This document shows positions 1 through 64,000 of a DNA stretch of 64,000 nucleotides, in pieces. Location: NCBI GenBank assembly GCA_026418415.1, contig JAOABK010000003.1, positions 1,685 through 65,684 of the forward strand. The letters run 5' to 3'. The stretch comes from Pseudomonadota bacterium (GTDB lineage Bacteria > CALINM01). Under the pieces are notes generated by a model, which did not search any database, had not been told where the DNA came from, and saw only the letters and a program-made list of their open reading frames with translations. The translations under genes and the position numbers were made by a program. How positions within the stretch are numbered: the first letter of the stretch is position 1; every line of letters begins with the position of its first letter.

Positions 1-1664
1 TCATTTTGCTTCATATTAACTGAAGATTTTTCAATAACAATACCATATTTGTTGTTAAAAATAGACGTTTTCAAAATGTCTATCTTCGAACAATTAACAA
101 TTTCTATTCCCCTTTGTGAATCAGATATAATTGAGTTTGTTATCTTTCCTGTTGAATCCTCCATTTTTATTCCTACCAAAGCGTTTTTTATCTTACCCTT
201 GTTAAACTCTAAATATCCTCTTTTTACACTAATTCCTTCCCAGTTTATACCTTCCCCTTCAGGCATAAATTCTACATACTCATTTTCAGCCTCTATAATA
301 AACTGGCCTTCCACAAGTATGCTTGCTTCTTTTCCCATATATAGAACCGAACCTTCCCCTACTCTTAACTCTATCCCTTTTGGAATAATTAATTTTTCTC
401 TTATTTTATATATTCCCATAAGATATAGGTCTTTATTTAATACTCCATCAATAACAAGGGGATCTTTAAGTATAAGGTGTGCTTTAACTGGCTCAGACAA
501 TTCTGATTCATTACCCGCTAAATCAATTGCTTTTACACGATAGTAATAAGTCTTACCTACTTCAAGTTCTTTATCTTCAAAATAATCATGTTCCACAAAA
601 CCAACTGTTTTATAACCAGAAAGGAGTTGTTCACTTCTCAATATTTCATAACCCCTAAGGTCAGGCGTACCTTTTAAGGGCTCCCATTTTAATATTATTT
701 TATCTGAATAACCTTTAACTTTTATGTTTTTTACAATCGATGGTGATTCTGTATCAATGGTCAACAATCCTGTAACGTCTATCCATCTGTTTTCGTAGCC
801 ACCAGCTCTCTTTAGATAAACTATAATAGGCACATCCTTTACACTATCTCCGTTCATTACTACATACTCACCAGTATAAACGCCAGGTTTTATTTCTCTC
901 ATAATAATCCCTTTTCTAAAATTACCAATATCAAAACTCGCAATCATACCAGAATCACCTTCTAAGCCAACTCTTATAATTTTACCTTTACCAAATGGTG
1001 ATTCTTTGACATTAGTAAGAACTTCTTTAATTGTCGGGAGTTTAAAGGCTTTTGCACCAGTCAGTACAGGGATTTTCTCAGTAATTTTATAACATAACTC
1101 GTTTAGAAGTCTTATTGATTGTATCTCCCTCAAATTTAATGCTGTTGTTACCGCTGTCATAATAGCAGAGAGAGGGGACATAGGAACACCGCCTTCATGG
1201 TATCTCACAGACTCCTTTATTCTAAGCACTTCTTTATTACTTTTAACATTATGCATTATTATTTCGGCTTCAATACCTAATTGAGAATAGGCTACTGCAT
1301 AAATCTTTTGATAATCTGTAACTTTGCCGTATATTAATCCATCACATCCTATTGCATCACAAATTTCCTTTGGTGACAAATCTTTATAAGATTTTCCTTT
1401 ACTTTTCTCTAAGAGATATATTTTTTCATCTACCAATTGAAGTTCCACATTTGTATAGTTTTTGCCAGAAAAATGATTATAAAAAGTCTTCCTTAACTGA
1501 TCAGCAATATTTATATCTTTATCATCACTTTCAAAAGGCAAAATGGCTACAATATGGGGATAATCCTCATCTTTAAGACTCTCTTTTAAATCATTCCCTT
1601 TATCTTGTGTAACAGTGCTACAGGCTATAAACATAAAAAAAATTATAAACAGAGCATTTTTCAT
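1..1664 (-). CDS. Lipoprotein (5'-complete, 3' end runs off window): DUF799/GNA1162-like N-domain + fibronectin-III domain + right-handed beta-helix repeats
   Basis: ATG at 1662-1664 (minus). My own translation gives MKNALFIIFFMFIACS (lipobox), then LPFESDDKD...GCDGLIYGKV (DUF799-like), KVKGYSDKIILKWEPL...YYYRVKAIDLAGNES (FN3), and NKYGIVIEKSSVN beta-helix-like repeats. Absent from ORF track because it lacks an in-window stop. Confidence 0.6.
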   Translation of the reverse strand, partial: MKNALFIIFFMFIACSTVTQDKGNDLKESLKDEDYPHIVAILPFESDDKDINIADQLRKTFYNHFSGKNYTNVELQLVDEKIYLLEKSKGKSYKDLSPKEICDAIGCDGLIYGKVTDYQKIYAVAYSQLGIEAEIIMHNVKSNKEVLRIKESVRYHEGGVPMSPLSAIMTAVTTALNLREIQSIRLLNELCYKITEKIPVLTGAKAFKLPTIKEVLTNVKESPFGKGKIIRVGLEGDSGMIASFDIGNFRKGIIMREIKPGVYTGEYVVMNGDSVKDVPIIVYLKRAGGYENRWIDVTGLLTIDTESPSIVKNIKVKGYSDKIILKWEPLKGTPDLRGYEILRSEQLLSGYKTVGFVEHDYFEDKELEVGKTYYYRVKAIDLAGNESELSEPVKAHLILKDPLVIDGVLNKDLYLMGIYKIREKLIIPKGIELRVGEGSVLYMGKEASILVEGQFIIEAENEYVEFMPEGEGINWEGISVKRGYLEFNKGKIKNALVGIKMEDSTGKITNSIISDSQRGIEIVNCSKIDILKTSIFNNKYGIVIEKSSVNMKQN

Positions 1665-1677
1665 GTTATAACCCCTC

Positions 1678-3780
1678 TTATTTAGTTTTTGCATCAAAAA
1701 CCCCTTGCCATTCAGATTCTGGAGGATTTTTAATGTAGTTCTCACATCTTTCAAGAAATACAAAAGAAGGATAATCATTGAACCTTAAATAAAGCTCTTC
1801 ATATATTTTCTTTGCTTCAAAAAAATCTTTTTTCAAATACAGACTAAATGCTTCTTCATATTTTTTTATAAGCCCATCATCTAAAGTATTTGACAACTCA
1901 TAAATGGATATTGGTATTGTTTTTCCTTTTACCCTTATCACATCTAATTGTCTTATCTTAAATATACTTCTATCTATCTTTTTTGCCGTAAACTCGCTAA
2001 TTATAATATTTGTTCCATAAATTTTGTTCATTCCCTCAAGTCTTGATGCTAAATTTACAGTATCACCAATTGCTGTATAATCAAATCTTATATCTGTACC
2101 CATATTTCCCACTATCACCATACCAGTATTTATACCAATCCCAATATTGATCTCAGGGAAACCTTTATCTTTAAACTCTCTATTTACATCACCAAGTTTT
2201 TCAATCATCATCAAAGCGCTTTTACAACATAAATTCGCATGTTCCTTTAAATCCAAAGGTGCATTAAATAATGCCATAATTGCATCACCTATATACTTGT
2301 CAAGAGTCCCCCCATTTTTCAATATTATATTTGTCATTGGAGAAAGGTAACTATTAAGTAATTGTACAAGAGCTTCAGGTTCCATCTGTTCAGAAAGAGT
2401 TGTAAACCCCCTTATATCTGAAAAAAGAATAGTAACTTCCTTTTTTTGCCCGCCCAATCTTAAGATTTCTGGATTTTTTATAACCTCGTTTACCAATTCT
2501 GGTGAGACGTAGCTGGAAAAAGCCTTTTTTAGAAATCTGGTTTGTCTTTCTTCTACAAGGTTTCTATAAGTTTCACAAAAAAGATAGGTTAACACTATTG
2601 ATAAGAGTGGGTAAAAAATAGAAGTGTTAAATGGCACAATTTGAAAAATATACGAATTCGTAATATAGTAAATTATTAGTAAAACAACAAAAATAATTAA
2701 TCCTACCAATGTCTTGCTTGTCAGGTTCAAAAGAAAAGATAAAATTAATCCCAATGTGACAATAAATAATACATCTATAATCGTAACAATTCCATCTTTA
2801 ATAAGGACATGATTTTTTAAAATATTAGAAGCTACCGTTGCATGTATGAAAATACCAGGTAAAACTGGATTAACAGGGGTAGCTCTTACATCGCCAACTC
2901 CAATCTCTGTAGCGCCTACAAAAACAATGGCATTTTCAAAGATTCTTTCCTCAAGCTTCCGATTAATAACATCCACTGCAGAATAAACTCTAAAACTGTC
3001 AGTTTTATCATAATAATTAATGGTTACCCTTCCGAACTCATCAACAGGAATAATTTTATCACCTAATAAAATTTTTTTTACTCCATAAATTTCTAACTCT
3101 AAAACGATCTCTTGATTGAGAAAGTGTTTTAAAGATGCTAATGCAATAGATGGATAAATAAAACCATTATATTTCAATAGAAGATTTTGTTTTCTAATAA
3201 TACCATCTCTATCAGGAATAATATTAAAGAAACCAGAATAGGAAGATGATTTTTCTATCACTGGTATATTTAACTCAACCCCGTCATAGGATGGTAAATA
3301 AACATCTCTAATGCCCTCACTTGTTTTAATTATTTTGACCCTTTTTGATTCAAATAAAGATTTAATCTCATCATTTAGATTTACTCTCCCTTCTCTAAAA
3401 AAATATCCAAGAACGACATTGTTTTTTCTATTTATCGAATTACTTAAAACACTATCATTAGCTACATTTGAAGATTCAGAAAAAACTATATCAAGAGCTA
3501 TAGTTTGAGCGCCATAATTTCTTATTCTATCAATAAGTTTTGCAATAATCTTTCTATCCCATGGCCACCTACCAAGTTCATTGATACTCTTTTCATCTAT
3601 TGCAACAACAACCACTCGATTATCAAGGTCATTAAAACTTCTTGTTTTAAATCTTACGTCTTTTAACTTAAGTTCAATGGCATCAAAAAAATCTAACTGC
3701 CAGAAATACAGAATTGATGATAGAATTGAAGCTAAAAGGCCGAGAAGAAAAAATATTTTTAGTTTTTTATACTTTTTCAT
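1678..3780 (-). CDS. Class III adenylate/guanylate cyclase with N-terminal CHASE2 sensor domain and TM segments
   Basis: CHASE2-like N-terminus (VVVVAIDEKSINELGRWPWDR), multiple TM helices, cyclase catalytic motifs (FSDIRGFTTLSE...YIGDAIMALF...GINTGMVIVGNMG...DYTAIGDTVNLASRLE). Confidence 0.85.
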   Translation of the reverse strand: MKKYKKLKIFFLLGLLASILSSILYFWQLDFFDAIELKLKDVRFKTRSFNDLDNRVVVVAIDEKSINELGRWPWDRKIIAKLIDRIRNYGAQTIALDIVFSESSNVANDSVLSNSINRKNNVVLGYFFREGRVNLNDEIKSLFESKRVKIIKTSEGIRDVYLPSYDGVELNIPVIEKSSSYSGFFNIIPDRDGIIRKQNLLLKYNGFIYPSIALASLKHFLNQEIVLELEIYGVKKILLGDKIIPVDEFGRVTINYYDKTDSFRVYSAVDVINRKLEERIFENAIVFVGATEIGVGDVRATPVNPVLPGIFIHATVASNILKNHVLIKDGIVTIIDVLFIVTLGLILSFLLNLTSKTLVGLIIFVVLLIIYYITNSYIFQIVPFNTSIFYPLLSIVLTYLFCETYRNLVEERQTRFLKKAFSSYVSPELVNEVIKNPEILRLGGQKKEVTILFSDIRGFTTLSEQMEPEALVQLLNSYLSPMTNIILKNGGTLDKYIGDAIMALFNAPLDLKEHANLCCKSALMMIEKLGDVNREFKDKGFPEINIGIGINTGMVIVGNMGTDIRFDYTAIGDTVNLASRLEGMNKIYGTNIIISEFTAKKIDRSIFKIRQLDVIRVKGKTIPISIYELSNTLDDGLIKKYEEAFSLYLKKDFFEAKKIYEELYLRFNDYPSFVFLERCENYIKNPPESEWQGVFDAKTK

Positions 3781-3786
3781 ACATAC

Positions 3787-4863
3787 TTATTTTAAAAGCT
3801 TGAGTATAGTATCTACATTGCCTATATACCTGCCTTCAGGAAACTCTTTTTTATACTGTAGTAATCTTTCTTTTGCTGAATCAAAAAACTTAAGTTCATA
3901 AAGAGTCATTGCTGTTAAATACAACGCTGTTTCACGTTGTGGCACATTTGGATATTCTTCAAGAATAAGTAAATATTCTGCCAAAGCAGACTCTGCATTT
4001 TTTAAAAATCTCGAATAAACTGCTCCTCTCTCTAATCTTGCATCACTTCTTATTTCGGGATTATCAGTCAAATCTAAGGCAATTTGAAAAACATAAAGTG
4101 CTTCCTCATACCTTCCTGAATCTGCTAAATAATGACCATAATTAATATTCCATCTTGCTATTATATGAGGCAAACTATCTGAAATCTCCCAATCTTTAGG
4201 AGGTTTGGCTGAAGTAATCTCAGAAAAATATTTTTTTGCTGTCTCAAGTGGGGTATTGGGTTCTACCTTTACTGGATCAGTTGGCGTTAATCCTCTTGTA
4301 TTTTGAACCATAGTATCATATGTTAAGAACTTGCCCTGTTCTAACTGCCCATAAATCTCAACAACTCCTTCATTACCAAAAAAGACATTTGCCTCTCCTC
4401 TTGTCATCATCATAAATTCTGTACCCTTTACCCCTGCTACAGCAGTTGGGCTTTTTATTTTAAAATCTACCTTATCTTGTGACATCTTGACTATAGATGC
4501 TCTTAATTTTCCCTGCATCATACTAAATACACCCTTTTTGGTTTTTTTACTAATTAGAAATTCTGTAATTTCCAATTCACTATTATTGGCTATGGTTAGT
4601 TTACTACCATCAACAAAAGTGAGTAATGCCCACCCATCATTACCTGTCTTTATCCAGCTACCAATAGCTAATCGAGAACCCTTTTTTGCTTCCCCATAAA
4701 TAACATTTTTTTTATCCCTAATATGAACAGATCCAGATTTTTCTGATATTAATGCTACATATTCGTTTGCCCAAGATAGGGTTGTATAAAGTTGAAATAT
4801 TATAATAGATATAATTAAAAATTTCCCCATATCCGCCTCCTTCTCTAATAAAATTGATAGCAT
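3787..4863 (-). CDS. FecR-domain protein with C-terminal TPR repeats (typical partner of CHASE2 cyclases)
   Basis: Signal peptide; FecR-like core (GSWIKTGNDGWALLTFVDGSKLTIANNSEL...VAGVKGTEF); TPR-like C-terminus. 6-nt gap to the cyclase gene. Confidence 0.7.
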   Translation of the reverse strand: MLSILLEKEADMGKFLIISIIIFQLYTTLSWANEYVALISEKSGSVHIRDKKNVIYGEAKKGSRLAIGSWIKTGNDGWALLTFVDGSKLTIANNSELEITEFLISKKTKKGVFSMMQGKLRASIVKMSQDKVDFKIKSPTAVAGVKGTEFMMMTRGEANVFFGNEGVVEIYGQLEQGKFLTYDTMVQNTRGLTPTDPVKVEPNTPLETAKKYFSEITSAKPPKDWEISDSLPHIIARWNINYGHYLADSGRYEEALYVFQIALDLTDNPEIRSDARLERGAVYSRFLKNAESALAEYLLILEEYPNVPQRETALYLTAMTLYELKFFDSAKERLLQYKKEFPEGRYIGNVDTILKLLK

Positions 4864-5024
4864 AGGTTGTTATCTTTGAAAAGGTAATTTTTACAATTTT
4901 AATTTTAGTATAAATTACAAAAGAAGATCCGCTTTCAGACAATCATTCACAGGTTAATTTAATAGGTGCCCTATTAGAATTTTTTTCAAAAATAAAAAGC
5001 TCTTGTAAAAGTAAAAACTAATAT

Positions 5025-6233
5025 CTACCTTAATTTACTACTTTGTTTTAAAGATGTTATTAAGGCTTCGAATATATTTAGCCTTTGTTGGTAAATGGGA
5101 ATTAATGTATTTTCGTTAGTCGTGTCTTGCTTGTTTACTAACTTTTGTTGTAATGATAGTTCCAATCTGTTAAGTATTTCGTTTATTTTTATCATTTCCT
5201 TTTCAAAATCTATTAATAATTTTGTTAATTCATCCCTACTTTTTTGTCTTAAATCTTCTGGAAAACTTAAATTTTTAGCCTCGATTAGCATGTTATTGCT
5301 CCAGCGTATTTCTTCTGAATCGTTATAGTTAGAAAGGTATATAAAATACTCAACTCTTGGTAATACATCTTCTCTTACATCAATAGCAATTGGTCTATCA
5401 TTTAAAATCTTTGCACTTACTGCAGTAAGTTTTTTCAAACCTAACTTTTTGGGGGTTGAAACTATTGGCTTCCAACCTTCTTCCTCTTTTATTGCAATAA
5501 CTATGCTCTCTAAGGGGTTTGACAAAATTTTAGGATACTCTTTCCAAAATTGAGCAAGAGCAAGATCATAAACATTTTTACCTTCCTTTGAAGCTTTTTC
5601 TGACTGAGTAAGAGCAACAAATACCCAATAAGGCTCACCATATAAGCTTATCTTATGAATCCTCGCTTTTCTATATTCGTACATATCCTTAAGTTTTTTT
5701 GAATCTTCTTCATTTATTGCTTTTACAGCATATTCAACTATTGTCTGCTCTTCATTGGGCTCAAACTCTTCTCTTGAATGAAAAAGGGGTGCTAAAAAAA
5801 ACCATAGTCCAGGGAAATATTCTGTCCTCTCAAATTTGTAATAGATCTCTTTTTTGGGCAAAGTTGCTATTTTTAAACTGCCCCGACATATATTATATTT
5901 CTCCATCATTGGCACTGGTATAGTCATCAATGAAAATGCTGAAATTAAAGAATATGCTGGATCTGATTGACGAATGTCAGAATCACAGTTCAAATTCAAA
6001 AAAACTGGTAGTGAAGAAAAATCATCATAAAATATATTTGGATAATATTTCCGCGCATTTTCTGTAAAATTATAATTCCAATTATTCTTATTAACTATTA
6101 GAGAAAAAGTTGTATTATCTATTTTCATTTCCTTTTTTGATGGCTCATATTCAAACATACCAGTCTTTGTAACAGTAGCACAGTTGGAAAGGAGTAATAA
6201 TAATATAAAAAGCCAGATAAAATTTCTAATCAT
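5025..6233 (-). CDS. Hypothetical lipoprotein
   Basis: N-terminal signal with lipobox LLSNC; no recognisable catalytic motifs. Confidence 0.5.
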   Translation of the reverse strand: MIRNFIWLFILLLLLSNCATVTKTGMFEYEPSKKEMKIDNTTFSLIVNKNNWNYNFTENARKYYPNIFYDDFSSLPVFLNLNCDSDIRQSDPAYSLISAFSLMTIPVPMMEKYNICRGSLKIATLPKKEIYYKFERTEYFPGLWFFLAPLFHSREEFEPNEEQTIVEYAVKAINEEDSKKLKDMYEYRKARIHKISLYGEPYWVFVALTQSEKASKEGKNVYDLALAQFWKEYPKILSNPLESIVIAIKEEEGWKPIVSTPKKLGLKKLTAVSAKILNDRPIAIDVREDVLPRVEYFIYLSNYNDSEEIRWSNNMLIEAKNLSFPEDLRQKSRDELTKLLIDFEKEMIKINEILNRLELSLQQKLVNKQDTTNENTLIPIYQQRLNIFEALITSLKQSSKLR

Positions 6234-6251
6234 TTTATTACCTCCACCTTA

Positions 6252-7196
6252 TCAAAAATTTCTTTCAATTTTTAATATTTTATCAATTTTATAGTTAAAC
6301 CTTTTTAAATCATCAATATTTTTCAGTTCAAAAATACCAAAATTTTTAGTTAAGAGTACATACAAACTATTATTTTTGAGATAAATCTCTGGTTCTTCTA
6401 TCTGCAAAAACTCTATTGCATAACCATCTTTTATGTACCCAACTCCATGCTTTGTTTTATAAATTAATCCTACATCTTGAGAAAATAACAGTTCAATTAT
6501 CTCTTCACGGGGATGCTCGTAATAAAAGTTCAAATTGCTTCCATTATATTCACTAATCCTTTTACCATGGGCAATATAAATCTTTTTATTCAAACCCGTT
6601 ATCGAATTAATTTTTTCATTTACCTCTGTGATTTTTTCAAAAACCTTTTGCTCCCTATTAAATATATAAACCTCATAAATGCCCCTTTTTTCATTATAAC
6701 CAGAGCCATATAATGAATTTTTATCCCCTATATGGATATCAAAATTTCTTCCTGGTAGTTTAATAATAGGTTTAATATTTAATAAAGGAACAGCGGTATT
6801 TTTTTTTGTTAACTCACCATAGGAGAGATTTTCCTCTTCTAAAAAAACAAGAGAGTCTTGTTCCCATAATAAAAACTTTTTAACTGGCTTATTGGTTTTA
6901 AATAATCCCCCCGTTATAGGGTTCTGAATAATTCTTTTATCAAATAGAATTAATGGATTATTTTTTTTATCAACAATGAATTGTATATTGCTGACTTTTT
7001 GTTCAATCTTCTCGTTTAAGGGAGCCAATATCCAATTAATTTTTATATTACTTTGCTCTGGTAGAATTAAATAAGCCTTTGTGAGTATTTCTACTTTTTC
7101 GGCAATAAGATTTTTAGGAATAAATAGAAATAAAAAAAGTATAAGAAAAACAAATCTTTTTTCTTCAGTTAGCAAATTTATAGCACTCTTACTCAC
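6252..7196 (-). CDS. Hypothetical secreted/membrane-anchored protein
   Basis: Hydrophobic N-terminus (FVFLILFLFLFIP); long ORF with Lys/Ile-rich codon usage consistent with its neighbours; overlaps upstream gene by 8 nt. Confidence 0.45.
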   Translation of the reverse strand: MSKSAINLLTEEKRFVFLILFLFLFIPKNLIAEKVEILTKAYLILPEQSNIKINWILAPLNEKIEQKVSNIQFIVDKKNNPLILFDKRIIQNPITGGLFKTNKPVKKFLLWEQDSLVFLEEENLSYGELTKKNTAVPLLNIKPIIKLPGRNFDIHIGDKNSLYGSGYNEKRGIYEVYIFNREQKVFEKITEVNEKINSITGLNKKIYIAHGKRISEYNGSNLNFYYEHPREEIIELLFSQDVGLIYKTKHGVGYIKDGYAIEFLQIEEPEIYLKNNSLYVLLTKNFGIFELKNIDDLKRFNYKIDKILKIERNF

Positions 7197-8223
7197 CTTT
7201 AAAATACCTGTATAATATTTTCTGAGTCGTCGTCATGCTTTCTTCAAAATCCTTTACAAACTCGTCCTTATTAAAATTAAATCCTAAAACATTCCCAGCC
7301 TGTTCGGTTTCCTCAAGAAATTTATCAACGGAACTAAAAGCAATCTTCGAATAAATTTTTCTTCCTATATCAGAAATACCTGACTGGATTGAGGTCATAG
7401 GTTTACATAACCAGCTAACAGCATAATTTACTGTCTCAACGCCAGCAGATTCCTTTCCCTCTACTGCGCCTGCTACCGCAATTTTCACAATCGGCAGACC
7501 ATGTCCGTAAATCTTTGAACCCCAATCTTTTCCATATTTTTCAGACAATTTCTCAATCACATCTTTACCTGTATCTTCGATTTTCTCTATCGTTTTGTCC
7601 ATAATTACGTTGCCAAAGACACTTGCTATATCGTTAAAAAGGGGCGTCTCATTTTGTTTAAATTTGCTATCTCCTTCCTTATCTTTTTCTCCATCAACAA
7701 CTAATAATGATGCTATCTTTTTATTTCTATTTTTTATCGTTCCTGTATTTGTAGCCCCCTGTTTGTTTATATTACGCCATTTGTTTAAAATCTCAAACCT
7801 TTCTTCTGCCTCTTTTCTTAAACGCTCTTCTTCTAATCTTCTTAACTCCTCTGGGGAAGGACCATATTTTACAGGACTAAAAGCAGACTGAAAAATGGAA
7901 TTAAAAACTGGTTGGAGAATACCCTGAATCATCATTAATTGCATCTGTTGTTGAGTTGTAAATCCTTTCGGTGTTATAGGGATTGATGTAGAGCCACCAC
8001 CTTTAGGAGTGCATACAGGACTTGAGTTTGGACTCGGACAGTAACAATCATGGGTTGCTAAAAAATCTCTCATTTGGACATTAGCTTTCAAAGATTCTAA
8101 TGTCGAATAACAATCTATAACAGCTTTAGGCGTTGGGATTTGAGCATTTGCTAAACTAATAAGGAAAAACATCAATAAAAGGAAAACAATACTTGAACAT
8201 GAAGTAAATTTCCCTACCCCCAT
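7189..8223 (-). CDS. Hypothetical secreted Cys-rich protein with coiled-coil segment
   Basis: Signal peptide ending LANAQ; Cys cluster (CYST...HDCYCPSPNSSPVCTP); EERLRKEAEERFE coiled coil. Confidence 0.45.
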   Translation of the reverse strand: MGVGKFTSCSSIVFLLLMFFLISLANAQIPTPKAVIDCYSTLESLKANVQMRDFLATHDCYCPSPNSSPVCTPKGGGSTSIPITPKGFTTQQQMQLMMIQGILQPVFNSIFQSAFSPVKYGPSPEELRRLEEERLRKEAEERFEILNKWRNINKQGATNTGTIKNRNKKIASLLVVDGEKDKEGDSKFKQNETPLFNDIASVFGNVIMDKTIEKIEDTGKDVIEKLSEKYGKDWGSKIYGHGLPIVKIAVAGAVEGKESAGVETVNYAVSWLCKPMTSIQSGISDIGRKIYSKIAFSSVDKFLEETEQAGNVLGFNFNKDEFVKDFEESMTTTQKILYRYFKGE

Positions 8224-8307
8224 TTAATTATCCTTTTTAGATTTTCTAATTAAATTAATATCATATAACAATTGCATTGAAAAGATGATTTTTAAAAATT
8301 TATGCTT

Positions 8308-8910
8308 TTACTTTGGCTTTATGATATTTAGTTTTAATAAGTCTGTGATAACCTCTACAAGCGGCAAACCAACAACGTTTGTATAGGATCCCTCTATTTT
8401 TTCTATCATAAACAATCCATGCCCCTGAACAGCATAGGCACCTGCTTTATCAAGGGGCTCACCTGTTTTTACATAATTTTCAATTTCTTGCATTTTCATT
8501 CTTTTAAATTTAACCTGAGTTCTAACACTTTTGACGATTTGAATATTTTTTGATGGTACTGCTATGCAATAGGCAGTAAATACAGTGTGCCATTTCCCTT
8601 CAAGTGCTTTCAAAATAGATATCGCTTCTTTCTCATCCCCAGGTTTCTCATAAATTTTCTTTTTTCTCACTACGATTGTATCTGCTGATATAAATGCTCC
8701 ATTTTTGAGACTTAATTTTTCAAGGGTGGTCAAAAGCTTGTTTAATGCTTTCTTCTCTGCATAGTATCTTGGAGACTTAAACTTGAATGTTATTTCTTCA
8801 CCAAAGGGTTTTATTACTTCAAAATTAATGCCTAAGCTTTTTAAAAGTTCTGAACGCCTTGGAGATGAGGAAAGCAAGTATAACGGATAATCACAATTTG
8901 TATAAATCAT
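8308..8910 (-). CDS. maf: Maf-like nucleoside triphosphate pyrophosphatase (septum formation protein Maf)
   Basis: LSSSPRRSELLKSLGINFEV N-terminus and overall Maf-family pattern, ~200 aa. Confidence 0.8.
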   Translation of the reverse strand: MIYTNCDYPLYLLSSSPRRSELLKSLGINFEVIKPFGEEITFKFKSPRYYAEKKALNKLLTTLEKLSLKNGAFISADTIVVRKKKIYEKPGDEKEAISILKALEGKWHTVFTAYCIAVPSKNIQIVKSVRTQVKFKRMKMQEIENYVKTGEPLDKAGAYAVQGHGLFMIEKIEGSYTNVVGLPLVEVITDLLKLNIIKPK

Positions 8911-10460
8911 AAAAACCCTCTTAGGGTCTTTACAATTTCTTCCTTTTTTGAAGTTGAATTAATTTTTAAAAGCCTAAAAGACTGCAATTCCTCAGGTGGT
9001 TCGAACTCCTTTATCTGTCTTTTTAAAATCTCTTCATGGGCATCTGATATATCTTCACCTCTTCTTCTTCTCTCCTCTATTCTTTTGAAAAGCTCTCCTT
9101 CTGGAGCAAAAAAGTTTATAAAGAATGGCTCAAAACCTGCTTCCTCACAAGCTTTTATAACAAGATCTCTCTGCCACCTTTTTAAGAATGTTGCATCAAG
9201 AATAACCTTCCTGCCCCTTTTAATATCTTCTAACATTAGTTCAATCATTGCTTTATATGTTTTAGCAGTCATATCACTGCTGTAAATATCTTGACCAAAG
9301 CCAACATATACATGCTTATCAGGGGTTTGTCCAGCAATCTTTTTTCTTATTTCATCTGAACGAATAACAATGTGGGATTCTAAAAACTCCTTTGCGATTG
9401 TACTTTTACCCGAACCCGAAAGTCCAAAAAAAATTATTGGATTAAACTTATTACTCTCCTTTAAATAACTCTCTGCGAGACTAAAATAATCCCTTGCCTT
9501 TTTTATTATTTTTTGTTTTTTATCATCTTCAGATTGGGTATCTGAAATGAAGCCCTCTACTTTACCCCTCACAACTGCTCTATAGACCTTGTAAAATTTA
9601 ATCAGATCTTCATTTATCGCCTCTTGATAACACTCTTCATAAACTTTTCTAACAATTGATGATAAGTCATATCTTCCATTGAATTCGAGGTCCATAAGTA
9701 AAAAAGATATATCATTCAAAACATCATCAATTCTGAACCTATTATTGAACTCAATGCAATCAAAGATTACCGGTGGGGCAACAAGAGAAATGTGTTGAGA
9801 ATGTAAATCTCCATGTATCTCTTTCACAAAACCCGTTTTCTTTCTGTTGTAAAAGAGCCCCTTTTTTGTTTTTAAAAAATCCCTTGTGTAGGATTTTATT
9901 TTATTATAAGTCTGGTTGTCTATTGTCTTTCCTATGTAAGGTTTTACCTGTTCAAAATTCTCTTCACAGCTAAAAACTGTGTTGCTATAAATACTCATTT
10001 TACCTTTGTAAGGGGGTATGGTTTTATGAAATTCCGCAATATGTTTCGCAACTTTATCGACCACATTATAAAGTACACAACCATTTTGAATTTTATTAAA
10101 AAGTATGGTTTTATCATCAATACGATTCATTTTAATAGCATATTCAACAATTTTTGCCCCTCGACTTTTTTTAAAGGAATATCCTCTATTTGAATAATAT
10201 ATTGGCAAAACCCCAAGATATAAGTCCTTAGATAACCTTGAATTTAATATAACCTCTCTATGGCAGTAAAATCTTCTTCTTTGAAGAGTCGTAAAATCTA
10301 AAAATCCAAAATTAACTGGTTTCTTTATTTTATAAACGTATTCACCAGCGATAAAAACATGGGATATGTGGGTCTCGATATGCTTTATATCCTGAGTTTT
10401 ATGGGAATAACTGGTTGGATCTAAAAAAAAATCAAGTAAAGTTTTTTCTGGATTAAGCAT
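8907..10460 (-). CDS. Bifunctional phosphotransferase-fold (APH-like) / P-loop kinase protein
   Basis: N-terminal kinase-like region (HGDLHSQHISL) and C-terminal Walker A (FFGLSGSGKSTIAKEF); overlaps neighbours by 4 and 8 nt. Confidence 0.55.
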   Translation of the reverse strand: MLNPEKTLLDFFLDPTSYSHKTQDIKHIETHISHVFIAGEYVYKIKKPVNFGFLDFTTLQRRRFYCHREVILNSRLSKDLYLGVLPIYYSNRGYSFKKSRGAKIVEYAIKMNRIDDKTILFNKIQNGCVLYNVVDKVAKHIAEFHKTIPPYKGKMSIYSNTVFSCEENFEQVKPYIGKTIDNQTYNKIKSYTRDFLKTKKGLFYNRKKTGFVKEIHGDLHSQHISLVAPPVIFDCIEFNNRFRIDDVLNDISFLLMDLEFNGRYDLSSIVRKVYEECYQEAINEDLIKFYKVYRAVVRGKVEGFISDTQSEDDKKQKIIKKARDYFSLAESYLKESNKFNPIIFFGLSGSGKSTIAKEFLESHIVIRSDEIRKKIAGQTPDKHVYVGFGQDIYSSDMTAKTYKAMIELMLEDIKRGRKVILDATFLKRWQRDLVIKACEEAGFEPFFINFFAPEGELFKRIEERRRRGEDISDAHEEILKRQIKEFEPPEELQSFRLLKINSTSKKEEIVKTLRGFL

Positions 10461-11055
10461 TTTTTATCCTTATAATCCGTTTTTCTGTAACTATTATATC
10501 CATCTTTTGATCATAGTAACCTAATGGGACCTTTTCTATAATCTGCAATTCAAAAGCTATTCCAATTTTCTTAACCTCAGGTCTTAAATCAGGTAATAAT
10601 CTGTCATAAAAGCCACCGCCATATCCCATTCTACCTCCACTCTCATCAAAGGCACTTCCTGGAACAATAGCACAATCTATATCTTTAACATTAGCACTTT
10701 TGTGGATTTCAGGAGAGGGCTCTAAAATACCATATGCTCCTTCTTTCAATCCCTTTAGATTTTCAACATAGTAAAGCAAGAGTCTTTTATTTTCTACATC
10801 TGTAAGGGGAAGTATAACCTTTTTTTCTTCTTCAAAGCACCTTTCTATTATCGGGATTGTTCTTACCTCACTTCTAAAATTAACAAATAGAAAAATGTTT
10901 TTAGCTAACGTAAATTCACTAATTTTCCAAAGATTATCTTTTATCATACTACTTTTAAAAATAATTTCTTCTTCTGTAAGCTTATCTCTTTCTATTAGAA
11001 TTTTTTTTCTTAGCTCGTTTTTATAAATTTTTAGATTCATTTTGCGCCTCTTCAA
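10453..11055 (-). CDS. 5-formyltetrahydrofolate cyclo-ligase
   Basis: Hallmark GYGGGFYDRLL motif; ~200 aa. Confidence 0.8.
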   Translation of the reverse strand: MKRRKMNLKIYKNELRKKILIERDKLTEEEIIFKSSMIKDNLWKISEFTLAKNIFLFVNFRSEVRTIPIIERCFEEEKKVILPLTDVENKRLLLYYVENLKGLKEGAYGILEPSPEIHKSANVKDIDCAIVPGSAFDESGGRMGYGGGFYDRLLPDLRPEVKKIGIAFELQIIEKVPLGYYDQKMDIIVTEKRIIRIKNA

Positions 11056-11743
11056 TGAACTTTCTTATTGCAGAAACTGCATCTTTACTCATACTGATAA
11101 ATTCTACTCCCATACCAGCTGGATATTTAGATTTTTTCTTATTTTTTTCATCATTAATCCAGACAATTTTAGCCCATGTTTTTATAAGATTGCCTGTATT
11201 AGGTATAAGAAATTTCATTTCCAAAAGTGCACCCTCTTTTAATTGAACATCTCCAGCTAAAAATGCACCGCCCTCGCTTATATCAAGTATTGCACCCTTT
11301 TCCATCTTATCCTCAAAACCATAAAATGCGGGCATATTTATTTTTACTCTTTCTTTTTTTCTCTTATCCAATCTTAGAAACTCATTTACTATTGCTATAA
11401 AATCTTCCCGTGTGAATGGTTTTTTTAATATCCTGTTAACTTCAAGACCTTGAACAATCTTTTTTAGCTCATCATCAATAAATGCAGAAACCAAAACCAC
11501 TGGTATATCTTTAAAGGATTGATCTCCCTTTACTTGCTTAATAAATTCCAGTCCATTCATAACAGGCATTTCATAATCTACAAAAATTAGATCCGGTCTT
11601 ATCACATTAACTATTTCAAGCCCCTCTTTGCCATTAAAGGCAGTAAAGATTTCACAATCAATATTTGATAAGTAGTTTTTCTCTAATTCGAGAAAAAATT
11701 TTACATCGTCAATAAGAAGAATTTTAGAATTCATAGACACCAT
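11021..11743 (-). CDS. Response regulator receiver domain fused to PilZ (c-di-GMP-binding) domain
   Basis: REC motifs (ILLIDD..., DLIFVDYEMPVMNG, KPF) followed by PilZ signature (RKKERVKI...DISEGGAFL). Confidence 0.75.
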   Translation of the reverse strand: MVSMNSKILLIDDVKFFLELEKNYLSNIDCEIFTAFNGKEGLEIVNVIRPDLIFVDYEMPVMNGLEFIKQVKGDQSFKDIPVVLVSAFIDDELKKIVQGLEVNRILKKPFTREDFIAIVNEFLRLDKRKKERVKINMPAFYGFEDKMEKGAILDISEGGAFLAGDVQLKEGALLEMKFLIPNTGNLIKTWAKIVWINDEKNKKKSKYPAGMGVEFISMSKDAVSAIRKFIEEAQNESKNL

Positions 11744-11801
11744 TATATTTTATTTTAGCCATTCAAACAAGAACGTTTGATTTGTAAAAGAAAACCCTAA
11801 T

Positions 11802-12608
11802 TTATTTACTTTGTCTTATCAGCATACTCAGTATAAGGATAAGAAGATTAATCAAAACAATTGTCGCTCCTGTAGGTAGATTTAAAGCAAATGAAACAAC
11901 AATGCCAGACAAAACTGATAGAATGCTAAAAAAACAGGATATGATAATTGAGGATTTAAAACTTTTTGCAAATTGAAGAGCTGAGACATTAGGTAAGATT
12001 AGAAAAGAGGAAACAAGCATTATCCCAATTATTTTCATGGATAAAACAACAGTTAAAGAAGTAAGCAAAATTAGTATCCCGTTAATCATTTTTGTATTGA
12101 TACCCGATACTTTTGCTAACTCTTCATCAAAAGTAGAAGAAATCAATTTATTATAAAGTGCAATTATGAAGCCAATTACTATTAGAGAAAGTAAAATAGA
12201 TAAAATCATCTCTTCAAAGGAAATTGTTAGAATATTACCAAAAAGGAAACTAAATAAATCTACATTAAACCCCCCTGCTATACTTGCCATGATAATTCCC
12301 AAAGAAATTCCTGCTGATGAGACAATACCAATTGCTGTATCGCCGGATAACTTGGTTTTATCTATAAGTTTGAGTATTCCTAAACCACTTATTAGTGTTA
12401 CTGGTATTGCCATATAAAGGGGATACATTTGCAAAAGTAATCCCAACGCAACCCCACTTAAAGTTACATGTGCAAGTCCATCACCTATTAAAGAAAGCCT
12501 TCTTAATACAAGAAATATACCCAAGGATGAACATAAAATAGCAATAAAAACACCTGTGATTATTGCTCTTTGAATGAAACCAAAATTGAGTAGCTCAATT
12601 ACATCCAT
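11802..12608 (-). CDS. znuB: Zn/Mn ABC transporter permease (ABC-3 family)
   Basis: Polytopic membrane protein with ZnuB-like N-terminus (GIFLVLRRLSLIGDGLAHVTLSGVALGLL). Confidence 0.8.
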   Translation of the reverse strand: MDVIELLNFGFIQRAIITGVFIAILCSSLGIFLVLRRLSLIGDGLAHVTLSGVALGLLLQMYPLYMAIPVTLISGLGILKLIDKTKLSGDTAIGIVSSAGISLGIIMASIAGGFNVDLFSFLFGNILTISFEEMILSILLSLIVIGFIIALYNKLISSTFDEELAKVSGINTKMINGILILLTSLTVVLSMKIIGIMLVSSFLILPNVSALQFAKSFKSSIIISCFFSILSVLSGIVVSFALNLPTGATIVLINLLILILSMLIRQSK

Positions 12609-12707
12609 TTCTTACTCCAGGCTTTAATCAATCCTATCTCATCTTATTATTAAAATGTAAAAAAATTTTATCCTTGGAGCTATATTCTAATTAATTCTCA
12701 TCTACTA

Positions 12708-13445
12708 TTAATGCCTATGACATATAATATGTTGTGAACCATACCCAAAATAATCGGACATTTTCTCAGACTTACAAAAATCATCAAAAGTCCCAAAAAA
12801 TATTATTTTTCTATCAAAATACATAAGTTTTTTTGCATACCTTCCAGCATTGCCAGTATCATGGGTTACAAGAATTATTGTGACACCTTTATCTGAATTG
12901 AGATGCCTTAATACCTCAAAAAATCTTTCTCTCGTCTCTGGATCCAAAGCAGTTGTTGGCTCATCAAGTATAAGGATTTCTGGATCTCCAACAAGTGCTC
13001 TTGATATTAAAACTCTTTGAAGCTGGCCACCCGAAAGCTCTGTAATATTTTTATCTCTAAGTTCTAATATTCCAAGCATTTCAAGAGCTTCATCAACTTT
13101 TTCATAATCCTCCTTTTTAAATCTTACAAAACTCTTACTAACCAACCCAAGGGCAACTATTTCTTTAACAGTAGCTGGAAAAAAGGGGCTTAAATTAATT
13201 TTCTGGGGGACATATCCAATTCTATTCCAATCTAAAAATGACTCGATGGGTACATTAAATAATTTAACCTCTCCCTCATCTTTTTTTACTAAATTTAACA
13301 TAGCCTTAAGTAATGTGCTCTTACCTGAGCCATTAGGACCTGATAGAGCAACATAATCCCCTGCTTCTATAGCAAAGGATACGTCTAAAAAAATATTAAC
13401 ATCTTCGTATTTTACTGCTAAATTTTTTACCTCTATTACTGGCAT
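12708..13445 (-). CDS. znuC: Zn/Mn ABC transporter ATP-binding protein
   Basis: Walker A GPNGSGKST, signature LSGGQLQRV, Walker B ILILDEPT; His-rich C-terminus. Confidence 0.8.
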   Translation of the reverse strand: MPVIEVKNLAVKYEDVNIFLDVSFAIEAGDYVALSGPNGSGKSTLLKAMLNLVKKDEGEVKLFNVPIESFLDWNRIGYVPQKINLSPFFPATVKEIVALGLVSKSFVRFKKEDYEKVDEALEMLGILELRDKNITELSGGQLQRVLISRALVGDPEILILDEPTTALDPETRERFFEVLRHLNSDKGVTIILVTHDTGNAGRYAKKLMYFDRKIIFFGTFDDFCKSEKMSDYFGYGSQHIICHRH

Positions 13446-14374
13446 TCTAAACCCATTCTAAACTGCTTTAAATTGTTTTCCATTATTTCTAAAAAACTAA
13501 TACCCCTATCTAAGTCATCTTTAGAGACATTATGGGCGGGATTAATTTTTAACAAAGATACACCAGCTTCCATTGATAAAACATTCGCTATACGAGGTGA
13601 CATTAGTTCTTCATAAAATACATATTTAATATTGTGCTTTTTTATACTATCAATCATTTCTGCAATTCTTTTTGGTGTGGGCTCTTCATCGGGTGATAAA
13701 CCCTGATAGGCAGAAATATATTTCAAACCATAACGCTCAGTGAGATACCCAAAAGCAAAATGTCCAGCATGGTAAAAATATTTATTTTTACAGTTTTTTA
13801 GTCCCTGTTTATATTTCTCATCAATTATATCTAAGGCTTTTTTGTAAGAATTAGCGTTTTCTATATAAAACTCCCTGTTTAAAACATCCTTAGCAATCAC
13901 CCCTTCTAATATATTATCAATCATAACTTTAGCATTTTCAAAATCTAACCAGATATGGGGATCTATCTCATGATTGTGAAAGTGGCCATTATGTGAGAAA
14001 GTATCCTCTTTTTTAGCAATTCGTCTTTTTAAAACTCCCCTGCTTGTATCAATAACAAGGAGTTTTTTATTATCCGTGCTTCTTATAATTTTTTCCGCCC
14101 ACCTTTCCATCTCTTTACCAGTATAAACAAATATATCAGCCCTGCTAATTTTCACAATATCTTCTGGTTTGGGTTCAAAATTGTGGGCATCAACCCCCGG
14201 CGGAAGAAGCAGTTCAACTCTAACTTTATCTTTACCAATATGTTTACAAAAATCATAGAGAGGAAAAAGGGTTGTAATAATTAATATTCTATTGTCAGGA
14301 GCAATTTTTTTTTGATCCTTACAACAAAAAAGCAGTAATAATAGGATAATTAGAAATAAGGACCTAAATTTCAT
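13436..14374 (-). CDS. znuA: Periplasmic metal (Zn)-binding protein, ABC-3 SBP family
   Basis: Signal peptide; ZnuA/TroA-like motifs; His-rich loop SHNGHFHNHEIDPHIWLD. Confidence 0.8.
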   Translation of the reverse strand: MKFRSLFLIILLLLLFCCKDQKKIAPDNRILIITTLFPLYDFCKHIGKDKVRVELLLPPGVDAHNFEPKPEDIVKISRADIFVYTGKEMERWAEKIIRSTDNKKLLVIDTSRGVLKRRIAKKEDTFSHNGHFHNHEIDPHIWLDFENAKVMIDNILEGVIAKDVLNREFYIENANSYKKALDIIDEKYKQGLKNCKNKYFYHAGHFAFGYLTERYGLKYISAYQGLSPDEEPTPKRIAEMIDSIKKHNIKYVFYEELMSPRIANVLSMEAGVSLLKINPAHNVSKDDLDRGISFLEIMENNLKQFRMGLECQ

Positions 14375-14816
14375 TATTCTTTACTATTACCCCCTGATCT
14401 TTATTTAAACAATTACTACAAAACCCATTTACTTGAAAAAGATGAGAAATTATAGATCCTTTCAATATTTCCCTGACAAATTCCACTATTTTTATCTCTG
14501 GACAGTAATCAATATCATAGACCCTTTTGCAGGACAGGCAAACAAAATGGTGGTGATGATTTTTATTATTGCAAAGATAATAATAGAGTTGTCTATCGGT
14601 GTGAATTACTCTAAATATTACACCACCTTCAGCCATCTCCTCTAAATTTCTATATACTGTTGGTAGCCCAATCTTTTTAAATTTTATTTTCATCTCTTTC
14701 CAGATCTCTTCGGGGCTCATAAAATAACGCCTCTTTCCAAGGATATTCAAGATTTCAAGTCTTTTTGGAGTAACCTTAAGCTTTAGATTTCTAAGTATAT
14801 GAGAATAATTATTCAT
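14364..14816 (-). CDS. zur: Fur-family metalloregulator, probably Zur
   Basis: Fur-like HTH (KVTPKRLEILNIL), HHHH and CxxC metal motifs; first gene of the znu operon. Confidence 0.75.
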   Translation of the reverse strand: MNNYSHILRNLKLKVTPKRLEILNILGKRRYFMSPEEIWKEMKIKFKKIGLPTVYRNLEEMAEGGVIFRVIHTDRQLYYYLCNNKNHHHHFVCLSCKRVYDIDYCPEIKIVEFVREILKGSIISHLFQVNGFCSNCLNKDQGVIVKNNEI

Positions 14817-14935
14817 AGGCTTTAAATGAAAATTATTTTTATTTATATCATAAATAAATGAAATGTCAATATTTTTTGAGATTAAAACTTCCCCAAGCCA
14901 AATAATAAGAATTTTGTTAACGAAGATTTTTTAAT

Positions 14936-15286
14936 TTGTTATATGATATTTACATGCCCATACCATTAAAAATAGTTATAACACTCTTAATAATTATGCT
15001 TGCTTCAGAATTAGGAAAAAGATTGCCCCATCTGAGTGGTCTTATAGCTACTATGCCAATCACCACACTTTTGGTTCTCCTATGGCTAAATTACGAAACA
15101 GGAACTAACTATCAGATTTTAACTAAATTCACGTTAGCGGTAATTTTTGGTATTTTCCCAAGCATTTTCTTTTTCATAGTACTTTATTTTTGCTTTTTAA
15201 AGGGATTTTCTTTTTATATATCTCTATTTTTTGCCTTTCTCGTATGGGGCTTTGGTGCTATTATTCATCAGTTTTTTTTGAGGTAA
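14936..15286 (+). CDS. Small integral membrane protein (4 predicted TM)
   Basis: 116 aa, strongly hydrophobic throughout; the only long + strand ORF here. Confidence 0.4.
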   Translation: MLYDIYMPIPLKIVITLLIIMLASELGKRLPHLSGLIATMPITTLLVLLWLNYETGTNYQILTKFTLAVIFGIFPSIFFFIVLYFCFLKGFSFYISLFFAFLVWGFGAIIHQFFLR

Positions 15287-16901
15287 TCTTAAATTTTTGT
15301 AAAAACCAAGGCACTATCATAACTAAAGATATTATTAGTATTGAAATGATGAGAGGGAAAAAATTGCCAGTAGAAATTAGTTGAAAAATACTACTGCCAA
15401 AATATACATAAGCAATGCAAGCAGGTAACATAAATATAAATGATGCAATAACATAATGGATGAATTTAACAGGCGTTATACCAAATAGATAGTTCAAAAC
15501 TGGGAAGGGAAAAATAGGAATGATTCTTGTAAAAGCAACAACCTTCCAGCCATTTTTATCCACAAGATCTTTTAGTCTTTTCCATCTTTTTACTCCGAAA
15601 AGTTTTTTAACATAATCATGGAATATATACCTTGAAAGCAAAAAGGGTATAGAACATCCAATAGTTGCTCCCGATATGGCAAATATAACCCCTAAGACTG
15701 GTCCCCAAATTATTCCTGATAATATGGTTAGAAGGAGGCTTGGAAAAAAGAAGGTTGGTCCAATAGAATAAATTAAAAGATAAACCACTGGTGCAAGAAT
15801 CTTTGAGCTCCTTACTAAATTAAGAATTCTTTCAATGGTAATTAATCCTGTCTTTTCAAGATTATAAACAAGTATGCTCCCCAAAATAATAATCATTAAT
15901 ACAAAAATTTTAAAAAAATTTAGTTTTGAGAGTGTTGCCACCAATATTTGGTTTATTAATTTATGAGCTTCTCCTATAGGTTTCTTTAAATCAATGCCTA
16001 AAATGTTTTCATAAATATGTTTAGAAGGCAGATTTCTTTTCATAAACCTATTTCTACATCCCATGCATGATGTAAGAACTGGGGTTGAGTTTGCATGGAT
16101 ATTATTCAAAAACTCTTGAGCCACCTCTTTATCTAATCTATTCGCCAAGCCTCCAAGGCCACAGCATCTGGGGTTATCAATTTTCCCAACAATTGTTTTT
16201 TTAAAACTCATCTCTATGTTTACCTTAATCTCATTATTTACAAAGTTGGGACAAGGATTATGTAATATAAAACCCTTTTCCTCATCCGATACATCTTCTT
16301 CAGTAACTAATTCTGATACATGAATTAATTCAAATTCAGGTAAATATTCTTTAAAAATCTTCTTACAGTTAGCACAGGCAAAAATTATTTTTGAAACACC
16401 TGCATTCTCAAGTTTTTCAGACAAAGATTTAGAAAAATCTCGAAGTGCGGACAAATCACCATTTTGCCACATGGGATCACCACAACAATGGATAGCAAGA
16501 CCAACCTTCGATCCAATTTTTTTTTCAATCCAGTTTTTTAAGCCAAATACTAATTTTCTGCCCAAGGAAATAAGTGAACAGCCGGGGAAAAAAATCGTTT
16601 CCCTATCTTCAATATGCTGGAACGGGAAAGAGCTTAATCTATTTGCATATCTTCTTGAACCAATTATCCCTTCAATAATAGGTTTCGTTAGGGTCCCTTC
16701 CTTTATCAGAATACTTTTAACTTCATAAATAGCCTTTGATGGCTCGATATCTAATGGACAAGCCCTATCGCAAAGCCGACAATTGGTACATATAAAAGCA
16801 GATTTATCTTTTTTTAGATATATCTCCTTAGGATATCCATATTTTTTCAAATAGGGACAAACAAGGCATGAGCCACAAAGTGTACACTCTAAAATCTTCA
16901 C
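15261..16901 (-). CDS. Fusion protein: 2x[4Fe-4S] ferredoxin + two CCG domains (HdrD/GlcF/GlpC-like) fused to a C-terminal DedA/TVP38/TMEM64 membrane domain
   Basis: CTLCGSCLVCP and CTNCRLCDRACP clusters; CCG motifs (FFPGCSLIS...CCGDPMW, HNPCPNF...CCGLGG); C-terminal multi-TM DedA-like region (RYIFHDYVKKLFG...FTRIIPIFPF). ORF track starts it at 16955 (TTG). I place the start at GTG 16899-16901, preceded by GGGAG SD and overlapping the upstream TGA stop (GTGA coupling). Confidence 0.6.
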   Translation of the reverse strand: MKILECTLCGSCLVCPYLKKYGYPKEIYLKKDKSAFICTNCRLCDRACPLDIEPSKAIYEVKSILIKEGTLTKPIIEGIIGSRRYANRLSSFPFQHIEDRETIFFPGCSLISLGRKLVFGLKNWIEKKIGSKVGLAIHCCGDPMWQNGDLSALRDFSKSLSEKLENAGVSKIIFACANCKKIFKEYLPEFELIHVSELVTEEDVSDEEKGFILHNPCPNFVNNEIKVNIEMSFKKTIVGKIDNPRCCGLGGLANRLDKEVAQEFLNNIHANSTPVLTSCMGCRNRFMKRNLPSKHIYENILGIDLKKPIGEAHKLINQILVATLSKLNFFKIFVLMIIILGSILVYNLEKTGLITIERILNLVRSSKILAPVVYLLIYSIGPTFFFPSLLLTILSGIIWGPVLGVIFAISGATIGCSIPFLLSRYIFHDYVKKLFGVKRWKRLKDLVDKNGWKVVAFTRIIPIFPFPVLNYLFGITPVKFIHYVIASFIFMLPACIAYVYFGSSIFQLISTGNFFPLIISILIISLVMIVPWFLQKFKITSKKTDE

Positions 16902-18694
16902 AAACTTATACTCCCAAAACAAGATGAACCCCTTTTTGCTGTACAGGCATAACAATATTCAGAAGTAATAATTTTTCTTCCCTTTAGTTCCTCAAAGGAC
17001 CCTATTTTATTTATATGGGATACTTTCAATCCTGAGGCATTATTAAAATCACAATCATAAATAGTTCCGTCAAATCCAATGTTTACAAGATTTTTGCACA
17101 TAAGCCCTTTTATATTTTCCCTATTAAAATTTGATGCTAATAAAAACATATATTTATCATAGAGATTACTTAACTTAAGATTTTCCTCAAATCTTCCGAG
17201 AGGCACATTTGTTATCGAAATAAGTTTATTAAATTTAATTCCCAAATCGCTTTTAAGCGCTTTTTCAAATTTTTGATAACTTTCTTCCGAGGGAAGTTCA
17301 AAATTAACAGGATTATAAACAATATTTAGCTCAAATTTTTCACCAAATCCTATACGATTGAGTTTTTTTAGCATTTTTATTGAATCTTCAAAAGATCCCT
17401 TTCCCCTTTGCCTTTCGAATTCAGTCATATCAAAGGATGGAAAAGATACATAAAGTGCCACCCTTGAATCGCTTAATCTTTCCAACAACTCTTCTCTAAC
17501 TAACAAAGCGGTTAGATTAGTTCTAAAAATTATCTTTGGAAAATACTCCTTAGCCTTATCTAATAGAAAACTGATATGGGGGTTTAATTCTGGTGCACCT
17601 CCAGTAATATCGATTATCTCATATTTATTAATATCAATAAGTTGAAAAAGTCTTTCCATCGTTACCAATTCCATCACCCTATTATCATAAGGATTTGCAG
17701 AGAGATGGCAGTGGCTACAAGTTTGATTACATACTCCACCCACATTAATTTGTATGACCCTTATCTCTTCTTTTTTTAACTCTATCTTATTTTTTCTTAT
17801 ATTTTCTTCGAAAGAGACATAAACATTATTATTACCACAGCAATCAAAATACTTCACAATCTTCTCGCCCTTATAAGCAGAAACGGTTATAGAGAAAAAA
17901 TTTATATCCTCAACAACTCTCCAAGGCTCAGATTCTTTCTTTATTACTACCACATCTTTAAATCCCGCTTCTCTGAAGGCATTGATAAAGTCTTTTTCTT
18001 CTAACGCCCCTGATATGCATCCAGACCATAGTTCGGGATCTTCCTTTAAATATGGAGGGACTTTTTTATCAGATACAATATCACTTATTACCGCCCTACC
18101 ATTCTTTTTTAGCACTCTATATATTTCTCTAAAAAGCTCTTTTTTATCCTCATCTCTCACAAGATTAAGAACACAGTTGGATACCACAACATCAATACTA
18201 TCATTTTTAATTAGTGGACTTTCCCTTTCTAACTCTCTTATTGTGAACTCAAGATTAATGTAGTCTTCAATATTTCTGATTGGGTTTTCCTTTAAATAAT
18301 TTTCTAATTTTTCTAAATCAAGCCTTAAATTCTGTATTCTACCCCTTCTGAACTCAAAATTTTTATACCCCAATTTTTCTGCCAAATGATTTTCATATTT
18401 TCTTGCAAGATTTAACATCTCTGTATTCATATCAACACCTATTACCTTTCCTTCTTTACCCACTATCTGAGCAATAATATAAACTAACTTACCGCCACCA
18501 GAGCCTAAATCAAGCACTGTCTCTCCTTCTAATATATATGCAGAAGGATCACCACAACCATAATCCTTCTCTATTATCTCTTGAGGAATAATCTTTAGTA
18601 ATTCATTGTCATATTTTGTAGGACAACAAAGAGTTAAATCCTTTATTTGTGAAGCTTTTTTATATCTTTCATAAACCATTCTTTCTTGATCCAT
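16898..18694 (-). CDS. Fused arsenite S-adenosylmethionine methyltransferase (ArsM-like) / radical SAM protein (ArsS-like, arsenosugar-type rSAM with Cys-rich C-terminus)
   Basis: N-half: ArsM motifs YGCGDPSAYILEGETVLDLGSGGG, SNCVLNLV (As-binding Cys), WSGCISGA. C-half: radical SAM CNQTCSHC in the context IQINVGGV...; Cys-rich tail (CYAC...SSCFG). Single uninterrupted 598-aa ORF. Confidence 0.65.
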   Translation of the reverse strand: MDQERMVYERYKKASQIKDLTLCCPTKYDNELLKIIPQEIIEKDYGCGDPSAYILEGETVLDLGSGGGKLVYIIAQIVGKEGKVIGVDMNTEMLNLARKYENHLAEKLGYKNFEFRRGRIQNLRLDLEKLENYLKENPIRNIEDYINLEFTIRELERESPLIKNDSIDVVVSNCVLNLVRDEDKKELFREIYRVLKKNGRAVISDIVSDKKVPPYLKEDPELWSGCISGALEEKDFINAFREAGFKDVVVIKKESEPWRVVEDINFFSITVSAYKGEKIVKYFDCCGNNNVYVSFEENIRKNKIELKKEEIRVIQINVGGVCNQTCSHCHLSANPYDNRVMELVTMERLFQLIDINKYEIIDITGGAPELNPHISFLLDKAKEYFPKIIFRTNLTALLVREELLERLSDSRVALYVSFPSFDMTEFERQRGKGSFEDSIKMLKKLNRIGFGEKFELNIVYNPVNFELPSEESYQKFEKALKSDLGIKFNKLISITNVPLGRFEENLKLSNLYDKYMFLLASNFNRENIKGLMCKNLVNIGFDGTIYDCDFNNASGLKVSHINKIGSFEELKGRKIITSEYCYACTAKRGSSCFGSISL

Positions 18695-18706
18695 ATAATA
18701 CCCCTT

Positions 18707-19378
18707 TTATTTATAAAATTTGATTAGTTTCTCTGGTTTGAATCCTGCCAAGAAAAGAATAACTATAAAAACATTTTTAAGACTATGAAGTATTGGATAA
18801 AAAAGTCCACCTTTTTCAATTCTTCTTGATGAGACCAGTACTTCTTTATTAATCATCTTAACTTTTCCAGCCTTTCTTAGCCTTAAAATAAGGTCTAAAT
18901 CCTCAAGAAAGGGGTAATTTTTTATACCACCAATAACCCTCAAAATTTCTTTTTTAAAAAAAATCGCCTGATCTCCATAGGGAAGATAATGTAACTTGGA
19001 ACGAATATTAGCAAATATCTCAACTAATTTCACAAAAAAATTATTTGATAGATACTTTAATCTGAAAAAACCTGCAATTTCATTGTCCTTTAATTCAAAA
19101 TCCTTTAAGGTAACCTCTTTAGATAAAATAGTATCAGCATGAAGAACTAATATAATATCTCCTTGAGCATTTTCAATGCCCTTATTAATTTGTAATCCCC
19201 TTCCTTTAGGTGAATTAATTATTTTACAATTAAACTTTTTTGCTATATCGATTGTGTTATCTGTGCTTCCACCATCTATAACAATAACTTCATAAGGCTT
19301 TAGATCCTGCAATCGTTGTAATGTCTTCTCTAAAAAAAGGGCTTCATTATAGACTGGAATTATAATAGATAATCTCAT
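18707..19378 (-). CDS. Small GT-A/family-2 glycosyltransferase-like transferase (resembles the 'rSAM/selenodomain-associated transferase 2' group)
   Basis: LSIIIPVYNE, DxD-like VIVIDGGSTD, ~220 aa single domain; immediately upstream of the ArsM/ArsS fusion. Confidence 0.6.
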   Translation of the reverse strand: MRLSIIIPVYNEALFLEKTLQRLQDLKPYEVIVIDGGSTDNTIDIAKKFNCKIINSPKGRGLQINKGIENAQGDIILVLHADTILSKEVTLKDFELKDNEIAGFFRLKYLSNNFFVKLVEIFANIRSKLHYLPYGDQAIFFKKEILRVIGGIKNYPFLEDLDLILRLRKAGKVKMINKEVLVSSRRIEKGGLFYPILHSLKNVFIVILFLAGFKPEKLIKFYK

Positions 19379-19381
19379 TTA

Positions 19382-19792
19382 TTATAGACACATCTCTTTA
19401 TAAGGAAATTCCTGAATACCACCTTCGAGTATATATAGTCTTTTTTCCTCTATTCCTCTACTTCTCATATATTCATAAGTATTTTTTGCCGCACCACCAC
19501 CTCTTGGACAAACTATAACAATTTCTAAGTTATCTGACTTTACCTTTTCTACTATCCTATCTAATTTTGCCTTATCCTGATCGCTCTTTACAGGATATGC
19601 CCCAGTAGCAATAGATCCCTTTAAGTGCTTTTTATTAAAGTCTTCATCTTTTTGAACATCAATTATATGGATTTTTTTACCACTATCCACCCATTTTTTT
19701 AACACCTCTGCTTTCAGATAGTTATAGTTTTGTGCCTCTAAACTATTAATAAAAAAAACCAGAAAAAATAAAACAAATAATATCCTTTGCAT
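19382..19792 (-). CDS. Secreted rhodanese-domain sulfurtransferase-like protein
   Basis: Signal peptide; single rhodanese fold with active-site Cys loop VIVCPRGGGAAK. Confidence 0.65.
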   Translation of the reverse strand: MQRILFVLFFLVFFINSLEAQNYNYLKAEVLKKWVDSGKKIHIIDVQKDEDFNKKHLKGSIATGAYPVKSDQDKAKLDRIVEKVKSDNLEIVIVCPRGGGAAKNTYEYMRSRGIEEKRLYILEGGIQEFPYKEMCL

Positions 19793-19801
19793 TATTCCTC
19801 C

Positions 19802-20446
19802 TTACTTAAGCTTATAAATCAAAATAACTGGATAACCATCTTTTGCTGGTAGAATCATATCATTTCCCCGAAAGTAGGAGTTTGGAGTAATAAATCTCTG
19901 AATAGAATTTGTCATTGGATAATTTGCATTACTTGTTATTGAAATCCAGCAACTTTCAAGACAGGTAATACACCCTGTTTTCTGTTCTTCTGAAGCTAAT
20001 CTATTTCCACCAAATTTAATTCTGAAACCCCTTCCAGAGGAATCTTTAAAAATATTTTCTAATTGATACTCCTTACCATTAACAATAGCTGTAACTATAA
20101 GTTCATCGCCTTCTACATATTTGCCCACACTATCTTTATTGAGATTGTTGCCTGGTTTTGCACCGATCTTAATTAGGGCATCATAAAAATCAAGTTGATT
20201 ACAATAGGCTTTTAAAATAGCCCTGTCACCGAATCTCCCATCTTTGAAAACTACTCCCCAATGGACAGTTGGCTGGTAAAGGTGCATAACATTTACTTCT
20301 GTATATATAAGAACCGCTTTATTTCTTTCATCAATTATTAAAGGTTTTTCCTTTATGGGAAGTACATTTAAAGAAACAGAAAAAGCTTTTGAACAAAGAA
20401 AAACAAGAATAAACAAAAAAACCTTACTCGTCTTTACCATAACCAA
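19802..20446 (-). CDS. Hypothetical secreted protein with CxxCxxxC motif
   Basis: Signal peptide; conserved-looking core with TGCITCLESC motif; first gene of the minus-strand operon. Confidence 0.4.
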   Translation of the reverse strand: MVMVKTSKVFLFILVFLCSKAFSVSLNVLPIKEKPLIIDERNKAVLIYTEVNVMHLYQPTVHWGVVFKDGRFGDRAILKAYCNQLDFYDALIKIGAKPGNNLNKDSVGKYVEGDELIVTAIVNGKEYQLENIFKDSSGRGFRIKFGGNRLASEEQKTGCITCLESCWISITSNANYPMTNSIQRFITPNSYFRGNDMILPAKDGYPVILIYKLK

Positions 20447-20517
20447 TTTTCTTGATGATTTTAATTAATGAGAAAATCAGTAGTCAAATCGGAAATATTA
20501 ATTAAAATATTTTTTTT

Positions 20518-20534
20518 TATAGATATTATCTATA
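20518..20534. promoter_or_regulatory. Perfect 8-1-8 palindrome TATAGATA-T-TATCTATA in a divergent promoter region (candidate operator)
   Basis: Read directly: tatagatattatctata; lies in the ~180-bp AT-rich gap between divergent operons. Confidence 0.35.
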
Positions 20535-20628
20535 GAAAATTAAATTAAAATAGTCTCAAATTTTTGACAAAATATTTAAAATCTTTTTTTGTATACATTT
20601 TTTTTATTTAGAAATTATAATATAGTGA

Positions 20629-21870
20629 GTGAAGATAAAAGTCTTTTTTATCAAAAATAGTCATAATTTCTATAGTTTAGCTACTCTTCTTTCCGCAGTA
20701 GAGAACTTACAAAATATCTATCCTGAAATAATCCCCTATGCCTTCTTAATAGACCTGAATATTAAAAACCTTCCCTATGATAAAATTATTTTTTGTTTTT
20801 CCTATAACACAATTTCTTTCTATAGTGAATATGATGAGCTAAAAAAAACTATTAAGAATTACAAGAGTGATAAAACTTATTTTCTCGCAGGCGGTCCTCA
20901 CCCTTCTGCTAAGCCTGAAGAATTACTAAATATGGGATTTAATACCGTCATAATAGGTGAGGGGGAACAAGCAATTATTGATTATCTCCAAATGCTGAAA
21001 AATAATATAAATCCACCAAGGATATTAAGAAAACAAGTTTCAGAGTTAGACTATTTCCCTTCTTTCCCATGCAAGTCTTTTACTTACAAACCAATAGAAA
21101 TTTCAAGAGGCTGTCCTTACGGTTGTTACTTTTGCCAGACTACCTATCTTTTTTCGAAAAAAATGAAACATAGAAGCATAGAAAATATCAAGTCCCACGT
21201 TACTAACGCCTTCGAAAGAGGCATTAAAGACTTTAGATTTATTACACCAAATGCTTTGGGTTATGAAAGTCATGGCAACAAACCAAATACAAAGGCAATA
21301 AAAACCCTACTTTCTTCAATCAGAGATATTATTAAAGATAAAGGGCGAATCTTTTTTGGTACCTTTCCTTCTGAGGTTAGACCTGAGTTTCTAAATGAAG
21401 AAGTTTTGAAAATTTTAAAAGATCATGTTGATAACAAAAGAATTCATATTGGTTTGCAATCGGGTAGTGAATCGATGCTAAAAAAATCTCATCGGGGGCA
21501 TACTGTATCAGACGTTGAAAAGGCAATAGAAGTTTGTATTAAAACTGGTTTTGAAATAGATATTGATATAATATTAGGCATGCCAAATGAAACACAAGTT
21601 GATATGGAAAGGACTATGGATTTTATAAAAAAATATGCAAGTGAAAAGTTAAGTTTTCATGTTCATTACTTTATCCCATTACCAGGGACCCCTTGGTCAG
21701 ACTATCCTCCCACCCCGCTTCCTGAACAATTTAAAAAGGAACTCGAAGTATTAGTCGGAAAAGGAAGGCTTTGGGGGGCATGGAAACGTCAAATGGAGTA
21801 TTTTAAGCTAATTGAAACAAAAAAAACTTTTAATATTAATGAATTAGATTTAAAATTAACCTCATGTTAG
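20629..21870 (+). CDS. B12-binding-domain / radical SAM protein
   Basis: N-terminal Rossmann-like B12-binding-type region; radical SAM CxxxCxxC (CPYGCYFC). Confidence 0.6.
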   Translation: MKIKVFFIKNSHNFYSLATLLSAVENLQNIYPEIIPYAFLIDLNIKNLPYDKIIFCFSYNTISFYSEYDELKKTIKNYKSDKTYFLAGGPHPSAKPEELLNMGFNTVIIGEGEQAIIDYLQMLKNNINPPRILRKQVSELDYFPSFPCKSFTYKPIEISRGCPYGCYFCQTTYLFSKKMKHRSIENIKSHVTNAFERGIKDFRFITPNALGYESHGNKPNTKAIKTLLSSIRDIIKDKGRIFFGTFPSEVRPEFLNEEVLKILKDHVDNKRIHIGLQSGSESMLKKSHRGHTVSDVEKAIEVCIKTGFEIDIDIILGMPNETQVDMERTMDFIKKYASEKLSFHVHYFIPLPGTPWSDYPPTPLPEQFKKELEVLVGKGRLWGAWKRQMEYFKLIETKKTFNINELDLKLTSC

Positions 21871-23879
21871 AAAAGATTAAAATTAAAAAGCCTATTTTGC
21901 ATATTTCTTTGTATATACTCTGCATAGCTATGTTTGCTCAATTTTCTCTAAGCCTTATTCTAAATGTTGTTGGATACTATTTTGATATGAAGGAGACAAT
22001 TAGAAAAACTGGGGAATCAAAAATAGATAAAATAAACAATTTTATTGAAAGAATTGTTTCCCTGGGAGTACCCATAAACGAAATTGCACAATTAAATCAA
22101 GAGTTAGAAAAAGAAGTAAAGGATGACGTATTTCAATTTTTCACTGTAGTAGATGAAAATAATAATATCCTCTATCACAGCGATCCAATAGTGGTAGGAA
22201 CAAAATTCCCTATCGAACAAAATAAATTAGAGGCAAAGAGAGAATTAAAAGTAACAATATTTCCCTATAACGATGTTTTTCTTATTTCAAAACCAATTTA
22301 CGATTATAAAAAGACAAAAGTTGGCTTCATAATTGCAGCATATTCTCCAAACATAATCTATAAGAAAGTCTTCTGGGTTTTCTTAAGAGCCTCCTTTGCT
22401 TCATTTATAACTGGAATTTTTGGTATTGCTTTAATAGTTTACTTTTATAAAAAACAGATTCAAAAACCTTTAACTACATTGTTAGAAGGGCTTGAAAAAT
22501 TTAAAGAAGGTAAATTTGAAGAAATTCCAATAGTAGATGAAGATACTGAAATCAGTGCGATCATCTCTTCAATTAACAATATGGTAACAACTCTAAAAAA
22601 GACCTTTATAGAAAAAGAAACTCTTCTAAATAAACTAAAAAATGAAGAGGAAAAATTAAGAAAAATTATAGAAAAAACTGAAATGGGAATAGCGGTAATA
22701 AAAAATGATAAATTTGTATTTGCAAATCCTGGTTTTTTAAAAATATTAAAAATAGATTATACCTATCATTTAATTGGCAAGAGTATATACGATTTTTTCT
22801 CGCCCAGTGAAAGATTTTATTTTCGTGAAGCCTTCAATGAAGTATTAGAAACAGGACAGAAAAAAACTTTTGACACTGTTAAAATGTATGATGCACAAAA
22901 TAATGAAATCTTTTGTTCTCTGGAAGCTTCGATTCTTGAAACTTCAGAATGGGGCAAAAAACTTCTTAATCTTACCTTCCAAGATATAACAGAGAAAGTA
23001 TATTTTATGGAAGAACTAAAATCCAAAAATAAAGAGTTAGAGCAACTCATTGAAAAATATAAGTCAACACAGTTAGCTCTTCAAATAGCAAACGAAAAAT
23101 TAGAAAATGCATTGACAGCTGTAGAAAAGGCAAATGAAGAGCTCAAGAAGATTGATAATATGAAAGATGTTTTCTTCTCAACAATAACTCATGAATTAAA
23201 AACACCTCTTTCCCTAATTCATGGTTATATAAGCATTTTAAAATCTGATAGTAATGTTAAAGCATCAAATATGACGCTTGATATTGTAAATGCCATCGAA
23301 AGAGGAGCAAAAAGACTAACAAGCCTGACTGAAGAAATAATGGAGCTTATGAAAATCAGGTCTGGCAAACTGGTTCTTAATCCGACGCTAACCTATTTAA
23401 AATTTATAATAAACCCTCTAATAAATGAGTTAGATCCTCTATTGAAATCAAAAAATTTACATATTGAATTATACAACATTGAACAAATGCCCATGATCAG
23501 TTTAGATACAAAGAAGTTTGAAACTGCATTAAGAAATATAATCGTAAATAGTATAAAATATTGTAAAGAAAACGGAAAAATCATTATAAACGCCACACAA
23601 GAAAATATAGACGATAAAAAGTTTATCAAAATAGCCATTTCAGATGAGGGGTGCGGGATCTCTCCTTTTAATATAGAAAAGATTTTTACCGAGTTCTTTA
23701 CATTACCTCCACCTCAATCTGGAAAGGAACTTCCAATTAGAGGAACTGGTTTAGGCTTATCAATAGCAAAGGGTATAATAGAAGCCCATGGCGGTAAAAT
23801 ATGGGCAGAAAGCCCTGGCTATGATCCAGAAAACAATCCAGGTACAACCTTTTTTATAACAATTCCTATTATTGATTAA
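21864..23879 (+). CDS. Sensor histidine kinase (2 TM periplasmic sensor, HAMP-like, PAS, HisKA, HATPase_c)
   Basis: H-box HELKTPLSLIHGY; G-boxes GTGLGLSIAKGIIEAHGG; TM segments; PAS-like region. No cognate response regulator adjacent. Confidence 0.8.
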   Translation: MLEKIKIKKPILHISLYILCIAMFAQFSLSLILNVVGYYFDMKETIRKTGESKIDKINNFIERIVSLGVPINEIAQLNQELEKEVKDDVFQFFTVVDENNNILYHSDPIVVGTKFPIEQNKLEAKRELKVTIFPYNDVFLISKPIYDYKKTKVGFIIAAYSPNIIYKKVFWVFLRASFASFITGIFGIALIVYFYKKQIQKPLTTLLEGLEKFKEGKFEEIPIVDEDTEISAIISSINNMVTTLKKTFIEKETLLNKLKNEEEKLRKIIEKTEMGIAVIKNDKFVFANPGFLKILKIDYTYHLIGKSIYDFFSPSERFYFREAFNEVLETGQKKTFDTVKMYDAQNNEIFCSLEASILETSEWGKKLLNLTFQDITEKVYFMEELKSKNKELEQLIEKYKSTQLALQIANEKLENALTAVEKANEELKKIDNMKDVFFSTITHELKTPLSLIHGYISILKSDSNVKASNMTLDIVNAIERGAKRLTSLTEEIMELMKIRSGKLVLNPTLTYLKFIINPLINELDPLLKSKNLHIELYNIEQMPMISLDTKKFETALRNIIVNSIKYCKENGKIIINATQENIDDKKFIKIAISDEGCGISPFNIEKIFTEFFTLPPPQSGKELPIRGTGLGLSIAKGIIEAHGGKIWAESPGYDPENNPGTTFFITIPIID

Positions 23880-25242
23880 AGATATTTATTAAAGTTTTAG
23901 CAATTATTGGTATTTCCTCATCCCTAACTGTTCTAAAATCAATTATGCAGGCCTGTTCTTTTCTTCTTGCAACTATAGGTGGACTGGAATGTAAAAGCCT
24001 TAACACCAAATCCTCTTCTGATATAAGGGGATGCTTAATCCTTAAAACACAGGTTTTCAATTCAACCCCTGGAAGACTTCCACCACCTGGAGCTGAATAA
24101 TCTGTTGTTAATTGGAAAAATTCTTTATCTATCTTAGATCTTAATAGCTTTAATAATCTTTTACCACGCTTTGTTATAACTTCGATTGGTTCTAAAAGCA
24201 TACTCAATACAGGAGAGTAACCATATGCGCTTATAGACAAATAACTAAAGAGTCTTTCTAAATAATATAAAGTAAATTTATCGGGTCTAAGAGCTCTATA
24301 CATAGGATTTTTTTTCATCAATTCTATTAAATCCTTTCTTCCTACGATTATTCCAGCCTGAGTGCCTCCTAAAAGTTTGTCACCACTAAAAGATATTATA
24401 TCAACACCCTTTTTAACTTCTTCATCTATTATTGGTTCGGCATTACTAATGTTTTTTATAACTGAAATCGCACCACTTCCCTCATCAAAGTAAAGGGGTA
24501 AATTATATCTTCTTGATAACTCAACCAGTTGTGTAGTTGAAACTTCTTCCACAAATCCTTTCAGGACAAAATTGCTTCTATGAACCTTTAAAATTAATCC
24601 CGTATTGTCATTTATTGCCCTTTCATAATCAATAGGCTTGGTTTTATTTGTTGTTCCAACCTCTTTCAATATTGCTCCCGATGCCTTCATTATTTCTGGT
24701 ACTCTAAAAGAGCCACCAATTTCAACAAGTTCCCCCCTGGACACTATAACTTCTTTGCCCTGTGCTAAGGTATTTAATACTAAAAGACACGCTGAAGCAT
24801 TATTATTAACTACAAGAATATCCTCTGCACCAAACAAATCTGGTTTTAGATGCTTTAGACGAGAACCTCTTTTCCCTTCTACCAGATCAAATTCAAGATC
24901 TGAATAGTTACAAAGAAGAGGCTTTATCTCATCTATTATCTTTTCAGAAAGTGGAGCTCTGCCTAAATTTGTATGGATTACCGTTCCGGTGGCATTAATA
25001 ACCCTCTTTATCTTTGGAGATGATATCTTTCCTATAAATTTTTTCAAATTATCAGTAAAATTTACATTTGAAAATAGATCTTCTTTTTCTTCAAAAGTAC
25101 CATTTTTTATCGACTCTCTTTGCTCATCAAGCATAAGAGTAATTGCTCTTTTTACAATTTCCTTTGGAAAATCAATACCCTCTTTCTCTGCCCTTTCTAA
25201 AAGTATGTCCATCTTTGGTAAATAATCTTTAAATTTATTCAT
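23869..25242 (-). CDS. selA: L-seryl-tRNA(Sec) selenium transferase
   Basis: SelA motifs INATGTVIHTNLGRAPL, VSRGELVEIGGSFRVPEIM, PLP-Lys region FSGDKLLGG; ~457 aa. Confidence 0.85.
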   Translation of the reverse strand: MNKFKDYLPKMDILLERAEKEGIDFPKEIVKRAITLMLDEQRESIKNGTFEEKEDLFSNVNFTDNLKKFIGKISSPKIKRVINATGTVIHTNLGRAPLSEKIIDEIKPLLCNYSDLEFDLVEGKRGSRLKHLKPDLFGAEDILVVNNNASACLLVLNTLAQGKEVIVSRGELVEIGGSFRVPEIMKASGAILKEVGTTNKTKPIDYERAINDNTGLILKVHRSNFVLKGFVEEVSTTQLVELSRRYNLPLYFDEGSGAISVIKNISNAEPIIDEEVKKGVDIISFSGDKLLGGTQAGIIVGRKDLIELMKKNPMYRALRPDKFTLYYLERLFSYLSISAYGYSPVLSMLLEPIEVITKRGKRLLKLLRSKIDKEFFQLTTDYSAPGGGSLPGVELKTCVLRIKHPLISEEDLVLRLLHSSPPIVARRKEQACIIDFRTVRDEEIPIIAKTLINIFNQ

Positions 25243-26408
25243 AGCTCTATTTTTTCCATTTGACTTAAAACATATTTTCTAATGTGGTTATCATCGGGCA
25301 GATCACAAACTACCTCACCTTTATCAATTAAAACTTTAAGTATATTATCAGTATCACCACCACATTTACATCTTTTCTTAATCCCCATAGGGACTACAAG
25401 ATCATTCTGACATAACTTACATCTTAGAACATCTTTTCTCCCCGAATGCTTACCCCTTTTTGCACAAAGTACACCTTCCACTTCCACAATGTCCATTGAA
25501 AAATCAATTGTAGAAGCTGAGCTTATTGCAGTGCCTACACCATAGCCATCGCAAAACTCATTTAAATTTTTAATTTTCTCTTCATTTATGCCACCTGAAA
25601 CCATAATCTTGACCCTTTCAAAGCCTCTTATATTCAGTTCCCATCTTACCTCATCAAGAAGCCCCTTAAAATCTCCTCTTCTTGAACCCGGTGTATCAAG
25701 CCTTATTCCATATAGTTTTTCCTTAAGAGCCTCTGCTACCCTAATGGCTTCAAACTTCTCATCTAAAAAGGTATCTATTAAAACTATTCTTGGAACCTCT
25801 GGTGGTATGATTTTATCGAAGGCTTTACTCGCTTCAACTGTATCACCAAAAATTAGTATTAAAGCATGGGGCATTGTACCTGTTGGTTTAATTCCCAAAA
25901 GATCAGCAGAAAGAATAGTTGATACACCATCACAACCACCAATATAGGCACTTCTCTCTATCATAGGAGCTATTGATGGATGCATTCGCCTCGTGCCAAA
26001 ACTTATCACTGGTCTGTGTTCAGCGGCTTTTTTACACCTTGCTGATTTTGTTGCAATACCAGAAGATTGACATATAAAACCAAGCAATGCTGTTTCATAA
26101 ATCCCAAAATCTAAATAATTACCAACAACTTCCATCACAGGTGTCCATGATCTAAATATAGTTCCCTCTGGAAATGCTCTTAATGTTATTTTTTTACCCT
26201 TTAGAAGATTTATTACCTCTTTAAGCCCTGTAAAAACACCAAAATCAGTTCCTTCTGGAAAACCTTTTACTATAAATTCTGCTGAAACAATCTTGTGAAT
26301 CCCATAGGCACTAAGTACCTGTTTTGTTCTTTCAAAATAAATATCTGTTACAAGCCCCTCTTTTATCTCCTCCTCTGTTGCAATAAAAAAATCTCTCTCC
26401 TTTTTCAT
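25239..26408 (-). CDS. Nicotinate phosphoribosyltransferase (archaeal/short type) with C-terminal Zn-ribbon
   Basis: NAPRTase-family motifs (FGTRR, TMPHALIL, SGGINE) and terminal CKLC...CKCGG. Confidence 0.7.
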   Translation of the reverse strand: MKKERDFFIATEEEIKEGLVTDIYFERTKQVLSAYGIHKIVSAEFIVKGFPEGTDFGVFTGLKEVINLLKGKKITLRAFPEGTIFRSWTPVMEVVGNYLDFGIYETALLGFICQSSGIATKSARCKKAAEHRPVISFGTRRMHPSIAPMIERSAYIGGCDGVSTILSADLLGIKPTGTMPHALILIFGDTVEASKAFDKIIPPEVPRIVLIDTFLDEKFEAIRVAEALKEKLYGIRLDTPGSRRGDFKGLLDEVRWELNIRGFERVKIMVSGGINEEKIKNLNEFCDGYGVGTAISSASTIDFSMDIVEVEGVLCAKRGKHSGRKDVLRCKLCQNDLVVPMGIKKRCKCGGDTDNILKVLIDKGEVVCDLPDDNHIRKYVLSQMEKIEL

Positions 26409-26929
26409 ATTAATTCTGCCCCTAATACATACTTCATGTCTTTGTAAATATAGGCTTTGTCTTCCTCATTCAACGCAGATACCCCATCTTTTATAACATA
26501 GACACGCAATCCTCTAAGAGTTGCCTCCATAGCACAAAAATATACACAAATATTTAGTACACATCCAGTTAAGTATAAATCAGTTATTCCTAATCTCTTC
26601 AAAAGCTCCTCTAATTCTGTTTTATAAAAGCTTGAATATGTTGTTTTCTTTACAATAAACTCACTTTCAGAATCAAGTTTTGGTTTTAAATCCTCAACTA
26701 TCTCAGCACCCCAACTCCCAGATACAGCATGAGCAGGCCATTTTTTAAATTCTACATCATCGGGGCTATGGTTATCACAGATATATATTATGTAATCATT
26801 GTTTTTTCGAAATTTTTCTAACCATTCACTAATAACTGGAATAATTTTTTCGTTCTCTGGCACAAATAAAGAGCCCTCTTTTCTTGAAAAGTCATTTAAC
26901 ATATCTATTATTAGCAAAGCCTTTTTCAT
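26405..26929 (-). CDS. pncA: Isochorismatase-family hydrolase, probably nicotinamidase
   Basis: LLIIDMLNDF (Asp), catalytic Cys in LTGCVLNICV; adjacent to NAPRTase. Confidence 0.7.
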   Translation of the reverse strand: MKKALLIIDMLNDFSRKEGSLFVPENEKIIPVISEWLEKFRKNNDYIIYICDNHSPDDVEFKKWPAHAVSGSWGAEIVEDLKPKLDSESEFIVKKTTYSSFYKTELEELLKRLGITDLYLTGCVLNICVYFCAMEATLRGLRVYVIKDGVSALNEEDKAYIYKDMKYVLGAELI

Positions 26930-27094
26930 TATTTAAAACACCCTAACTGACATTCAATTATCTTTATGCCCAATTCATTTGCCATATTACCAATATCCTT
27001 GAGGGATACATTATTTTCTTCTGAAATTTTGAAAGCAAGTTTACAAGGAAGTTTTTTATCCTTAGCCTTTTCCAAAAGTAAAGCTTTTAAACTA
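26921..27094 (-). CDS. Small hypothetical protein (57 aa) with C-terminal ECQLGCF motif; below ORF-track length cutoff
   Basis: My translation: MDRDSLKALLLEKAKDKKLPCKLAFKISEENNVSLKDIGNMANELGIKIIECQLGCFK; fills the gap between pncA and rsmI. Confidence 0.35.
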
Positions 27095-27097
27095 TCC

Positions 27098-27934
27098 CTA
27101 TCCATTTTTTACCTCCTGCCAGATTTTATACAATTGATTTCTCCTAACATTTTTCAACTCCTCAAACCTGAGTAAATCTTTAAAACTATATCCCGCTCTC
27201 AATTTTTCTCTAACAAAGTCCTTAATAAAATTAACATCAAGAGTACCTTTCAAATTATCATCTTTGGCCCCTTCAACAATTAATGTAACTTCTCCCTTTA
27301 ACTCTCCAAGATTTGGTAAGATTTCCTCTATATATCCAATTCTTAGCTCTTCAAAATATTTTGTCAACTCCCTTGCAATACAAACCTTTCTATTGCCAAA
27401 ATATTTTAAGATCTGCTCAAGATTTTCACCCAAATCCCTTCCTGGAACAAAAAAGACAATAGTATGGGGTAAATTTTTTATTTGTAAAAGCCTTTTTTCC
27501 CTTTCTCCTCTTTTTTTTGGCAAAAAACCCTCAAAGATGAACCTATCTCCTATAAAACCAGAAACTGAAAGGGCTGAGGTAACCGAAGATGGACCTGGAA
27601 TGGAAACAACTTTAATACCCCTCTCATGTGCTTTACTTACAATTATTGCACCGGGATCTGAAATCAAAGGTGTACCTGCATCAGTTATTAATGCTAAGTT
27701 CTTTCCCTCTTCCAACAAGGATAAAATTTTATCGGATTTTTCTTTCTCTTTAGGTTTGTAATAAGAATAAAGAGGTTTTTTTATCCCATATTTTTCAAGG
27801 ATTATAACCGATTTCTTTGTATCTTCACAAATTATTGCATCAACCTCTTTAAGTACCCTTAATGCCCTAATGGAAATATCTTCTAAATTTCCAATTGGTG
27901 TTCCAACTACATATAGAATGCCTTTTTCTTTCAT
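27098..27934 (-). CDS. rsmI: 16S rRNA (cytidine1402-2'-O)-methyltransferase
   Basis: N-terminus GILYVVGTPIGNLEDISIRALRVLKEVD typical of RsmI. Confidence 0.8.
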   Translation of the reverse strand: MKEKGILYVVGTPIGNLEDISIRALRVLKEVDAIICEDTKKSVIILEKYGIKKPLYSYYKPKEKEKSDKILSLLEEGKNLALITDAGTPLISDPGAIIVSKAHERGIKVVSIPGPSSVTSALSVSGFIGDRFIFEGFLPKKRGEREKRLLQIKNLPHTIVFFVPGRDLGENLEQILKYFGNRKVCIARELTKYFEELRIGYIEEILPNLGELKGEVTLIVEGAKDDNLKGTLDVNFIKDFVREKLRAGYSFKDLLRFEELKNVRRNQLYKIWQEVKNG

Positions 27935-30186
27935 CTTTGTTTTTTGAATTTACATCCCCTTTTAGGGCATTTATAAATAGGCACCTTTTTTTCTATTGAT
28001 TCAACTAAATAGGGATTCCCGCACTCAGGACATGGTTCATTATAGGGCTTTTGATTACTAATAAACTTACATGAAGGATAGGCACTGCAACCATAAAAGG
28101 TTTTGCCTTTCTTGTTTTTCCTTTCTATCAAAGGGGAGTTACAAAGAGGACAACTAATCTCAAGCTTGATCGATTCTGTATATTTGCAATCAGGATACCT
28201 TTCACAAGCTAAAAAATTACTATATTTACCCCTTTTAATTATCAAATCAGCACCACATTCTGGGCATTTTTTCCCTGATTTTTCATTTTGTTTAATAATA
28301 ACAATCTTACCTTCCTTGTCCTTTTCAAAGTTTTTAATATTCTTACAATCAGGATAACCACTGCAAGCAAGAAACTCTTTGCCATTTTTATATTTTATAA
28401 CCATGGGCTTACCACAAACATCGCAAACCACATCAGTAGCAATTCCTGTCTTTTTTAAATTAGCCATAGTTTTAAAGGCATTATCAAGGGCTAATACAAA
28501 TTTTTTATAAAAATCTTCAACAATCTTATTCCACTTAACCTTTCCTTCTTCTACTTCATCGAGCTGTTGTTCCATCTTTGCGGTAAAATCAACATTTATG
28601 ACATCTGGAAAGCCTTGGACAAGTAAATCTGAAACTGTACATCCTAATTCAGTTGGATAAAATTTACCATCAATAATCTTCACATACTCTTTTTCAATCA
28701 GTGTGGATATAATTGTTGCATAAGTACTTGGTCTACCAATCCCGTCTTCTTCTAATTCCTTTACAATTGTTGCTTCTGTGAATCTGGGTGGAGGAGAGGT
28801 AAAGTTTTGCTCTGGTAAAATTTCTTTTAAAACTAATGAAGTATTTTCTTCGACTTGTGGTAATTTTTCCTCACCTTCATCACTATTTTCACCTTTTTCT
28901 TCTGATTCAATATATACAGCAAGAAAACCAGGAAATTTTAAGGTCAGTCCCTTGACTCTAAACAAAAACTTTTCTTTCTCCCTATCAACTATCTCATATA
29001 TAGTCTGGTTGTACTCGGCATCTTTCATCTGACAGGCAACAAATCTATCAAAAATCATCTTATACAGTGCATACTGATCCTTTGTAAGATACTCTTTGAC
29101 CTTTTCTGGTTCTAACTCCAAAGAAGTAGGTCTAATACACTCATGGGCCTCTTGAGCAGTTTTTTTGCCCTCAAACTGCCTGGGTTTTTCAGAAAGATAC
29201 TCATCACCATATTTTTGCTTTATGTATGCCCTTACAGACTCTATTGCTTCATTTGAAATCCTTGGCGAATCTGTTCTCATATAGGTTATAAGCCCTTGTC
29301 TTCCCATATCACCAAGGTCAATACCTTCATACAACATCTGTGCCAACATCATGGTTTTTTTCGTAGAAAATGATAGCTTTCTTACCCCTTCTTGTTGTAA
29401 TGTGCTTGTTATAAAGGGGGTGGGAGCACTTTTTTTACGAGGCTTTTCAATTTTATTTTTTAGATAAAAGCTACTTTGTTTTATCTCTTCAACAACCTGG
29501 TCAGTCGCTTCTTTGTTTGCTAAATTACACTTTTTCCCATCTATTTCTTCTAACTTAGCTTTAAGTATATTTTCTTTATCATCTATGAAAGTTCCTTTTA
29601 TAATCCAATATTCTTTAGGGACAAAGTTCTTAATTTCCCTTTCTCTTTCACAAATTATTCTTAATGCTACAGATTGTACTCTACCTGCAGAAAGTCCTGT
29701 TTTAACCTTTTTCCAGAGTATGGGACTAATCTTGTAACCCACAAGCCTGTCGAGAACCCTTCTTGACTTTTGAGCATCATATTTGTTTTCATCAAGATCT
29801 GTTGGATTTTGAAAAGCCCTTTTAATCGCCTCTTTAGTTACTTCATAAAAAAGTACCCTTTTTATATTCTTCTTCAAATCCTTAAGCTCTTCAGCTACAT
29901 GAAAAGCAATAGCCTCTCCTTCTCTGTCAGGGTCTGAAGCAATATAAATATTTTCAACATCCTTTGCATATTTTTTAAGATCTGCAATTACCTTCTTTGC
30001 CTTTGGCAGGTTTACATATGTAGGATGGAAACCCTTCTCAATATCTACACCAAGCGTTCTTTCTGGTAAATCTTTTATATGACCATAAGTAGCAACCACC
30101 TTACAGTTACTACCTAAATACTTCTCTATAGTCTTAGCCTTAGCGGGAGACTCCACCACTACAAGGCTTTTATCCATATTTAACAA
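27931..30186 (-). CDS. topA: DNA topoisomerase I with C-terminal zinc-ribbon repeats
   Basis: Toprim and Topo IA core motifs, catalytic Tyr region, multiple C4 zinc ribbons at the C-terminus. Confidence 0.9.
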   Translation of the reverse strand: MLNMDKSLVVVESPAKAKTIEKYLGSNCKVVATYGHIKDLPERTLGVDIEKGFHPTYVNLPKAKKVIADLKKYAKDVENIYIASDPDREGEAIAFHVAEELKDLKKNIKRVLFYEVTKEAIKRAFQNPTDLDENKYDAQKSRRVLDRLVGYKISPILWKKVKTGLSAGRVQSVALRIICEREREIKNFVPKEYWIIKGTFIDDKENILKAKLEEIDGKKCNLANKEATDQVVEEIKQSSFYLKNKIEKPRKKSAPTPFITSTLQQEGVRKLSFSTKKTMMLAQMLYEGIDLGDMGRQGLITYMRTDSPRISNEAIESVRAYIKQKYGDEYLSEKPRQFEGKKTAQEAHECIRPTSLELEPEKVKEYLTKDQYALYKMIFDRFVACQMKDAEYNQTIYEIVDREKEKFLFRVKGLTLKFPGFLAVYIESEEKGENSDEGEEKLPQVEENTSLVLKEILPEQNFTSPPPRFTEATIVKELEEDGIGRPSTYATIISTLIEKEYVKIIDGKFYPTELGCTVSDLLVQGFPDVINVDFTAKMEQQLDEVEEGKVKWNKIVEDFYKKFVLALDNAFKTMANLKKTGIATDVVCDVCGKPMVIKYKNGKEFLACSGYPDCKNIKNFEKDKEGKIVIIKQNEKSGKKCPECGADLIIKRGKYSNFLACERYPDCKYTESIKLEISCPLCNSPLIERKNKKGKTFYGCSAYPSCKFISNQKPYNEPCPECGNPYLVESIEKKVPIYKCPKRGCKFKKQR

Positions 30187-30620
30187 TCCTTTTTCAGGTT
30201 AAAAGCTTTGTAGTTAGCAAGGGCTTCCTCTGCCCATTCTTTCCTGCAGAAACGTAAAATCCTATCATTGGCTATAAGATCCCAGATATCTAATTTTGCT
30301 TTATTGTGACTAAATATTATATACCTAAGAAGGTCATCAACATAATCTTCATTTATAAAACCCATATCCATAAGAGATTTTAAATAATTATACGCAGACT
30401 CAGTACAAAAGATTTCTTTGTAAGAGTCTTTTAAATCCAGATCTCCCTCTAAGAATACATTTTTTTGGTAGGAATCAATCCAAGTAATTGCCTCTTCAAT
30501 CTCATCGTGATTATAACCTTCCATTATCAACTCATCAAAAATCTCTTCTGTGATAAGTGCACTCTCTTCCATTACTCTTTGAGAAATAAATTTAATAATC
30601 TCAAAAACCCTGTAATTCAC
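30180..30620 (-). CDS. smg: Smg protein (DUF494)
   Basis: ~146 aa acidic protein in the conserved dprA-smg-topA position. Confidence 0.65.
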   Translation of the reverse strand: MNYRVFEIIKFISQRVMEESALITEEIFDELIMEGYNHDEIEEAITWIDSYQKNVFLEGDLDLKDSYKEIFCTESAYNYLKSLMDMGFINEDYVDDLLRYIIFSHNKAKLDIWDLIANDRILRFCRKEWAEEALANYKAFNLKKDC

Positions 30621-30622
30621 TT

Positions 30623-31660
30623 CTAACTCCTTATTTTAGTATAACTTTTCCCGGGTAAAGCCCTGATCAAACCCTTTAACTCTAACTGAAGCAAAAAGTT
30701 TGCCAGTGTCGAAGGTCCTTTGTCAAGCAAAAAACACAAAGTATCGAAATTTACTGGTTCTTCTCCTATATTGGACAAAATTTCTTCTTCCTCCTTTGAA
30801 AGGTTTACCAAGGGATGTTTTTTTGTTTCATCCTTTAAAAGTTGGGGGAAAACATCTTCGATTATATCTTTTCCAGAAGTTGCAATTTTAGCACCATTTT
30901 TAATAAGGATATTGTTGCCTTTAGAGTTTTTTTCCAGAGGCGTTCTTGGGATGGCAAATAATTCTCTGCTCTGTTCAATCGCAAACCTTGCTGTTATTAG
31001 TGAACCACTTCTTTCTCCTGATTCAACAACTAAAACAGCCTTAGAAAGACCACTAATAATCCTATTTCGCCTTGGAAAATTTTGGGGCAATGCAGGAGTT
31101 CCTAAAGGAAATTCAGAAAAGATACATCCCTGTTTGATAACTTTATTAAAGAGATCTCTATTTGAAGAAGGATATATAATGTCGATTCCACAGCCAAGTA
31201 CTCCTATGGTTCTTAATCCATATTCAATTGCTTTATTTTGGGCAATTGAGTCAACCCCCCTTGCAAGTCCACTTACAATACATATTGGAAGATCTTGAAA
31301 ATCCTTAATATAACTATCAACTATGTCAATACTTTTTAAAGATGCATCCCTTGATCCAACAAAGGCTATTGCATTCTCATCTAAGTCTAAATACTCTCCT
31401 TTATAAAATAAAATTGGTGGTGGGTAGTCTATATTTTTTAACATTTTTGGGTAATCTTCCTCTAAAAGTGATGTTACTTTTATTGATTCTCCTTTCATTT
31501 TTTTCAGATAATTTTTCCCTCTTTCGATATCATCATTGCTAAACTTATTACTAACAAATTCTTCTAATTCTTTTATAGTTGAGGCTTTTCTAAATACTTC
31601 ATAAAGCTCCTTTTCTTTAAGTTTTATAGAACATAAAATATAAAGTAATTCTTTGCTCAT
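30623..31660 (-). CDS. dprA: DNA processing protein DprA (Smf)
   Basis: Rossmann-like DprA core (FVGSRDAS...IVSGLARGVDS...GCGIDIIYP...NFPRRNRIISGLS). Confidence 0.85.
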   Translation of the reverse strand: MSKELLYILCSIKLKEKELYEVFRKASTIKELEEFVSNKFSNDDIERGKNYLKKMKGESIKVTSLLEEDYPKMLKNIDYPPPILFYKGEYLDLDENAIAFVGSRDASLKSIDIVDSYIKDFQDLPICIVSGLARGVDSIAQNKAIEYGLRTIGVLGCGIDIIYPSSNRDLFNKVIKQGCIFSEFPLGTPALPQNFPRRNRIISGLSKAVLVVESGERSGSLITARFAIEQSRELFAIPRTPLEKNSKGNNILIKNGAKIATSGKDIIEDVFPQLLKDETKKHPLVNLSKEEEEILSNIGEEPVNFDTLCFLLDKGPSTLANFLLQLELKGLIRALPGKSYTKIRS

Positions 31661-31786
31661 AGGTTTTTATTTGTTATCATTAAGGATAAATTATGTCAAG
31701 GAATAATGTTTGTTCAAAAATTAAATCTTCACAATTTCTACAAAAATTTTTAATAAACTTATCATAATTTTAAGGGAGGACAGGTT

Positions 31787-31993
31787 ATGAAAGTTTTTCT
31801 AAATTATTTTATTATGCTCACAATGCTTGTTTCCTCAGCAATAACAATAAAACTTAATTATGACCCTAAAAAAGGATATAGCTACACAATAACAGGACCA
31901 AATGCTGAAGAGGTAATAGATGCAGAGATTAAAATTAAAAATTATATTAGGAAAGGAAAAATACCAGTAAAGCAAAATGATGAAAAAAAATAA
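31787..31993 (+). CDS. Small secreted Lys-rich protein (68 aa)
   Basis: Signal-peptide-like N-terminus; SD-like aagggagga upstream; directly precedes the TolC/MFP/ABC exporter operon. Confidence 0.4.
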   Translation: MKVFLNYFIMLTMLVSSAITIKLNYDPKKGYSYTITGPNAEEVIDAEIKIKNYIRKGKIPVKQNDEKK

Positions 31994-32036
31994 TTTACAT
32001 CTAAGCAACTAAAAATTAAAATCAAAAAGGTGATTT

Positions 32037-33311
32037 ATGAGTCATTTTAAAATTAGGTCTATTTTATTAATAATTTTTTTACTTTTCCCCTTTTATCTCC
32101 AAGCCTATACTTTAGAAGAATTAATTAAGTTAGGCACAAAAAGCTATCCCTTACTACAACAACAAAAGCTAATTGTTTCTTCAGAAAAAGAAAGATATAA
32201 AGCATCCTTTGATCCCTACTATCCTACTCTTGACTTCTCATTAGGTTATACAAACTACCTTCAATCAAGATTGAATCCTCAACTCGATGATAAAAACTTT
32301 TATAGTGGTTCCTTTTCTTTAGGATATACCCTTTTCAACGAAAAGAGAGCCCCAGCAAAGGAAATTAAAAAATATACCTTTATGATTGAAGAAAATATTT
32401 ACAAGGGCCTTGAAAAAGATCTTGTGAAATATATAAAGGATTTATATTTCAAGATATTGGCAGAAAAAAAGAAGTTAGAATCTCGTAAGGAAACATTACA
32501 TTCCGCAAAGCGATCCCTTGATCTTGCTTCCGCAAAAAAAGATGTTGGTATTGCAAGACTCGCCGAAGTATACCAAGCAAATGTTAGATATGAAAATGCT
32601 AAGTTAAATATAATTGAAACAGAGAATAATCTAAAAAAATTGCTATATGAACTCTCAAGTATAATTGATAAAGATATAACTGAAAAAGACATAGAAGGAG
32701 AACTTAATCCTACCCTTATACCTTTTCCAGAAGAAGATTTAGCAAACATAGCTTTAGAAAGAAGAGAAGAGATTATCAGAGAAAAACTAACATTTAAAAG
32801 CCTCGAAGAGGAGAGAAAAATTGTTAAATCAGAATTTTATCCTACTGCACAAACCTTTCTTACCTATAGAAGAAGCGATGGTAGTTTTGTGCCTCCACCA
32901 TCAAAAGAAGAAACCCGTCTTGATATTGTATTAAACTGGAATATTTTTTCAGGCCCTGGAAAATTCCACAATTTAAAAGCATCGGACTATAATTTATCTG
33001 CCCAAAAAAAGAGAATAGAAGATGTTATTAGAAATATAAAACTCGATGTAAAAAAAATACTTGCAGATTTTCATACTGCAACTGAACAGATAAAAGCATC
33101 AGAAGCACTTCTAAAGTCAGCAAAACAAAACTTTGATCAAGCATATGAAGAATATAGAATTGGTAAGGGCGATATTTTGTCATTAATACAATCTGAAATA
33201 GATCTTGCCAATGCAAAGGAAAATTATATAACTACAATTTTAAATCAGAACCTTGCTAAGAATATATTAGAAAGGACCTTAGGAATAAACAGTTTTGAGG
33301 AGCTAAAATGA
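32037..33311 (+). CDS. TolC-family outer membrane efflux protein
   Basis: Signal peptide; two OEP-type repeats. Confidence 0.75.
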   Translation: MSHFKIRSILLIIFLLFPFYLQAYTLEELIKLGTKSYPLLQQQKLIVSSEKERYKASFDPYYPTLDFSLGYTNYLQSRLNPQLDDKNFYSGSFSLGYTLFNEKRAPAKEIKKYTFMIEENIYKGLEKDLVKYIKDLYFKILAEKKKLESRKETLHSAKRSLDLASAKKDVGIARLAEVYQANVRYENAKLNIIETENNLKKLLYELSSIIDKDITEKDIEGELNPTLIPFPEEDLANIALERREEIIREKLTFKSLEEERKIVKSEFYPTAQTFLTYRRSDGSFVPPPSKEETRLDIVLNWNIFSGPGKFHNLKASDYNLSAQKKRIEDVIRNIKLDVKKILADFHTATEQIKASEALLKSAKQNFDQAYEEYRIGKGDILSLIQSEIDLANAKENYITTILNQNLAKNILERTLGINSFEELK

Positions 33312-34561
33312 ATAAAAAACTAAAAATAGCATTACCTTTAGTAATACTCTTAGTGATTGGGATTCTTACTTATTTTTTCTTTTTCAGAGAAAAAAAGCAA
33401 GAAATTACATATACCCCTGCTACAGTAACAAGGGGTGATATTACAAGAATTGTAGAGGTTACAGGTATTATAAAACCTCAGGTAGGTGCTCAAGTAAAAG
33501 TAGGTACAAGAGCTACAGGAACATTGATAAAATTACGTTATCAAGTAGGTGACTATGTCAAAAAGGGTGAACTTATTGCTCTAATTGATGATAGACAGAT
33601 TCTTTCTGATTTAGATAATGCAAAGGCTTCCCTAAAATATGCTGAGGATAATTACAAGCTCATTAAAGATACCTACCCTTTAAAGATAGCAGAACAGGAA
33701 GCAACTTTAAAGAGTTTGAATGCCCAAAAAGAATATGCAACAACAAATCTAAATAGACAACTCGAACTTTTTAAAAGAGGGTTCGCAACACAAGATGAGA
33801 TTGATAGAGCAAAGAAAGAGGCAGATGTGGCAGTTTCAAATTATGAACAGGCATTAACAACCTTAAAAAGGTTAAAAGAGGAATATCAAAGACAGTTAGA
33901 ATTGGCCCAATCAAATATTGATCAAGCACAGGCAAGAATTAAAAACTTAGAAGTAAACCTAACATATACAAGAATATATTCACCAATTAATGGTATTGTT
34001 TCTCAAGTGGCAACACAGGAAGGAGAAACTGTCGTTGCTGGTCTATCAGCGCCTAATCTAATTACCCTCTTAGATCCAAATCTTCTTGAAATTTGGATTT
34101 ATGTTGATGAAACAGATATAGGCAAAGTTAAAGTAGGACTTCCAATAGAATATAAAGTAGATGCTTATAGAGATAAGGTGTTTCAGGGTACAATTTCTGC
34201 TATATACCCACAACCAGAGATAAAGGATAATATTGTTTACTATTTAGCAACAGTTAAAATAAAGCCAGAGGATGCAAAATTCTTAAGACCTGAAATGACA
34301 ACTCATGTCAAAATTTTCACAGAAACCAAGAAAAATGTATTACTGGTTCCAAATCCAGCAGTTAAATTTGAAAAGGGAGAATATATAGTTTTTATACCCA
34401 AGGGAAAAGCGGCTGAACCAGTTCCAGTTAAAGTAGGCATACGAGATGAAAAAATGACCGAAATCATCTCTGGATTAAAAGAAAATGACAAAATACTTAT
34501 AGAGAAAAAGCCAATTCCCCAGATCCCGGTAAGCAACCAACCACAGCAGGGTAGAAGGTGA
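33308..34561 (+). CDS. Periplasmic adaptor / membrane fusion protein (HlyD/MacA family)
   Basis: N-terminal TM, coiled-coil hairpin, beta-barrel and lipoyl-like segments. Confidence 0.75.
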   Translation: MNKKLKIALPLVILLVIGILTYFFFFREKKQEITYTPATVTRGDITRIVEVTGIIKPQVGAQVKVGTRATGTLIKLRYQVGDYVKKGELIALIDDRQILSDLDNAKASLKYAEDNYKLIKDTYPLKIAEQEATLKSLNAQKEYATTNLNRQLELFKRGFATQDEIDRAKKEADVAVSNYEQALTTLKRLKEEYQRQLELAQSNIDQAQARIKNLEVNLTYTRIYSPINGIVSQVATQEGETVVAGLSAPNLITLLDPNLLEIWIYVDETDIGKVKVGLPIEYKVDAYRDKVFQGTISAIYPQPEIKDNIVYYLATVKIKPEDAKFLRPEMTTHVKIFTETKKNVLLVPNPAVKFEKGEYIVFIPKGKAAEPVPVKVGIRDEKMTEIISGLKENDKILIEKKPIPQIPVSNQPQQGRR

Positions 34562-35235
34562 TGGAAAATATCCCTATTATAGAGTTAAAAGAAATAAGAA
34601 AGAGTTTTTTTATAGGAAATAGAGAAATAGAAGTACTCAAAGGTATTAACATAAAGATTTACGAAAAGGAATCAATCGCAATTATAGGTCAATCTGGCTC
34701 TGGTAAAACTACTCTCATGAATATTATTGGTTGTATGGATAGAGCTACCTCTGGTACATATTTATTTAAAGGTAAAGACATTACCACATTCAATGATGAT
34801 GAATTATCCTCATTCAGAAATGAGAGCATTGGATTTGTATTTCAACAGTTTCATTTAATTCCCTATATAAATGCCCTTGATAATGTTATATTACCAACCA
34901 TTTATTCAAAAAAAAATATTGATAATGTTAAACAAAAAGCAATTTCCCTTTTAACTGAATTGGGAATGCATGATAGGATTTATAATAAACCAACCCAACT
35001 TTCTGGAGGTCAACAACAAAGGGTTGCAATAGCAAGAGCCTTGATTAATGATCCAGAGATAATTTTAGCAGATGAACCAACTGGCGCACTTGATACAAAG
35101 ACTTCTTCAGAAATAATGGATATTCTTACTTCGCTAAATGAAAAGGGAAAAACAATTATAATAATAACCCATGAACAGGAAATAGCAAATCGTTGTAAAA
35201 AAATTATTAGAATATCCGATGGCAAAATTGTTTAA
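34558..35235 (+). CDS. ABC transporter ATP-binding protein (MacB/LolD-type)
   Basis: Walker A GQSGSGKTT, signature LSGGQQQRV, Walker B ILADEPT. Confidence 0.85.
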   Translation: MMENIPIIELKEIRKSFFIGNREIEVLKGINIKIYEKESIAIIGQSGSGKTTLMNIIGCMDRATSGTYLFKGKDITTFNDDELSSFRNESIGFVFQQFHLIPYINALDNVILPTIYSKKNIDNVKQKAISLLTELGMHDRIYNKPTQLSGGQQQRVAIARALINDPEIILADEPTGALDTKTSSEIMDILTSLNEKGKTIIIITHEQEIANRCKKIIRISDGKIV

Positions 35236-36448
35236 AATATATAAATTACGTCTTTTCAATCAGGCTTTAAAAGCAATAATATCCTATCCTTTAAGGAGTT
35301 TTTTTTGTCTTATTGGAATATCCTTAGGCATTTTATCAATTACCCTAATTATCGCATCTATAGAGGGGGCTAATAAAAAGGCTTTACAACTATTTAGCGA
35401 TTTTGGCCCCGATGCAATACTTATTTTTAGTGGTTCAGAACAATTGAGATCCGCAAGAATAAGAATTAATACCCTTACCTTTGACGATATGGAAGCTATT
35501 AGAAATCATATTATTGGTTGTTATGAAACAATACCAATGATACCTGTTAGAAATATGACTGTTGCTTACGGCGACAAAAAATGGAGAACCCTTGGTATAG
35601 GAAGTACAACTGAATACTTTACATCTTGGGGATGGAGAATAAGCGATGGAAATAGCTTCAGTGAAGAGGACATAGAAGAATTTAACAATGTTGCAGTAAT
35701 AGGACAGGAGATAGTAAAACAGGTATTTAATGGTGATCCCCAATCGGCAATAGGAAAAACAATCTTACTAAATAATAAGCCCTTCTACATCGCTGGGGTT
35801 TTAAAAGAGAGGGGAATTTCCTTTGGTAGCATGGTACTTGATGACAGAATTATAATGCCAATTACCACAGTTATGCGAGAATTATTAAATGAAAGAAAAT
35901 ATATAGGCGCAATAAGGGCAAGATTCTATGGTGATTTAAATTCAAGGATTGAAGATGTAGTTTCACTGCTTAGAGAAAGACATGGATTGAAAGGAGAAAT
36001 GCCGAATGACTTCACAATTAGAACCGCTGAAGACGCAAAGCAGTTTTTACTGGTTTTACAGGGAACCCTTGTTTTATTTTTAGGGATTACTGGAAGTATC
36101 TCATTAGTAGTAGGCGGGTTTGTAATGGCAAATCTTTTTATGATTTCTGTGCAAGAAAGAAGTTCTGAAATTGGTATTAGACGCGCCTTCGGAGCAAAAA
36201 AGAATCATATAATAACCCAGATATTGCTTGAATGTGTAATAATTGCACTTGCTGGAAGTTTAATTGGATTAATACTTTCCTTTATTGCTGGGAAATTAAT
36301 TCTTGCTTATACAACAATCCCCATATCCTTTTCCTATAAAGTATTCTGGATAACAGCTTTAGTAGCCACCATTGTTGGCGTTATTTCTGGATTGTATCCT
36401 GCAAAAAGGGCAGCATCACTAAATCCAGTGGAGGCGCTATTTGCTTAG
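35219..36448 (+). CDS. ABC transporter permease, FtsX/MacB-type (periplasmic domain + 4 TM)
   Basis: N-terminal TM, large periplasmic domain, C-terminal FtsX-like 3-TM bundle. Confidence 0.75.
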   Translation: MAKLFKIYKLRLFNQALKAIISYPLRSFFCLIGISLGILSITLIIASIEGANKKALQLFSDFGPDAILIFSGSEQLRSARIRINTLTFDDMEAIRNHIIGCYETIPMIPVRNMTVAYGDKKWRTLGIGSTTEYFTSWGWRISDGNSFSEEDIEEFNNVAVIGQEIVKQVFNGDPQSAIGKTILLNNKPFYIAGVLKERGISFGSMVLDDRIIMPITTVMRELLNERKYIGAIRARFYGDLNSRIEDVVSLLRERHGLKGEMPNDFTIRTAEDAKQFLLVLQGTLVLFLGITGSISLVVGGFVMANLFMISVQERSSEIGIRRAFGAKKNHIITQILLECVIIALAGSLIGLILSFIAGKLILAYTTIPISFSYKVFWITALVATIVGVISGLYPAKRAASLNPVEALFA

Positions 36449-37667
36449 AAGTATTAAAATAAATCTCCTATTGGTAATAAAAAACCTCCATACCCATAAA
36501 ATAAGAACGCTACTCTCTATACTTGGTATTGCTTTTGGTACAATATCACTTGTAGTTGTATCAAATATTACAGAAATGATGAAAAAAAAGGTAGCTATAG
36601 AAGCTGAAAAGTATGGAAAAAACTTAGTCATTGTCTCAGCTGGAACTTCTCTGACGCCTGGAAGGGGTAGAACGATTTTCTTGCCTGCTAAAACTTTAAA
36701 AGAATCAGATGCTAAAGAAGTAAAACTCTCCATACCAAATGTTATGGATGTATCTCCATCTTTTTCAAAATCCTTCCCCCTTCGATATAAGGAATCAAGG
36801 GTAACAGCAAATGCAATAGGTATCTCAAAAAATTATAATCAACTACGTAATATAAAAATTTACCTGGGCAGGTATTTTATCGATTCTGAATTTGATAACA
36901 ACGAGAAAAAAGTGATTCTTGGATATAAAATTTATGAAAACCTATTTGGCAAAGAGGACCCCTTAGGGAAATATGTACTCCTTTTTCGCGCACCATTAGA
37001 AGTAGTAGGGGTATTAGAGCCGATGGGAGTCGACTTGACTGGAAATGATCAGGATAACCAGATACTAATTCCATATAGCACTATGATAAGAAGAATACTC
37101 AATGTTGATTATATTACAACTTTTTACGTGCAGGTATCAGATTCTAAATTCCTTAATCAAAGTAAAGAGGAAATTACAAAACTACTGAGAATAAGACATA
37201 AAATTCAAAAAGGACAAAGGGATGATTTTTTTGTAAGAGCAATTACTGATCTTGTATCTATTAAAGATGAAGCAACAACACTTGTAAATGATTTAGGAAA
37301 TACCGCATCAATACTTTCCTTTTCAATTGGTGGCCTTGGCATATTAGCAATTATGATGATGACAGTAGCAGAAAGAAAACGAGAAATTGGAATTAGACGT
37401 GCTTGTGGTGCTACTAAAAAAGATATAATATTACAATTTTTATTAGAAGCACTTTTTCTTACCATTTCTGGTTCTATTTTAGGAATTTTTGTAGCTTCAT
37501 TAGTTACTTTGATAATTAGTCACTATGCTTTATACCCACTTGCCTTTTCAGTTATGTCTATCTTTATTTCTATTATCCTATCCTTTTGCCTTGGAATATT
37601 TGCAGGGCTTTATCCAGCGAAAAAGGCTTCTGATGTAGACCCAATAAAGGCATTATACGAGGTTTAA
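36441..37667 (+). CDS. Second FtsX/MacB-type ABC permease
   Basis: Same architecture as the preceding gene (GIRRACGATKKDI). Confidence 0.75.
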   Translation: MLRSIKINLLLVIKNLHTHKIRTLLSILGIAFGTISLVVVSNITEMMKKKVAIEAEKYGKNLVIVSAGTSLTPGRGRTIFLPAKTLKESDAKEVKLSIPNVMDVSPSFSKSFPLRYKESRVTANAIGISKNYNQLRNIKIYLGRYFIDSEFDNNEKKVILGYKIYENLFGKEDPLGKYVLLFRAPLEVVGVLEPMGVDLTGNDQDNQILIPYSTMIRRILNVDYITTFYVQVSDSKFLNQSKEEITKLLRIRHKIQKGQRDDFFVRAITDLVSIKDEATTLVNDLGNTASILSFSIGGLGILAIMMMTVAERKREIGIRRACGATKKDIILQFLLEALFLTISGSILGIFVASLVTLIISHYALYPLAFSVMSIFISIILSFCLGIFAGLYPAKKASDVDPIKALYEV

Positions 37668-38228
37668 AGTTTTAAGAAAATTTTCTAAAACTTCTTTAAG
37701 TAGAGGAATATACCTTTCTTTTGTCAATTTTTTCTCAACTGCGTACATAAATACACCCCTAAGGATGCCACCAAGAATATAACCATATAACTCAGCTTTT
37801 ACATCATCATTATTCATTAATTTTTCAAGGATATCTTTTCTTGATTTAGTCATTTCTTCGTGAATTTTAGTTAGTTTTTCAACAAATTCTATCTCACCAT
37901 ACCCTTCTCTGAAAATAAGAAGGGTTGTTTTATAATTTTCCATAAAATAGTTAAAGAGATTTAGTTCCTTTTTTATCAATAGATCAGAGTAATCTTTATA
38001 TAAATAGTTTTCTTCAAAAAGAATTTTATAAACATCTTTGTGAAATTCATTGATTATTTCAGCAAGAATATCCTTTTTGCTTTCAAAATGAAGATAATAA
38101 GTCCCCTGACAAACACCAGCTTTTTTTACTATATCAGATACCTTTGACAGGAAATATCCTTTTTCAGAAAAAACATCTTTACCTATATTTATTAATTCTT
38201 CTTTAGTTATGATTCTTTTTTTGCGCAT
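37653..38228 (-). CDS. TetR-family transcriptional regulator
   Basis: N-terminal HTH (GYFLSKVSDIVKKAGVCQGTYYLHFESK); convergent with the efflux operon. Confidence 0.75.
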   Translation of the reverse strand: MRKKRIITKEELINIGKDVFSEKGYFLSKVSDIVKKAGVCQGTYYLHFESKKDILAEIINEFHKDVYKILFEENYLYKDYSDLLIKKELNLFNYFMENYKTTLLIFREGYGEIEFVEKLTKIHEEMTKSRKDILEKLMNNDDVKAELYGYILGGILRGVFMYAVEKKLTKERYIPLLKEVLENFLKTLNLV

Positions 38229-38282
38229 TTATATAGTTAATATAATAAGTTAACAAAAATTTTTTGGGTAGTTTTTTTTAAG

Positions 38283-38310
38283 AGAGGGCTGGTTTTTAAC
38301 CAGCCCTAAT
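38283..38310 (-). terminator. Stem-loop terminator candidate downstream of the cytochrome/porin operon
   Basis: GGGCTGG-ttttaa-CCAGCCC hairpin read directly; on the minus strand it is followed by TCTCTT then an A-run (weak U-tract). Confidence 0.4.
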
Positions 38311-38316
38311 GATGTA

Positions 38317-38640
38317 TTAGCAACCTGCAGTTCGGAGGAGGGATTTACTTACGTTTTTGCCATCCTTTACTTCATATCTACAACGAACCTCATCACCTTC
38401 CCTGATTTTATAGCTCTTGAATTTGTCTAAAGTCTCATCGTCATATACATAAACTTCAATAACATTTTGAGTTTTATTATCTTTAATACCAACAACTGCA
38501 GACTTCCCATCGGTGGCTAACTCTATTTTTACCACTTCACCAACAATCTTTTTAGCTTCTTCGGCTCTAACAGAACTGACATTTAAAGCCATAATAAATG
38601 TAACCAGTCCAATTAATAATAAACATACGGTTTTTTTCAT
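38317..38640 (-). CDS. Small secreted protein (107 aa)
   Basis: Signal peptide ending VRAEE; last gene of the cytochrome operon. Confidence 0.45.
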   Translation of the reverse strand: MKKTVCLLLIGLVTFIMALNVSSVRAEEAKKIVGEVVKIELATDGKSAVVGIKDNKTQNVIEVYVYDDETLDKFKSYKIREGDEVRCRYEVKDGKNVSKSLLRTAGC

Positions 38641-38655
38641 AAAATACTCCTTTTT

Positions 38656-40164
38656 TTAAAAATGTACCTCAAATGTTGCATATATATTTGTAGCTTTTTC
38701 AATTGGCGACATCATCTGTGCATTCATAGGATTATCAAGGGCATCAATATCAACTGGCGCACCCACCCAGTTATTACTTCCAGTGTAATCAAACTGATAG
38801 TATTGATAGCCTAACTTAAAAAATGCTTTTGCGTTAAATGATGATATTGCCTTCTGTTTAATTTCCTGAATGATGTAGGCTTCATAAACATTTCCCCTTG
38901 TACCTAACTTGCTTGTCCATATATCATCTGCTGCTGGTGCAAAGGTTATCCAATTTTTCGTTCCGTGGTTATATTCAAGTCCTATTTTAGTGCCCGTTGA
39001 TTCAATGTCATATCTTCCACCTAAATATATAGCATATCCAGTTTTAGAATTTTTGTTTTCCATAGGATTTAAAAGAAGCCCAGTACCAAAGGGGCCTGAT
39101 TTTTCATGAGGATCTGTAATACTTGCTGCAGCACTTACAAACCAGTTGAGGCTACCTGCACCTACATTCTTAACTTTACCAAGAACAGTTGCACCATACC
39201 AATCGATGTTGCCCAAAGATGTTGTTGTTGGTCCTGTAGGAAATCCGGGGAATACTTCTTTCATAACAGGTGCATCAAAAATATTCATACCTCTATTCCA
39301 TTGTAAGAAAACTGTTAACTTTTCAGTATCATAGGGTACTAACTGAACACCAAACATATCAGTATCATCTAAACTATTTGTTGCGGTCTGAAATCCACTT
39401 TCAAAGCCTCTACCATAACAAATTTTAACATAAGCACCTGGCAGAGCTTCGATGTCTGGAGCATAACCTAATGTCATTCCATCAAATGCATAATCAACCA
39501 AAAGTGCAGGAGTTCCACTTACATCTGGTTTTGGTGCATTTTGTTTTAAATGTGTGGGAATACCACCAGTAGACGGTCTTCTACCTACAGAAAACCATAA
39601 AGGCTGTCCAAGAATATTGTTCCATGTAGCATATGCGGTATCTACATAAAGGGTATTGTCATTGGGAATATGCCCTACTATGCCATCAAAAACACCTGCT
39701 CTGTCGGCAAAAAATGGTCCCAAAACAGCGCTTGAATCTTGAGCACCACTTACCTTATTCATAACCAATCTTGCTGTTACTGAAACATCCTGAGTTGCTT
39801 TAATTTTCAAGTTAAGACCAAACCTATTAGTATAAAGAGAGTCATTCTCAACTGTCTGTTTAGCCATTGGAATTGGAACAAAGGGATTAATTGGATTAAA
39901 CTGCCAGTAATTGGGCATATCAGCTCTCAATACATCAACACGAAATCTGTAATCACCACCTAACGTAAACCATTTTGAGATGTTAGTGCTTTCTGTCTTT
40001 TCAATTCTTTTTTGTTGATCCTGCAGCTGCTTTTTCAATGTTTCAATCTCTTTCTGTAGATTCTCGATCTTCTTTTCAATAGCTTCTTGAGCATTAGCAC
40101 TTCCAATCATTAATAAAATAACCGCTATTGAACTAAGTTTTTTCAAAAACCCCTTTAGCTTCAT
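38656..40164 (-). CDS. Putative outer-membrane beta-barrel (porin-like) protein with N-terminal coiled coil
   Basis: Signal peptide ending ANAQE; coiled coil (IENLQKEIETLKKQLQDQQKRIEK); alternating amphipathic beta-strand pattern; C-terminal ...FEVHF. Confidence 0.55.
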   Translation of the reverse strand: MKLKGFLKKLSSIAVILLMIGSANAQEAIEKKIENLQKEIETLKKQLQDQQKRIEKTESTNISKWFTLGGDYRFRVDVLRADMPNYWQFNPINPFVPIPMAKQTVENDSLYTNRFGLNLKIKATQDVSVTARLVMNKVSGAQDSSAVLGPFFADRAGVFDGIVGHIPNDNTLYVDTAYATWNNILGQPLWFSVGRRPSTGGIPTHLKQNAPKPDVSGTPALLVDYAFDGMTLGYAPDIEALPGAYVKICYGRGFESGFQTATNSLDDTDMFGVQLVPYDTEKLTVFLQWNRGMNIFDAPVMKEVFPGFPTGPTTTSLGNIDWYGATVLGKVKNVGAGSLNWFVSAAASITDPHEKSGPFGTGLLLNPMENKNSKTGYAIYLGGRYDIESTGTKIGLEYNHGTKNWITFAPAADDIWTSKLGTRGNVYEAYIIQEIKQKAISSFNAKAFFKLGYQYYQFDYTGSNNWVGAPVDIDALDNPMNAQMMSPIEKATNIYATFEVHF

Positions 40165-40282
40165 AATACCTCCTTTTATTATATTATTAACTTTAATTCT
40201 ATATTTAAGTTAACCATTCGTAAAGCAATTTAATTAATATTTTCTCATTTTAATTTTTGTTATTATATAACGTAACATTTTA

Positions 40283-41728
40283 TTAATTTTTCTTCCCTTC
40301 GGTTTTCTGTACTTCCTTTTTGCTATTTATTAGTTCAGATCTGGTACCAAATTTCATTGGATCACCCTTGTAACCCAATGCCTTCCAGTCAAGCCTCTTC
40401 CCTCCCATATGGCATTCGTCACATCTGAGGGCTTTCTCTTTTGGAGCTACCTCATGATTAATACTTCCATAAAAGGCGGTTTCAACAAATTCATATTTTC
40501 CACTGAATGGAAGTTGTGAACCTAAGGCGCCTTCTACAAGTGCTTTTTCCCAGTTATGATGGCTCCATAAGCCTTTGTAAAGTTTAGGTATCAGTAAATA
40601 CTTGTATTCACTATCCATAGGTTGCTTACCAGTATGGACTTTAAAAGGATAAATTTTGGCATTCCTATCCATAATATTTCCAACGGGCTTTGAAATATAG
40701 ACAACATCTTTAGGATTGGAAATTTTATCGCCCTTTAGATATCTTTCTATTTTTCCATTGTACCATGCATATGTAGGCTTGACATTCATTGCCCATTCAA
40801 ATGTACCCTTATGTTTTACATAGGTTTCCCTTCCAAACTGTTCTTCTGGTTCAATATCCTTTCCTACTGTTGACCAATCCCATCTCATCTTTGTTGGCTT
40901 AGCTTTTGCAAAATAGGGGATATGGCAAGTCTGACAGGCTACAGTATTCAAATGTTTATCAATTATTTTACCTGACTTACTTTCAGCATGGGGTTTTTTA
41001 TGGCAGTCTTCACAGCTAACCCTTCCCTCATTTGTCGCTAAAAACGTTGAAGCACCTGAAATCTTATGCTCATTAGTTACATGACATGCCTGGCAAGTCA
41101 TATCAGCAACACCACCCATATGAACATCATGTTCCCTTTTCGGTTTTACAAGAGAACTATCTAAATCACCATGTTTGACCCCTTCTCCACCGCCACCATA
41201 AAAATGGCAGACTCCACAGTTTTCTCTTTTAGGTTTACCAACACTTTGAGCAACTTTTGTAAGTGACATAATACCTTTATCAATTAATGTTTTATCAGGT
41301 TCTCCAGAAAGCCCCTTTTGATAATTTCCTTCCCTTGCATGACAAATAAGACAGTCTATTTTTTCTTTATTGCTAAAATCGAATGTGTTATCCTTCCAGC
41401 CATAGCCGGGATGACACTTTGTACAGAACTCTGCATTACTACACTTATCTCCACCTTCTATGGATATGCAGAAATTGTTAATAAGATTGCTCTTACCATA
41501 CTCTTCCTTAGAATTTTCTTTCCCCTTAACTGTTCTTGGAACTCCTTTCCATTTCCAGTGAGACGTTTTGATAAAATCACTCGCTTGCTTATCATGGCAC
41601 TCCAAACATGCCTTTGTTACTTCTTCTCCACTTTTAAAAGGACCAGTAATAAACTTTGAATGATCTTCAGCAATTGCTAAATAAGCCCCGATAAGGACTA
41701 TAGCTAAACCCCAAAAAAACCTTTTCAT
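40283..41728 (-). CDS. Periplasmic octaheme c-type cytochrome
   Basis: Signal peptide; eight CxxCH motifs (CLECH, CTKCH, CLICH, CGVCH, CQACH, CEDCH, CQTCH, CDECH) in 481 aa. Confidence 0.8.
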   Translation of the reverse strand: MKRFFWGLAIVLIGAYLAIAEDHSKFITGPFKSGEEVTKACLECHDKQASDFIKTSHWKWKGVPRTVKGKENSKEEYGKSNLINNFCISIEGGDKCSNAEFCTKCHPGYGWKDNTFDFSNKEKIDCLICHAREGNYQKGLSGEPDKTLIDKGIMSLTKVAQSVGKPKRENCGVCHFYGGGGEGVKHGDLDSSLVKPKREHDVHMGGVADMTCQACHVTNEHKISGASTFLATNEGRVSCEDCHKKPHAESKSGKIIDKHLNTVACQTCHIPYFAKAKPTKMRWDWSTVGKDIEPEEQFGRETYVKHKGTFEWAMNVKPTYAWYNGKIERYLKGDKISNPKDVVYISKPVGNIMDRNAKIYPFKVHTGKQPMDSEYKYLLIPKLYKGLWSHHNWEKALVEGALGSQLPFSGKYEFVETAFYGSINHEVAPKEKALRCDECHMGGKRLDWKALGYKGDPMKFGTRSELINSKKEVQKTEGKKN

Positions 41729-41965
41729 AATACAACCTCCATTATATATTAATTTCTTTATACTTCTATATGTTAAAATTTAAATTATATAATGTCAATA
41801 TAAAATTTATTTTTTTTAATTTTTTTGTTTTAAATTTACTAAATTGTTGAAAGCGTTACTTTTATCTATAGTTTTGTTCCCAATCATAAAAACTTAATGG
41901 TTCTTATTAATTTTAAATCCATTCCATATAATCTACATTTCTTGATTTAAGATGGGATAAAATTC

Positions 41966-41996
41966 TTGACATCTACTACTAAAATTAGAGTATAAT
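41966..41996 (+). promoter_or_regulatory. Sigma70-like promoter for tRNA-Met
   Basis: TTGACA (41966-41971), 19-nt spacer, TATAAT (41991-41996); tRNA begins 10 nt downstream. Confidence 0.5.
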
Positions 41997-42006
41997 TAAG
42001 CTTTAA

Positions 42007-42080
42007 GGGCTCATAGCTCAGCTTGGTAGAGCCACCGGCTCATAACCGGTCGGTCCCTGGTTCGAATCCAGGTGAGCCCA
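42007..42080 (+). tRNA. tRNA-Met(CAU) elongator type (could be tRNA-Ile2 if lysidinylated)
   Basis: Cloverleaf folded by eye: acceptor GGGCTCA/TGAGCCC, anticodon stem ACCGG/CCGGT, loop CTCATAA (anticodon CAT), T-arm CCTGG-TTCGAAT-CCAGG. G1-C72 paired, so not initiator. No encoded CCA. Confidence 0.85.
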
Positions 42081-42150
42081 CTAACTTTATTATCTATGGC
42101 TTTTTTATTTATAAATATGTTGCATATAGGCGTTTTTATTAAGCAAAAAA

Positions 42151-43233
42151 ATGGATATTACCGTTAAAGATATATATGATGCTATCAATAGTTTTGCTCC
42201 ATTCATCTTACAAGAATCTTGGGATAACTCAGGTTTACAGATAGGTAACTTAGATGATAAAATTAGGAACCCTGTTATCTGTTTAGATGTTACTCATGAT
42301 GCCATAAATACTGCACTAAAACTGAAATCTAATCTTATAATCTCACATCATCCTTTGTTTTTTAAGCCCTTAAAGTCAATAGATAGAAAAAATAAAAGTT
42401 TAGATGCAATCTTATCTAATAACATTAATATAATTTCGGCACATACTAACTTCGATGTAATCCCCGATGGGGTTAGCTATTGCTTAGCAGAAAAAATTGG
42501 ATTAAAAAATACAAAAATTCTTGCGCCTCTCGAAGAGCAAAAGTTTTATAAATTAAGCTTCTTTATTACAGAGAAGGATAAAGATAGTATACTTAAAGAA
42601 CTTTTCACAGATGGTGTAGGAGAATTTCTAAGATATGAAGATTGTGCTTTTTCCTCAAAGGGCGTTGGACAATTTAAACCAAAGGATAAAGCAAAACCTT
42701 ATGTTGAGAAAGAATCATTTTCAGAAGTTAGGGTTGAGTTTATTGTAAGAAAGGATAAATTAAAGGAATGCATAAAAAAATTGAAAAAAATTCATCCCTA
42801 TGATGAAGTAGCCTTTGATGTTTTTGAAGAAAAAGTTAACCCTCTTGAACTCGGCTATGGAGTTATTGGAAATATTTCTAATGCAAAAAAATTATATCTG
42901 ATTTTAAATGAGGTTAAAGATTTTTTAGGCATAAACAAAGTTAAATTTAAAGGCGATCTAAATAGAAAAATAAAGACAATCGCCGTTTGTGGCGGATCTG
43001 GATCATCATTTATCCTAAACGCAATTAAAGAAGGGGCGGATTTATATATAACTGGTGATCTTAAATATCATGATGTTCTTGAGCACTCTGATAAAATAAT
43101 ACTTGCCGATGTGGGACATAGAGCTTCAGAGATTCCCGCATTAGAGAGGTTAAGAAAAAAATTAGAGGGTATCTTTAATAAAATTAATTTCAACGTTTTT
43201 ATTGAGAATAATGATTTTTATCAATATATTTAA
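42151..43233 (+). CDS. Nif3-family dinuclear metal centre protein
   Basis: Nif3/YqfO signature (ISHHPLFF, ISAHTNFD, C-terminal HxxxE region); ~360 aa with insert domain. Confidence 0.8.
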   Translation: MDITVKDIYDAINSFAPFILQESWDNSGLQIGNLDDKIRNPVICLDVTHDAINTALKLKSNLIISHHPLFFKPLKSIDRKNKSLDAILSNNINIISAHTNFDVIPDGVSYCLAEKIGLKNTKILAPLEEQKFYKLSFFITEKDKDSILKELFTDGVGEFLRYEDCAFSSKGVGQFKPKDKAKPYVEKESFSEVRVEFIVRKDKLKECIKKLKKIHPYDEVAFDVFEEKVNPLELGYGVIGNISNAKKLYLILNEVKDFLGINKVKFKGDLNRKIKTIAVCGGSGSSFILNAIKEGADLYITGDLKYHDVLEHSDKIILADVGHRASEIPALERLRKKLEGIFNKINFNVFIENNDFYQYI

Positions 43234-43244
43234 AGGAGGAAACA

Positions 43245-43976
43245 TTGAAAGATACAATAGCAGCCCTATGGGGTCTACAAAAGCTTGATTTAGAAATAAT
43301 TGAATTTGACAAAAGGTTAGGAGAACTTCCTTGTAAAAAACAAATTTTACTTGAAAAAATTAGGGAAATTGAAGAGCAGGGTAAAAAAAAGAAAGAAGAG
43401 CTAATCTCAATAGAAGATGAAAAAAATAAATTAGAAAAAGAAATAGAAGAAGAAGCTAATAAAATTAAAACTGTGGAGAGTAGGCTTGGTTTCATCAGAA
43501 ATCCAAAAGAATATCAAGAAGTCAGAAAAAAGGTCGAATTAGCAAAAAAGGCAAATAAATTAAGGGAAGATGAGGTTCTAAAAAAAATGGAACAAATAGA
43601 AGCAATTAATAGAGAATTAGAAACACTTATCCCAAAAATCGAAGAGGAAACAAAAAAAATATATGAAAATTTAAAGATATATGAAGAGGAGGAGTTAAAG
43701 CTTAAAGATGATAGAGATATACTGCTCTCAAGAAGAGAAGTATACATATCTAAAATTCCCGATGATATTTACAAAAAATATGAAACAATAAGAGCAAAAA
43801 GTAGAGGAATTGGAGTAAGTCAGGCGAAAAATGAATCCTGTGAAGGATGTTTTATGAATTTACCACCCCAACTCTATAATTTAATACTGAAAGGAGATAA
43901 TCTATATAATTGCCCCTATTGTCAGAGATTCCTCGTTTACATACCAGAGCCAGAAGAAGAAACTCAAGAAGAATAA
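43245..43976 (+). CDS. Coiled-coil protein with C-terminal C4 zinc ribbon (COG1579 family, conserved partner of nif3)
   Basis: Long coiled coil; CEGC...CPYC zinc ribbon at the C-terminus. Confidence 0.7.
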   Translation: MKDTIAALWGLQKLDLEIIEFDKRLGELPCKKQILLEKIREIEEQGKKKKEELISIEDEKNKLEKEIEEEANKIKTVESRLGFIRNPKEYQEVRKKVELAKKANKLREDEVLKKMEQIEAINRELETLIPKIEEETKKIYENLKIYEEEELKLKDDRDILLSRREVYISKIPDDIYKKYETIRAKSRGIGVSQAKNESCEGCFMNLPPQLYNLILKGDNLYNCPYCQRFLVYIPEPEEETQEE

Positions 43977-44017
43977 AAATATTTTTTCTCTTATTCTTAA
44001 ATTCTATATAATATAAA

Positions 44018-44384
44018 TTGAGCAGGGGATACGGCTACTCCCAAATAGGGAGAGGAAAGTCCGGGCTCCAGAGGGCAGAGTGCTTCCTAACGGGAAGTTT
44101 CGGCGACGAAAGGAAAGTGCCACAGAAAACATACCGCCTTGCAATATTGCAAGGTAAGGGTGAAAAGGCGAGGTAAGAGCTCACCGCTCCAATGGTGACA
44201 TTGGAGGCATGGCAAACCCCACTCGGAGCAAGACCAAATAGGCATTGTAGCGCATATGCGCTGGCTTCTGCCCGAAGCCCTCTTTATAAGAGGCAATGCG
44301 GGTAGGTTGCATGAGATAGCTTGCAAAAGCTATCCTTAGATAAATGGCCGTACTCGACAGAACCCGGCTTATACCTCTGCTCAA
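44018..44384 (+). ncRNA. rnpB: RNase P RNA, bacterial type A
   Basis: Universally conserved segments GGAAAGTCCGGGCTCC and ACAGAACCCGGCTTA present. P1 pairing between 5' TTGAGCAG and 3' CTGCTCAA. TATAAT at 44007-44012 just upstream. GC-rich island in AT-rich DNA. ORF-track ORFs 44087-44326 and 44181-44450 (minus) are spurious. Confidence 0.9.
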
Positions 44385-44393
44385 AATAAAAAT

Positions 44394-45206
44394 ATGAAAG
44401 ATTTCTTTAAAGAATTTCTCATATACTTTGATGAAAACACTTCTATACATCCATTTATAGCAAAGATAAATAATTTATCGTTCATAATTAAAAGGCATAA
44501 TGTCCTATCAATATTTGCAAAAAGCTTTAAAGAGGAACAAAAAATAAAAAAACTTATTACTGGCTTCAACTTTAAAGAATTTTTATTAAGAAAAGAGGAA
44601 ATACCAAATCAAAATCTAAAAGAAATTAAAATTGAAAATTTTATAATCAAAAGGGCTGGAAAAATTTGTAATAAGAGTATTTTTATCTCCCCAGGTATTG
44701 CTTTTGGTTATGACCACCCCGCCACAATTTTAACAGCAAAGAAACTTATACAAAATAGCCATTTATTCTATTCTCAAAGAGTACTTGATGTAGGTATAGG
44801 CTCTGGCATACTATCAATAATAATGGCTAAAAAAGGGGCTAACAAAATAATTGCAATAGATATTTGTCCCTTTGTAGTCAAAGAAGCCTTGAAAAACATA
44901 CGAAAAAATCGTATTCGGTTCAAAAAAATTAAAGTCTTGCTAAAAGATATTACCCAGCTAAGGAAAAAGTTTTCCTTTATAGTTGCGAATGTGCCAATAA
45001 ATGTTCATTTATTAGTTGCAAGCAAAATTAAAAGCTTGATATCCAAAGATGGAGCAGTTCTATTGGGTGGTATTTTAAAGAACGAAGTAAAAGTTATAGA
45101 AGAAGCTTATAATGAATTTAAAATAACAGATTTTAGTCTATTAGAAGATTGGGCAACAATTTTGTTAAAACCAAACACAAACAATAAAGCTTTTTTTCAT
45201 AGATAG
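44394..45206 (+). CDS. SAM-dependent methyltransferase, ribosomal protein L11 methyltransferase (PrmA)-like
   Basis: PrmA-like AFGYDHPAT (compare AFGTGxHxTT), SAM motif VLDVGIGSGILSI. Confidence 0.55.
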   Translation: MKDFFKEFLIYFDENTSIHPFIAKINNLSFIIKRHNVLSIFAKSFKEEQKIKKLITGFNFKEFLLRKEEIPNQNLKEIKIENFIIKRAGKICNKSIFISPGIAFGYDHPATILTAKKLIQNSHLFYSQRVLDVGIGSGILSIIMAKKGANKIIAIDICPFVVKEALKNIRKNRIRFKKIKVLLKDITQLRKKFSFIVANVPINVHLLVASKIKSLISKDGAVLLGGILKNEVKVIEEAYNEFKITDFSLLEDWATILLKPNTNNKAFFHR

Positions 45207-45244
45207 TTCTTTACAATATATATTTATAATTTTAAAATTGAAAC

Positions 45245-46342
45245 ATGTTTAGAGACCTTAGACATTCCTACGCTATTATTGATTTAAAAGCTTTAGAGAA
45301 TAATATAAATGAGATCAAGAGAATTGCAGGCAAAAGGAAAATAATTTCTATAATAAAAGACAATGCCTACGGGCATGGAGCACTCAAAACAATTGAGATA
45401 ATAGATAATTTTTCTGATTTATACGGAGTTGCAAATATTAAAGAGGCTTTGCGTTTGAGAAGATACACCGACAAGCCCTTTCTTATATTAGGTGGTTTTT
45501 TTCCGAATGAGGTAAAACATTTTGATAATAATCTAATGCCAGTAGTTTACGATCTTGAAAGCCTGAATATGCTATCAAAAACAGAAAAACCATTAAATAT
45601 TCACCTTGAGTTTGACACAGGCATGGGTAGAACTGGGTTTAGTTTCGATGAAATATACTCTATTGAAAAAATTTTAAAAACATCAAAAAAGTTAAAAATT
45701 AAAGGGGTAATGGCTCACTTAGCCTGTGCAGAAAGTGATGAAACCTACACAAAAAAACAAATAAATAGATTTTACAGTATTATTGAAAAACTTAAAAAAT
45801 CTGGTATAAATTTTGATGATGCCCATATCTCAAACAGTGCTGGTATGTTTTATGAATTGGATGATGTAATTAATGCGGTTAGGCCGGGAATAATGATTTA
45901 CGGTAGTTATCCATCCTCAAAATATAAAAAATTGATTAATTTAAAGCCTGTAATGACATTTAAAGGGCAGATTATATATATTAAAAGTGTTGAGAAAAAT
46001 ACCCCTATAAGCTATGGTTGCACTTTCAAAACAACAAAGAAAAGCTTGATTGCTACCGTTTCTGCTGGTTACGGAGATGGATACCCAAGAAATCTTTCCA
46101 ACAAAGGATTGGTTTATATAGAGGGCAAGGGATTAGCACCTGTAGTAGGAACGGTTTGCATGGATATGTTCATGATTGATATAACAAATATACCAAATGT
46201 AAATAGAGGGGATAGTGTTGTTCTATGGGGTGAGGGGCATGAGGAAGTTCATCCCGATAGAGTTGCAAAAAGGGCTGATACAATATCCTATGAACTATTT
46301 TGTCATTTATCTGAAAGGGTTAAAAAGGTATATAAAAGATAG
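45245..46342 (+). CDS. alr: Alanine racemase
   Basis: PLP-Lys motif IIKDNAYGHGA; ~365 aa, two-domain Alr pattern. Confidence 0.85.
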   Translation: MFRDLRHSYAIIDLKALENNINEIKRIAGKRKIISIIKDNAYGHGALKTIEIIDNFSDLYGVANIKEALRLRRYTDKPFLILGGFFPNEVKHFDNNLMPVVYDLESLNMLSKTEKPLNIHLEFDTGMGRTGFSFDEIYSIEKILKTSKKLKIKGVMAHLACAESDETYTKKQINRFYSIIEKLKKSGINFDDAHISNSAGMFYELDDVINAVRPGIMIYGSYPSSKYKKLINLKPVMTFKGQIIYIKSVEKNTPISYGCTFKTTKKSLIATVSAGYGDGYPRNLSNKGLVYIEGKGLAPVVGTVCMDMFMIDITNIPNVNRGDSVVLWGEGHEEVHPDRVAKRADTISYELFCHLSERVKKVYKR

Positions 46343-46345
46343 TAT

Positions 46346-47116
46346 ATGAATAGAATAATTGAATGGCTTGGGAAAACATTTATTGATTTTTTATCAGAAG
46401 CAGGAAGGATGCTCCTTTTGTTAATAGAGGTAGTTAAGCAAACTATTAAACCACCTCTAAAGTTAGAAAGGATTTTTATCCAGATGGAGTTTATTGGTGT
46501 TAAATCCCTTTTTGTAGTCATCCTTGTTAGTTTATTTACAGGTATGGTATTAGCCTTACAAACCTACACTGGCTTTAGAAGATTTAGTGCTGAGAGTATG
46601 GTTGGAGCAATTGTTGCACTAAGCCTTTGTAGAGAGTTAGGGCCAGTTTTAACAAGTATCATGGTTACAGCAAGGGCTGGTTCAGCTATGGCTGCAGAAA
46701 TTGGAACAATGAGGGTAACTGAGCAGATAGATGCATTAACAGTAATGGCTGTTAATCCAGTAAAATATTTAATAGTACCAAGAATCCTCGCCTCTGTATT
46801 AGTAATCCCTGTACTTACAATAATTTCTGATTACACAGGTATAGTTGGTGGATATATAGTGGGGGTCAAACTTCTCAATATAAATGAAGGCGTTTACATA
46901 AATAGAACTATTGACCTTTTAGAGATGAGCGATATTTTTAATGGGCTTTTTAAATCGGTCGTTTTTGCACTCCTGCTCTCACTAATTGGATGCTATAAAG
47001 GTTATTATACAAAAGGTGGGGCAAGAGGGGTTGGAAAGGCAACTACAGAAGCAGTTGTTCTTTCCTGTGTTGTAATCTTTATTGCAGATTATATACTAAC
47101 ATCCTTTTTATTTTAA
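46346..47116 (+). CDS. mlaE: Mla (phospholipid ABC) transporter permease
   Basis: MlaE/Ttg2B family multi-TM protein, ~256 aa. Confidence 0.8.
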   Translation: MNRIIEWLGKTFIDFLSEAGRMLLLLIEVVKQTIKPPLKLERIFIQMEFIGVKSLFVVILVSLFTGMVLALQTYTGFRRFSAESMVGAIVALSLCRELGPVLTSIMVTARAGSAMAAEIGTMRVTEQIDALTVMAVNPVKYLIVPRILASVLVIPVLTIISDYTGIVGGYIVGVKLLNINEGVYINRTIDLLEMSDIFNGLFKSVVFALLLSLIGCYKGYYTKGGARGVGKATTEAVVLSCVVIFIADYILTSFLF

Positions 47117-47118
47117 CT

Positions 47119-47886
47119 ATGGAAGATAACATTATAAAGATAAGAAAACTCAGCAAGAGATTTGGCACACAAGAGGTTCTTAAGGAACTTGATTTAGATA
47201 TTCCAAAGGGACAAATAACTGTCATTATTGGTAGGAGTGGTGGCGGTAAAAGTGTACTATTAAAACACATCATTGGACTATTAAAACCCGATAGCGGAGA
47301 AATACTAATAGATGGGATAGATATTGCCAAAGAACCAGAAGATAAATTAAACGAAGTAAGAAAAAGATTTGGCATGCTCTTTCAGGAAGGAGCTCTTTTT
47401 GATTCAATGACCATAGAAGAAAATGTCGCCTTTCCACTGTTAGAACACACAAATTTATCTGATAAAGAGATTGAAGAAAGGACAAAAGAAGTTCTTGCCA
47501 TGGTCGGTCTAATAGGAGCAGAAAAGAAATACCCATCAGAAATTTCTGGTGGCATGAGAAAAAGGGCTGGTCTTGCAAGGGCAATAATTGCTAAACCAGA
47601 TATTATACTTTTTGATGAACCAACAAGTGGATTAGATCCTATAATGTCAGCCCATATTGATAATCTTATCGTTGATATTCAAAAAAGATTAAATGTAACT
47701 TGTATTATTATAAGCCATGATATACAATCTACTTTTAGGATAGCTCATAAGATTGCCATGTTATACGATGGTAAAATAATTGCTGAAGGAACACCAGATG
47801 TTATGAGAACAATTGATAATCCTTACTTAAGACAGTTTATAGAAGGGTCTTCACAAGGACCTATTCAGGTGGTGGATAATGAATAA
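47119..47886 (+). CDS. mlaF: Mla transporter ATP-binding protein
   Basis: Walker A GRSGGGKS, signature ISGGMRKRAG, Walker B ILFDEPTSGLD. Confidence 0.8.
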   Translation: MEDNIIKIRKLSKRFGTQEVLKELDLDIPKGQITVIIGRSGGGKSVLLKHIIGLLKPDSGEILIDGIDIAKEPEDKLNEVRKRFGMLFQEGALFDSMTIEENVAFPLLEHTNLSDKEIEERTKEVLAMVGLIGAEKKYPSEISGGMRKRAGLARAIIAKPDIILFDEPTSGLDPIMSAHIDNLIVDIQKRLNVTCIIISHDIQSTFRIAHKIAMLYDGKIIAEGTPDVMRTIDNPYLRQFIEGSSQGPIQVVDNE

Positions 47887-49330
47887 GGCATTATCTTCAG
47901 AGTTTAAAGTAGGTATCTTTGTTATAATTGGTTGCATAATACTTGTTTATATGTCTCTTAAAGTAGGAAAGTTCAAACTTTTTGGTGGTGGTAAGACATA
48001 TGAAGTGAGTGTTCTTTTTGATAACACCGAGGGTTTAGATAAAGGTGGTTCGGTTCAGATTTCTGGTGTAACAATAGGAAGGGTCAAAGATATAAAACTC
48101 GAGGGGAAGAAGGCAAGGGTTATACTTGAATTGGGCGAAGATGTGATACTAAAAAAGGATGCCTACGCAACGATTAAAACAAAGGGAGTATTAGGAGAAA
48201 AGTTTGTCGAGCTATATCCAGGGGATGCTGATGAGAGAATCCCAAAAGGCGGAGAAATTCTTTATGTAAAAAAGACTATGGACATAGATAAGCTCCTTGC
48301 TTCAGTTGATACAGTTATGGAAGACATAAAAGCAGTAACAATAAATCTTAGAAAAACCTTAGGCGGGGATGAGGGAGAGCTTGCCCTTAAAGGTATAAGA
48401 GATAATCTTTATGAACTTACAGTAAACATTAATAAACTTGTACGTAAAAATGATGAAAGCCTTACAAACACAGTCAAAAACTTAGAAAAATTCTCTATGG
48501 TTCTTGCTGAAAAAACTCCCGAACTCTCTGAAGAGTTAAAAGAGATAACAAGAAATCTCAAAGATATGCTAAAAGAAAACAGAGGAGATGTAAGAGAAAG
48601 TATAGAAAATATTAAAAAAGCATCTGAGAGGCTTGATCAAACTCTCGCATCAATTAAAAGTGTATCCGATAAAATTGACAAGGGAGAAGGTACTCTTGGA
48701 AAACTTATAAATGAAGACTCTGTTCATGAAAACATAAATAAAACCCTTAGTGGGGTCAACAAGATGCTTAACAAAGCTGATTCTTTAAGAACATTCTTCG
48801 AATTTAAATCCGAGTATTTACAAAGGCTAAGTGATGCACGTTCTCAGGTAAATCTAAAAATTTATCCAAAAACCGATTACTTCTATATGATTGGTGGTGT
48901 AGATAGCCCTAAAGGAAGGCTTTCGAGAAAAACTGAAAGGGTAACTGGATTAGCAATGCCAGTAATAACAACAACTGAAACTGAGAAAGAAAGGACTGTT
49001 CTTATAAACGCCCAGATAGGTAAAAGATTTCACGATGTAGAGATTCGAGGAGGGCTCTTTGAATCCACCGGTGGACTTGGAATCGATTGGTATACCCATA
49101 ATGATAAGTTTAAACATACCTTTGAAATATACGATTTCGATAAGAAATACAATCCCAATATTAAAATCGGCACAAACTACAACTTATTTAAATACTTTTT
49201 CCTTTCGGCAGGTATAGATGATCTTGTTAGCGATAGGAAAAGAAGGAGTGTTTATTTAGGTGCTGGAATTAAGTTCGAAGATGAAGATATTAAATATTTA
49301 CTAACCTCTGCCCCCCTTCCTACAAAATGA
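47879..49330 (+). CDS. mlaD: MCE-domain protein (MlaD-like) with long C-terminal coiled-coil extension
   Basis: N-terminal TM, MCE domain (VLFDNTEGLDKGGSVQISGVTIGRV), long helical C-terminus; its stop overlaps the selD start (ATGA). Confidence 0.75.
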   Translation: MNKALSSEFKVGIFVIIGCIILVYMSLKVGKFKLFGGGKTYEVSVLFDNTEGLDKGGSVQISGVTIGRVKDIKLEGKKARVILELGEDVILKKDAYATIKTKGVLGEKFVELYPGDADERIPKGGEILYVKKTMDIDKLLASVDTVMEDIKAVTINLRKTLGGDEGELALKGIRDNLYELTVNINKLVRKNDESLTNTVKNLEKFSMVLAEKTPELSEELKEITRNLKDMLKENRGDVRESIENIKKASERLDQTLASIKSVSDKIDKGEGTLGKLINEDSVHENINKTLSGVNKMLNKADSLRTFFEFKSEYLQRLSDARSQVNLKIYPKTDYFYMIGGVDSPKGRLSRKTERVTGLAMPVITTTETEKERTVLINAQIGKRFHDVEIRGGLFESTGGLGIDWYTHNDKFKHTFEIYDFDKKYNPNIKIGTNYNLFKYFFLSAGIDDLVSDRKRRSVYLGAGIKFEDEDIKYLLTSAPLPTK

Positions 49331-50361
49331 GCAATTTAGATAAGAAAATTAATCTTTTAGAGTATGCAACCTCAGCAGGTTGAGCTGCAAAAGTAGGTCC
49401 GGCGGACCTAAAAAGACTAATGGAATCTCTAACTATTAAAAAAGACGAGAGAGTTATAATAGGCCCAGAAAATTCGGATGACTCTGCTGTAGTTATAGCA
49501 GGAAAAGAGACAATTCTTCAAACAGTTGATATTATAACACCAATAATTGAAGATCCTTTTATCTTTGGTCAGATTTCAGCAACAAATGCCCTTTCAGACA
49601 TTTATGCTATGGGTGGAAAACCAGTTAGTGTACTTAATATTGCTTGCTTTCCCATAGACTGTCTTGACCTTGAAATTCTTAAAGAGATTTTTCTTGGCGG
49701 TTTATCAAAGATAGAAGAAGCGAATGCAGTGCTTGTAGGTGGACATACAATAACTGATAAAGAAATAAAGTATGGGCTGTCTGTTATAGGCATAAAAGGG
49801 GAAAACCTTTATCATAACGCTATTGCGAGAGAGAATCTTGATATTATTTTAACAAAGCCTATTGGTGGTGGCATAATTAGCACCGCTCTTAAAGCAGAAA
49901 TGATTGAAAAAGAACATAGAGAAGAGTTTATTAAGTATCTGACAAGGTTAAACAAATATTCTGCAGAAATTGCAGAAAAAGTTGGAATAATTACCATGAC
50001 TGACATAACAGGGTTTGGGCTTTTAGGACACCTTATAGAAGTTTTAAAAGCAAGCGGTATATCTGCAAAAATATTTAAAGAGAATATTCCCTTTATGAAT
50101 GGTTTTGATCAATATATATCTTATGGACTGATACCCGCAGGAGCATATAGAAATAAAGAATTTGTCGAATCCTACGCAGAAGGGGAACGGGACTGGATTT
50201 TAAAACTCTCAGCTCCAGAAACTTCAGGCGGTCTTTTGATTTTCTGTAGCAAAGAAAATACAAAAGAGTTAATAGATAAAATCAGGGAGAAGGGTGACGA
50301 AAGGGTAACAAAGATTGGTGAGACAACAAAATTAGAGAGTAAATATGTTTATTTGTGTTAA
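49327..50361 (+). CDS. selD: Selenide, water dikinase (selenophosphate synthetase), a selenoprotein with in-frame UGA (Sec) at 49381-49383
   Basis: ORF track begins at an internal Met (49420). The upstream in-frame sequence ATG...LLEYATSAG-TGA-AAKVGPADLKRLM aligns with the SelD N-terminal Cys/Sec loop (E. coli ...HGAGCGCKISPKVL). SECIS-like hairpin follows 10 nt after the UGA. Body has SelD motifs (NALSDIYAMGGKP, LVGGHT). Confidence 0.8.
49394..49411 (+). promoter_or_regulatory. SECIS-like hairpin for selD UGA recoding
   Basis: TAGGTCC-GGCG-GGACCTA perfect 7-bp stem starting 10 nt 3' of the UGA. Confidence 0.55.
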
Positions 50362-50362
50362 T

Positions 50363-50935
50363 TCAAGATTTATTTAATAAATCTTTTCCAATAATAGACA
50401 ATTGCTTTAAATCTTCCCAGATATCATATCCAAGGTTATCTAATACAATTTCTTTTAACCTTTCCAATCTAATCTTTCCACTTTCTAAAACTAATATTAT
50501 GTCTAATAAATCTTTATTTCGCCCAGCAAAAATTTTCATAATAACAATGAATTCTGGATAAACTATTTTTACTTTAATATCATCCCAATTTAAATAAATG
50601 AAATTATCTAACGCCTCTTCTTCCCAGCTATTATATGCTAAAAGAATATCAAAACAGAATCCTTCTTTAACAACCTTTACGGTACTTATCCCATATCCCC
50701 CTAAGCCACCAACAACAAAGTCAGAATCATTTAAATGGGACTTAAAGTTCTCTAAATCATAGGGATATAATAATATATCAAGATCTTCAAAAGTTGGCAA
50801 CCTACCGTCAACAAATAAACCAACTCCCCAGCCACCCACAAGAGCATAATTAAAGGGTTCAGCAATTTTAAAAAACTCCCTAATTGTGTTTTCTCTCCCT
50901 GACAAACTTACAAAATGAAACCACTTTTCTAACAT
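50363..50935 (-). CDS. Nucleotidyltransferase-fold (minimal NTase-like) protein
   Basis: GGWGVGLF...FEDLDILL pattern resembling the GS...DxD NTase motif; 190 aa. Confidence 0.4.
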   Translation of the reverse strand: MLEKWFHFVSLSGRENTIREFFKIAEPFNYALVGGWGVGLFVDGRLPTFEDLDILLYPYDLENFKSHLNDSDFVVGGLGGYGISTVKVVKEGFCFDILLAYNSWEEEALDNFIYLNWDDIKVKIVYPEFIVIMKIFAGRNKDLLDIILVLESGKIRLERLKEIVLDNLGYDIWEDLKQLSIIGKDLLNKS

Positions 50936-51369
50936 AAAATGGCTCCTTTTTCTAAATTTTTTGCTGTAAAAGTTCTATTTCATGAAGACACAGAAGGGGA
51001 AAGAAATAATAGAAAGATACCCTAATGATTAAAATTAATGCAAAATAAACTATATCAAATTTATAACATCCTTTAAATCATTATAGTACTCCTATTGTAT
51101 CCACTGATTTGAAATTTCTTTTAGACAAAAATTCAAAATAAGGTATTATCAGAAAGTGCCCACAATACAAAATGTTCCAAGTGAGATATTGATAATAAAA
51201 GTAAGATCAGATATTTAGCAAAACCAAAAACTGAATTTGCAAATTAATTAAATCAAATTCTACATTATTTAAAAATTTAATCTTGAAATGTTAAAGCATA
51301 ATGGATAAATTTATATTATACAAATTTTTCTCTAAAAAGTCAAAATATTTTTAACTACAAGATAATTTT

Positions 51370-52887
51370 TTACCTTTCTTCTGTTGCCTTAGCAATCTTT
51401 TTTAATAAGCTTAACCCTCTATCAATTAGTTCTTTATCATCTTTATTTTTAAGGTATAAAGTTTGATAGGATTCGTAAAGCCACTGTGTTATCTCTTCCT
51501 TCAAATCCACAGGTAGATATGTTTTATCAAGAGCATTTCTTACTTTTGATGGTGATGATAATAGAAGTTCTTCATTTGTAATCTTTTCTAAAGCTATTAA
51601 GATAGAACGCTGTACCGATGAGAGATTTAAACTTCCTTCACTTTTCTTAGATTCTTCTTTTAATTCTTTTCTTTGAGTTTTTTTGCTTCTTACATAAAGT
51701 ACTATCGTTGTTATTGTGACAAATACAAAAAATCCTAAAAATAAATAAAAATCGTAATCAGGTCTTATTCTTATATTTAGATTTTTTTCGTAATCTTCTT
51801 TTTCTTTTGATACTGGATTGCTTGGTATATGCACTTTTACTGTTCTAGTAAAAGATGATAGATTTTTAAAAGAATTGTTAATAGGATTGAATATTTGTAA
51901 TGAAGGGGTTTTGATTGTATAAACACCATCTGAAGGGGGGATAAAAAAATATGTGAAATTATTATTTCCCCTATACTCTGGGAATTTACTAAAATAGTCT
52001 TTTTTATCTTCCTTTAAAAAAACCTCTACACTTGGTGATACCTCTAAATTTATTGGTTTTATTTGCTCTAAAAACCCAGTTCCACTTACACTTATGTCAA
52101 TTTGTACTGCATTATTTTCAGTAGCGGTATAGGGATTTATCTTTATTGAATAGTCACCTATCAGGAATTTTTCTTCTCCCTGTTTTATCTCCTTAACATC
52201 AAATTTGAGCGTACTCGTTGAGAACATAAGCTCTTTATTTAAAAAATTTTTAACAGCAATCTTTAAAGGAGCTAAATTATATTTGCCTTCTTTTGTGAAT
52301 ATTGCTGAATAAATAATCTCTCTTCTGCCATCCTTTTTTAATCTTTCTTCTACCTTTTCAACTATTACACCTTCCCAGCCTGGCCAAAAAATATTCATTT
52401 CTTTTATTGTTGAGGGAACATCAACTATTAAATAAGCAGGCATATATTTGTAAAAATCTTTGTGTGGTATAATTGTATAGAATTTAGGAGGGGCGTCTTG
52501 GGATTTCTGTTTAACATCGTTAAAAACTATATTTTCATCATCTCTAACCTCTATGCTTACTTTATTAACGGAAACTGAGCCACCTAAAAGATCATGAAAG
52601 ACAAAGGGACCCAATTCATATCTCCCCTCCTTTTCAAAAATACAGTATAGGTCTAATCTATTAAGATATTGCCCCTTAAAAGTTGTTGTTAGTAATTGAT
52701 TTACTATCAGACTATTTTCTGGTGAAAGAAAAATTGGAGTACTTTTTATAGGATTTTCAGTATTAAAATTTAAAGTTATTTTGGTCAATCTGTTTGTGAT
52801 TGTAGTGTTAATTTCCTGAGCAAAAAGAAAACTTGGGATTATTAGATAAATTAAAAAAAGGATTCTTTTTAAGACATGGGACATCAA
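51370..52887 (-). CDS. Hypothetical signal-peptide protein with one C-terminal TM and Lys-rich cytoplasmic tail (BatD-like topology)
   Basis: Signal peptide, ~370-aa exoplasmic region, single TM (LFLGFFVFVTITTIVLYV), ~110-aa cytoplasmic tail. Confidence 0.4.
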   Translation of the reverse strand: MMSHVLKRILFLIYLIIPSFLFAQEINTTITNRLTKITLNFNTENPIKSTPIFLSPENSLIVNQLLTTTFKGQYLNRLDLYCIFEKEGRYELGPFVFHDLLGGSVSVNKVSIEVRDDENIVFNDVKQKSQDAPPKFYTIIPHKDFYKYMPAYLIVDVPSTIKEMNIFWPGWEGVIVEKVEERLKKDGRREIIYSAIFTKEGKYNLAPLKIAVKNFLNKELMFSTSTLKFDVKEIKQGEEKFLIGDYSIKINPYTATENNAVQIDISVSGTGFLEQIKPINLEVSPSVEVFLKEDKKDYFSKFPEYRGNNNFTYFFIPPSDGVYTIKTPSLQIFNPINNSFKNLSSFTRTVKVHIPSNPVSKEKEDYEKNLNIRIRPDYDFYLFLGFFVFVTITTIVLYVRSKKTQRKELKEESKKSEGSLNLSSVQRSILIALEKITNEELLLSSPSKVRNALDKTYLPVDLKEEITQWLYESYQTLYLKNKDDKELIDRGLSLLKKIAKATEER

Positions 52888-52907
52888 AAATAGTATATAT
52901 GAAAAAA

Positions 52908-53765
52908 TTAGTTATTCAAATTGTCTTGTTTTTCCGATAGAAGGGTTTTTAATTTTTTAAGAGCCTTTTCTTCAATCTGTCTTACCCTCTCTCTCGTAAT
53001 GCCTAATTCATCTCCAACTTCTTGCAAAGTTTTAGGATTTTCATCGAGGATCCTTCTTTCTATAACAAATCTTTCCTTTTCGTTTAGTTTCGAAAGAGCA
53101 TCTTTAATACGTTGAGCATTATAAAGCCTCTCGTCTTCCTCTTCTAATTTCTCTGCATAATTTTCCCGTGTATCTGGTATAACATCGAGAAGTTTTTGCT
53201 CAGTTTCAGGTGAAGTATACTCTAAAGAAAAGTCCCTTCCAGAAAGCCTCAGCTCCATCTCTGTTACTTCTACTGGTTTTACATCAAGGATCTCTGCTAT
53301 GGCTTCAACAGTTGGTCCTTCTATGTTTTTTTGCTCCAGCTCTCGTTTAATTTTACCTAAGTTATAAAAAAGCTTTCTTTGATTCTGGGTTGTGCCAACC
53401 TTTATAAGGCTATAATTGTTCATGATATAAGCCTGAATATAGGCTCTAATCCACCAAACAGCATAGGATATCAATCTATAATTCTTATAGGGGTTAAATT
53501 TTTTTACAGCCATCATTAATCCAATTGTACCTTCCTGAATTAAGTCCATAATATTAAAACCATATTCCGCATACTCATGAGCAATCTTAACTACAAACCT
53601 AAGATTTGCTGTAACAAGAGTCTTTGCTAAATCAACATCCTTTGTTTCGTAATACTTTATTGCAATTCTTCTTTCCTCTTCTGGTGAAAGAACAGGGTAG
53701 GACTGTATCTCCTTAAGATATAACTCTAACTCTGTAGGTTTTTGAATCTGTAATTCCTTTGTCAA
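52908..53765 (-). CDS. rpoH: RNA polymerase sigma factor, RpoH (sigma-32)-like
   Basis: Sigma70 regions 2-4 (FVVKIAHEY, DLIQEGTIGLM, region 4 HTH); RpoH-box-like QRKLFYNLGKIKREL. ORF track start is GTG 53789; I prefer TTG 53763-53765 preceded by GGAGGA SD. Confidence 0.65.
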   Translation of the reverse strand: MTKELQIQKPTELELYLKEIQSYPVLSPEEERRIAIKYYETKDVDLAKTLVTANLRFVVKIAHEYAEYGFNIMDLIQEGTIGLMMAVKKFNPYKNYRLISYAVWWIRAYIQAYIMNNYSLIKVGTTQNQRKLFYNLGKIKRELEQKNIEGPTVEAIAEILDVKPVEVTEMELRLSGRDFSLEYTSPETEQKLLDVIPDTRENYAEKLEEEDERLYNAQRIKDALSKLNEKERFVIERRILDENPKTLQEVGDELGITRERVRQIEEKALKKLKTLLSEKQDNLNN

Positions 53766-53782
53766 TTTTAATCCTCCAAAAA

Positions 53783-53809
53783 TTAGCACTCAAAGGGGTT
53801 AAGTGCTAA
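53783..53809. promoter_or_regulatory. CIRCE element (HrcA operator) in the leader of the rpoH-like gene
   Basis: TTAGCACTC-AAAGGGGTT-AAGTGCTAA read directly; matches consensus TTAGCACTC-N9-GAGTGCTAA with one mismatch; ~18 nt upstream of the proposed rpoH start. Confidence 0.7.
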
Positions 53810-53927
53810 TTAAAATATAATCTTGCTTTTCTATTTTGTCAACATAACCATTTTTAAATTTATCATCTTATTATAGACAATTTTACACAAAAAAGATAAA
53901 ATTTATTAAAAACAGGGGGGATACTTT

Positions 53928-54932
53928 ATGGCAATAGATAACCAAAAAGCAAAAGCTCTGGAGGCAACCCTTTCTCAGATAGAAAAGCAGTTTGGAAAAG
54001 GTTCTATAATGAAATTAGGGGAAAAGAAACAGGAAACGATAGATGTAATCCCCACAGGCTCTATTGGGCTTGATTTAGCATTAGGAGTTGGAGGTGTTCC
54101 AAGGGGCAGGATTGTTGAGATCTATGGACCAGAGTCATCTGGTAAGACCACTCTTTGTCTCCATATAATTGCTGAAGCGCAGAAAAAAGGAGGTATAGCA
54201 GCATTTATTGATGCAGAACATGCCCTTGATGTAAACTATGCCCGCTCATTAGGTGTAAATACCGATGACTTATTAATTTCCCAGCCTGATACTGGAGAAC
54301 AGGCATTAGAAATAGCAGATTATTTAGTTAGAAGCAATGCAGTAGATGTTATAGTTATAGACTCTGTTGCTGCATTAGTTCCAAAAGCAGAGATTGAAGG
54401 TGAGATGGGAGATGCCCATATGGGGCTTCAGGCGAGGTTAATGTCACAGGCTTTAAGAAAGCTTACTGCAAATATATCAAAGACCGGTACAACAGTAATT
54501 TTTACAAACCAGATACGCATGAAAATAGGTGTTTTCTTTGGTAATCCTGAAACCACAACCGGTGGTTATGCTCTAAAATTTTATGCATCAGTTAGAATGG
54601 ATATAAGACCTGTTGGCCCAATTAAAGAGGGGAATGACAAGATCGGAACAAGAACTAAGGTTAAAGTTGTGAAAAACAAAGTGGCTCCTCCCTTTAGAGA
54701 GGCTGAGTTTGATATCCTATACGGTGTGGGAATTTCAAGGGAAGGAGAGGTCATCGATTTAGGTTCAGATCTTGGCATAATTGAAAAAAGCGGTGCATGG
54801 TATTCCTACAAGGGAGAGAGAATAGGTCAAGGAAAAGAGAATGCCAAACAATATCTCAAGGAACATCCTGATATTTTAGTAGAGATAGAAAATATGATTT
54901 TAGAAAAATTTGGGCTTCCAAAGAGGAGTTAA
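53928..54932 (+). CDS. recA: Recombinase A
   Basis: Walker [11 protein letters not shown]1/L2 loops, FIDAEHALD; unmistakable. Confidence 0.95.
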
Positions 54933-54934
54933 CT

Positions 54935-56092
54935 TTGACACCTAAAGAAAAGCTTGATGAAATTTTGAAGGTGGCTGTTAAAGTAGGTGCTTCGGATATA
55001 CACCTAAAACCTGGTAAACCACCAATTTTCAGAATTGATGATAAACTAACGAGTTTAAAAAACGCTCCCGTTCTTAGCTTTCAGGAAGCAAGTGAGATGC
55101 TATTTAGCATGCTCTCTGAAAAACAGAAAGAGGAATTTGAAAAAAGAATGGACATGGATTTTGCTTACAGTGTCTCTGGAATTGGCAGATTTAGGGTAAA
55201 TCTTTATAAACAGAGGGGTTCTCCCTGCGCAGTTATGAGAGCAATACCCTTTAACATAAAAACAGTTAAAGAACTGAATTTACCGCCAATACTTGAAAAA
55301 ATTGCATCAGAAAGAAGGGGACTAATACTTGTAACGGGAACAACAGGGTCTGGTAAATCAACAACTCTTGCTTCTATGATTGATTATATGAATAATAATT
55401 TTAACTACAATATAATAACAATAGAAGACCCTATAGAATTCCTTTTTAGAGATAATAAATGTATCATAAATCAAAGAGAAGTTGGTTTTGACACCCTTTC
55501 CTTTAGCAATGCCCTTCGTGCAGCACTTAGGCAGGATCCCGATGTTATATTTGTTGGTGAAATGAGAGACATGGAGACCATAGAGATTGCTCTTACTGCT
55601 GCAGAAACTGGACATCTGGTTTTAAGCACCTTACATACCCTTGACGCTACAGAGACAGTAAATAGGATAATTGGTATTTTTCCTCCCCATCAACAACAAC
55701 AAATAAGGTATCAGCTTTCCGCTACAATAAAGGCGGTCATATCACAAAGGCTTGTTCCTAAAATTGATGGAAGAGGGAGAGTTCCTGCTGTTGAAATTAT
55801 GATCGCAACGAATAGGATAAAAGAATATATAGAAGATCCAGAAAAAACAAAATTGATAAGACAAGCTATTTCTGAAGGGCATTCTGTATATGGCATGCAG
55901 ACCTTTGATCAGAGCCTTCTTGATCTTTGCAAGAAAAAACTAATTACCTATGAAGAGGGGCTTAAGAACGCAACAAGTCCATCGGATTTTGCTCTTGCCA
56001 TGAGTGGTATTGATACCTCTTCAGACAAAACACAATGGCAGAAAGAAAGTCAACAAGAGCAAGAAGGAACTCCGAAAATAGAGAAGTTTTAA
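54935..56092 (+). CDS. pilT: Type IV pilus retraction ATPase PilT (twitching motility protein)
   Basis: GTTGSGKSTT Walker A, PilT-type Asp box and His box, AIRNxLR-like region. Confidence 0.85.
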   Translation: MTPKEKLDEILKVAVKVGASDIHLKPGKPPIFRIDDKLTSLKNAPVLSFQEASEMLFSMLSEKQKEEFEKRMDMDFAYSVSGIGRFRVNLYKQRGSPCAVMRAIPFNIKTVKELNLPPILEKIASERRGLILVTGTTGSGKSTTLASMIDYMNNNFNYNIITIEDPIEFLFRDNKCIINQREVGFDTLSFSNALRAALRQDPDVIFVGEMRDMETIEIALTAAETGHLVLSTLHTLDATETVNRIIGIFPPHQQQQIRYQLSATIKAVISQRLVPKIDGRGRVPAVEIMIATNRIKEYIEDPEKTKLIRQAISEGHSVYGMQTFDQSLLDLCKKKLITYEEGLKNATSPSDFALAMSGIDTSSDKTQWQKESQQEQEGTPKIEKF

Positions 56093-56520
56093 TCTGGAAT
56101 TATGCCTGCGACCTTTTAAGTAGGCGTATTTATTCAGAAAGGGAACTCCAAAACAAGTTACAAAAAAGGTATCCTCAAGATACAGAAATAGTAAATACCA
56201 TAATAGAAAAGCTAAAATATTACAAATATCTTAACGATTCCGAAAATGCAAAAATTTTAATTGAGCACCTTAAAAACAAAGGTTATGGTCCAAGGTATAT
56301 CACGAGCTATCTTTTAAGAAAAGGGTTTGTTGACATAAACTGGGATGTAAATTATGATTACAACATGATGAAAAAATGGTATGAAAAGAAAAGGGGTAAC
56401 GAAAAAATTAGAGATTTAAAAACCTTTAGAAAAATGTATAATTACCTTCTAAGCAAAGGTTTTTTATCAGAAGAAATTATAGAATTTTTAAAAGGATGGA
56501 CAGATTATGAAAGGGAGTGA
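56035..56520 (+). CDS. recX: RecA regulator RecX
   Basis: RecX-like three-helix repeats (YACDLLSRRIYSERELQNKLQKRY...); ORF-track start overlaps the pilT 3' end by 58 nt, so the true start is uncertain. Confidence 0.65.
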   Translation: MAERKSTRARRNSENREVLIWNYACDLLSRRIYSERELQNKLQKRYPQDTEIVNTIIEKLKYYKYLNDSENAKILIEHLKNKGYGPRYITSYLLRKGFVDINWDVNYDYNMMKKWYEKKRGNEKIRDLKTFRKMYNYLLSKGFLSEEIIEFLKGWTDYERE

Positions 56521-59134
56521 GATAAGAAAAAAGTTCCTTGATTATTTTGCAGGGCATTATCATCAGGTAGTAAAAAGTTCAAGCCTCGTTCCAAAAAACG
56601 ATCCAACCCTTCTTTTTACAAATGCTGGCATGAACCAGTTTAAAGATTGTTTTTTAGGGATTGAGAAAAGATCTTATAAAAGGGCTTGCAGTGTACAAAA
56701 ATGTGTAAGAGCAGGAGGAAAGCATAACGACCTTGAAAACGTTGGATATACAGCAAGACATCATACATTTTTTGAAATGCTTGGTAATTTCTCCTTTGGT
56801 GACTATTTCAAAAAGGATGCTATCTTTTATGGCTGGGATTTTTTAACAAGAGAAATGGGGCTTCCAAAGGAAAAACTTTGGGTAACTATTTATAAAGATG
56901 ATGATGAGGCTTTTGAACTATGGCAAGAGGTTGCAGGGGTTAAACCTGAAAGAATAGTTAGACTTGGAGAAAAGGATAATTTCTGGGCAATGGGCGATGA
57001 AGGCCCTTGCGGTCCCTGTTCTGAAATTATTATTGATCAGGGAGAACACGTTGGGTGTGGAAGTAAAGATTGCGCTGTTGGATGTGATTGCGATAGATTT
57101 CTTGAATTATGGAATTTAGTTTTCATGCAATATAATAGATTTAAAGATGGAACTCTTGAACCACTACCTAACCCAAGCATTGATACAGGAATGGGACTGG
57201 AAAGAATAACCGCTGTAATTCAAGGAAAACCTTCTAATTTTGAAACCGATTTGTTATTCCCCTATATTGAAAAAATGGCTAAACTTGCAGGAGTTGAATA
57301 CGGTCGGGATAAAAAAATAGATGTCCATCTAAGGGTAATAGCAGACCATATAAGGGCTATGACCTTTCTTATTTCAGATGGTGTTTTCCCCTCAAATGAA
57401 GGCAGGGGTTATGTTTTAAGACGCATTATGAGAAGGGCAATAAGGCATGCAAAGATGCTTGGTTTTGATAAGCCAGTGCTTTTCAATTTAACAGAAGAAG
57501 TGGTCAGAGTAATGAAAGATGCCTACCCTGAGCTTTCTGATACAATAGAGCTTGTTAAAAAGGTTGTTCATAATGAAGAAGAACGCTTTTTTGAGACCCT
57601 TGATAGTGGATTAAAGATTCTTTTTGAACATCTCGAAAAAATGAAGAAAAAAGGGGAGAAGGTCTTTTCTGGAGAAATTGCTTTCAAGCTCTATGATACC
57701 TATGGATTCCCAATTGATCTTACACAGGATATTTTAAGGGAGCAGAATATTCAAGTTGATATGGCTGAGTTTGAAAACTTCATGGAAAAACAAAGAGAAA
57801 CTGCAAGAAAACATTGGAAGGGAGAAGAAGAAGCAATAGATAGCATTTACAAGAGCCTTGCTCAGGAAATAAAAGTGGATTTTGTAGGATACGATACCCT
57901 TGTAGGTGAAGGTAAAGTAATTAAATTAATACAAAATGGTTTTACGGTAAAAGAGATGTTAGAGGGTGAAGAAGGTGAGATAATCACAGATAGAACTCCC
58001 TTTTATGGTGAATCAGGTGGTCAGGTAGGAGATGTTGGTACCATTGAATCAGACAACTTCATCTTTGAAGTTACTGATACAAAAAGATTTAGCGATTTGA
58101 TAATACATCGTGGGAAGGTGTTAAAGGGAGCAATAAAGGAAAATGACAAATGCCTCTTACGAGTAAAAGACGACTTAAGAGATAATACAATGTCACATCA
58201 TACTGCAACCCACTTATTACAGTCTGCATTACAAAAGGTTTTAGGTCCCCATGTAAAGCAAGCGGGTAGTTTGGTAACCCCTGATAGATTAAGGTTTGAT
58301 TTTACTCATTTTGCTCAGGTAACAAAAGAAGAATTAAACACCATAGAAGAGCTTGTAAATCAGTGGATTAGAGAAAACAGAAAAGTCCATATAGATTATT
58401 TGCCCTATGATGAAGCTATAAAAAAGGGTGCGATGGCAATTTTCGGCGAAAAATACGGCGATATAGTCCGACTCGTAGAAGTTGAGGGCGTAAGCAAAGA
58501 ATTATGTGGTGGTACCCATCAAAAATACACAGGCAACATAGGTGTTTTTAAAATTGTCTCCGAAGAGAGTGTTGCTTCTGGTGTGCGACGTATTGAAGCA
58601 TGCGCTGGATTGGCAGGAATGAAATTTATAAAAGAGAGAGAATCTCTTATTGAAAGATGTTCTTTAGCACTCAAAACTAGTCCTCAGGATTTAGAAGCGA
58701 AATTAGAAAGAATGCTAAAAAGGGAAAAAGAACTTGAAAGGGAGCTTGAATCTCTAAAATCACGCCTCTTAAAATATGAACTACAAGAAGCGATAAAAAT
58801 AAAAACATTATCAAAGGGTATTAAACTTGTTACCGCTGAAGTTAAGGTTAGTAATGCTGAAGAGATGAGAAATGTCCTGGACAGTATAAAAAACAAACAC
58901 ATAGATTCAATTATTTTTATTTTAGCATCTATGGAGGAAAAAAATAGTTGTTTACTTTATGTACCCGATAATTTGACAGATAATTACGATGCAGGAAAGT
59001 TACTACAGGATATAACAAAACCGTTAGGTGGTAGAGGTGGTGGGAAAAAGGGTCTGGCACAGGGTGGATTCCCAAAAGAAGTTGCCTTCGAAAAAATTGT
59101 TAATACATTATTTGATATGCTGGAGCAAAAATAA
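56507..59134 (+). CDS. alaS: Alanine--tRNA ligase
   Basis: Class II aaRS motifs, editing domain HxxxH/CxxxH, C-terminal DHHA1; 875 aa. Confidence 0.95.
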   Translation: MKGSEIRKKFLDYFAGHYHQVVKSSSLVPKNDPTLLFTNAGMNQFKDCFLGIEKRSYKRACSVQKCVRAGGKHNDLENVGYTARHHTFFEMLGNFSFGDYFKKDAIFYGWDFLTREMGLPKEKLWVTIYKDDDEAFELWQEVAGVKPERIVRLGEKDNFWAMGDEGPCGPCSEIIIDQGEHVGCGSKDCAVGCDCDRFLELWNLVFMQYNRFKDGTLEPLPNPSIDTGMGLERITAVIQGKPSNFETDLLFPYIEKMAKLAGVEYGRDKKIDVHLRVIADHIRAMTFLISDGVFPSNEGRGYVLRRIMRRAIRHAKMLGFDKPVLFNLTEEVVRVMKDAYPELSDTIELVKKVVHNEEERFFETLDSGLKILFEHLEKMKKKGEKVFSGEIAFKLYDTYGFPIDLTQDILREQNIQVDMAEFENFMEKQRETARKHWKGEEEAIDSIYKSLAQEIKVDFVGYDTLVGEGKVIKLIQNGFTVKEMLEGEEGEIITDRTPFYGESGGQVGDVGTIESDNFIFEVTDTKRFSDLIIHRGKVLKGAIKENDKCLLRVKDDLRDNTMSHHTATHLLQSALQKVLGPHVKQAGSLVTPDRLRFDFTHFAQVTKEELNTIEELVNQWIRENRKVHIDYLPYDEAIKKGAMAIFGEKYGDIVRLVEVEGVSKELCGGTHQKYTGNIGVFKIVSEESVASGVRRIEACAGLAGMKFIKERESLIERCSLALKTSPQDLEAKLERMLKREKELERELESLKSRLLKYELQEAIKIKTLSKGIKLVTAEVKVSNAEEMRNVLDSIKNKHIDSIIFILASMEEKNSCLLYVPDNLTDNYDAGKLLQDITKPLGGRGGGKKGLAQGGFPKEVAFEKIVNTLFDMLEQK

Positions 59135-59136
59135 TC

Positions 59137-60108
59137 ATGGAAGCAAAAGTTTTTGTTACTCGCGGAGGTTATCCAGAATGTATCCATAGATTTCACATAG
59201 TAATTGTGGATAAAGAGGGAAAAAAAGTATTTGAGCGAGGCGACAAAAATTTTCTTACCTGTCTTCGTTCATCAGCAAAGCCTTTTCAGGCATTAACAGC
59301 TCTAAGAGCAGGAATTGTTGAAAAATATGGGTTAACAGATGAAGAAATAGCAATCTTAACTGGATCAATAAATGCCGAGCCTTTTCAAGTAGAGACAGTA
59401 AGAAGCATTTTGACAAAAGGGGGCTTAGACGAAGGATATCTCCAATGCGGCGCTCAATACCCAAGTCACAAATTAACTGCTGAAAAACTAAAAAAAGAGA
59501 ACAAACCAGCCCTTGCTATTTATCATAACTGTTCGGCTAAACATTCAGGAATGCTTCTTGCCTGCAAAGCAAAGGGATATCCACTGGAAAACTATCTTGA
59601 TTTCGAACACCCCTATCAGATGGAAATTCTTAATACTGTTTCTGAATTTACTCAATTGGCAATAGAGGATATAAAGATTGTAATTGATGGCTGTGGAGCA
59701 CCTGTTTTTTTTATGCCCCTGATAAATCTTGCGATTGGATATAAAAACCTTGCAATATCAAAAGACCCTTATGTTCTAAAATTGATTAGTTCCGTTTACA
59801 ATCACCCTCTCATGATTGCTGGTAATGAAAGACTATGTTCAGATATTATTAAAATAACAGAGGGAAGAATATTTGCAAAAATAGGAGCAGATGGCGTCTA
59901 CTCTGCTTTTAATAGAGATACAAAAGAAGGACTGGCAATGAAAGTAGAAGATGGAGCAGTAAGACCATTATATGTTATGTTTACCCAACTACTTAAAGAA
60001 CTGGGATGGATAACGGAAAGTGAGCATCAATCACTCAGCAAATATTGGAAAGTAGTGGTAAAAAACTCAAAAAATTTCATTGTTGGTGAATACTTAGCAA
60101 AAATTTAA
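59137..60108 (+). CDS. Asparaginase II family protein (PF06089-type)
   Basis: NCSAKHSGML and overall ~323-aa pattern of the Rhizobium-type asparaginase family. Confidence 0.6.
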   Translation: MEAKVFVTRGGYPECIHRFHIVIVDKEGKKVFERGDKNFLTCLRSSAKPFQALTALRAGIVEKYGLTDEEIAILTGSINAEPFQVETVRSILTKGGLDEGYLQCGAQYPSHKLTAEKLKKENKPALAIYHNCSAKHSGMLLACKAKGYPLENYLDFEHPYQMEILNTVSEFTQLAIEDIKIVIDGCGAPVFFMPLINLAIGYKNLAISKDPYVLKLISSVYNHPLMIAGNERLCSDIIKITEGRIFAKIGADGVYSAFNRDTKEGLAMKVEDGAVRPLYVMFTQLLKELGWITESEHQSLSKYWKVVVKNSKNFIVGEYLAKI

Positions 60109-60120
60109 TAGGAGAGAAAG

Positions 60121-60561
60121 ATGTTTAATCAAAAGAAGCAAGAAAAGTTAGCAATAAACAATGAAAAAACAAAGCCATCTGTTGAAGTTCTTACCTTTTT
60201 AGGAATGGGTACAGAGTTTAAGGGTAAGATTATCTTTCAAGGAACACTAAGAATTGATGGATTGGTTGAAGGCGAGATAGAGGGAAATGATACCCTAACT
60301 CTTGGAGAAAACGGCATAGTAAAGGGGGTATGCAAAGTTGGCAAAGCAGTTATATCAGGAAAGTTTAGGGGTGATCTTTTTGTTGATGAAAAAATCATTT
60401 TAAAAAGCAATGCAGATGTAGAGGGAAAGATCGTTACCCCCTCTTTAATTATCGAGGAGGGTGCTCATTTCAATGGCACCTGTAGGATGGTGGAACCAAA
60501 AAGCAGGGAAGTGAATAAAGAACTTGAAAATGAAGAAAGTCAAGAAATAGTTAGGGTCTAA
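60121..60561 (+). CDS. Bactofilin (polymer-forming cytoskeletal protein)
   Basis: Repetitive beta-helix pattern (IDGLVEGEIEGNDTLTLGENGIVKGVCKVGKAVISGKFRGDL...). Confidence 0.7.
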   Translation: MFNQKKQEKLAINNEKTKPSVEVLTFLGMGTEFKGKIIFQGTLRIDGLVEGEIEGNDTLTLGENGIVKGVCKVGKAVISGKFRGDLFVDEKIILKSNADVEGKIVTPSLIIEEGAHFNGTCRMVEPKSREVNKELENEESQEIVRV

Positions 60562-61238
60562 TGCAAGAATCTCTTCAAATTAAGGCTATGTTTGATAACA
60601 TAGCCAGTAAATATGATTTCTTAAACCATCTACTTTCTTTAGGACAAGACTTTTATTGGCGAAGTGTTATGGCAAGGGAGCTTTATCCCTTAAGAGAAAA
60701 TAGCCTCGTTTGCGACTTGGCTACTGGCACAGGTGATAGTGCAAAGGTAATAGCCAAAAGGGGATTTAAAGTCATAGGGGTAGATTTAAGCACAAAAATG
60801 CTTGATATATCAAGAAAAAAGCTTTCTAATTTACCGTTTATTCCTTCTGTTGGTTCTGCATATGAACTACCTTTTAAAGATGAGTCATTTGATGCTATCA
60901 CGTGCTCTTTTGGTATTAGAAATATGCACTCCTATGATATTGCTTTAAAAGAAATAAGAAGAATATTGAAGAAAGGAGGGAAAGCAATTTTTCTTGAATT
61001 TACTATTCCACAAAACTTCATTAAACCAGCCTATGAGTTTTATATGAAATATATTTTACCTAACATCGCCGGCCTTTTTTCAAAGAAAGATGCCTATGAA
61101 TATTTATATGATTCTATAAAAAACTTTCCCGATCCTGACAGATTCGCCAATATGTTAATAGACGCTGGATTTGTTGGAGTGAAACAAATTCCCTTGAGTT
61201 TTGGAACAGTTTTCGTACATAAAGCATTCAGATTTTAA
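60561..61238 (+). CDS. ubiE: Demethylmenaquinone/ubiquinone C-methyltransferase (UbiE/MenG)
   Basis: N-terminal FDNIASKYDFLNHLLSLGQDFYWR and SAM motif DLATGTGD. Confidence 0.75.
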   Translation: MQESLQIKAMFDNIASKYDFLNHLLSLGQDFYWRSVMARELYPLRENSLVCDLATGTGDSAKVIAKRGFKVIGVDLSTKMLDISRKKLSNLPFIPSVGSAYELPFKDESFDAITCSFGIRNMHSYDIALKEIRRILKKGGKAIFLEFTIPQNFIKPAYEFYMKYILPNIAGLFSKKDAYEYLYDSIKNFPDPDRFANMLIDAGFVGVKQIPLSFGTVFVHKAFRF

Positions 61239-61260
61239 CTATTTTTAAGGCATTTTTTTA

Positions 61261-62388
61261 TTGATTTTAAAACATTTTTTTGTTATTGTTGGTAAGATGA
61301 AAAAAATAGCGAGTTTTATATTTATTATATTACTGACTTTTTTAATCCCTTCGATTGTTTTATCAGCAGAAAAAAAGGTTACTTCAAGAACAAAGAAAGA
61401 AAAAATTTCTAAAAAACAAACCAGCAATCAGGAAAAAAATATAATTAATCATAAAGTTCGAAAAGGCGATACTCCAGCTAAGATTTCAAGGCAATATGGA
61501 GTTTCCCTTGAAGAAATTTTAAAGGTTAACGAAGGAATAAATCCAAAAAATCTGAAAGTAGGTAGCATTATTAAGGTACCATTAAAACAATCTGCAAAAT
61601 TAACAAAGAACAATCCACAAGAAAAGACGGTTTATGTAGTAAAGAAAGGCGACACCTTATACTCTATTTCTAAAAAATTTAGCATCAGTATTGATGAAAT
61701 TAAAAAGCTAAATAACATAAAAGATAACACTCTAACAGCTGGTACACAGCTTGTTTTGAAAAAGGATTATCTTGTTTATAAACCAAAAAATAAAAAAGAG
61801 ATAAATTATACACTCAGAGATGAAGTAGATGAAGATGATGGGGAATCAGAAGAAGGTGAAGAAGTAGATTTGCAAATTGCAGAAAGAGAAAAAGATTTAA
61901 ACATTGAAAATAGAAGTATAGATTATGAAAACATTAAATACACACTCACAGATAACGATGTTAATAAACTTATTGCATCGGCACTTGATTACCTCGGTGC
62001 TTCTTATAAGTATGGTGGCAATCAGCCTGCCTCAATTGACTGTTCAGCTTTTGTAAAAAGAGTATTTAATGAAGTAAAAATCCCCTTACCAAGGACTTCG
62101 AGAGAACAATATGAGTTAGGCGTGGAAGTACCTCTAAACCAGCTTTCAGAAGGAGACTTACTATTTTTTACAAGAAAAAAACGAATTGGTCATGTGGGGA
62201 TATATATAGGGGATGATAAGTTTATTCATGCTGCAGGTAAAGGTAAGGGAGTAATTATATCATCCATGAACACTCCTTATTTCAAAAAGACTTTCGTTGG
62301 GGCTAAAAGAATTTTTATTAAAGAAAGTGATAAAGCCAGTCTTAATGGTAAAAAGCTTAGTTTAGCTGAAAAACCATTGATAAACTAA
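61261..62388 (+). CDS. Secreted LysM (x2) + NlpC/P60 peptidoglycan endopeptidase
   Basis: Signal peptide; two LysM repeats (HKVRKGDTPAKISRQYGVS, YVVKKGDTLYSISKKFSIS); NlpC/P60 Cys-His (DCSAFVKRVF...GHVGIYIGD). Confidence 0.8.
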   Translation: MILKHFFVIVGKMKKIASFIFIILLTFLIPSIVLSAEKKVTSRTKKEKISKKQTSNQEKNIINHKVRKGDTPAKISRQYGVSLEEILKVNEGINPKNLKVGSIIKVPLKQSAKLTKNNPQEKTVYVVKKGDTLYSISKKFSISIDEIKKLNNIKDNTLTAGTQLVLKKDYLVYKPKNKKEINYTLRDEVDEDDGESEEGEEVDLQIAEREKDLNIENRSIDYENIKYTLTDNDVNKLIASALDYLGASYKYGGNQPASIDCSAFVKRVFNEVKIPLPRTSREQYELGVEVPLNQLSEGDLLFFTRKKRIGHVGIYIGDDKFIHAAGKGKGVIISSMNTPYFKKTFVGAKRIFIKESDKASLNGKKLSLAEKPLIN

Positions 62389-63339
62389 ACTTACAATCAT
62401 CGTTCCAGTAATACACACAAAAAGATAATAAAAGATTACACGTTTTTTAAACATAGTAAAGAATACTGCCATTACCGGTATTGCCGTTACCGGTCCTCCT
62501 ATTAGAAAGGCAAGAGCTGAACCGTTGCTTATGCCCTTCTCAACTAAACTATAAAGCATTGCGGAAGCAGTAATCTGGTTTACATATAAAGGTATTGAAA
62601 ATATTGTAACTAAAAAGATATTTTTCACACTACCTTCGCTCAAGTATTTGGAAATCCACTCTGCTGGAACGTATTTTAGTATAAGAATTTCAAAAAATAT
62701 TCCAATTAAAACATATTTTCCGATTCTCAATGTGCCTTCATAAAATTTTGCAAAAAAAATGAGTAACTTATTTTTTGTCTTTGCTTCTACTGTATGGCTA
62801 AATTGCTTGTGGCAACTACATCTTAACTCTTCAATTGGAAAATCAGGATCATGAAAATCCATATCATGGGGTATCTCTTGTAGTTTTAGTATTTGATCAT
62901 GCTTAAAATATTTCTTTTCTAACAATAAAGTTAAAAACCCAGCATAGAGCCCCATAAAAGTTGCAGAAAAAGTTTTTGCGAGTGCCCACTTAGTTCCTAA
63001 TTCCCACTGAGTCAGTGTATATCCAGCTGGGCTAAGCAATGGAGAAGAGATAACAAGAGTCATCATTATTGAAAAAGGCACACCAGCAAATAAAAGCCCT
63101 AACGAGAGGGGTAGTACTCCACATGCACAAAGAGGGCTAATAAGACCAAGAATAGTAGCAATAACTACAGATAGAGCTCCGTATCTATGAATGGTTTGTT
63201 TAATTTTTATATGCCATTTAAATGTTCTAATAATGGCTTCAGAAGCAACCCCGGCAATAAAATAGGGCAAAACAGAAATAAACTCTGCATAGTAATCTTT
63301 AATAAAGTCTATTATATGTTGAACTATGTCCATAGGCAT
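62362..63339 (-). CDS. DUF318/YraQ-family permease (ArsP-like organoarsenical efflux permease family)
   Basis: 8 TM; conserved CxC in SPLCACGVLP (compare ArsP TPFCSCS); cytoplasmic Cys/His-rich insert (HDMDFHDPDFPIEELRCSCHKQFSH). Confidence 0.5.
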   Translation of the reverse strand: MPMDIVQHIIDFIKDYYAEFISVLPYFIAGVASEAIIRTFKWHIKIKQTIHRYGALSVVIATILGLISPLCACGVLPLSLGLLFAGVPFSIMMTLVISSPLLSPAGYTLTQWELGTKWALAKTFSATFMGLYAGFLTLLLEKKYFKHDQILKLQEIPHDMDFHDPDFPIEELRCSCHKQFSHTVEAKTKNKLLIFFAKFYEGTLRIGKYVLIGIFFEILILKYVPAEWISKYLSEGSVKNIFLVTIFSIPLYVNQITASAMLYSLVEKGISNGSALAFLIGGPVTAIPVMAVFFTMFKKRVIFYYLFVCITGTMIVSLVYQWFFS

Positions 63340-63493
63340 TATAATTTAGCATAAAATATGCCCAAAAAGTAGTTGAAAAGTTATGTTTTTTTCGCAAAAA
63401 TTAGGCAAAGCTCTGACAGTTGACAGTTTTTTACCATTAATAATTTTAAGGTTTATTTAATTCTTTCTTTAGGAATCCACGAAATTATTTTAG

Positions 63494-63567
63494 CTGGGGC
63501 GGGAGGCATCGAACCTCCAAACTCCAGAGTCAAAGTCTGGTGGCTTTACCAATTCGCCTACGCCCCA
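63494..63567 (-). tRNA. tRNA-Gln(UUG)
   Basis: Reverse complement TGGGGCG-TA-GGCG...CCAGA-CTTTGAC-TCTGG...GGAGG-TTCGATG-CCTCC-CGCCCCA-G: U1-A72 pair and G73 discriminator typical of tRNA-Gln; anticodon TTG. Confidence 0.8.
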
Positions 63568-64000
63568 AAGGTTTTGCAAGTAAATATTCTATAGTTTGTA
63601 AATTTTTCTTTAGTTTTTAACTCAGCGCTTCTAATTAATCCCTCTTCAAAAATTCCAAAAACAGAAGAACCACTTCCAGTCATCATTACCTTTTTTGCTC
63701 CTAAAGAGGTCATAAAATCCTTTATTTCAATTATAGCAGGAAACTCCTTTTTAACCACATCCTCAAGATCGTTTCGCATTATTTCGAGCAGTTTATTCTC
63801 ATCAATAATTGAAATATTTAAGATACTATTGCGTTCATTTTTTGTCAATGGTAATTTTACTTTACTGTAAGCCCAGGCAGTTGAAATAGTAAAATCTGGA
63901 ACAATTAATAAAAAATTAAGTTCTGGGAATTTTGTAAAGGGATAAACCTTCTCCCCTATTCCTTTAACTATTGCGGGCTTGTTATATAGAAAAAAAGGGA
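63558..64000 (-). CDS. ispE: 4-diphosphocytidyl-2-C-methyl-D-erythritol kinase, C-terminal part (5' end outside window)
   Basis: GHMP-kinase C-terminal motif MTGSGSSVFG; the reading frame stays open upstream of the ORF-track TTG to the window edge. Last codons overlap the tRNA-Gln 5' end. Confidence 0.65.
   Translation of the reverse strand, partial: PFFLYNKPAIVKGIGEKVYPFTKFPELNFLLIVPDFTISTAWAYSKVKLPLTKNERNSILNISIIDENKLLEIMRNDLEDVVKKEFPAIIEIKDFMTSLGAKKVMMTGSGSSVFGIFEEGLIRSAELKTKEKFTNYRIFTCKTFGA

Follow-up and report, generated by a model that had tools for sequence, protein, structure and literature searches.

This study found that a minus-strand gene cluster at positions 15261-20446 of contig JAOABK010000003.1 from a Pseudomonadota bacterium (positions refer to the 64,000-nucleotide stretch analysed, hereafter the window) probably encodes a compact, anaerobe-type ArsS pathway for organoarsenicals of the arsenosugar type, coupled to a conserved envelope module. 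In the order of transcription, the genes encode a YdjY-domain protein, a rhodanese, a TIGR04283 transferase, an ArsM-ArsS fusion and a fusion of an Fe-S/CCG part to a VTT (DedA) domain, here called CCG-VTT. The initial annotation saw no characterised counterpart for this combination. That was overstated: ArsS (TIGR04167), an ArsM-type methyltransferase and TIGR04283 make up the curated 'arsenosugar biosynthesis' set of NCBI, ArsS activity has been published, and NCBI already lists a protein identical to the fusion under the name ArsS. The undescribed part is what remains of the operon, namely the CCG-VTT fusion, the periplasmic YdjY-domain protein with its CxxCxxxC motif, and the periplasmic rhodanese.

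An ORF check returned all five open reading frames at the positions initially annotated, and HMM searches confirmed both fusions and every domain assignment. The YdjY-domain gene (19802..20446) is followed at +9 nt by the rhodanese gene (19382..19792), at a further +3 nt by the transferase gene (18707..19378), and at +12 nt by the ArsM-ArsS gene (16898..18694; 598 aa). This gene shares a GTGA stop/start overlap (-4 nt) with the CCG-VTT gene (15261..16901; 546 aa). The overlap fixes the start of CCG-VTT at GTG 16901; the upstream TTG at 16955, which the ORF finder had chosen, was rejected. For the YdjY-domain protein, the NCBI start (about 20440) gives 212 aa. These measured spacings bear out the tight packing first described. 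No minus-strand terminator was found inside 15261-20446, and -35/-10 boxes are conserved upstream; thus, the five genes form a single operon. Its GC and GC3 equal those of the rest of the window, and the idea of a compositional island was rejected.

The operon is separated from a divergent gene by an AT-rich intergenic region of 182 nt (20447..20628). The likely operon promoter, TTGACT-N18-TAAAAT, is predicted at 20487..20458 on the minus strand, and its boxes align with those of three close syntenic relatives (L001, L002, and L005), which also share a GTCAAAAATTTGA element in this region. A perfect 8+1+8 palindrome (17 bp) lies at 20518-20534. The control region of about 180 bp and its palindrome, both reported in the initial annotation, therefore exist, but the palindrome is neither significant nor conserved: 21% of shuffles of the region yield one of equal quality, and none of the three syntenic relatives has it. 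It is probably fortuitous. Across the region, a B12-binding radical-SAM gene (TIGR04013, 403.7 bits) and a PAS histidine kinase gene overlap by 7 nt; the kinase gene and selA (TIGR00474, 498 bits) are convergent, as originally described. These three genes adjoin the cassette in L001, L002, and L005 only; no other locus with the cassette has them. Both the selenium link drawn from selA and the shared control region therefore fail as parts of the system; the B12 radical-SAM gene, the kinase and selA are bystanders outside it.

The ArsM-ArsS fusion consists of an ArsM-type domain (residues ~1-290) and a radical-SAM ArsS domain with a Cys-rich DUF3641 tail (~300-598). At 309.6 bits, the ArsS part narrowly passes the TIGR04167 cut-off of 300 and covers model positions 2-303 of 303; PF12345 (DUF3641) scores 133 bits. 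The radical-SAM motif CxxxCxxC is present as CNQTCSHC and is invariant among homologues, as are the C-terminal cysteines C233, C248, and the CxxC at 281/284; C292 is nearly so. The motif 'GSSC' corresponds to the GxxU selenoprotein motif with Cys in place of Sec, and selenoproteins are found among TIGR04167 members. The ArsM half falls below all curated cut-offs (NF040538, 306 against 500; PRK11873, 195.7 against 263; NF038099, 112.9 against 400), although these are models of full-length ArsM and the half lacks the ArsM C-terminal domain. Its best model match is of the arsinothricin type; given these scores, its substrate and the order of reactions are uncertain. It is nevertheless a true ArsM-type domain. 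Its closest solved relative in the PDB is CmArsM (E 1e-37), and C46/C174/C226 align with the As(III)-ligand cysteines C72/C174/C224 of that enzyme. The glycine-rich SAM-binding motif VLDLGSGGG is present. The fusion thus very probably carries ArsM-type As(III)-thiolate and SAM sites together with a complete ArsS radical-SAM domain. A Cys-Cys pair at 23-24, outside the aligned region, lies 22 residues before C46 (28 residues for C44 of CmArsM).

Fused ArsM/ArsS homologues form about 49 clusters in the protein database, and the loci examined show the orders ArsM-ArsS (12 loci), ArsS-ArsM (6 loci), and DUF2064-ArsS (2 loci). That the fusion recurs in both domain orders speaks for channelling from methylation to adenosylation. 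ArsS from Synechocystis has been reported to convert DMAs(III) to 5'-deoxy-5'-dimethylarsinoyladenosine (DDMAA). By homology, the fused ArsM-ArsS would methylate As(III), and its ArsS half would link the trivalent methylarsenical to a 5'-deoxyadenosyl group, so that a DDMAA-like nucleoside results.

The gene upstream encodes a GT-A (GT2) transferase that spans the whole TIGR04283 model (positions 1-221 of 221), exceeds its cut-off of 182 with 210.9 bits, and matches PF00535 with 87 bits. A hydrophobic segment at residues 191-214 forms a C-terminal helix. The transferase probably processes the arsenical at the membrane. Detoxification is a common role of ArsM-type enzymes, and the operon might simply methylate arsenic to volatile methylarsines while the remaining genes serve general stress or envelope functions. 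This is very improbable: a complete ArsS domain with intact radical-SAM and C-terminal cysteines is fused to the methyltransferase, the pairing with TIGR04283 is obligate, and no ars resistance genes (arsR, acr3, arsC) were seen beside the operon. The first two of these features argue for a biosynthetic route beyond methylation. The missing ars neighbours also weigh against the organoarsenical pathway preferred here.

The cyanobacterial pathway (ArsM and ArsS of Synechocystis; the TIGR04167/TIGR04283/TIGR04282/TIGR04169 set) offers the nearest comparison. It shares the ArsS family, TIGR04283, and an ArsM-type enzyme with As(III) ligands, and by analogy the same chemistry would be expected here, from As(III) through methylarsenite(s) to a 5'-deoxyadenosyl arsenical. 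The two differ in that ArsM and ArsS are here joined in one polypeptide, with an ArsM half below the model cut-offs; the window lacks DUF2064/TIGR04282 and the AhpD-like TIGR04169, whereas the CCG-VTT fusion, YdjY, and the periplasmic rhodanese have been added. The hosts also differ, being uncultured relatives of strictly anaerobic sulfur-cycling lineages. The literature searched gave no report of arsenosugars from such anaerobes, which counts against the pathway proposed here; the reports there concern cyanobacteria. To our knowledge, understanding of arsenosugar biosynthesis stops at its first two steps (ArsM and ArsS), and we know of no role for the co-inherited transferases.

CCG-VTT begins with two HdrC-like [4Fe-4S] motifs (residues ~1-85), followed by two HdrB-like CCG motifs (~100-300) and the VTT domain (~320-546). 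The Fe-S/CCG part lies on the cytoplasmic side, and VTT is a membrane domain of the YdjX type (COG0398). VTT matches PF09335 with 87.8 bits (gathering score, 33.9) and E. coli YdjX with 27% identity over 209 aa (E 4e-25); PF02754 (CCG) and Fer4_8 also match the protein, NF045663 aligns with it across model positions 317-638, and homologues in JGI are named 'YdjX (TVP38/TMEM64 family)/Fe-S oxidoreductase'. The cysteines of both CCG motifs (C108/139/140/176/179 and C217/246/247/279/282) and of one ferredoxin motif (C38/41/44/48) are invariant. Those of the first ferredoxin motif (C6/9/12/15) are nearly so; in this protein the motif reads CxxCxxCxxC-P and is one residue shorter than the canonical form. 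HdrB and HdrC are the top PDB matches by sequence and by fold (HdrB fold match probability 1.00; AF2 model of CCG-VTT, pLDDT 87.8). The Fe-S/CCG part thus resembles HdrD/HdrBC and other CCG proteins (DsrK, GlpC, sHdr), in which two ferredoxin-type four-Cys motifs precede two five-Cys CCG motifs. From this likeness we infer that the cytoplasmic face bears an HdrD-like reductase module of the thiol/disulfide (or persulfide) type. The membrane partner of Hdr is a haem-b protein, whereas that of CCG-VTT is a VTT/DedA domain fused in cis.

The presumed cargo of the YdjX-type DedA subfamily is lipids or amphiphiles and not undecaprenyl phosphate. COG0398 DedA proteins are reported to resemble lipid scramblases, with disulfide oxidoreductases as their commonest fusion partners; Todor et al. 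2023 (PMC10127716) described fusions to pyridine-nucleotide-disulfide oxidoreductases and a link of COG0398 to aerobic metabolism. CCG-VTT has the same plan as those fusions (PMC10127716), a DedA protein of the same subfamily with a cytoplasmic module of the disulfide-reductase type. However, its reductase is of the Fe-S/CCG type of anaerobes and not a flavoprotein, and its family is found in strict anaerobes, in contrast to the aerobic association described for COG0398 (PMC10127716).

The first and second genes of the operon encode proteins with predicted signal peptides. The product initially called a secreted CxxCxxxC protein belongs to the YdjY-domain family (NF040466 / PF27149; 97.1 bits against a cut-off of 50 for NF040466). 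It carries the invariant motifs H-W-G and T-G-C-I-T-C-L-E-S-C-W-I-S; CxxCxxxC is invariant among 25 homologues and is kept in E. coli YdjY. The rhodanese is a secreted single-domain protein (PF00581, 48.2 bits) with the active-site loop C-P-R-G-G-G-A. Nearly all of 25 rhodanese homologues from the neighbourhoods keep a C-P-R-G-x-x-G-A loop and a signal peptide. As a circumstantial parallel only, an As(III)-induced sulfurtransferase and GT2 pair adjoins arx/ars in Thioalkalivibrio.

The gene-neighbourhood comparison proposed in the initial annotation showed conservation well past close relatives and across phyla. Among 84 CCG-VTT loci from Nitrospirota, Thermodesulfobacteriota, Syntrophales, and Geobacterales, TIGR04283 is the most constant neighbour (50 of the 84, mostly directly upstream), followed by ArsS and DUF2064 (36 each); rhodaneses (single form in 24 loci, double form in 27), YdjY, and YedF (18 loci) are also found. 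The cassette stands between unrelated flanks in Caldimicrobium, the complete genome of Dissulfurispira, locus L168, and 80 species-level genomes.

Some of these neighbours could also be read as chalcogen (S/Se) trafficking in place of arsenic metabolism. The ArsM/ArsS protein would then methylate and adenosylate a selenium (or sulfur) species, and the rhodanese, YdjY, and CCG-VTT would take up S(0)/Se(0)-type species and reduce them, as a sulfane-sulfur relay to an Hdr-like enzyme. Related loci hold YedF (TIGR03527), a marker of selenium metabolism, as well as the double rhodaneses, NifS-like desulfurases, and DsrE-like and AhpD-like proteins; Dissulfurispira has a YedE-type Sulf_transp gene, and several cassette hosts are sulfur disproportionators. 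The selenoproteins in the ArsS family, the sub-threshold ArsM scores, and the best NCBIfam match of the CCG half, 'diclust_near_Sec', point the same way. This part of the S/Se link first suggested thus holds for the related loci, but YedF, NifS-like, AhpD-like, DsrE-like, and double-rhodanese genes are all absent from the 64-kb window. Moreover, the activity of the ArsS family toward DMAs(III) has been shown biochemically, the three As(III)-ligand cysteines are conserved, selA is adjacent only in close relatives, and the literature on sulfur disproportionation has another cluster (YTD), with no mention of these genes. The chalcogen reading is therefore unlikely.

The VTT-YdjY association also occurs without ArsS. 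VTT, YdjY, and rhodanese or CCG are associated in the E. coli ydjXYZ-ynj cluster and in one Firmicute, Acetoanaerobium, where a CCG protein, ynjBCD-like genes, a CDP-OH transferase, YdjY, and two VTT genes occur together. Since E. coli and Acetoanaerobium both have versions of it, the envelope module is ancient. We know of no function for the E. coli cluster ydjX-ydjY-ydjZ-ynjA-ynjBCD-ynjE-ynjF. Like the operon, it brings together a YdjX-type VTT, YdjY (35% identity, with CxxCxxxC retained), and a periplasmic rhodanese-family protein, but it has no ArsS, ArsM, TIGR04283, or CCG domain. Conversely, neither in nor beside the operon is there an ABC transporter YnjBCD, an AhpD-like YnjA, or a CDP-alcohol transferase YnjF, and its single-domain rhodanese has no specific kinship to YnjE. 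Membership in the full ydjXYZ-ynjABCDEF system (two VTT, YdjY, YnjA, YnjBCD, YnjE, YnjF) was rejected: with only VTT, YdjY, and a rhodanese-family protein, the operon has one module in common with that system but lies outside it. The module also occurs without ArsS in some CCG-VTT loci, and its link to GT2 (50/84) exceeds that to ArsS (36/84); its native substrate therefore need not be arsenic.

This distribution raises the question of whether an independent ArsM/ArsS/GT organoarsenical pathway merely lies next to a Ydj-type membrane-homeostasis module (VTT, YdjY, and rhodanese) unconnected with arsenic. The module is found without ArsS in E. coli, Acetoanaerobium, and many Geobacter and Desulfobulbaceae loci, GT2 and a fused ArsM-ArsS occur without CCG-VTT in locus L169, and YdjY is missing from the syntenic L001 and L002. 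Against chance proximity, the ArsS and CCG-VTT genes overlap by 4 nt at stop and start, the same adjacency recurs across phyla between unrelated flanks, and GT2 is nearly always directly upstream of CCG-VTT. A reverse scan of 80 environmental loci, sampled independently, placed a VTT gene near ArsS in 13 of them. Mere juxtaposition is accordingly rather improbable.

With the arsenosugar-type pathway and its coupled envelope module as the preferred reading, CCG-VTT, YdjY, and the rhodanese might, tentatively, constitute an unrecognised envelope machine that exports or flips the organoarsenical made by ArsM-ArsS and TIGR04283, possibly as a lipid-linked or thiolated arsenosugar-type compound. 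The VTT domain would move the arsenical product, or its lipid-linked form, across the inner membrane, while the CCG domain may keep As-S or S-S species reduced or accept sulfane sulfur. In the periplasm, YdjY (with its Cys3 and His site) and the rhodanese could bind the arsenical and sulfurate or desulfurate it; either thio-arsenicals would be formed, or thioarsenate would be stripped of sulfur to supply As(III).

In sum, the pathway in sulfidic anaerobes appears hard-wired to a membrane redox/translocation module and periplasmic sulfur-handling proteins, with CCG-VTT as the Fe-S (anaerobic) counterpart of the DedA-disulfide-reductase fusions earlier tied to aerobic metabolism. The operon and its relatives provide candidates for the missing downstream steps of arsenosugar biosynthesis and for the biological source of thio-arsenicals. 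They also tie a tractable chemistry, arsenic speciation, to an uncharacterised COG0398 DedA/YdjY/rhodanese module that is present in E. coli as well. If the proposed envelope machine exists, strictly anaerobic sulfur-cycling bacteria would make envelope-directed arseno-(thio)sugars or arsenolipids, and the COG0398 DedA/YdjY module, including E. coli ydjXYZ-ynj, would gain its first function, in which the translocation of an amphiphile bearing a chalcogen or metalloid is coupled to redox chemistry.

The protein encoded by the ArsM-ArsS fusion gene (16898-18694, minus strand, 598 aa) covered the full length of the ArsS model TIGR04167 with 309.6 bits (cut-off 300) and scored 133 bits against PF12345/DUF3641. 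In its ArsS half, the CxxxCxxC motif and the C-terminal cysteines are kept, and a "GSSC" corresponds to the selenoprotein motif GxxU with Cys in place of Sec. Selenocysteine insertion at the TGA of ArsS, with translation running on into the following gene, was rejected, because the match already reaches the end of the ArsS model and the following gene is in a different frame. The N-terminal 290 residues scored below the cut-off of every ArsM model (NF040538, 306/500; PRK11873, 196/263; NF038099, 113/400), but their best solved-structure relatives are Cyanidioschyzon ArsM entries (E 1e-37), and C46, C174, and C226 align with the As(III) ligands C72, C174, and C224 of that enzyme; a CC pair lies upstream of C46, at residues 23-24. 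The adjoining GT2 gene (18707-19378, minus strand, 223 aa) encodes a TIGR04283 protein (210.9 bits, cut-off 182) with a hydrophobic helix at its C-terminal end. Pfam and NCBIfam searches bore out all domain calls of the initial annotation. Plain arsenic detoxification, as a reading of this gene set, does not explain ArsS or the GT2.

The initial annotation described the locus as having no characterised counterpart. This does not hold for the enzyme core: NCBI already lists an identical fusion protein, from a MAG, under the name "arsenosugar biosynthesis radical SAM protein ArsS". The ArsS reaction converts DMAs(III) by adenosylation to 5'-deoxy-5'-dimethylarsinoyladenosine (Cheng et al. 2021, as described in a citing paper), and TIGR04283 and the AhpD-like TIGR04169 are labelled arsenosugar-associated in NCBIfam. 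The published chemistry and these labels indicate that ArsM/ArsS/TIGR04283 is a known kind of system. The literature searched made no mention of a CCG-VTT fusion, YdjY, or rhodanese in an arsenosugar context. The new part is the fused architecture together with the conserved CCG-VTT/YdjY/rhodanese module.

Three genes make up this envelope module. The YdjY-domain gene (19802-20446, minus strand) encodes a 214-aa protein scoring 97.1 bits against a cut-off of 50, with 35-36% identity to the E. coli lipoprotein YdjY; H-W-G and T-G-C-I-T-C-L-E-S-C-W-I-S are invariant among its homologues. The rhodanese (19382-19792, minus strand, 136 aa) has a signal peptide, and its C-P-R-G-G-G-A loop is conserved in nearly all of 25 neighbourhood homologues; no specific kinship with E. 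coli YnjE was detectable. Ahead of a VTT domain with 27% identity to E. coli YdjX, the CCG-VTT protein carries a pair of ferredoxin-type 4-Cys motifs and a pair of CCG motifs, in which every cysteine is invariant or almost invariant. HdrB and HdrC are the protein's top matches both by profile and by fold (model pLDDT 87.8; fold match to HdrB at probability 1.00). Its gene also lies on the minus strand and encodes 546 aa. The GTG at 16901 shares GTGA with the TGA of the 598-aa gene, and the gene therefore spans 15261-16901 rather than starting from the TTG at 16955 given in the ORF list, from which the other four genes were taken; NCBI annotates the same 546 aa (P0121).

The measured spacings of the five genes (+9, +3, +12, and -4 nt) agree with the tight operon described initially, and no minus-strand terminator-like site was found inside it. 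GC (0.29-0.33) and GC3 (0.21-0.25) of the operon genes are like those of neighbouring housekeeping genes, and the window mean is 0.326; the word "island" is therefore unjustified compositionally, and a horizontal-transfer island was rejected on the same ground. Neither a riboswitch nor a SECIS-type element turned up around the operon in an Rfam scan. The 17-bp palindrome proposed as a control element was rejected as an operator, since it was equalled in 21% of shuffles and is specific to the window. Four divergent intergenic regions, at 20447-20628 in the window and in its close syntenic relatives L001 (6718-6906), L002 (6741-6955), and L005 (4290-4498), share a TTGAC-N18-TAAAAT box upstream of the operon and a GTCAAAAnTTTGA element, which is a partial inverted repeat. 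They are no more than candidates for an operator and a promoter, because the overall count of promoter-like sites was not above that in shuffles.

Directly downstream of the operon, on the minus strand, lie a Fur/Zur-like regulator (14364-14816), znuA (13436-14374), znuC (12708-13445), znuB (11802-12608), and a response-regulator/PilZ gene (11021-11743), the last roughly 10 kb away from the PAS kinase described as an "orphan"; this order recurs in L001 and L002. A small membrane-protein gene (14936-15286, plus strand; PRK09272/PF28289 BV97_02767 family), conserved in these two relatives only, converges on the CCG-VTT 3' end with a 26-nt overlap. Elsewhere in the window are a full-length bacterial class A RNase P RNA (44019-44387, plus strand, 310 bits), tRNA-Met (42007-42081), and tRNA-Gln (63493-63567); the Rfam scan found no rRNA within the window.

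In L001 and L002, the two closest long contigs, the whole region is syntenic, including selA, the kinase, the B12 radical-SAM gene, and znuABC. The window and L005 have the YdjY gene, whereas L001 (6717-6907) and L002 (6740-6956) lack it at the same position, a sign that one component of the module was recently gained or lost. Outside these three relatives, selA, the kinase, and the B12 radical-SAM gene do not accompany the operon, and they were dropped from the system. Thus the operon, domains, and fusions of the earlier interpretation stand; the palindrome, the membership of these neighbours, the island, and the lack of a counterpart do not.

Scanning the CCG-VTT alignment against species-representative genomes yielded 80 loci and 212 confirmed relatives, in Nitrospirota/Thermodesulfovibrionales, Caldimicrobium, Smithellaceae/Syntrophales, Desulfobulbaceae, and Geobacteraceae. 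The expected conservation of the neighbourhood was confirmed: Caldimicrobium keeps GT2-rhodanese-ArsM-ArsS-CCG-VTT-DUF2064 with wholly different flanks, and the cassette is kept across several phyla with unrelated flanks. This recurrence and the translational coupling weaken the idea that two systems are merely juxtaposed. All-against-all ORF clustering in 84 loci gave counts that are lower bounds, many contigs being short: TIGR04283-like GT2 in 50, ArsS-containing genes in 36 (ArsM-ArsS 12, ArsS-ArsM 6, DUF2064-ArsS 2, alone 16), DUF2064/TIGR04282 in 36, double rhodanese in 27, single rhodanese in 24, YdjY in 22 (a second YdjY type in 8), YedF in 18, DUF3047 in 16, MauE/DoxX in 15, BioB-like radical SAM in 10, and NifS-like and TIGR04169 in 6 each. 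The ArsS-ArsM order (~660 aa; L009, L013, L016, L019, L021, L022) and the joining of ArsS to DUF2064/TIGR04282 (L057, L060) are independent Rosetta-stone events; the protein database holds ~49 clusters of fused ArsM-ArsS proteins. A divergent fusion (P0022) lies in a YedF-rhodanese-GT2-fusion-CCG-VTT run, and the P0028 locus has GT2-fusion only.

In the cultured Dissulfurispira thermophila T55J (AP022873.1, 1466751-1488418), the gene order, at about 1.474-1.479 Mb, is ArsS-YedF-rhodanese-GT2-CCG-VTT-DUF2064-DsrE-like; upstream of it lie a YedE-type Sulf_transp gene and a LysR regulator, and no ArsM lies closer than 10 kb. This sulfur disproportionator is fully sequenced and tractable for experiments. 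Identity of the operon with the "YTD" sulfur-disproportionation cluster was rejected, since the gene sets differ. A system trafficking sulfur or selenium instead of arsenic is supported by the YedF, NifS-like, DsrE-like, and YedE-type genes of related loci and by selenoprotein members in these families. However, these genes are absent here, the As ligands are conserved, and ArsS chemistry is published, all of which weaken this alternative to an arsenic pathway.

Among 80 environmental ArsS loci sampled in reverse, TIGR04169 was found near ArsS in 26, ArsM in 20, GT2 in 18, DUF2064 in 14, a VTT gene (mostly without CCG) in 13, double rhodanese in 3, CCG plus VTT in 2-3, and YdjY in none. A VTT protein thus recurs as an accessory of ArsS, and the CCG-VTT/YdjY/rhodanese form is an elaboration of restricted occurrence. 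With clustering at 50%, ~15-20 full-length fusion representatives occur among 1.84 billion proteins.

The envelope module predates its link to ArsS. The E. coli cluster reads ydjX (VTT)-ydjY-ydjZ (VTT)-ynjA (AhpD/CMD-like)-ynjBCD-ynjE (rhodanese)-ynjF (L085, 6151-14152). In the Firmicute Acetoanaerobium noterae (L086, 1021-9521), genes for an unfused Fer4+CCG protein, a ynjBCD-like ABC transporter, a CDP-alcohol phosphatidyltransferase, YdjY, and two VTT proteins stand in a row. This amounts to the ydjXYZ-ynj set of E. coli with a CCG protein added, suggesting an ancient functional unit of CCG, VTT, and YdjY. YdjX/YdjZ belong to the COG0398 DedA subfamily, argued to be no UndP flippase but similar to eukaryotic phospholipid scramblases, and most commonly fused to pyridine-nucleotide-disulfide oxidoreductase (Todor et al., PMC10127716). 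Compared with those fusions, the CCG fusion is an Fe-S analogue in strict anaerobes.

By homology, the ArsM half would methylate As(III) and the ArsS half would then attach the 5'-deoxyadenosyl group. That the two domains are found fused in either order speaks for a coupling of methylation and adenosylation. Which step comes first is uncertain, as the top-scoring model for the ArsM half is of the arsinothricin type, which methylates an As-C compound. TIGR04283 may act at the membrane on an adenosyl- or ribosyl-arsenical, and the VTT domain may translocate the product or a lipid-linked form, while the CCG domain could perform thiol/disulfide, persulfide, or As-S redox on the cytoplasmic face. 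A periplasmic As-S step by YdjY (Cys3 + His) and the rhodanese is plausible by analogy, thioarsenate being likened to thiosulfate. In Thioalkalivibrio jannaschii, the sulfurtransferase F816_RS0102005 and GT2 F816_RS0102010 (q = 3.7e-103) beside arxRSX are As(III)-induced, and Tv. thiocyanoxidans has a TVP38-GT-GT-...-DsrE run (G372_RS0107580-7600) (PMC6620896, supplementary Table_8). The former pair, next to arx/ars, offers a published lead to a possible parallel of the operon's rhodanese-GT2 pair. The fused architecture and the CCG-VTT/YdjY/rhodanese module are worth experimental follow-up.

Follow-up and report, generated by a model that had tools for sequence, protein, structure and literature searches.

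A fusion of an HdrD-like Fe–S/CCG module with a DedA membrane domain, common among anaerobes and here coupled to an ArsM–ArsS gene

The window, meaning the whole 64,000-nucleotide stretch of DNA analysed here, encodes a protein that combines, in one chain, an HdrD-like Fe–S/CCG module and a DedA membrane domain of the TVP38/YdjX type, an architecture that is common among anaerobes. From its sequence and setting, we propose with about even confidence that this fusion is the membrane component of an anaerobe's ArsM/ArsS organoarsenical ('arsenosugar-type') pathway, in which translocation would be coupled to two-electron reduction.

Operon and translational coupling

The fusion gene closes a tight five-gene operon (YdjY, rhodanese, TIGR04283 glycosyltransferase, ArsM–ArsS, fusion), with gaps of 9, 3 and 12 nt followed by a 4-nt overlap:

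19802..20446, minus strand: YdjY-domain protein, first operon gene; signal-peptide-like N-terminus, judged by eye
19382..19792, minus strand: single-domain rhodanese; N-terminal signal-peptide-like sequence, judged by eye
18707..19378, minus strand: TIGR04283-family 'arsenosugar biosynthesis' GT2 glycosyltransferase (210.9 bits, cutoff 182)
16898..18694, minus strand: ArsM-like methyltransferase fused to radical-SAM ArsS, 598 aa (TIGR04167, 309.6 bits, cutoff 300)
16911..16915, minus strand: Shine–Dalgarno-like GGGAG, 9-nt spacer to the GTG start
16898..16901, minus strand: GTGA start/stop overlap with the ArsM–ArsS gene, translational coupling
15261..16901, minus strand: Fe–S/CCG–DedA (VTT) fusion gene, 546 aa; GTG 16901-16899, stop codon 15261-15263

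Read on the minus strand, the GTG start overlaps the stop TGA of the ArsM–ArsS gene (16900-16898), with the GGGAG ahead of it exactly as an earlier note on this DNA had described. The coupling that the note proposed is kept in the closest relative (L001) as a TTGA overlap, with identical GGGAG and spacing. Its choice of start agrees with the NCBI gene model (P0001, an identical 546-aa protein with the same GTG start, named 'VTT domain-containing protein') and with the nearest homologues, whose N-termini begin at the same residue (MKI..C.LCG). The open reading frame that contains the gene (15261..16955, minus strand) has a TTG start at 16955, disfavoured in the note; the 18-aa extension that it would add is absent from all closest homologues compared.

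The ArsM–ArsS product displays the ArsM-type Cys motifs CC, YGCG, SNCV and SGC, and ArsM models on this gene stay under cutoff (306 vs 500). The YdjY protein, 36% identical to E. coli YdjY (E 9e-34), harbours an invariant TGCxTCLESCW motif and probably starts at 20440, because the NCBI model has 212 aa. The DedA domain makes the fusion the only polytopic membrane protein of the operon. selA lies 3.4 kb from the fusion, and no YedF, DsrE or TusA gene was found in the 64-kb window.

The Fe–S/CCG module

Exactly 18 Cys are present in residues 1-304, and each belongs to one of four motifs, a ferredoxin-type pair and a pair of HdrB/HdrD-type CCG motifs with five Cys apiece:

16722..16901, minus strand: two ferredoxin-type Cys motifs, residues 1-60 (C6/9/12/15 and C38/41/44/48-P49)
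16356..16592, minus strand: first CCG motif, residues 104-182 (C108-X30-C139C140-X35-C176-X2-C179); HdrB matches
16047..16268, minus strand: second CCG motif, residues 212-285 (C217-X28-C246C247G-X31-C279-X2-C282); HdrB alignment

An alignment of 104 sequences (mean column identity 41%) shows no variation at C38/41/44/48 or at any of the ten CCG Cys listed above, and C6/9/12/15 are conserved to at least 90%. The ferredoxin-type motifs, which lie in a region with HdrC and SdhB-type matches, are predicted to bind two cubane [4Fe-4S] clusters. The first of them reads CX2CX2CX2CP in the window protein and CX2CX2CX3CP in most relatives.

In the domain search, PF09335 and PF02754 scored over cutoff, the latter (CCG) barely so at 25.1 bits versus 20.6, whereas Fer4_8 (22.1 vs 27) and Fer4_17 (16.9 vs 22.2) fell under their Pfam cutoffs; the motif Cys are stronger evidence for the module than these scores. 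The best PDB sequence matches are HdrB, HdrC and, at the top, an 'iron-sulfur-binding reductase' (9ojn_A, 1042 aa) whose Fe–S/CCG part sits inside a larger chain, and Foldseek with the AlphaFold model of the fusion (pLDDT 91.7, pTM 0.83) ranks HdrB chains first. Motifs, sequence matches and fold thus agree on the HdrD-like assignment made in the earlier note. GlpC, LdhH and TfrB matches were also found; without DedA, modules of this kind form a very large and unremarkable family, and CCG domains are also present in enzymes without disulfide reduction, which counts against reading it as a disulfide reductase.

The order of motifs, two ferredoxin-type and then two CXnCCXmCXXC, is that of the HdrD/HdrB/DsrK-type reductases (HdrDE, HdrABC, DsrMK). 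By contrast with these systems, the fusion is without a cytochrome b or HdrA partner and is joined to DedA, and an NCBIfam profile search of the fusion returned no Hdr or Dsr equivalog match.

The DedA module

The C-terminal membrane module (residues ~329-537) is a DedA domain of the TVP38/YdjX type:

15849..15989, minus strand: interfacial helix and TM0, residues 305-351 (TM0, 329-351); invariant N317, near-invariant R318
15291..15794, minus strand: DedA domain, residues 370-537, from PF09335, conservation and model; topology by TMEM41B analogy
Within it, Y378 and G381-P382: re-entrant loop 1
GxxxGxxxG and R424: TMH1
Residues 425-460, including R459: cytoplasmic K/R-rich stretch
P462-x-x-P465 and N470: re-entrant loop 2
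FMLPAC495IAY: TMH2, then the C-terminal TM helix

The homology to TVP38 proteins suggested previously is borne out by PF09335 (VTT_dom; residues 386-503, 87.9 bits vs cutoff 33.9, E 9e-25), by 27% identity to E. coli YdjX across the whole domain (E 2e-24) and by 34-36% identity to two TVP38 proteins of the cyanobacterium Pseudanabaena. C495 is the sole conserved Cys of the membrane part in the 104-sequence alignment. DedA proteins of the YdjX type fall into one group with the TMEM41 family, for whose member TMEM41B an N-in/C-in topology has been determined (bioRxiv 10.1101/2020.12.18.423352). The charge distribution of the window protein is consistent with the same topology, in which the Fe–S/CCG module would face the cytoplasm.

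Conservation of the fusion

Full-length homologues fall into over 100 database clusters, and relatives turn up in 473 GTDB species genomes. The best 120 matches, from many assemblies, sources and phyla, are mostly full-length proteins of ~540-615 aa with PF09335; tblastn located both halves together in 78 of 80 fetched genome loci from several anaerobic lineages, and the AlphaFold model is confident over the junction between the two modules. A frameshift merging two separate genes, which the earlier note had considered, or an assembly error with the same effect would fit a few short matches such as P0094 (303 aa, the Fe–S/CCG part alone, 58% identical), but the chance of it is negligible because the fusion is conserved. 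The note had not recognised the architecture as characterised; widespread as it is, our literature search found no paper describing an Fe–S or flavin reductase–DedA form in arsenic clusters, nor one connecting DedA/TVP38 with arsM/arsS.

Gene neighbourhoods of relatives

Synteny was counted in 29 loci with at least 8 kb of flank on both sides. An ArsS-pathway gene lies within 10 kb of the fusion in 17 of these (across all 29: ArsS 52%, TIGR04283 48%, TIGR04282 48%); none does so in the remaining 12, mostly distant members from Geobacter, Desulfuromonadales and Desulfobulbaceae. The co-occurrence with ars genes that the earlier note had wished to see analysed is therefore frequent, not universal. 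ArsS, TIGR04283 or TIGR04282 directly adjoins the fusion in many loci, and an ArsS-pathway gene, rhodanese, YdjY or YedF is present in 25 of the 29. Neighbours of relatives further include YedF (TIGR03527, 179 bits), MauE, DUF3047 and, in some, an AhpD-like gene; their rhodaneses match the (seleno)protein model NF041203 and the near-glycosyltransferase model NF045521 weakly, in both cases under cutoff. In the cultured Dissulfurispira thermophila, the cluster comprises ArsS, YedF-like, rhodanese, GT2, fusion, DUF2064 and DsrE-like genes; ArsM is missing from it although ArsS is there, so some members may act on a substrate other than arsenic.

A related gene set occurs in E. coli, in the order ydjX(DedA)-ydjY-ydjZ(DedA)-ynjA(AhpD-like)-ynjBCD-ynjE(rhodanese). 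Its TVP38-type DedA proteins (YdjX/YdjZ) and YdjY are homologous to those of the window, and it shares the DedA, YdjY, rhodanese and, with some relatives, AhpD-like set with the fusion loci. This cluster differs in including an ABC importer and in lacking both ars genes and a reductase fusion; a functional study of it was not found in the literature.

A flavin-reductase counterpart in aerobes

The arsS clusters of aerobes (Acinetobacter, Cupriavidus, Pseudanabaena and Burkholderia glumae) contain a homologous DedA protein together with a flavin disulfide reductase, either fused (NCBI 'bifunctional TVP38/TMEM64 family protein/FAD-dependent oxidoreductase') or as unfused PNDR/TVP38 pairs. Acinetobacter portensis has arsS, the bifunctional protein (28% identity to the fusion's DedA domain, E 2e-16), DUF547, TIGR04283, TIGR04282 and an ArsM-like gene; Cupriavidus KK10 has ArsM-like, ArsS, PNDR, DedA, TIGR04283-like and TIGR04282-like genes; Pseudanabaena has TVP38, a PNDR that NCBI names 'mercuric reductase', arsM, TVP38 and arsS; and in B. 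glumae the flavin fusion lies ~2 kb from TIGR04282/TIGR04283 and ~10 kb from arsS. The cluster position, beside arsS, TIGR04283 and TIGR04282, is thus that of the Fe–S fusion, and the partner is likewise a cytoplasmic-side reductase of the dithiol/disulfide type. As the flavin module has a CxxxxC redox disulfide (GGDCLNYGCVPSK), both reductase types would do dithiol/disulfide chemistry. The reductases themselves are unrelated, with CxxxxC in a class-I PNDR of the FAD/NAD(P)H kind versus two predicted [4Fe-4S] clusters and two CCG motifs, so that the reductase at one cluster position is replaced by a non-homologous type. The order reductase–DedA in Cupriavidus, with a 4-nt overlap, is the module order of the window fusion, whereas the DedA part is N-terminal in the NCBI-named flavin fusion and C-terminal here.

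The part of PMC10127716 drawn on here mentions PNDR–DedA fusions and associates the COG0398 branch that includes the flavin fusions with aerobic metabolism, whereas the Fe–S form occurs in anaerobes; in that part, no mention was found of a CCG fusion or of the arsS link. The closest named relative of the window's Fe–S/CCG module is its best NCBIfam match, NF045663 ('pyridine nucleotide-disulfide oxidoreductase/dicluster-binding protein'), positions 317-639 of 759 of which align with residues 14-307 (E 9e-39), at 133 bits far short of the 530-bit cutoff. The first 316 profile positions are unmatched in the window protein, and the model is set apart by its description, with a PNDR part and no DedA domain named. 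Since NF045663 joins PNDR and Fe–S/CCG, all three pairwise fusions of PNDR, Fe–S/CCG and DedA exist.

Proposed function and alternatives

In the proposed arsenic pathway, the cytoplasmic HdrD/HdrB-like module would be tethered to the membrane by its DedA domain. The two cubane clusters would form the electron entry wire, reduced by a low-potential donor such as ferredoxin, and the two CCG-bound non-cubane clusters would be a two-electron catalytic site. Located where the DedA domain opens to the cytoplasm, this site would reduce either an As(V) species or a disulfide-type bond (S–S, S–As or S–Se). The DedA domain would hand substrate between a periplasmic branch (YdjY, rhodanese) and a cytoplasmic branch (ArsM–ArsS, glycosyltransferase), so that arsenic may be kept trivalent, and the thiols of the pathway reduced, for methylation and 5'-deoxyadenosylation. 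Donor, substrate and direction of transport are inferred. We favour import with reduction on arrival, because the operon partners look exported, because DedA clusters of E. coli and Pseudoalteromonas adjoin ABC importers or TonB-dependent receptors, and because selenite resistance has been associated with a DedA mutant (Ledgham 2005, as cited in the consulted part of PMC10127716). The logic would resemble that of MerT/MerA, a working analogy only, in which a species that reacts with thiols passes through a membrane conduit to a reductase of its own in the cytoplasm; MerT and DedA share no homology. True MerA enzymes carry a C-terminal Cys pair, which the A. portensis PNDR lacks.

The ArsS-type pathway might instead be just one client of a sulfur/selenium relay, in which DedA would move sulfane-sulfur or selenium species (persulfide, thiosulfate-like anion, selenotrisulfide) from the periplasmic rhodanese and YdjY to a CCG site that reduces them, as DsrK does with DsrC trisulfide, and passes them to TusA/YedF/DsrE-type carriers. 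The YedF, rhodanese, MauE and DUF3047 neighbours of relatives point this way, as do D. thermophila, with YedE-like Sulf_transp, TusA/YedF-like, rhodanese and DsrE-like genes, the ars-free E. coli gene set, the retention of rhodanese or YdjY by distant members without ArsS, and the nearby selA. We nevertheless consider such a relay unlikely: the window gene is translationally coupled to an ArsM–ArsS fusion with ArsM-type Cys motifs, the window lacks the carriers, and, in aerobes, the counterparts lie in arsM/arsS clusters that are free of a sulfur relay.

A role in flipping or scrambling lipids, with the redox module as an accessory, seems somewhat less probable still. DedA would then flip a GT2-made arsenosugar phospholipid or polyprenyl-phosphate-linked sugar, or recycle the carrier lipid, with the reductase working on the arsenic head group or a partner enzyme. 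This would suit the grouping with TMEM41, the frequent position of the fusion between TIGR04283 (GT2) and TIGR04282, the CDP-alcohol phosphatidyltransferase and sterol-desaturase-family genes that adjoin aerobic DedA–PNDR genes, and ynjF beside the E. coli cluster. According to the part of PMC10127716 used, other bacterial DedA proteins are reported as undecaprenyl-phosphate flippases, and eukaryotic relatives of the YdjX-type branch as phospholipid scramblases, not solute transporters, which also speaks against transport as proposed above. However, no homologue of CDP-alcohol phosphatidyltransferase, DUF547 or desaturase was found in the window or the 80 anaerobe loci, the exported rhodanese and YdjY are left without an obvious role, and, because flipping needs no reductase, the recruitment of two unrelated disulfide reductases goes unexplained. 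Very improbable, in our estimate, is that DedA stands in for an anchor of the HdrE, DsrM or NarI type, through which the CCG reductase would be connected to the menaquinone pool on the model of HdrDE/DsrMK. Many CCG proteins do act in membrane complexes, and 9ojn_A embeds its Fe–S/CCG part in a larger chain, but we know of no haem or quinone binding by DedA proteins, and C495 is alone as a conserved Cys in the membrane part. If the aerobic flavin reductases work like glutathione reductase and MerA, moreover, they should draw electrons from NAD(P)H and so could do without a quinone anchor, but fusion or coupling to DedA is seen in them too.

Because the arsS clusters of aerobes combine DedA with a flavin reductase, the window fusion is the Fe–S variant of a recurrent reductase-plus-DedA unit. 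As an Fe–S protein that would work independently of oxygen, it corresponds in anaerobes to the pair of flavin disulfide reductase and DedA in aerobes.

Start site and translational coupling of the fusion gene

The open reading frame at 15261..16955 (minus strand) could be initiated at more than one codon, and the 5' end of the 546-residue protein that joins an N-terminal Fe-S/CCG module (residues 1-304) to a DedA domain is marked by three features:

16915-16911, minus strand, Shine-Dalgarno-like GGGAG, followed by a 9-nt spacer to the GTG
16901-16899, minus strand, GTG start codon, from reading of the sequence
16900-16898, minus strand, TGA stop codon of the upstream gene, forming a GTGA overlap with the GTG

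The NCBI copy of the protein (P0001, 'MAG: VTT domain-containing protein [Proteobacteria bacterium]') is identical over 546 residues and begins at the same GTG, the nearest homologues (50-63% identity) share their start residue with the GTG-initiated protein in the alignment, and L001, a syntenic locus and the closest of the genome loci (58% identity), has a TTG start that overlaps the ArsS stop codon as TTGA, with an identical GGGAG also 9 nt upstream. Because these three sources agree, the GTG start and the translational coupling to the ArsM-ArsS gene put forward in the earlier note are both correct. TTG 16955 is ruled out as the start: the resulting extension occurs in no homologue, the NCBI model uses the GTG, and L001 retains the overlap. 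A scan for promoters and terminators gave sites no more numerous than in shuffled sequence.

An HdrB-type Fe-S/CCG module

The N-terminal module contains 18 cysteines, every one of which lies in a ferredoxin or CCG motif. The first CCG motif is C108-X30-CC-X35-C-X2-C (C108, C139, C140, C176 and C179) and the second C217-X28-CC-X31-C-X2-C (C217, C246, C247, C279 and C282); all ten residues are invariant among 104 aligned full-length relatives (mean column identity 41%). In the same alignment, the cysteines of the canonical ferredoxin motif C38/41/44/48-P49 are invariant and C6/9/12/15 are at least 90% conserved, the first ferredoxin motif of the window protein being one residue short (CX2CX2CX2CP versus CX2CX2CX3CP of the HdrD type). 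Domain searches placed PF09335 and PF02754 over threshold and the Fer4 Pfam models under it; the PF02754 score is just over (25.1 bits versus 20.6), and no single stretch passes alone. For the predicted Fe-S/CCG identity it is the cysteine pattern, more than the Pfam scores, that is decisive.

Comparisons beyond Pfam bear out the HdrD/HdrB-type module that had been read from these motifs. Searched against the PDB, the family profile gave as its top match a 1042-residue 'iron-sulfur-binding reductase' (9ojn_A, E 1.7e-13), followed by HdrB and HdrC. The AlphaFold model of the fusion is confident throughout (pLDDT 91.7, pTM 0.83), and its best Foldseek matches in the PDB are HdrB chains (probability 1.00, target TM 0.49-0.54, E ~2e-3). 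The nearest NCBIfam model, NF045663 ('pyridine nucleotide-disulfide oxidoreductase/dicluster-binding protein'), scores 133 bits against a cutoff of 530, and the match is limited to profile positions 317-639 of 759; the window protein is thus not a full-length member of that family, which by its description carries a pyridine-nucleotide disulfide oxidoreductase (PNDR) part that remains unmatched.

By sequence, the module belongs to a very large family: a search with the Fe-S/CCG profile alone retrieved mostly stand-alone proteins of ~370-440 residues named '(Fe-S)-binding protein', and no PNDR-fused member of NF045663 came up in it. Neither of two stand-alone contexts examined is related to arsenic. 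In Desulfosarcina ovata (L081, 6743-9949) the paralogue is flanked by HGD-D-type and BcrAD/BadFG activase genes, a neighbourhood that may represent a separate ATP-driven reductase module; in the second it adjoins an unrelated GT2 gene.

A TVP38-type DedA membrane domain

The C-terminal half matches PF09335 (VTT_dom) at residues 386-503 with 87.9 bits versus a threshold of 33.9 (E 9e-25), covering profile positions 1-122 of 123. Alignments with E. coli YdjX (27% over 215 residues, E 2e-24) and with YdjZ (E 1.5e-14) span this entire half; both are members of the DedA superfamily's TMEM41/TVP38 branch (bioRxiv 10.1101/2020.12.18.423352), and relatives carry the JGI label 'YdjX (TVP38/TMEM64 family)'. 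DedA/TVP38 homology, on which the earlier reading of the protein as a fusion depended, is thereby established. Against PDB sequences the domain had no meaningful match.

In the alignment, P382 and P462-x-x-P465 are invariant at the expected turns of the DedA re-entrant loops, and two arginines, R424 and R459, are also invariant; C495 (FMLPACIAY) is family-specific and at least 90% conserved. Residues 425-460 are K/R-rich (10 K/R) and the C-terminal tail is basic, a distribution that fits a predicted topology of the N-in/C-in type, in which the Fe-S module would be cytoplasmic. This prediction matches the determined topology of TMEM41B, both termini of which are cytoplasmic (bioRxiv 10.1101/2020.12.18.423352).

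The operon and its surroundings

The fusion gene closes a tight operon, in which the preceding genes are separated by 9, 3 and 12 nt and the last two overlap by 4 nt, and encodes its sole polytopic membrane protein.

Genes of the operon upstream of the fusion
19802..20446, minus strand, YdjY-domain protein, first in the operon
19382..19792, minus strand, rhodanese, second in the operon
18707..19378, minus strand, TIGR04283 'arsenosugar biosynthesis' GT2 (210.9 bits versus 182)
16898..18694, minus strand, ArsM-like/ArsS fusion (TIGR04167 on the C-terminal half, 309.6 bits versus 300)

Both ArsM models fall under cutoff on the last of these genes (NF040538, 306 bits versus 500; PRK11873, 195.7 versus 263), and the ArsM-type cysteine motifs LCCP, YGCGDP, SNCVLN and SGCISGA are seen in its sequence. 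Judged by eye, the N termini of YdjY and the rhodanese are signal-peptide-like. The 64-kb window contains no TIGR04282, TIGR04169, YedF, DUF3047 or MauE homologue, unlike many relatives, in which TIGR04282 adjoins the fusion.

ArsM and ArsS are fused in both orders among relatives, as ArsM-ArsS (~600-690 residues) or ArsS-ArsM (~660 residues):

16898-18694, minus strand, in the window; likewise fused in L001, L005, L006, L009, L012, L016, L017, L024, L042, L045, L047 and L050

Because independent fusions exist in both orders, direct channelling of methylated trivalent arsenic between the two enzymes is suggested.

Conservation of YdjY is much higher than that of the fusion (60-80% identity in cases where the latter has ~40%), and YdjY has an invariant three-cysteine motif, TGCxTCLESCW. 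Its AlphaFold model (pLDDT 85) found no Foldseek analogue in the PDB (best E 0.9), nor was there a PDB sequence match; YdjY may be an exported, cysteine-rich protein whose modelled fold lacks a solved relative.

Several genes lie close by. A selA gene for L-seryl-tRNA(Sec) selenium transferase (23869-25242, minus strand; TIGR00474, 498 bits) is 3.4 kb from the operon, from which it follows that selenoproteins are made by the organism; NCBIfam has selenoprotein forms for several of the families in the fusion neighbourhood. A TIGR04013 B12-binding/radical-SAM gene (20629-21870, plus strand; 403.7 bits) is divergent from the operon and occupies the same place in L001. At 14936-15286 (plus strand) a convergent gene for a small PRK09272-like membrane protein of 116 residues overlaps the 3' end of the fusion by 26 nt; a search of the 43 related loci flanked by at least 3 kb on each side did not find it. 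Further on, at 11802-14816 (minus strand), sequence reading identifies a Fur/Zur-like regulator with ZnuA-, ZnuC- and ZnuB-like ABC genes directly downstream, an arrangement kept in L001 only.

Distribution and conserved neighbourhoods

The best 120 hits are dominated by full-length proteins of ~540-615 residues with PF09335, and when GTDB was scanned with a single genome for each species, 473 genomes had a relative; in sequence terms, the fusion is neither rare nor exotic. It is carried, among others, by Nitrospirota/Thermodesulfovibrionales, Caldimicrobium, Smithella/Syntrophaceae, Geobacter/Desulfuromonadales and Desulfobulbaceae, and Dissulfurispira thermophila (AP022873.1, L094) is a cultured carrier with a complete genome.

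In 80 loci compared by tblastn and ORF clustering, the fusion lies near ArsS, ArsM, TIGR04283 and TIGR04282, often as immediate neighbours; other neighbours are exported rhodaneses, YdjY, YedF (TIGR03527), AhpD-like TIGR04169, DUF3047, MauE and a double-cubane reductase. Of the 29 loci flanked by 8 kb or more on each side, 52% have ArsS, and TIGR04283 and TIGR04282 are present in 48% each. An ArsS-pathway gene occurs in 17 of these 29, and 25 have such a gene or one for rhodanese, YdjY or YedF. Most of the 12 loci that lack an ArsS-pathway gene belong to distant (~30% identity) Desulfuromonadales, Geobacter and Desulfobulbaceae. Six of the 29 have TIGR04169, and six have double-cubane reductase (NF040772) genes (for example, L055, L078 and L079).

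The D. thermophila cluster (L094, 3294-12723) comprises ArsS, TusA/YedF-like, rhodanese, GT2, the fusion, DUF2064 and DsrE-like genes, with a Sulf_transp (YedE-like) transporter gene upstream. ArsM is absent from this cluster, which puts in question arsenic as the substrate of its 'ArsS'.

Flavin counterparts in arsS clusters

Annotated plasmids were searched with the ArsS half and their neighbourhoods read. In Acinetobacter portensis, arsS is followed at once by a 716-residue 'bifunctional TVP38/TMEM64 family protein/FAD-dependent oxidoreductase' and then by DUF547, TIGR04283, TIGR04282 and an ArsM-like methyltransferase. The order in Pseudanabaena galeata is TVP38, 'mercuric reductase', arsM, TVP38, arsS, and that in Cupriavidus sp. 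KK10, unannotated in PLSDB, is ArsM-like, ArsS, PNDR, DedA, TIGR04283-like and TIGR04282-like, the PNDR (8931-10451) and DedA (10448-11176) genes overlapping by 4 nt. In Burkholderia glumae the bifunctional gene is ~2 kb from TIGR04282/TIGR04283/MTAP and ~10 kb from arsS. The plasmids of Hymenobacter and Thiodictyon yielded no DedA gene within ~9 kb, and that of B. thailandensis none within 8 kb. On the B. glumae plasmid (L091, 1-15100) the bifunctional DedA-PNDR gene comes directly after a DUF2282-DUF692-DNA-binding-domain-DoxX operon, merC and merR lie in the same island, and a second TVP38 gene adjoins an AhpD-like gene.

The window DedA domain is 34-36% identical to the two Pseudanabaena TVP38 proteins (E ~1e-28) and 28% identical to the Acinetobacter fusion (E 2e-16), and both forms are placed in arsS clusters, so a reductase-plus-DedA unit recurs in these clusters. 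Aerobes and phototrophs have a flavin PNDR as the reductase, anaerobes an HdrB-type Fe-S/CCG module. The flavin module has a CxxxxC redox disulfide, whereas domain searches found no class-I PNDR domain (PF07992/PF02852) in the window protein. The bifunctional TVP38/FAD family thus shares its arsS/TIGR04283/TIGR04282 placement but not its reductase domain with the window protein, which is a functional analogue, not a member, of that NCBI-named family and also stands outside the Hdr/Dsr complexes. Counting NF045663 by its description, all three pairwise fusions of PNDR, Fe-S/CCG and DedA exist.

Related units occur elsewhere. E. coli K-12 (L084, 5402-13404) has the order ydjX(DedA)-ydjY-ydjZ(DedA)-ynjA(AhpD-like)-ynjBCD(ABC)-ynjE(rhodanese)-ynjF, and its YdjY is 36% identical to that of the window. 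On Pseudoalteromonas (L092, 4610-14899) and Sphingopyxis (L093) plasmids, a DedA-PNDR gene lies with TonB-dependent receptors and a CDP-alcohol phosphatidyltransferase, accompanied in the former by DUF547, a YnjBCD-like ABC importer and a sterol-desaturase-family gene, and in the latter by a nucleoside transporter. From these three contexts it follows that the DedA-reductase unit is not confined to arsenic clusters. The gene families of the two plasmid loci overlap the uncharacterised E. coli ydjXYZ-ynjABCD-ynjE-ynjF region.

COG0398 DedA proteins are described as mostly single-domain, with PF07992/PF02852 as their commonest fusions, and the subfamily has been linked to aerobic metabolism, a link left unexplained there (PMC10127716); excerpted passages of that paper mention neither CCG fusions nor arsenic clusters. 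Literature searches on DedA/TVP38 with arsS, arsM or arsenosugar, and on TIGR04282/TIGR04283, found no paper making the link, and those on ydjXYZ function found nothing. In Synechocystis, arsM is slr0303 (PMC4010505), arsS is its co-transcribed neighbour (bioRxiv 10.1101/2022.09.23.509062) and slr0305 encodes a YdjX-type TVP38 protein (PMC3836016), which suggests, as a lead only, the same arsM/arsS-TVP38 linkage in an organism where ArsS was studied.

Proposed mechanism and alternatives

The data show the architecture and its conservation, the topology signals, the operon, the synteny and the replacement of one reductase by a non-homologous one. In the mechanism proposed as most likely, a low-potential donor would supply electrons that pass through two cubane clusters to two CCG clusters. 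Where DedA faces the cytoplasm, the CCG clusters would then reduce a disulfide-type bond or an As(V) species by two electrons. The DedA domain would in this way join a periplasmic branch (YdjY and rhodanese) to a cytoplasmic one (ArsM-ArsS and GT2). Import plus reduction would be the preferred direction because the partners look exported, the analogues in E. coli and Pseudoalteromonas have importers beside them, and a tie between DedA and selenite resistance has been reported (Ledgham 2005, as cited in PMC10127716). AhpD-like CxxC proteins may serve as intermediaries: in E. coli, B. glumae, Acinetobacter and Sphingopyxis their genes adjoin those of the TVP38 type, and an NCBIfam family 'arsenite methyltransferase/AhpD domain selenoprotein' exists. 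A more far-reaching reading, of low probability, is that reductase-plus-DedA units, flavin-based in aerobes and of the HdrB-type Fe-S kind in anaerobes, are translocation-coupled reductases for thiophilic metalloid or chalcogen species, with DedA as the conduit and the CCG site reducing the cargo on arrival. The cargo might be arsenite, thioarsenate, or selenium or sulfane sulfur from the periplasmic rhodanese and YdjY, and the fused CCG site could cut S-As, S-Se or S-S, or reduce As(V).

A general sulfur/selenium relay unit, in favour of which rhodanese, YdjY and YedF neighbours speak, is of low probability. A flippase or scramblase for a lipid-linked product is more improbable. A scramblase role has been suggested for bacterial TVP38/YdjX-type DedA proteins (PMC10127716, in the part seen) and the two flavin-type plasmid loci contain a phosphatidyltransferase, while a lipid-gene search of the window and the 80 loci yielded one MTAP only, with no CDP-alcohol phosphatidyltransferase, DUF547, sterol desaturase, CcdA or YnjBC. 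That the membrane half is a quinone-coupled anchor is very improbable. HdrDE and DsrMK complexes have a cytochrome b membrane partner, whereas the membrane part of the fusion is a DedA domain, and neither sequence reading nor family searches found an HdrE or DsrM gene in the operon. An artefact, such as a frameshift joining two genes, is refuted by the full-length relatives, the presence of both halves in 78 of the 80 kept loci (tblastn) and conservation across 104 sequences. The original observation of a CCG-DedA fusion is thus confirmed, and its interpretation supported.

Implications

The fusion is the Fe-S/CCG version of a known but uncharacterised kind of protein that combines a reductase with a TVP38-type DedA domain. 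Two unrelated disulfide-type reductases, a flavin PNDR and an HdrB-type Fe-S/CCG module, have independently been joined to one DedA branch, and both occupy the same position in arsS clusters; by guilt by association, this strongly hints that the DedA domain and thiol/disulfide or metalloid redox chemistry act together. The DedA-reductase theme now reaches strict anaerobes, and the fusion is a testable candidate for unassigned steps of organoarsenical biosynthesis (uptake or hand-off, keeping arsenic trivalent, or re-reducing pathway thiols). If translocation-coupled reduction is true, bacterial COG0398 DedA proteins would gain their first biochemical function and non-cubane CCG clusters a new substrate class, and an uptake or reduction step now missing from organoarsenical biosynthesis would be supplied; if the fusion is instead a component of a general sulfur/selenium relay, HdrB-type chemistry would still be tied to a new kind of membrane partner. 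The fusion also offers a testable handle on the function of bacterial TVP38-type DedA proteins.

What the first reader, a model, noticed from the sequence alone, without database searches (positions are those of the whole stretch)
16898..18694. Single-polypeptide fusion of ArsM-like methyltransferase and ArsS-like radical SAM enzyme
Sequence shows one uninterrupted 598-aa ORF. The N-half carries the ArsM hallmark YGCG(D/N)P...GE.VLDLGSGGG and the As(III)-binding Cys positions (SNCV..., ...SGCISGA). The C-half carries the rSAM CNQTCSHC and a Cys-rich tail (CYAC, SSCFG) like the arsenosugar rSAM family. A fusion would couple arsenite methylation directly to 5'-deoxyadenosyl transfer. Here the would-be Sec position is Cys (TGT), so this is the non-selenoprotein variant even though the genome is Sec-competent.
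Basis: partly seen in the sequence, partly recalled or inferred. Interest (0 to 1): 0.7.

Follow-up and report, generated by a model that had tools for sequence, protein, structure and literature searches.

The report
ArsM–ArsS fusion enzyme, real but not new
One real gene encodes an arsenic methyltransferase joined to the radical-SAM enzyme of arsenosugar synthesis, but such fusions are common in public genomes and one was published in 2024, so this is an ordinary variant.

Summary
Window 16898-18694 (minus strand) is one uninterrupted 598-aa ORF. Residues 1-280 are ArsM-like, with cysteines matching CmArsM Cys72, Cys174 and Cys224. Residues 306-596 pass the curated ArsS model (CX3CX2C plus DUF3641 tail). 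It is not an assembly artefact: 12 independent 57-65 % identical homologs are co-linear across the junction, and about 35 longer fusions exist. The last conserved Cys (C592, TGT) aligns with an in-frame TGA in six stand-alone arsS loci, and SelA lies 5 kb away, so both selenocysteine remarks hold. The gene sits in a conserved arsenosugar-type operon (TIGR04283 glycosyltransferase, rhodanese, 4Fe-4S/CCG-VTT membrane protein). Most likely it converts As(III) to DMAs(III) and then to 5'-deoxy-5'-dimethylarsinoyl-adenosine on one polypeptide.

Novelty is low. The exact protein is in NCBI (MCX7769720.1, named ArsS). ArsS/ArsM fusions occur in both domain orders in more than 100 sequence clusters, including [Clostridium] scindens. 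An "ArsSM fusion protein" was published in 2024 (Yang et al., ES&T).

New here:
- The methyltransferase belongs to an uncurated clade nearest the arsinothricin-type ArsM model.
- About 86 aa of its C-terminal domain are deleted.
- A conserved Cys-Cys pair remains at the junction.

The parts
16898..18694 (-). ArsM-ArsS fusion ORF, 598 aa (identical to NCBI MCX7769720.1)
17855..18694 (-). ArsM-like SAM methyltransferase half (aa 1-280). It lacks about 86 aa of the C-terminal domain found in stand-alone relatives and in the long fusions.
18623..18628 (-). Cys23-Cys24 (LCCP), the probable counterpart of CmArsM Cys44. Present in 46 of 46 aligned fusions that have this region.
18554..18556 (-). Cys47 in YGCGDP, equivalent to CmArsM Cys72
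18491..18517 (-). SAM-binding motif VLDLGSGGG (aa 60-68)
18173..18175 (-). Cys174 in SNCV, equivalent to the As(III) ligand CmArsM Cys174
18017..18019 (-). Cys226 in SGCISGA, equivalent to the As(III) ligand CmArsM Cys224
17780..17869 (-). Short inter-domain linker (aa 276-305). AF2 pLDDT dips to 63 at aa 281-290.
17837..17842 (-). Junction Cys285-Cys286. This is the remnant of the Cys-rich C-terminal tail (SCCG..GCC) of stand-alone methyltransferases of this clade.
17309..17779 (-). Radical SAM core (aa 306-462)
17708..17731 (-). CX3CX2C [4Fe-4S]/SAM motif CNQTCSHC (C322, C326, C329), invariant in 49 of 49 sequences
16910..17278 (-). DUF3641 Cys-rich C-terminal domain of ArsS (aa 473-595). 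C533, C548, C581, C584 and C592 are invariant in 49 of 49 sequences.
16919..16921 (-). Cys592 codon TGT, at the position that is Sec (TGA) in selenoprotein ArsS
18707..19378 (-). TIGR04283 arsenosugar-biosynthesis glycosyltransferase (210.9 bits, cutoff 182), immediately upstream in the same operon
19382..19792 (-). Rhodanese-domain protein with an N-terminal signal-like sequence. It is conserved next to the fusion in the P0007 and Caldimicrobium loci.
19802..20446 (-). YdjY-domain protein, probably the first gene of the operon. It is not conserved in related loci.
15261..16955 (-). 4Fe-4S/CCG (HdrD-like) domain fused to a VTT/DedA-type membrane domain, translationally coupled to the fusion. 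The true start is probably the GTG at 16901, which overlaps the fusion's TGA. Conserved partner gene.

Best explanation
The ORF is a genuine bifunctional enzyme of an arsenosugar-type pathway in a low-GC, Sec-competent anaerobe.

Proposed mechanism:
1. The N-terminal ArsM-like domain binds As(III) through Cys174 and Cys226, with Cys47 and Cys23/24 as the redox pair. It methylates As(III) twice with SAM to give DMAs(III).
2. The C-terminal ArsS domain reductively cleaves a third SAM at its CX3CX2C [4Fe-4S] cluster. [quoted passage not shown]
3. The DMAs(III) is probably held by the Cys-rich DUF3641 tail, with Cys592 at the Cys/Sec position.
4. Fusion keeps the very toxic trivalent methylated intermediate on the protein. 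The conserved Cys285-Cys286 pair at the junction is a candidate relay site.
5. Downstream steps are carried out by the co-operonic TIGR04283 glycosyltransferase and the HdrD-like/VTT membrane protein.

Shown here: the architecture, the motifs, family membership of the ArsS half, recurrence of the fusion, and the conserved context.

Inferred: the substrates, the order of steps, channelling, and the role of the CC pair.
For: Architecture and motifs:
- One ORF with both domains.
- The ArsS half passes the TIGR04167 cutoff at 309.6 against 300.
- Its eight cysteines are invariant in 49 of 49 fused homologs.
- The ArsM half aligns to CmArsM with Cys72, Cys174 and Cys224 conserved.
- The AF2 model has mean pLDDT 89.5. 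Its N half hits ArsM and AS3MT structures at E 3e-21 and TM 0.62, and its C half hits the rSAM enzyme SkfB.

Recurrence of the fusion:
- P0002-P0049, in Caldimicrobium and Thermodesulfovibrionales.
- Independent fusions in the same order with a different methyltransferase clade, in C. scindens and Coriobacteriales.
- Fusions in the reverse order, in Desulfosediminicola, Desulfopila, Nitrospirota, Omnitrophota and Arcobacter.
- This recurrent 'Rosetta-stone' pattern argues for functional coupling.

Split operons:
- The same methyltransferase clade (53-57 % identity) lies on the same strand in seven stand-alone arsS loci.
- In L003 and L025 it lies directly upstream of arsS.

Context:
- Glycosyltransferase, rhodanese, the fusion and a CCG-VTT protein, with or without DUF2064, recur together.

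Published chemistry:
- ArsS adenosylates DMAs(III) to DDMAA (PMC13598754; bioRxiv 10.64898/2026.04.29.721666).
- SsArsM and SsArsS act together in the first steps of arsenosugar synthesis (PMC8552651, citing Xue 2019).
Against: - No biochemistry exists for this protein or its clade.
- The methyltransferase half is below every curated ArsM cutoff: NF040538 at 306 against 500, PRK11873 at 196 against 263, and NF038099 at 113 against 400. Its nearest model is the arsinothricin-type ArsM, which methylates an organoarsenical rather than arsenite.
- The ArsS score is only just above its cutoff.
- The Cys44 equivalent is not strictly aligned (spacing of 23-24 against 28 residues).
- About 86 aa of the ArsM C-terminal domain are missing.
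- The title of the only published fusion study stresses arsenic methylation, not arsenosugar formation.
- No arsenosugars are known from organisms of this kind (my knowledge).
Confidence: 0.62

Rival explanations
1. The chemistry is the same but the order or the output differs. Either the rSAM domain acts first on As(III) or MAs(III) and the methyltransferase then methylates the adenosyl-arsenical, as ArsL then ArsM do for arsinothricin. Or the physiological product is mainly methylated arsenic (DMAs), with the ArsS half playing an accessory role.
For: - The methyltransferase clade is closest to NF040538, the arsinothricin ArsM that methylates AST-OH after the rSAM step.
- The published ArsSM fusion is reported under the heading of arsenic methylation.
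Against: - Characterised ArsS uses DMAs(III).
- All four ArsM-type cysteine positions needed for As(III) methylation are present.
- The ArsS half belongs to TIGR04167/DUF3641, not to the RCCLKC-tail ArsL family.
Confidence: 0.22
2. The pair acts on something other than arsenic, such as Sb(III), a selenium or tellurium species, or a thiol metabolite. On this reading the 'arsenosugar' names are annotation by homology only.
For: - The methyltransferase fails the curated ArsM cutoffs.
- No ars resistance genes were seen beside the operon in the window.
- Rhodanese and Sec-linked neighbours hint at S/Se chemistry.
Against: - The As-ligand cysteines are conserved.
- The ArsS equivalog cutoff is met, and so is the cutoff for the TIGR04283 glycosyltransferase.
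- An ArsA-type ATPase gene lies near the Caldimicrobium fusion.
Confidence: 0.08
3. These are two separate genes merged by a frameshift, sequencing error or assembly error at the junction.
For: An A7 run lies in the linker at 17771-17777.
Against: - The ORF is uninterrupted.
- 12 independently assembled homologs at 57-65 % identity have the same length and a gap-free junction.
- There is no ATG between M93 and M341, so the rSAM half has no start of its own before its cluster motif.
- The P0007 locus is fully syntenic, and its gene was called as one 598-aa product in ENA and JGI assemblies.
Confidence: 0.01

Closest known systems
ArsSM fusion protein of a paddy-soil sulfate-reducing bacterium (Yang, Chen, Gao, Xue, Huang, Zhang, Zhao 2024, Environ Sci Technol 58:19266, doi 10.1021/acs.est.4c04730)
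   Same: One polypeptide joins an ArsS-type radical SAM domain and an ArsM-type methyltransferase in an anaerobe.
   Different: - Only the title could be read.
- The name implies the order ArsS then ArsM. The window protein is ArsM then ArsS.
- The reverse-order fusions found here carry a generic PRK11873-like methyltransferase, not the NF040538-like clade of the window.
- The window protein also has a truncated methyltransferase C-terminal domain.
Synechocystis sp. PCC 6803 SsArsM plus SsArsS (separate enzymes; Xue et al. 2019; Cheng et al. 2021)
   Same: The two chemistries match: As(III) to DMAs(III) by SAM methylation, then radical 5'-deoxyadenosylation to DDMAA. The ArsS half passes the same equivalog model, TIGR04167.
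   Different: There are two proteins there and one here. The cyanobacterial-type ArsM model (NF038099) scores only 113 bits against a cutoff of 400. The window organism is an anaerobic, low-GC bacterium, not a phototroph.
CmArsM / human AS3MT (PDB 4FS8, 4FR0, 6CX6, 8XT7)
   Same: The fold matches (Foldseek E 3e-21, TM 0.62). The SAM motif is present, and so are the cysteines equivalent to Cys72, Cys174 and Cys224.
   Different: - Identity is about 33 %.
- There is an extra helical insert of about 35 aa (aa ~125-158).
- The region equivalent to CmArsM ~293-372 is deleted.
- The Cys44 counterpart is shifted.
- The domain is fused to an rSAM domain.
Arsinothricin pair ArsL (RCCLKC-tail radical SAM) plus ArsM (NF040538)
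   Same: A radical SAM C-As bond former works with an ArsM. NF040538 is the best-scoring model for the window's methyltransferase half. A Cys-rich C-terminal tail binds arsenic in ArsL, which resembles the CC and Cys-tail motifs here.
   Different: The rSAM half here belongs to the DUF3641/TIGR04167 ArsS family, not the ArsL family. The NF040538 cutoff is not met (306 against 500). ArsL transfers a 3-amino-3-carboxypropyl group, not 5'-deoxyadenosyl.
ArsM-to-ArsS fusions of [Clostridium] scindens and Coriobacteriales (e.g. P0379, 676 aa; RefSeq name 'ArsS')
   Same: The domain order (methyltransferase, then rSAM) is the same as in the window protein. The ArsS halves pass TIGR04167.
   Different: Identity is only 31 %. 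The methyltransferase is generic and PRK11873-like, with the full C-terminal domain. It lacks both the ~35-aa insert and the junction CC. This is probably an independent fusion event.

Membership tests
ArsS (TIGR04167, arsenosugar biosynthesis radical SAM (seleno)protein) | Score at or above the curated equivalog cutoff | tested here: met
   309.6 bits against a cutoff of 300, aa 306-596, covering profile positions 2-303 of 303. The margin is small.
ArsS (TIGR04167) | CX3CX2C radical SAM cluster motif | tested here: met
   C322/C326/C329 (CNQTCSHC), invariant in 49 of 49 sequences.
ArsS (TIGR04167) | DUF3641 Cys-rich C-terminal domain with CxxC and a terminal Cys/Sec | tested here: met
   PF12345 at 133 bits. 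C533, C548, C581, C584 and C592 are invariant. C592 aligns with TGA in L001, L006, L051, L063, L065 and L071.
ArsS (TIGR04167) | Neighbourhood with the TIGR04283 glycosyltransferase and an ArsM-type methyltransferase | tested here: met
   The glycosyltransferase at 18707-19378 scores 210.9 against a cutoff of 182. The methyltransferase is fused. The same context is seen.
ArsS (TIGR04167) | Transfers 5'-deoxyadenosyl to DMAs(III) to give DDMAA | not testable with these tools
   Needs an anaerobic enzyme assay.
ArsM / AS3MT As(III) SAM methyltransferase | Class I SAM-methyltransferase fold with a GxGxG SAM motif, nearest structurally to ArsM | tested here: met
   VLDLGSGGG is present. The top 13 Foldseek hits are CmArsM, CrArsM and AS3MT.
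ArsM / AS3MT | As(III)-binding cysteines equivalent to CmArsM Cys174 and Cys224, plus Cys72 | tested here: met
   C174, C226 and C47 align exactly. They are conserved in 44-48 of 49 sequences.
ArsM / AS3MT | Fourth cysteine equivalent to CmArsM Cys44 | tested here: inconclusive
   A conserved CC at positions 23-24 lies 23-24 residues before C47, against 28 in CmArsM. It falls outside the confident alignment.
ArsM / AS3MT | Passes a curated ArsM model (PRK11873, NF040538 or NF038099) | tested here: not met
   195.7 against 263, 306.4 against 500 and 112.9 against 400. Full-length stand-alone relatives also fail. This is an uncurated clade of the ArsM superfamily.
Published ArsSM fusion (Yang et al. 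2024) | ArsS and ArsM domains in one polypeptide | tested here: met
Published ArsSM fusion (Yang et al. 2024) | Same domain order and orthology with the published protein | tested here: inconclusive
   The paper is not held. The name suggests ArsS then ArsM. The window protein is ArsM then ArsS, and the reverse-order fusions found here use another methyltransferase clade.
ArsL (RCCLKC-tail radical SAM, arsinothricin) | C-terminal RCCLKC motif and membership of the ArsL family | tested here: not met
   The tail is CYACTAKRGSSCFGSISL. No ArsL-type model appears among the 25 best NCBIfam hits listed, out of 66. Motif definition.

The most novel reading that the evidence does not exclude
In this clade the fusion created a true channelling machine. 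Once ArsS was attached, the ArsM C-terminal domain became dispensable. It was eroded several times: linker spans of 40, 68 and 103 residues, against about 126. Only the conserved Cys-Cys pair was kept. That pair would act as a swinging thiol relay, handing DMAs(III) from the methyltransferase site to the Cys/Sec tail of ArsS, so that free DMAs(III) is never released.
Probability: 0.25. Interest if true: 0.5.

Novelty: new variant of a known kind. Interest (0 to 1): 0.3.

Why it matters
If the fusion works as proposed, one protein turns arsenite into the committed arsenosugar precursor using three SAM molecules. That makes it a compact target for reconstituting organoarsenical biosynthesis. It would also serve as a marker for arsenosugar or arsenolipid production by anaerobes, where such products are essentially unstudied; these anaerobes include thermophilic sulfur bacteria and gut Clostridia.

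In practice, public annotation calls all these proteins just 'ArsS'. Surveys of arsM-based arsenic methylation potential may therefore miss or mis-assign them.

As a discovery it adds little. The fusion idea is already published and the architecture is widespread.

Tried and rejected
- **Exact-sequence contig look-up for the window protein.** It found nothing.
- **Genome-contig scan.** It therefore gave neither the source genome nor the close fused relatives. It was still useful for the Sec position and for split-operon order.
- **tRNA-Sec or SECIS in the window.** None was found. Sec competence rests on SelA instead.
- **Promoter and terminator scan.** Uninformative: 31 sites found against 30 expected.
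- **Primary papers.** Xue 2019, Cheng 2021 and Yang 2024 are not held. Details of ArsS substrates come from reviews and preprints, and only the title of the ArsSM paper is available.
- **A Sec or other substitution at C47.** I suspected this because the column is below 90 % conserved. It is only three distant outliers plus truncated sequences.
- **ArsL-type (arsinothricin) function for the rSAM half.** Rejected: it belongs to a different family and has a different tail motif.
- **Assembly artefact.** Rejected.
Full report
**Observation**

The window holds one uninterrupted ATG-started ORF at 16898..18694 on the minus strand, 598 aa long. An AAGGGG ribosome-binding site lies 7 nt upstream.
- YGCGDP (C47)
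- GETVLDLGSGGG
- SNCV (C174)
- SGCISGA (C226)
- CNQTCSHC (C322/C326/C329)
- CYAC (C581/C584)
- SSCFG (C592)

Pfam finds Methyltransf_31/25/11 in the N half and Radical_SAM (aa 316-462) plus DUF3641 (aa 473-595) in the C half. In NCBIfam the C half (aa 306-596) reaches the curated equivalog cutoff of TIGR04167, 'arsenosugar biosynthesis radical SAM (seleno)protein ArsS', at 309.6 against 300 bits. The N half (aa 21-277) matches only ArsM-type models.

**Is the fusion real?**

Yes.
- The exact protein is in NCBI as MCX7769720.1, 'MAG: arsenosugar biosynthesis radical SAM protein ArsS [Proteobacteria/Pseudomonadota bacterium]', from a 104-kb contig.
- Twelve further clusters of 593-600 aa from independent assemblies are 57-65 % identical over the full length.
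- All of these have exactly 40 residues between K275 and Q315, so the junction is co-linear and gap-free.
- About 35 more clusters of roughly 680-690 aa (Caldimicrobium, Thermodesulfovibrionales) have the same order with a longer linker.
- There is no ATG between M93 and M341, so the rSAM half cannot be made separately with its cluster motif.
- The one homopolymer in the linker (17771-17777) leaves the frame in register with the homologs.
- The locus of the 63 %-identical P0007 is fully syntenic with the window, and its gene was called as one 598-aa product in both ENA and JGI assemblies.

**Anatomy**

An alignment with stand-alone relatives (about 390 aa, 56-59 % identical to the N half; KSB1, Omnitrophica, Binatia) shows how the fusion was built. 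The long fusions equal a complete methyltransferase followed directly by ArsS. The window's short class has lost about 86 aa of the methyltransferase C-terminal domain.

Three other fusions have different partial deletions, with spans of 68, 68 and 103 residues. This suggests repeated erosion of that domain after fusion.

What survives at the junction is a Cys-Cys pair (C285-C286, 17837-17842). It is invariant in the 17-sequence alignment and present in 37-39 of 49 fusions. It corresponds to the Cys-rich extreme C-terminus (SCCG..GCC) of the stand-alone enzymes.

AlphaFold2 on a 49-sequence alignment gives a confident model, with mean pLDDT 89.5 and pTM 0.68. The only dip inside the protein is at aa 281-290. 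By Foldseek:
- The N half is closest to CmArsM, CrArsM and human AS3MT (E 3e-21, TM 0.62 on the target).
- The C half is closest to the rSAM enzyme SkfB.
- No solved ArsS structure appeared among the matches.

**ArsM cysteines**

phmmer alignments to CmArsM (4FR0/4KW7) put query C47, C174 and C226 exactly on Cys72, Cys174 and Cys224. The fourth cysteine (Cys44) is probably represented by the conserved LCCP (C23/C24). That pair lies 23-24 rather than 28 residues before the YGCG cysteine and is outside the confident alignment, so I rate it inconclusive.

The methyltransferase half does not reach any curated cutoff:

| Model | Score (bits) | Cutoff (bits) |
|---|---|---|
| NF040538, arsinothricin-type ArsM | 306 | 500 |
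| PRK11873, arsenite methyltransferase | 196 | 263 |
| NF038099, cyanobacterial arsenosugar ArsM | 113 | 400 |

Full-length stand-alone members of the clade also fail, at 356-377 against 500. It is therefore an ArsM-superfamily domain of an uncurated clade. That clade also carries a helical insert of about 35 aa (aa ~125-158), absent from CmArsM and from the C. scindens fusion.

**Selenocysteine remarks**

I fetched 80 stand-alone arsS loci from named genomes and translated their 3' ends. Six Desulfobacterota-type loci read '...CTAG(S/A)GFT*(G/A)G...', where the other 74 have '...GSSC(G/Q/T)G...'. The stop is TGA in all six. This position is C592 of the window protein, encoded by TGT at 16919-16921.

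The window also encodes a SelA equivalog at 23869-25242 (Pfam SelA 417 bits; TIGR00474 at 498 against 268). The genome is therefore Sec-competent, although no tRNA-Sec lies in the window.

**Context**

The gene sits in a minus-strand operon:
- YdjY-domain protein (19802-20446)
- Signal-peptide rhodanese (19382-19792)
- TIGR04283 'arsenosugar biosynthesis glycosyltransferase' (18707-19378, 210.9 against 182 bits)
- The fusion
- A translationally coupled protein combining an HdrD-like 4Fe-4S/CCG domain with a VTT/DedA membrane domain (15261-16955)

Glycosyltransferase, rhodanese, the fusion and CCG-VTT recur in the P0007 and Caldimicrobium loci, the latter with DUF2064. Glycosyltransferase, the fusion and DUF2064 recur in Desulfosediminicola.

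Among the 80 split loci, 21 have an ArsM-like gene within 6 kb on the same strand. Seven of these belong to the window's methyltransferase clade (53-57 % identity). In L003 and L025 it sits directly upstream of arsS, which is the gene order expected for a fusion by stop-codon loss.

**How common is the fusion, and is it known?**

An exhaustive HMMER scan of 1.84 billion representatives found fusions in both orders.
- Reverse-order (ArsS then methyltransferase) proteins occur in Desulfosediminicola flagellatus (WP_136805211.1), Desulfopila, Thermodesulfobacteriota, Nitrospirota, Omnitrophota, Chlamydiota and Arcobacter. They carry a generic PRK11873-like methyltransferase.
- Same-order fusions with that generic methyltransferase occur in [Clostridium] scindens (676 aa, seen on about 100 contigs) and in Coriobacteriales.
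- The best 120 clusters listed all carry methyltransferase, Radical_SAM or DUF3641 Pfam domains together, and nearly all carry all three.
- The fusion therefore arose at least three times and is widespread. PGAP simply names these proteins 'ArsS'.

In the literature, three searches for ArsS/ArsM fusion wording found nothing. The term 'ArsSM' then led to Yang et al. [quoted passage not shown] The paper is not held, so only its title is evidence here. The title establishes that an ArsS-ArsM fusion has been described, probably in the reverse order.

**Mechanism**

From established ArsM chemistry: As(III) is bound by the Cys174/Cys224 pair, with Cys44/Cys72 acting in a disulfide cascade (Marapakala et al. 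2015, listed).

From published ArsS chemistry:
- The 5'-deoxyadenosyl radical adds to DMAs(III) to give DDMAA in a redox-neutral reaction.
- SsArsM and SsArsS together perform the first arsenosugar steps.

The most likely function is therefore As(III) to DMAs(III) to DDMAA on one polypeptide. The toxic trivalent intermediate would be passed between sites. The junction CC pair and the C581/C584/C592 tail are plausible arsenic-binding stations, by analogy with the arsenic-binding RCCLKC tail of ArsL. The HdrD-like domain of the neighbouring protein could re-reduce the catalytic disulfides. These steps are inference; I put 0.62 on the overall model.

The main rival (0.22) is a reversed order or a mainly methylating role. 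This is suggested by the methyltransferase half's affinity to the arsinothricin-type model and by the title of the 2024 paper. A non-arsenic substrate (0.08) and an artefact (0.01) are unlikely.

**Verdict**

What is new is modest:
- An ArsM-to-ArsS fusion built from an uncurated, NF040538-like methyltransferase clade.
- A deleted methyltransferase C-terminal domain.
- A conserved junction Cys pair.
- The Cys (not Sec) form, in a Sec-competent genome.

I classify it as a new variant of a known kind, with interest 0.3.

Noticed in passing
window 23869-25242 (-): A SelA (L-seryl-tRNA(Sec) selenium transferase) equivalog lies next to a quinolinate-phosphoribosyltransferase-like gene (25239-26408). 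The same pair is syntenic in the P0007 locus. No tRNA-Sec, SelB or SelD was identified in the parts of the window I scanned.
   Followed up: partly
window 15261-16955 (-): This protein fuses an HdrD-like 4Fe-4S/CCG domain (it matches the 'dicluster-binding protein near Sec' model, below cutoff) to a VTT/DedA-type membrane domain. It is conserved directly downstream of the ArsM-ArsS fusion in two other lineages. Its listed TTG start overlaps the fusion by 58 nt. A GTG at 16901 that overlaps the fusion's TGA (GTGA) is a more likely start.
   Followed up: partly
window 19382-19792 (-) and 19802-20446 (-): A rhodanese-domain protein and a YdjY-domain protein, both with signal-peptide-like N termini, lie upstream in the same operon. 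The rhodanese recurs next to the fusion in the P0007 and Caldimicrobium loci. The YdjY gene does not.
   Followed up: partly
P0379 / P0385 / P0400 ([Clostridium] scindens), P0417 (Coriobacteriales): The human-gut bacterium [Clostridium] scindens carries a 676-aa ArsM-to-ArsS fusion, seen on about 80-120 contigs per sequence variant and named only 'ArsS' in RefSeq. This suggests gut anaerobes could make adenosyl- or sugar-type organoarsenicals.
   Followed up: partly
window 18221-18322 (-) (aa ~125-158 of the fusion): The methyltransferase clade has a two-helix insert of about 35 residues between the SAM-binding and As-binding parts. It is absent from CmArsM and from the C. scindens fusion. It splits every alignment to PDB ArsM structures into two blocks.
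   Followed up: no
L001, L006, L051, L063, L065, L071: Selenoprotein forms of stand-alone ArsS (an in-frame TGA in 'GFT-U-GG', then 5-6 more codons) occur in Desulfobacterota MAGs. In L080 (Geobacteraceae) the same motif reads GFSCGG with Cys.
   Followed up: yes
window 20629-21870 (+) and 21864-23879 (+): A TIGR04013 B12-binding radical SAM protein (403.7 bits against a cutoff of 251) and a PAS histidine kinase are divergently transcribed from the arsenic operon. The arrangement is conserved in the P0007 locus. Any link to the operon is unknown.
   Followed up: no
window 38656-41728 (-): A DUF3373 protein (498 bits) lies next to a multihaem c-type cytochrome with MtrC/MtrF-like domains, which hints at extracellular electron transfer.
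   Followed up: no
window 44019-44387 (+): Bacterial RNase P RNA class A (310 bits). It could be used to place the organism taxonomically. The window is 32.6 % GC.
   Followed up: no
window 12708-14816 (-): A Fur/PerR-family regulator (14364-14816) and a ZnuA/AztC-like metal-binding protein (13436-14374) lie directly downstream of the arsenic operon, followed by an ORF at 12708-13445 that I did not scan (its counterpart in the P0007 locus is an ABC ATPase). The metal-binding and ABC genes are syntenic in the P0007 locus.
   Followed up: no
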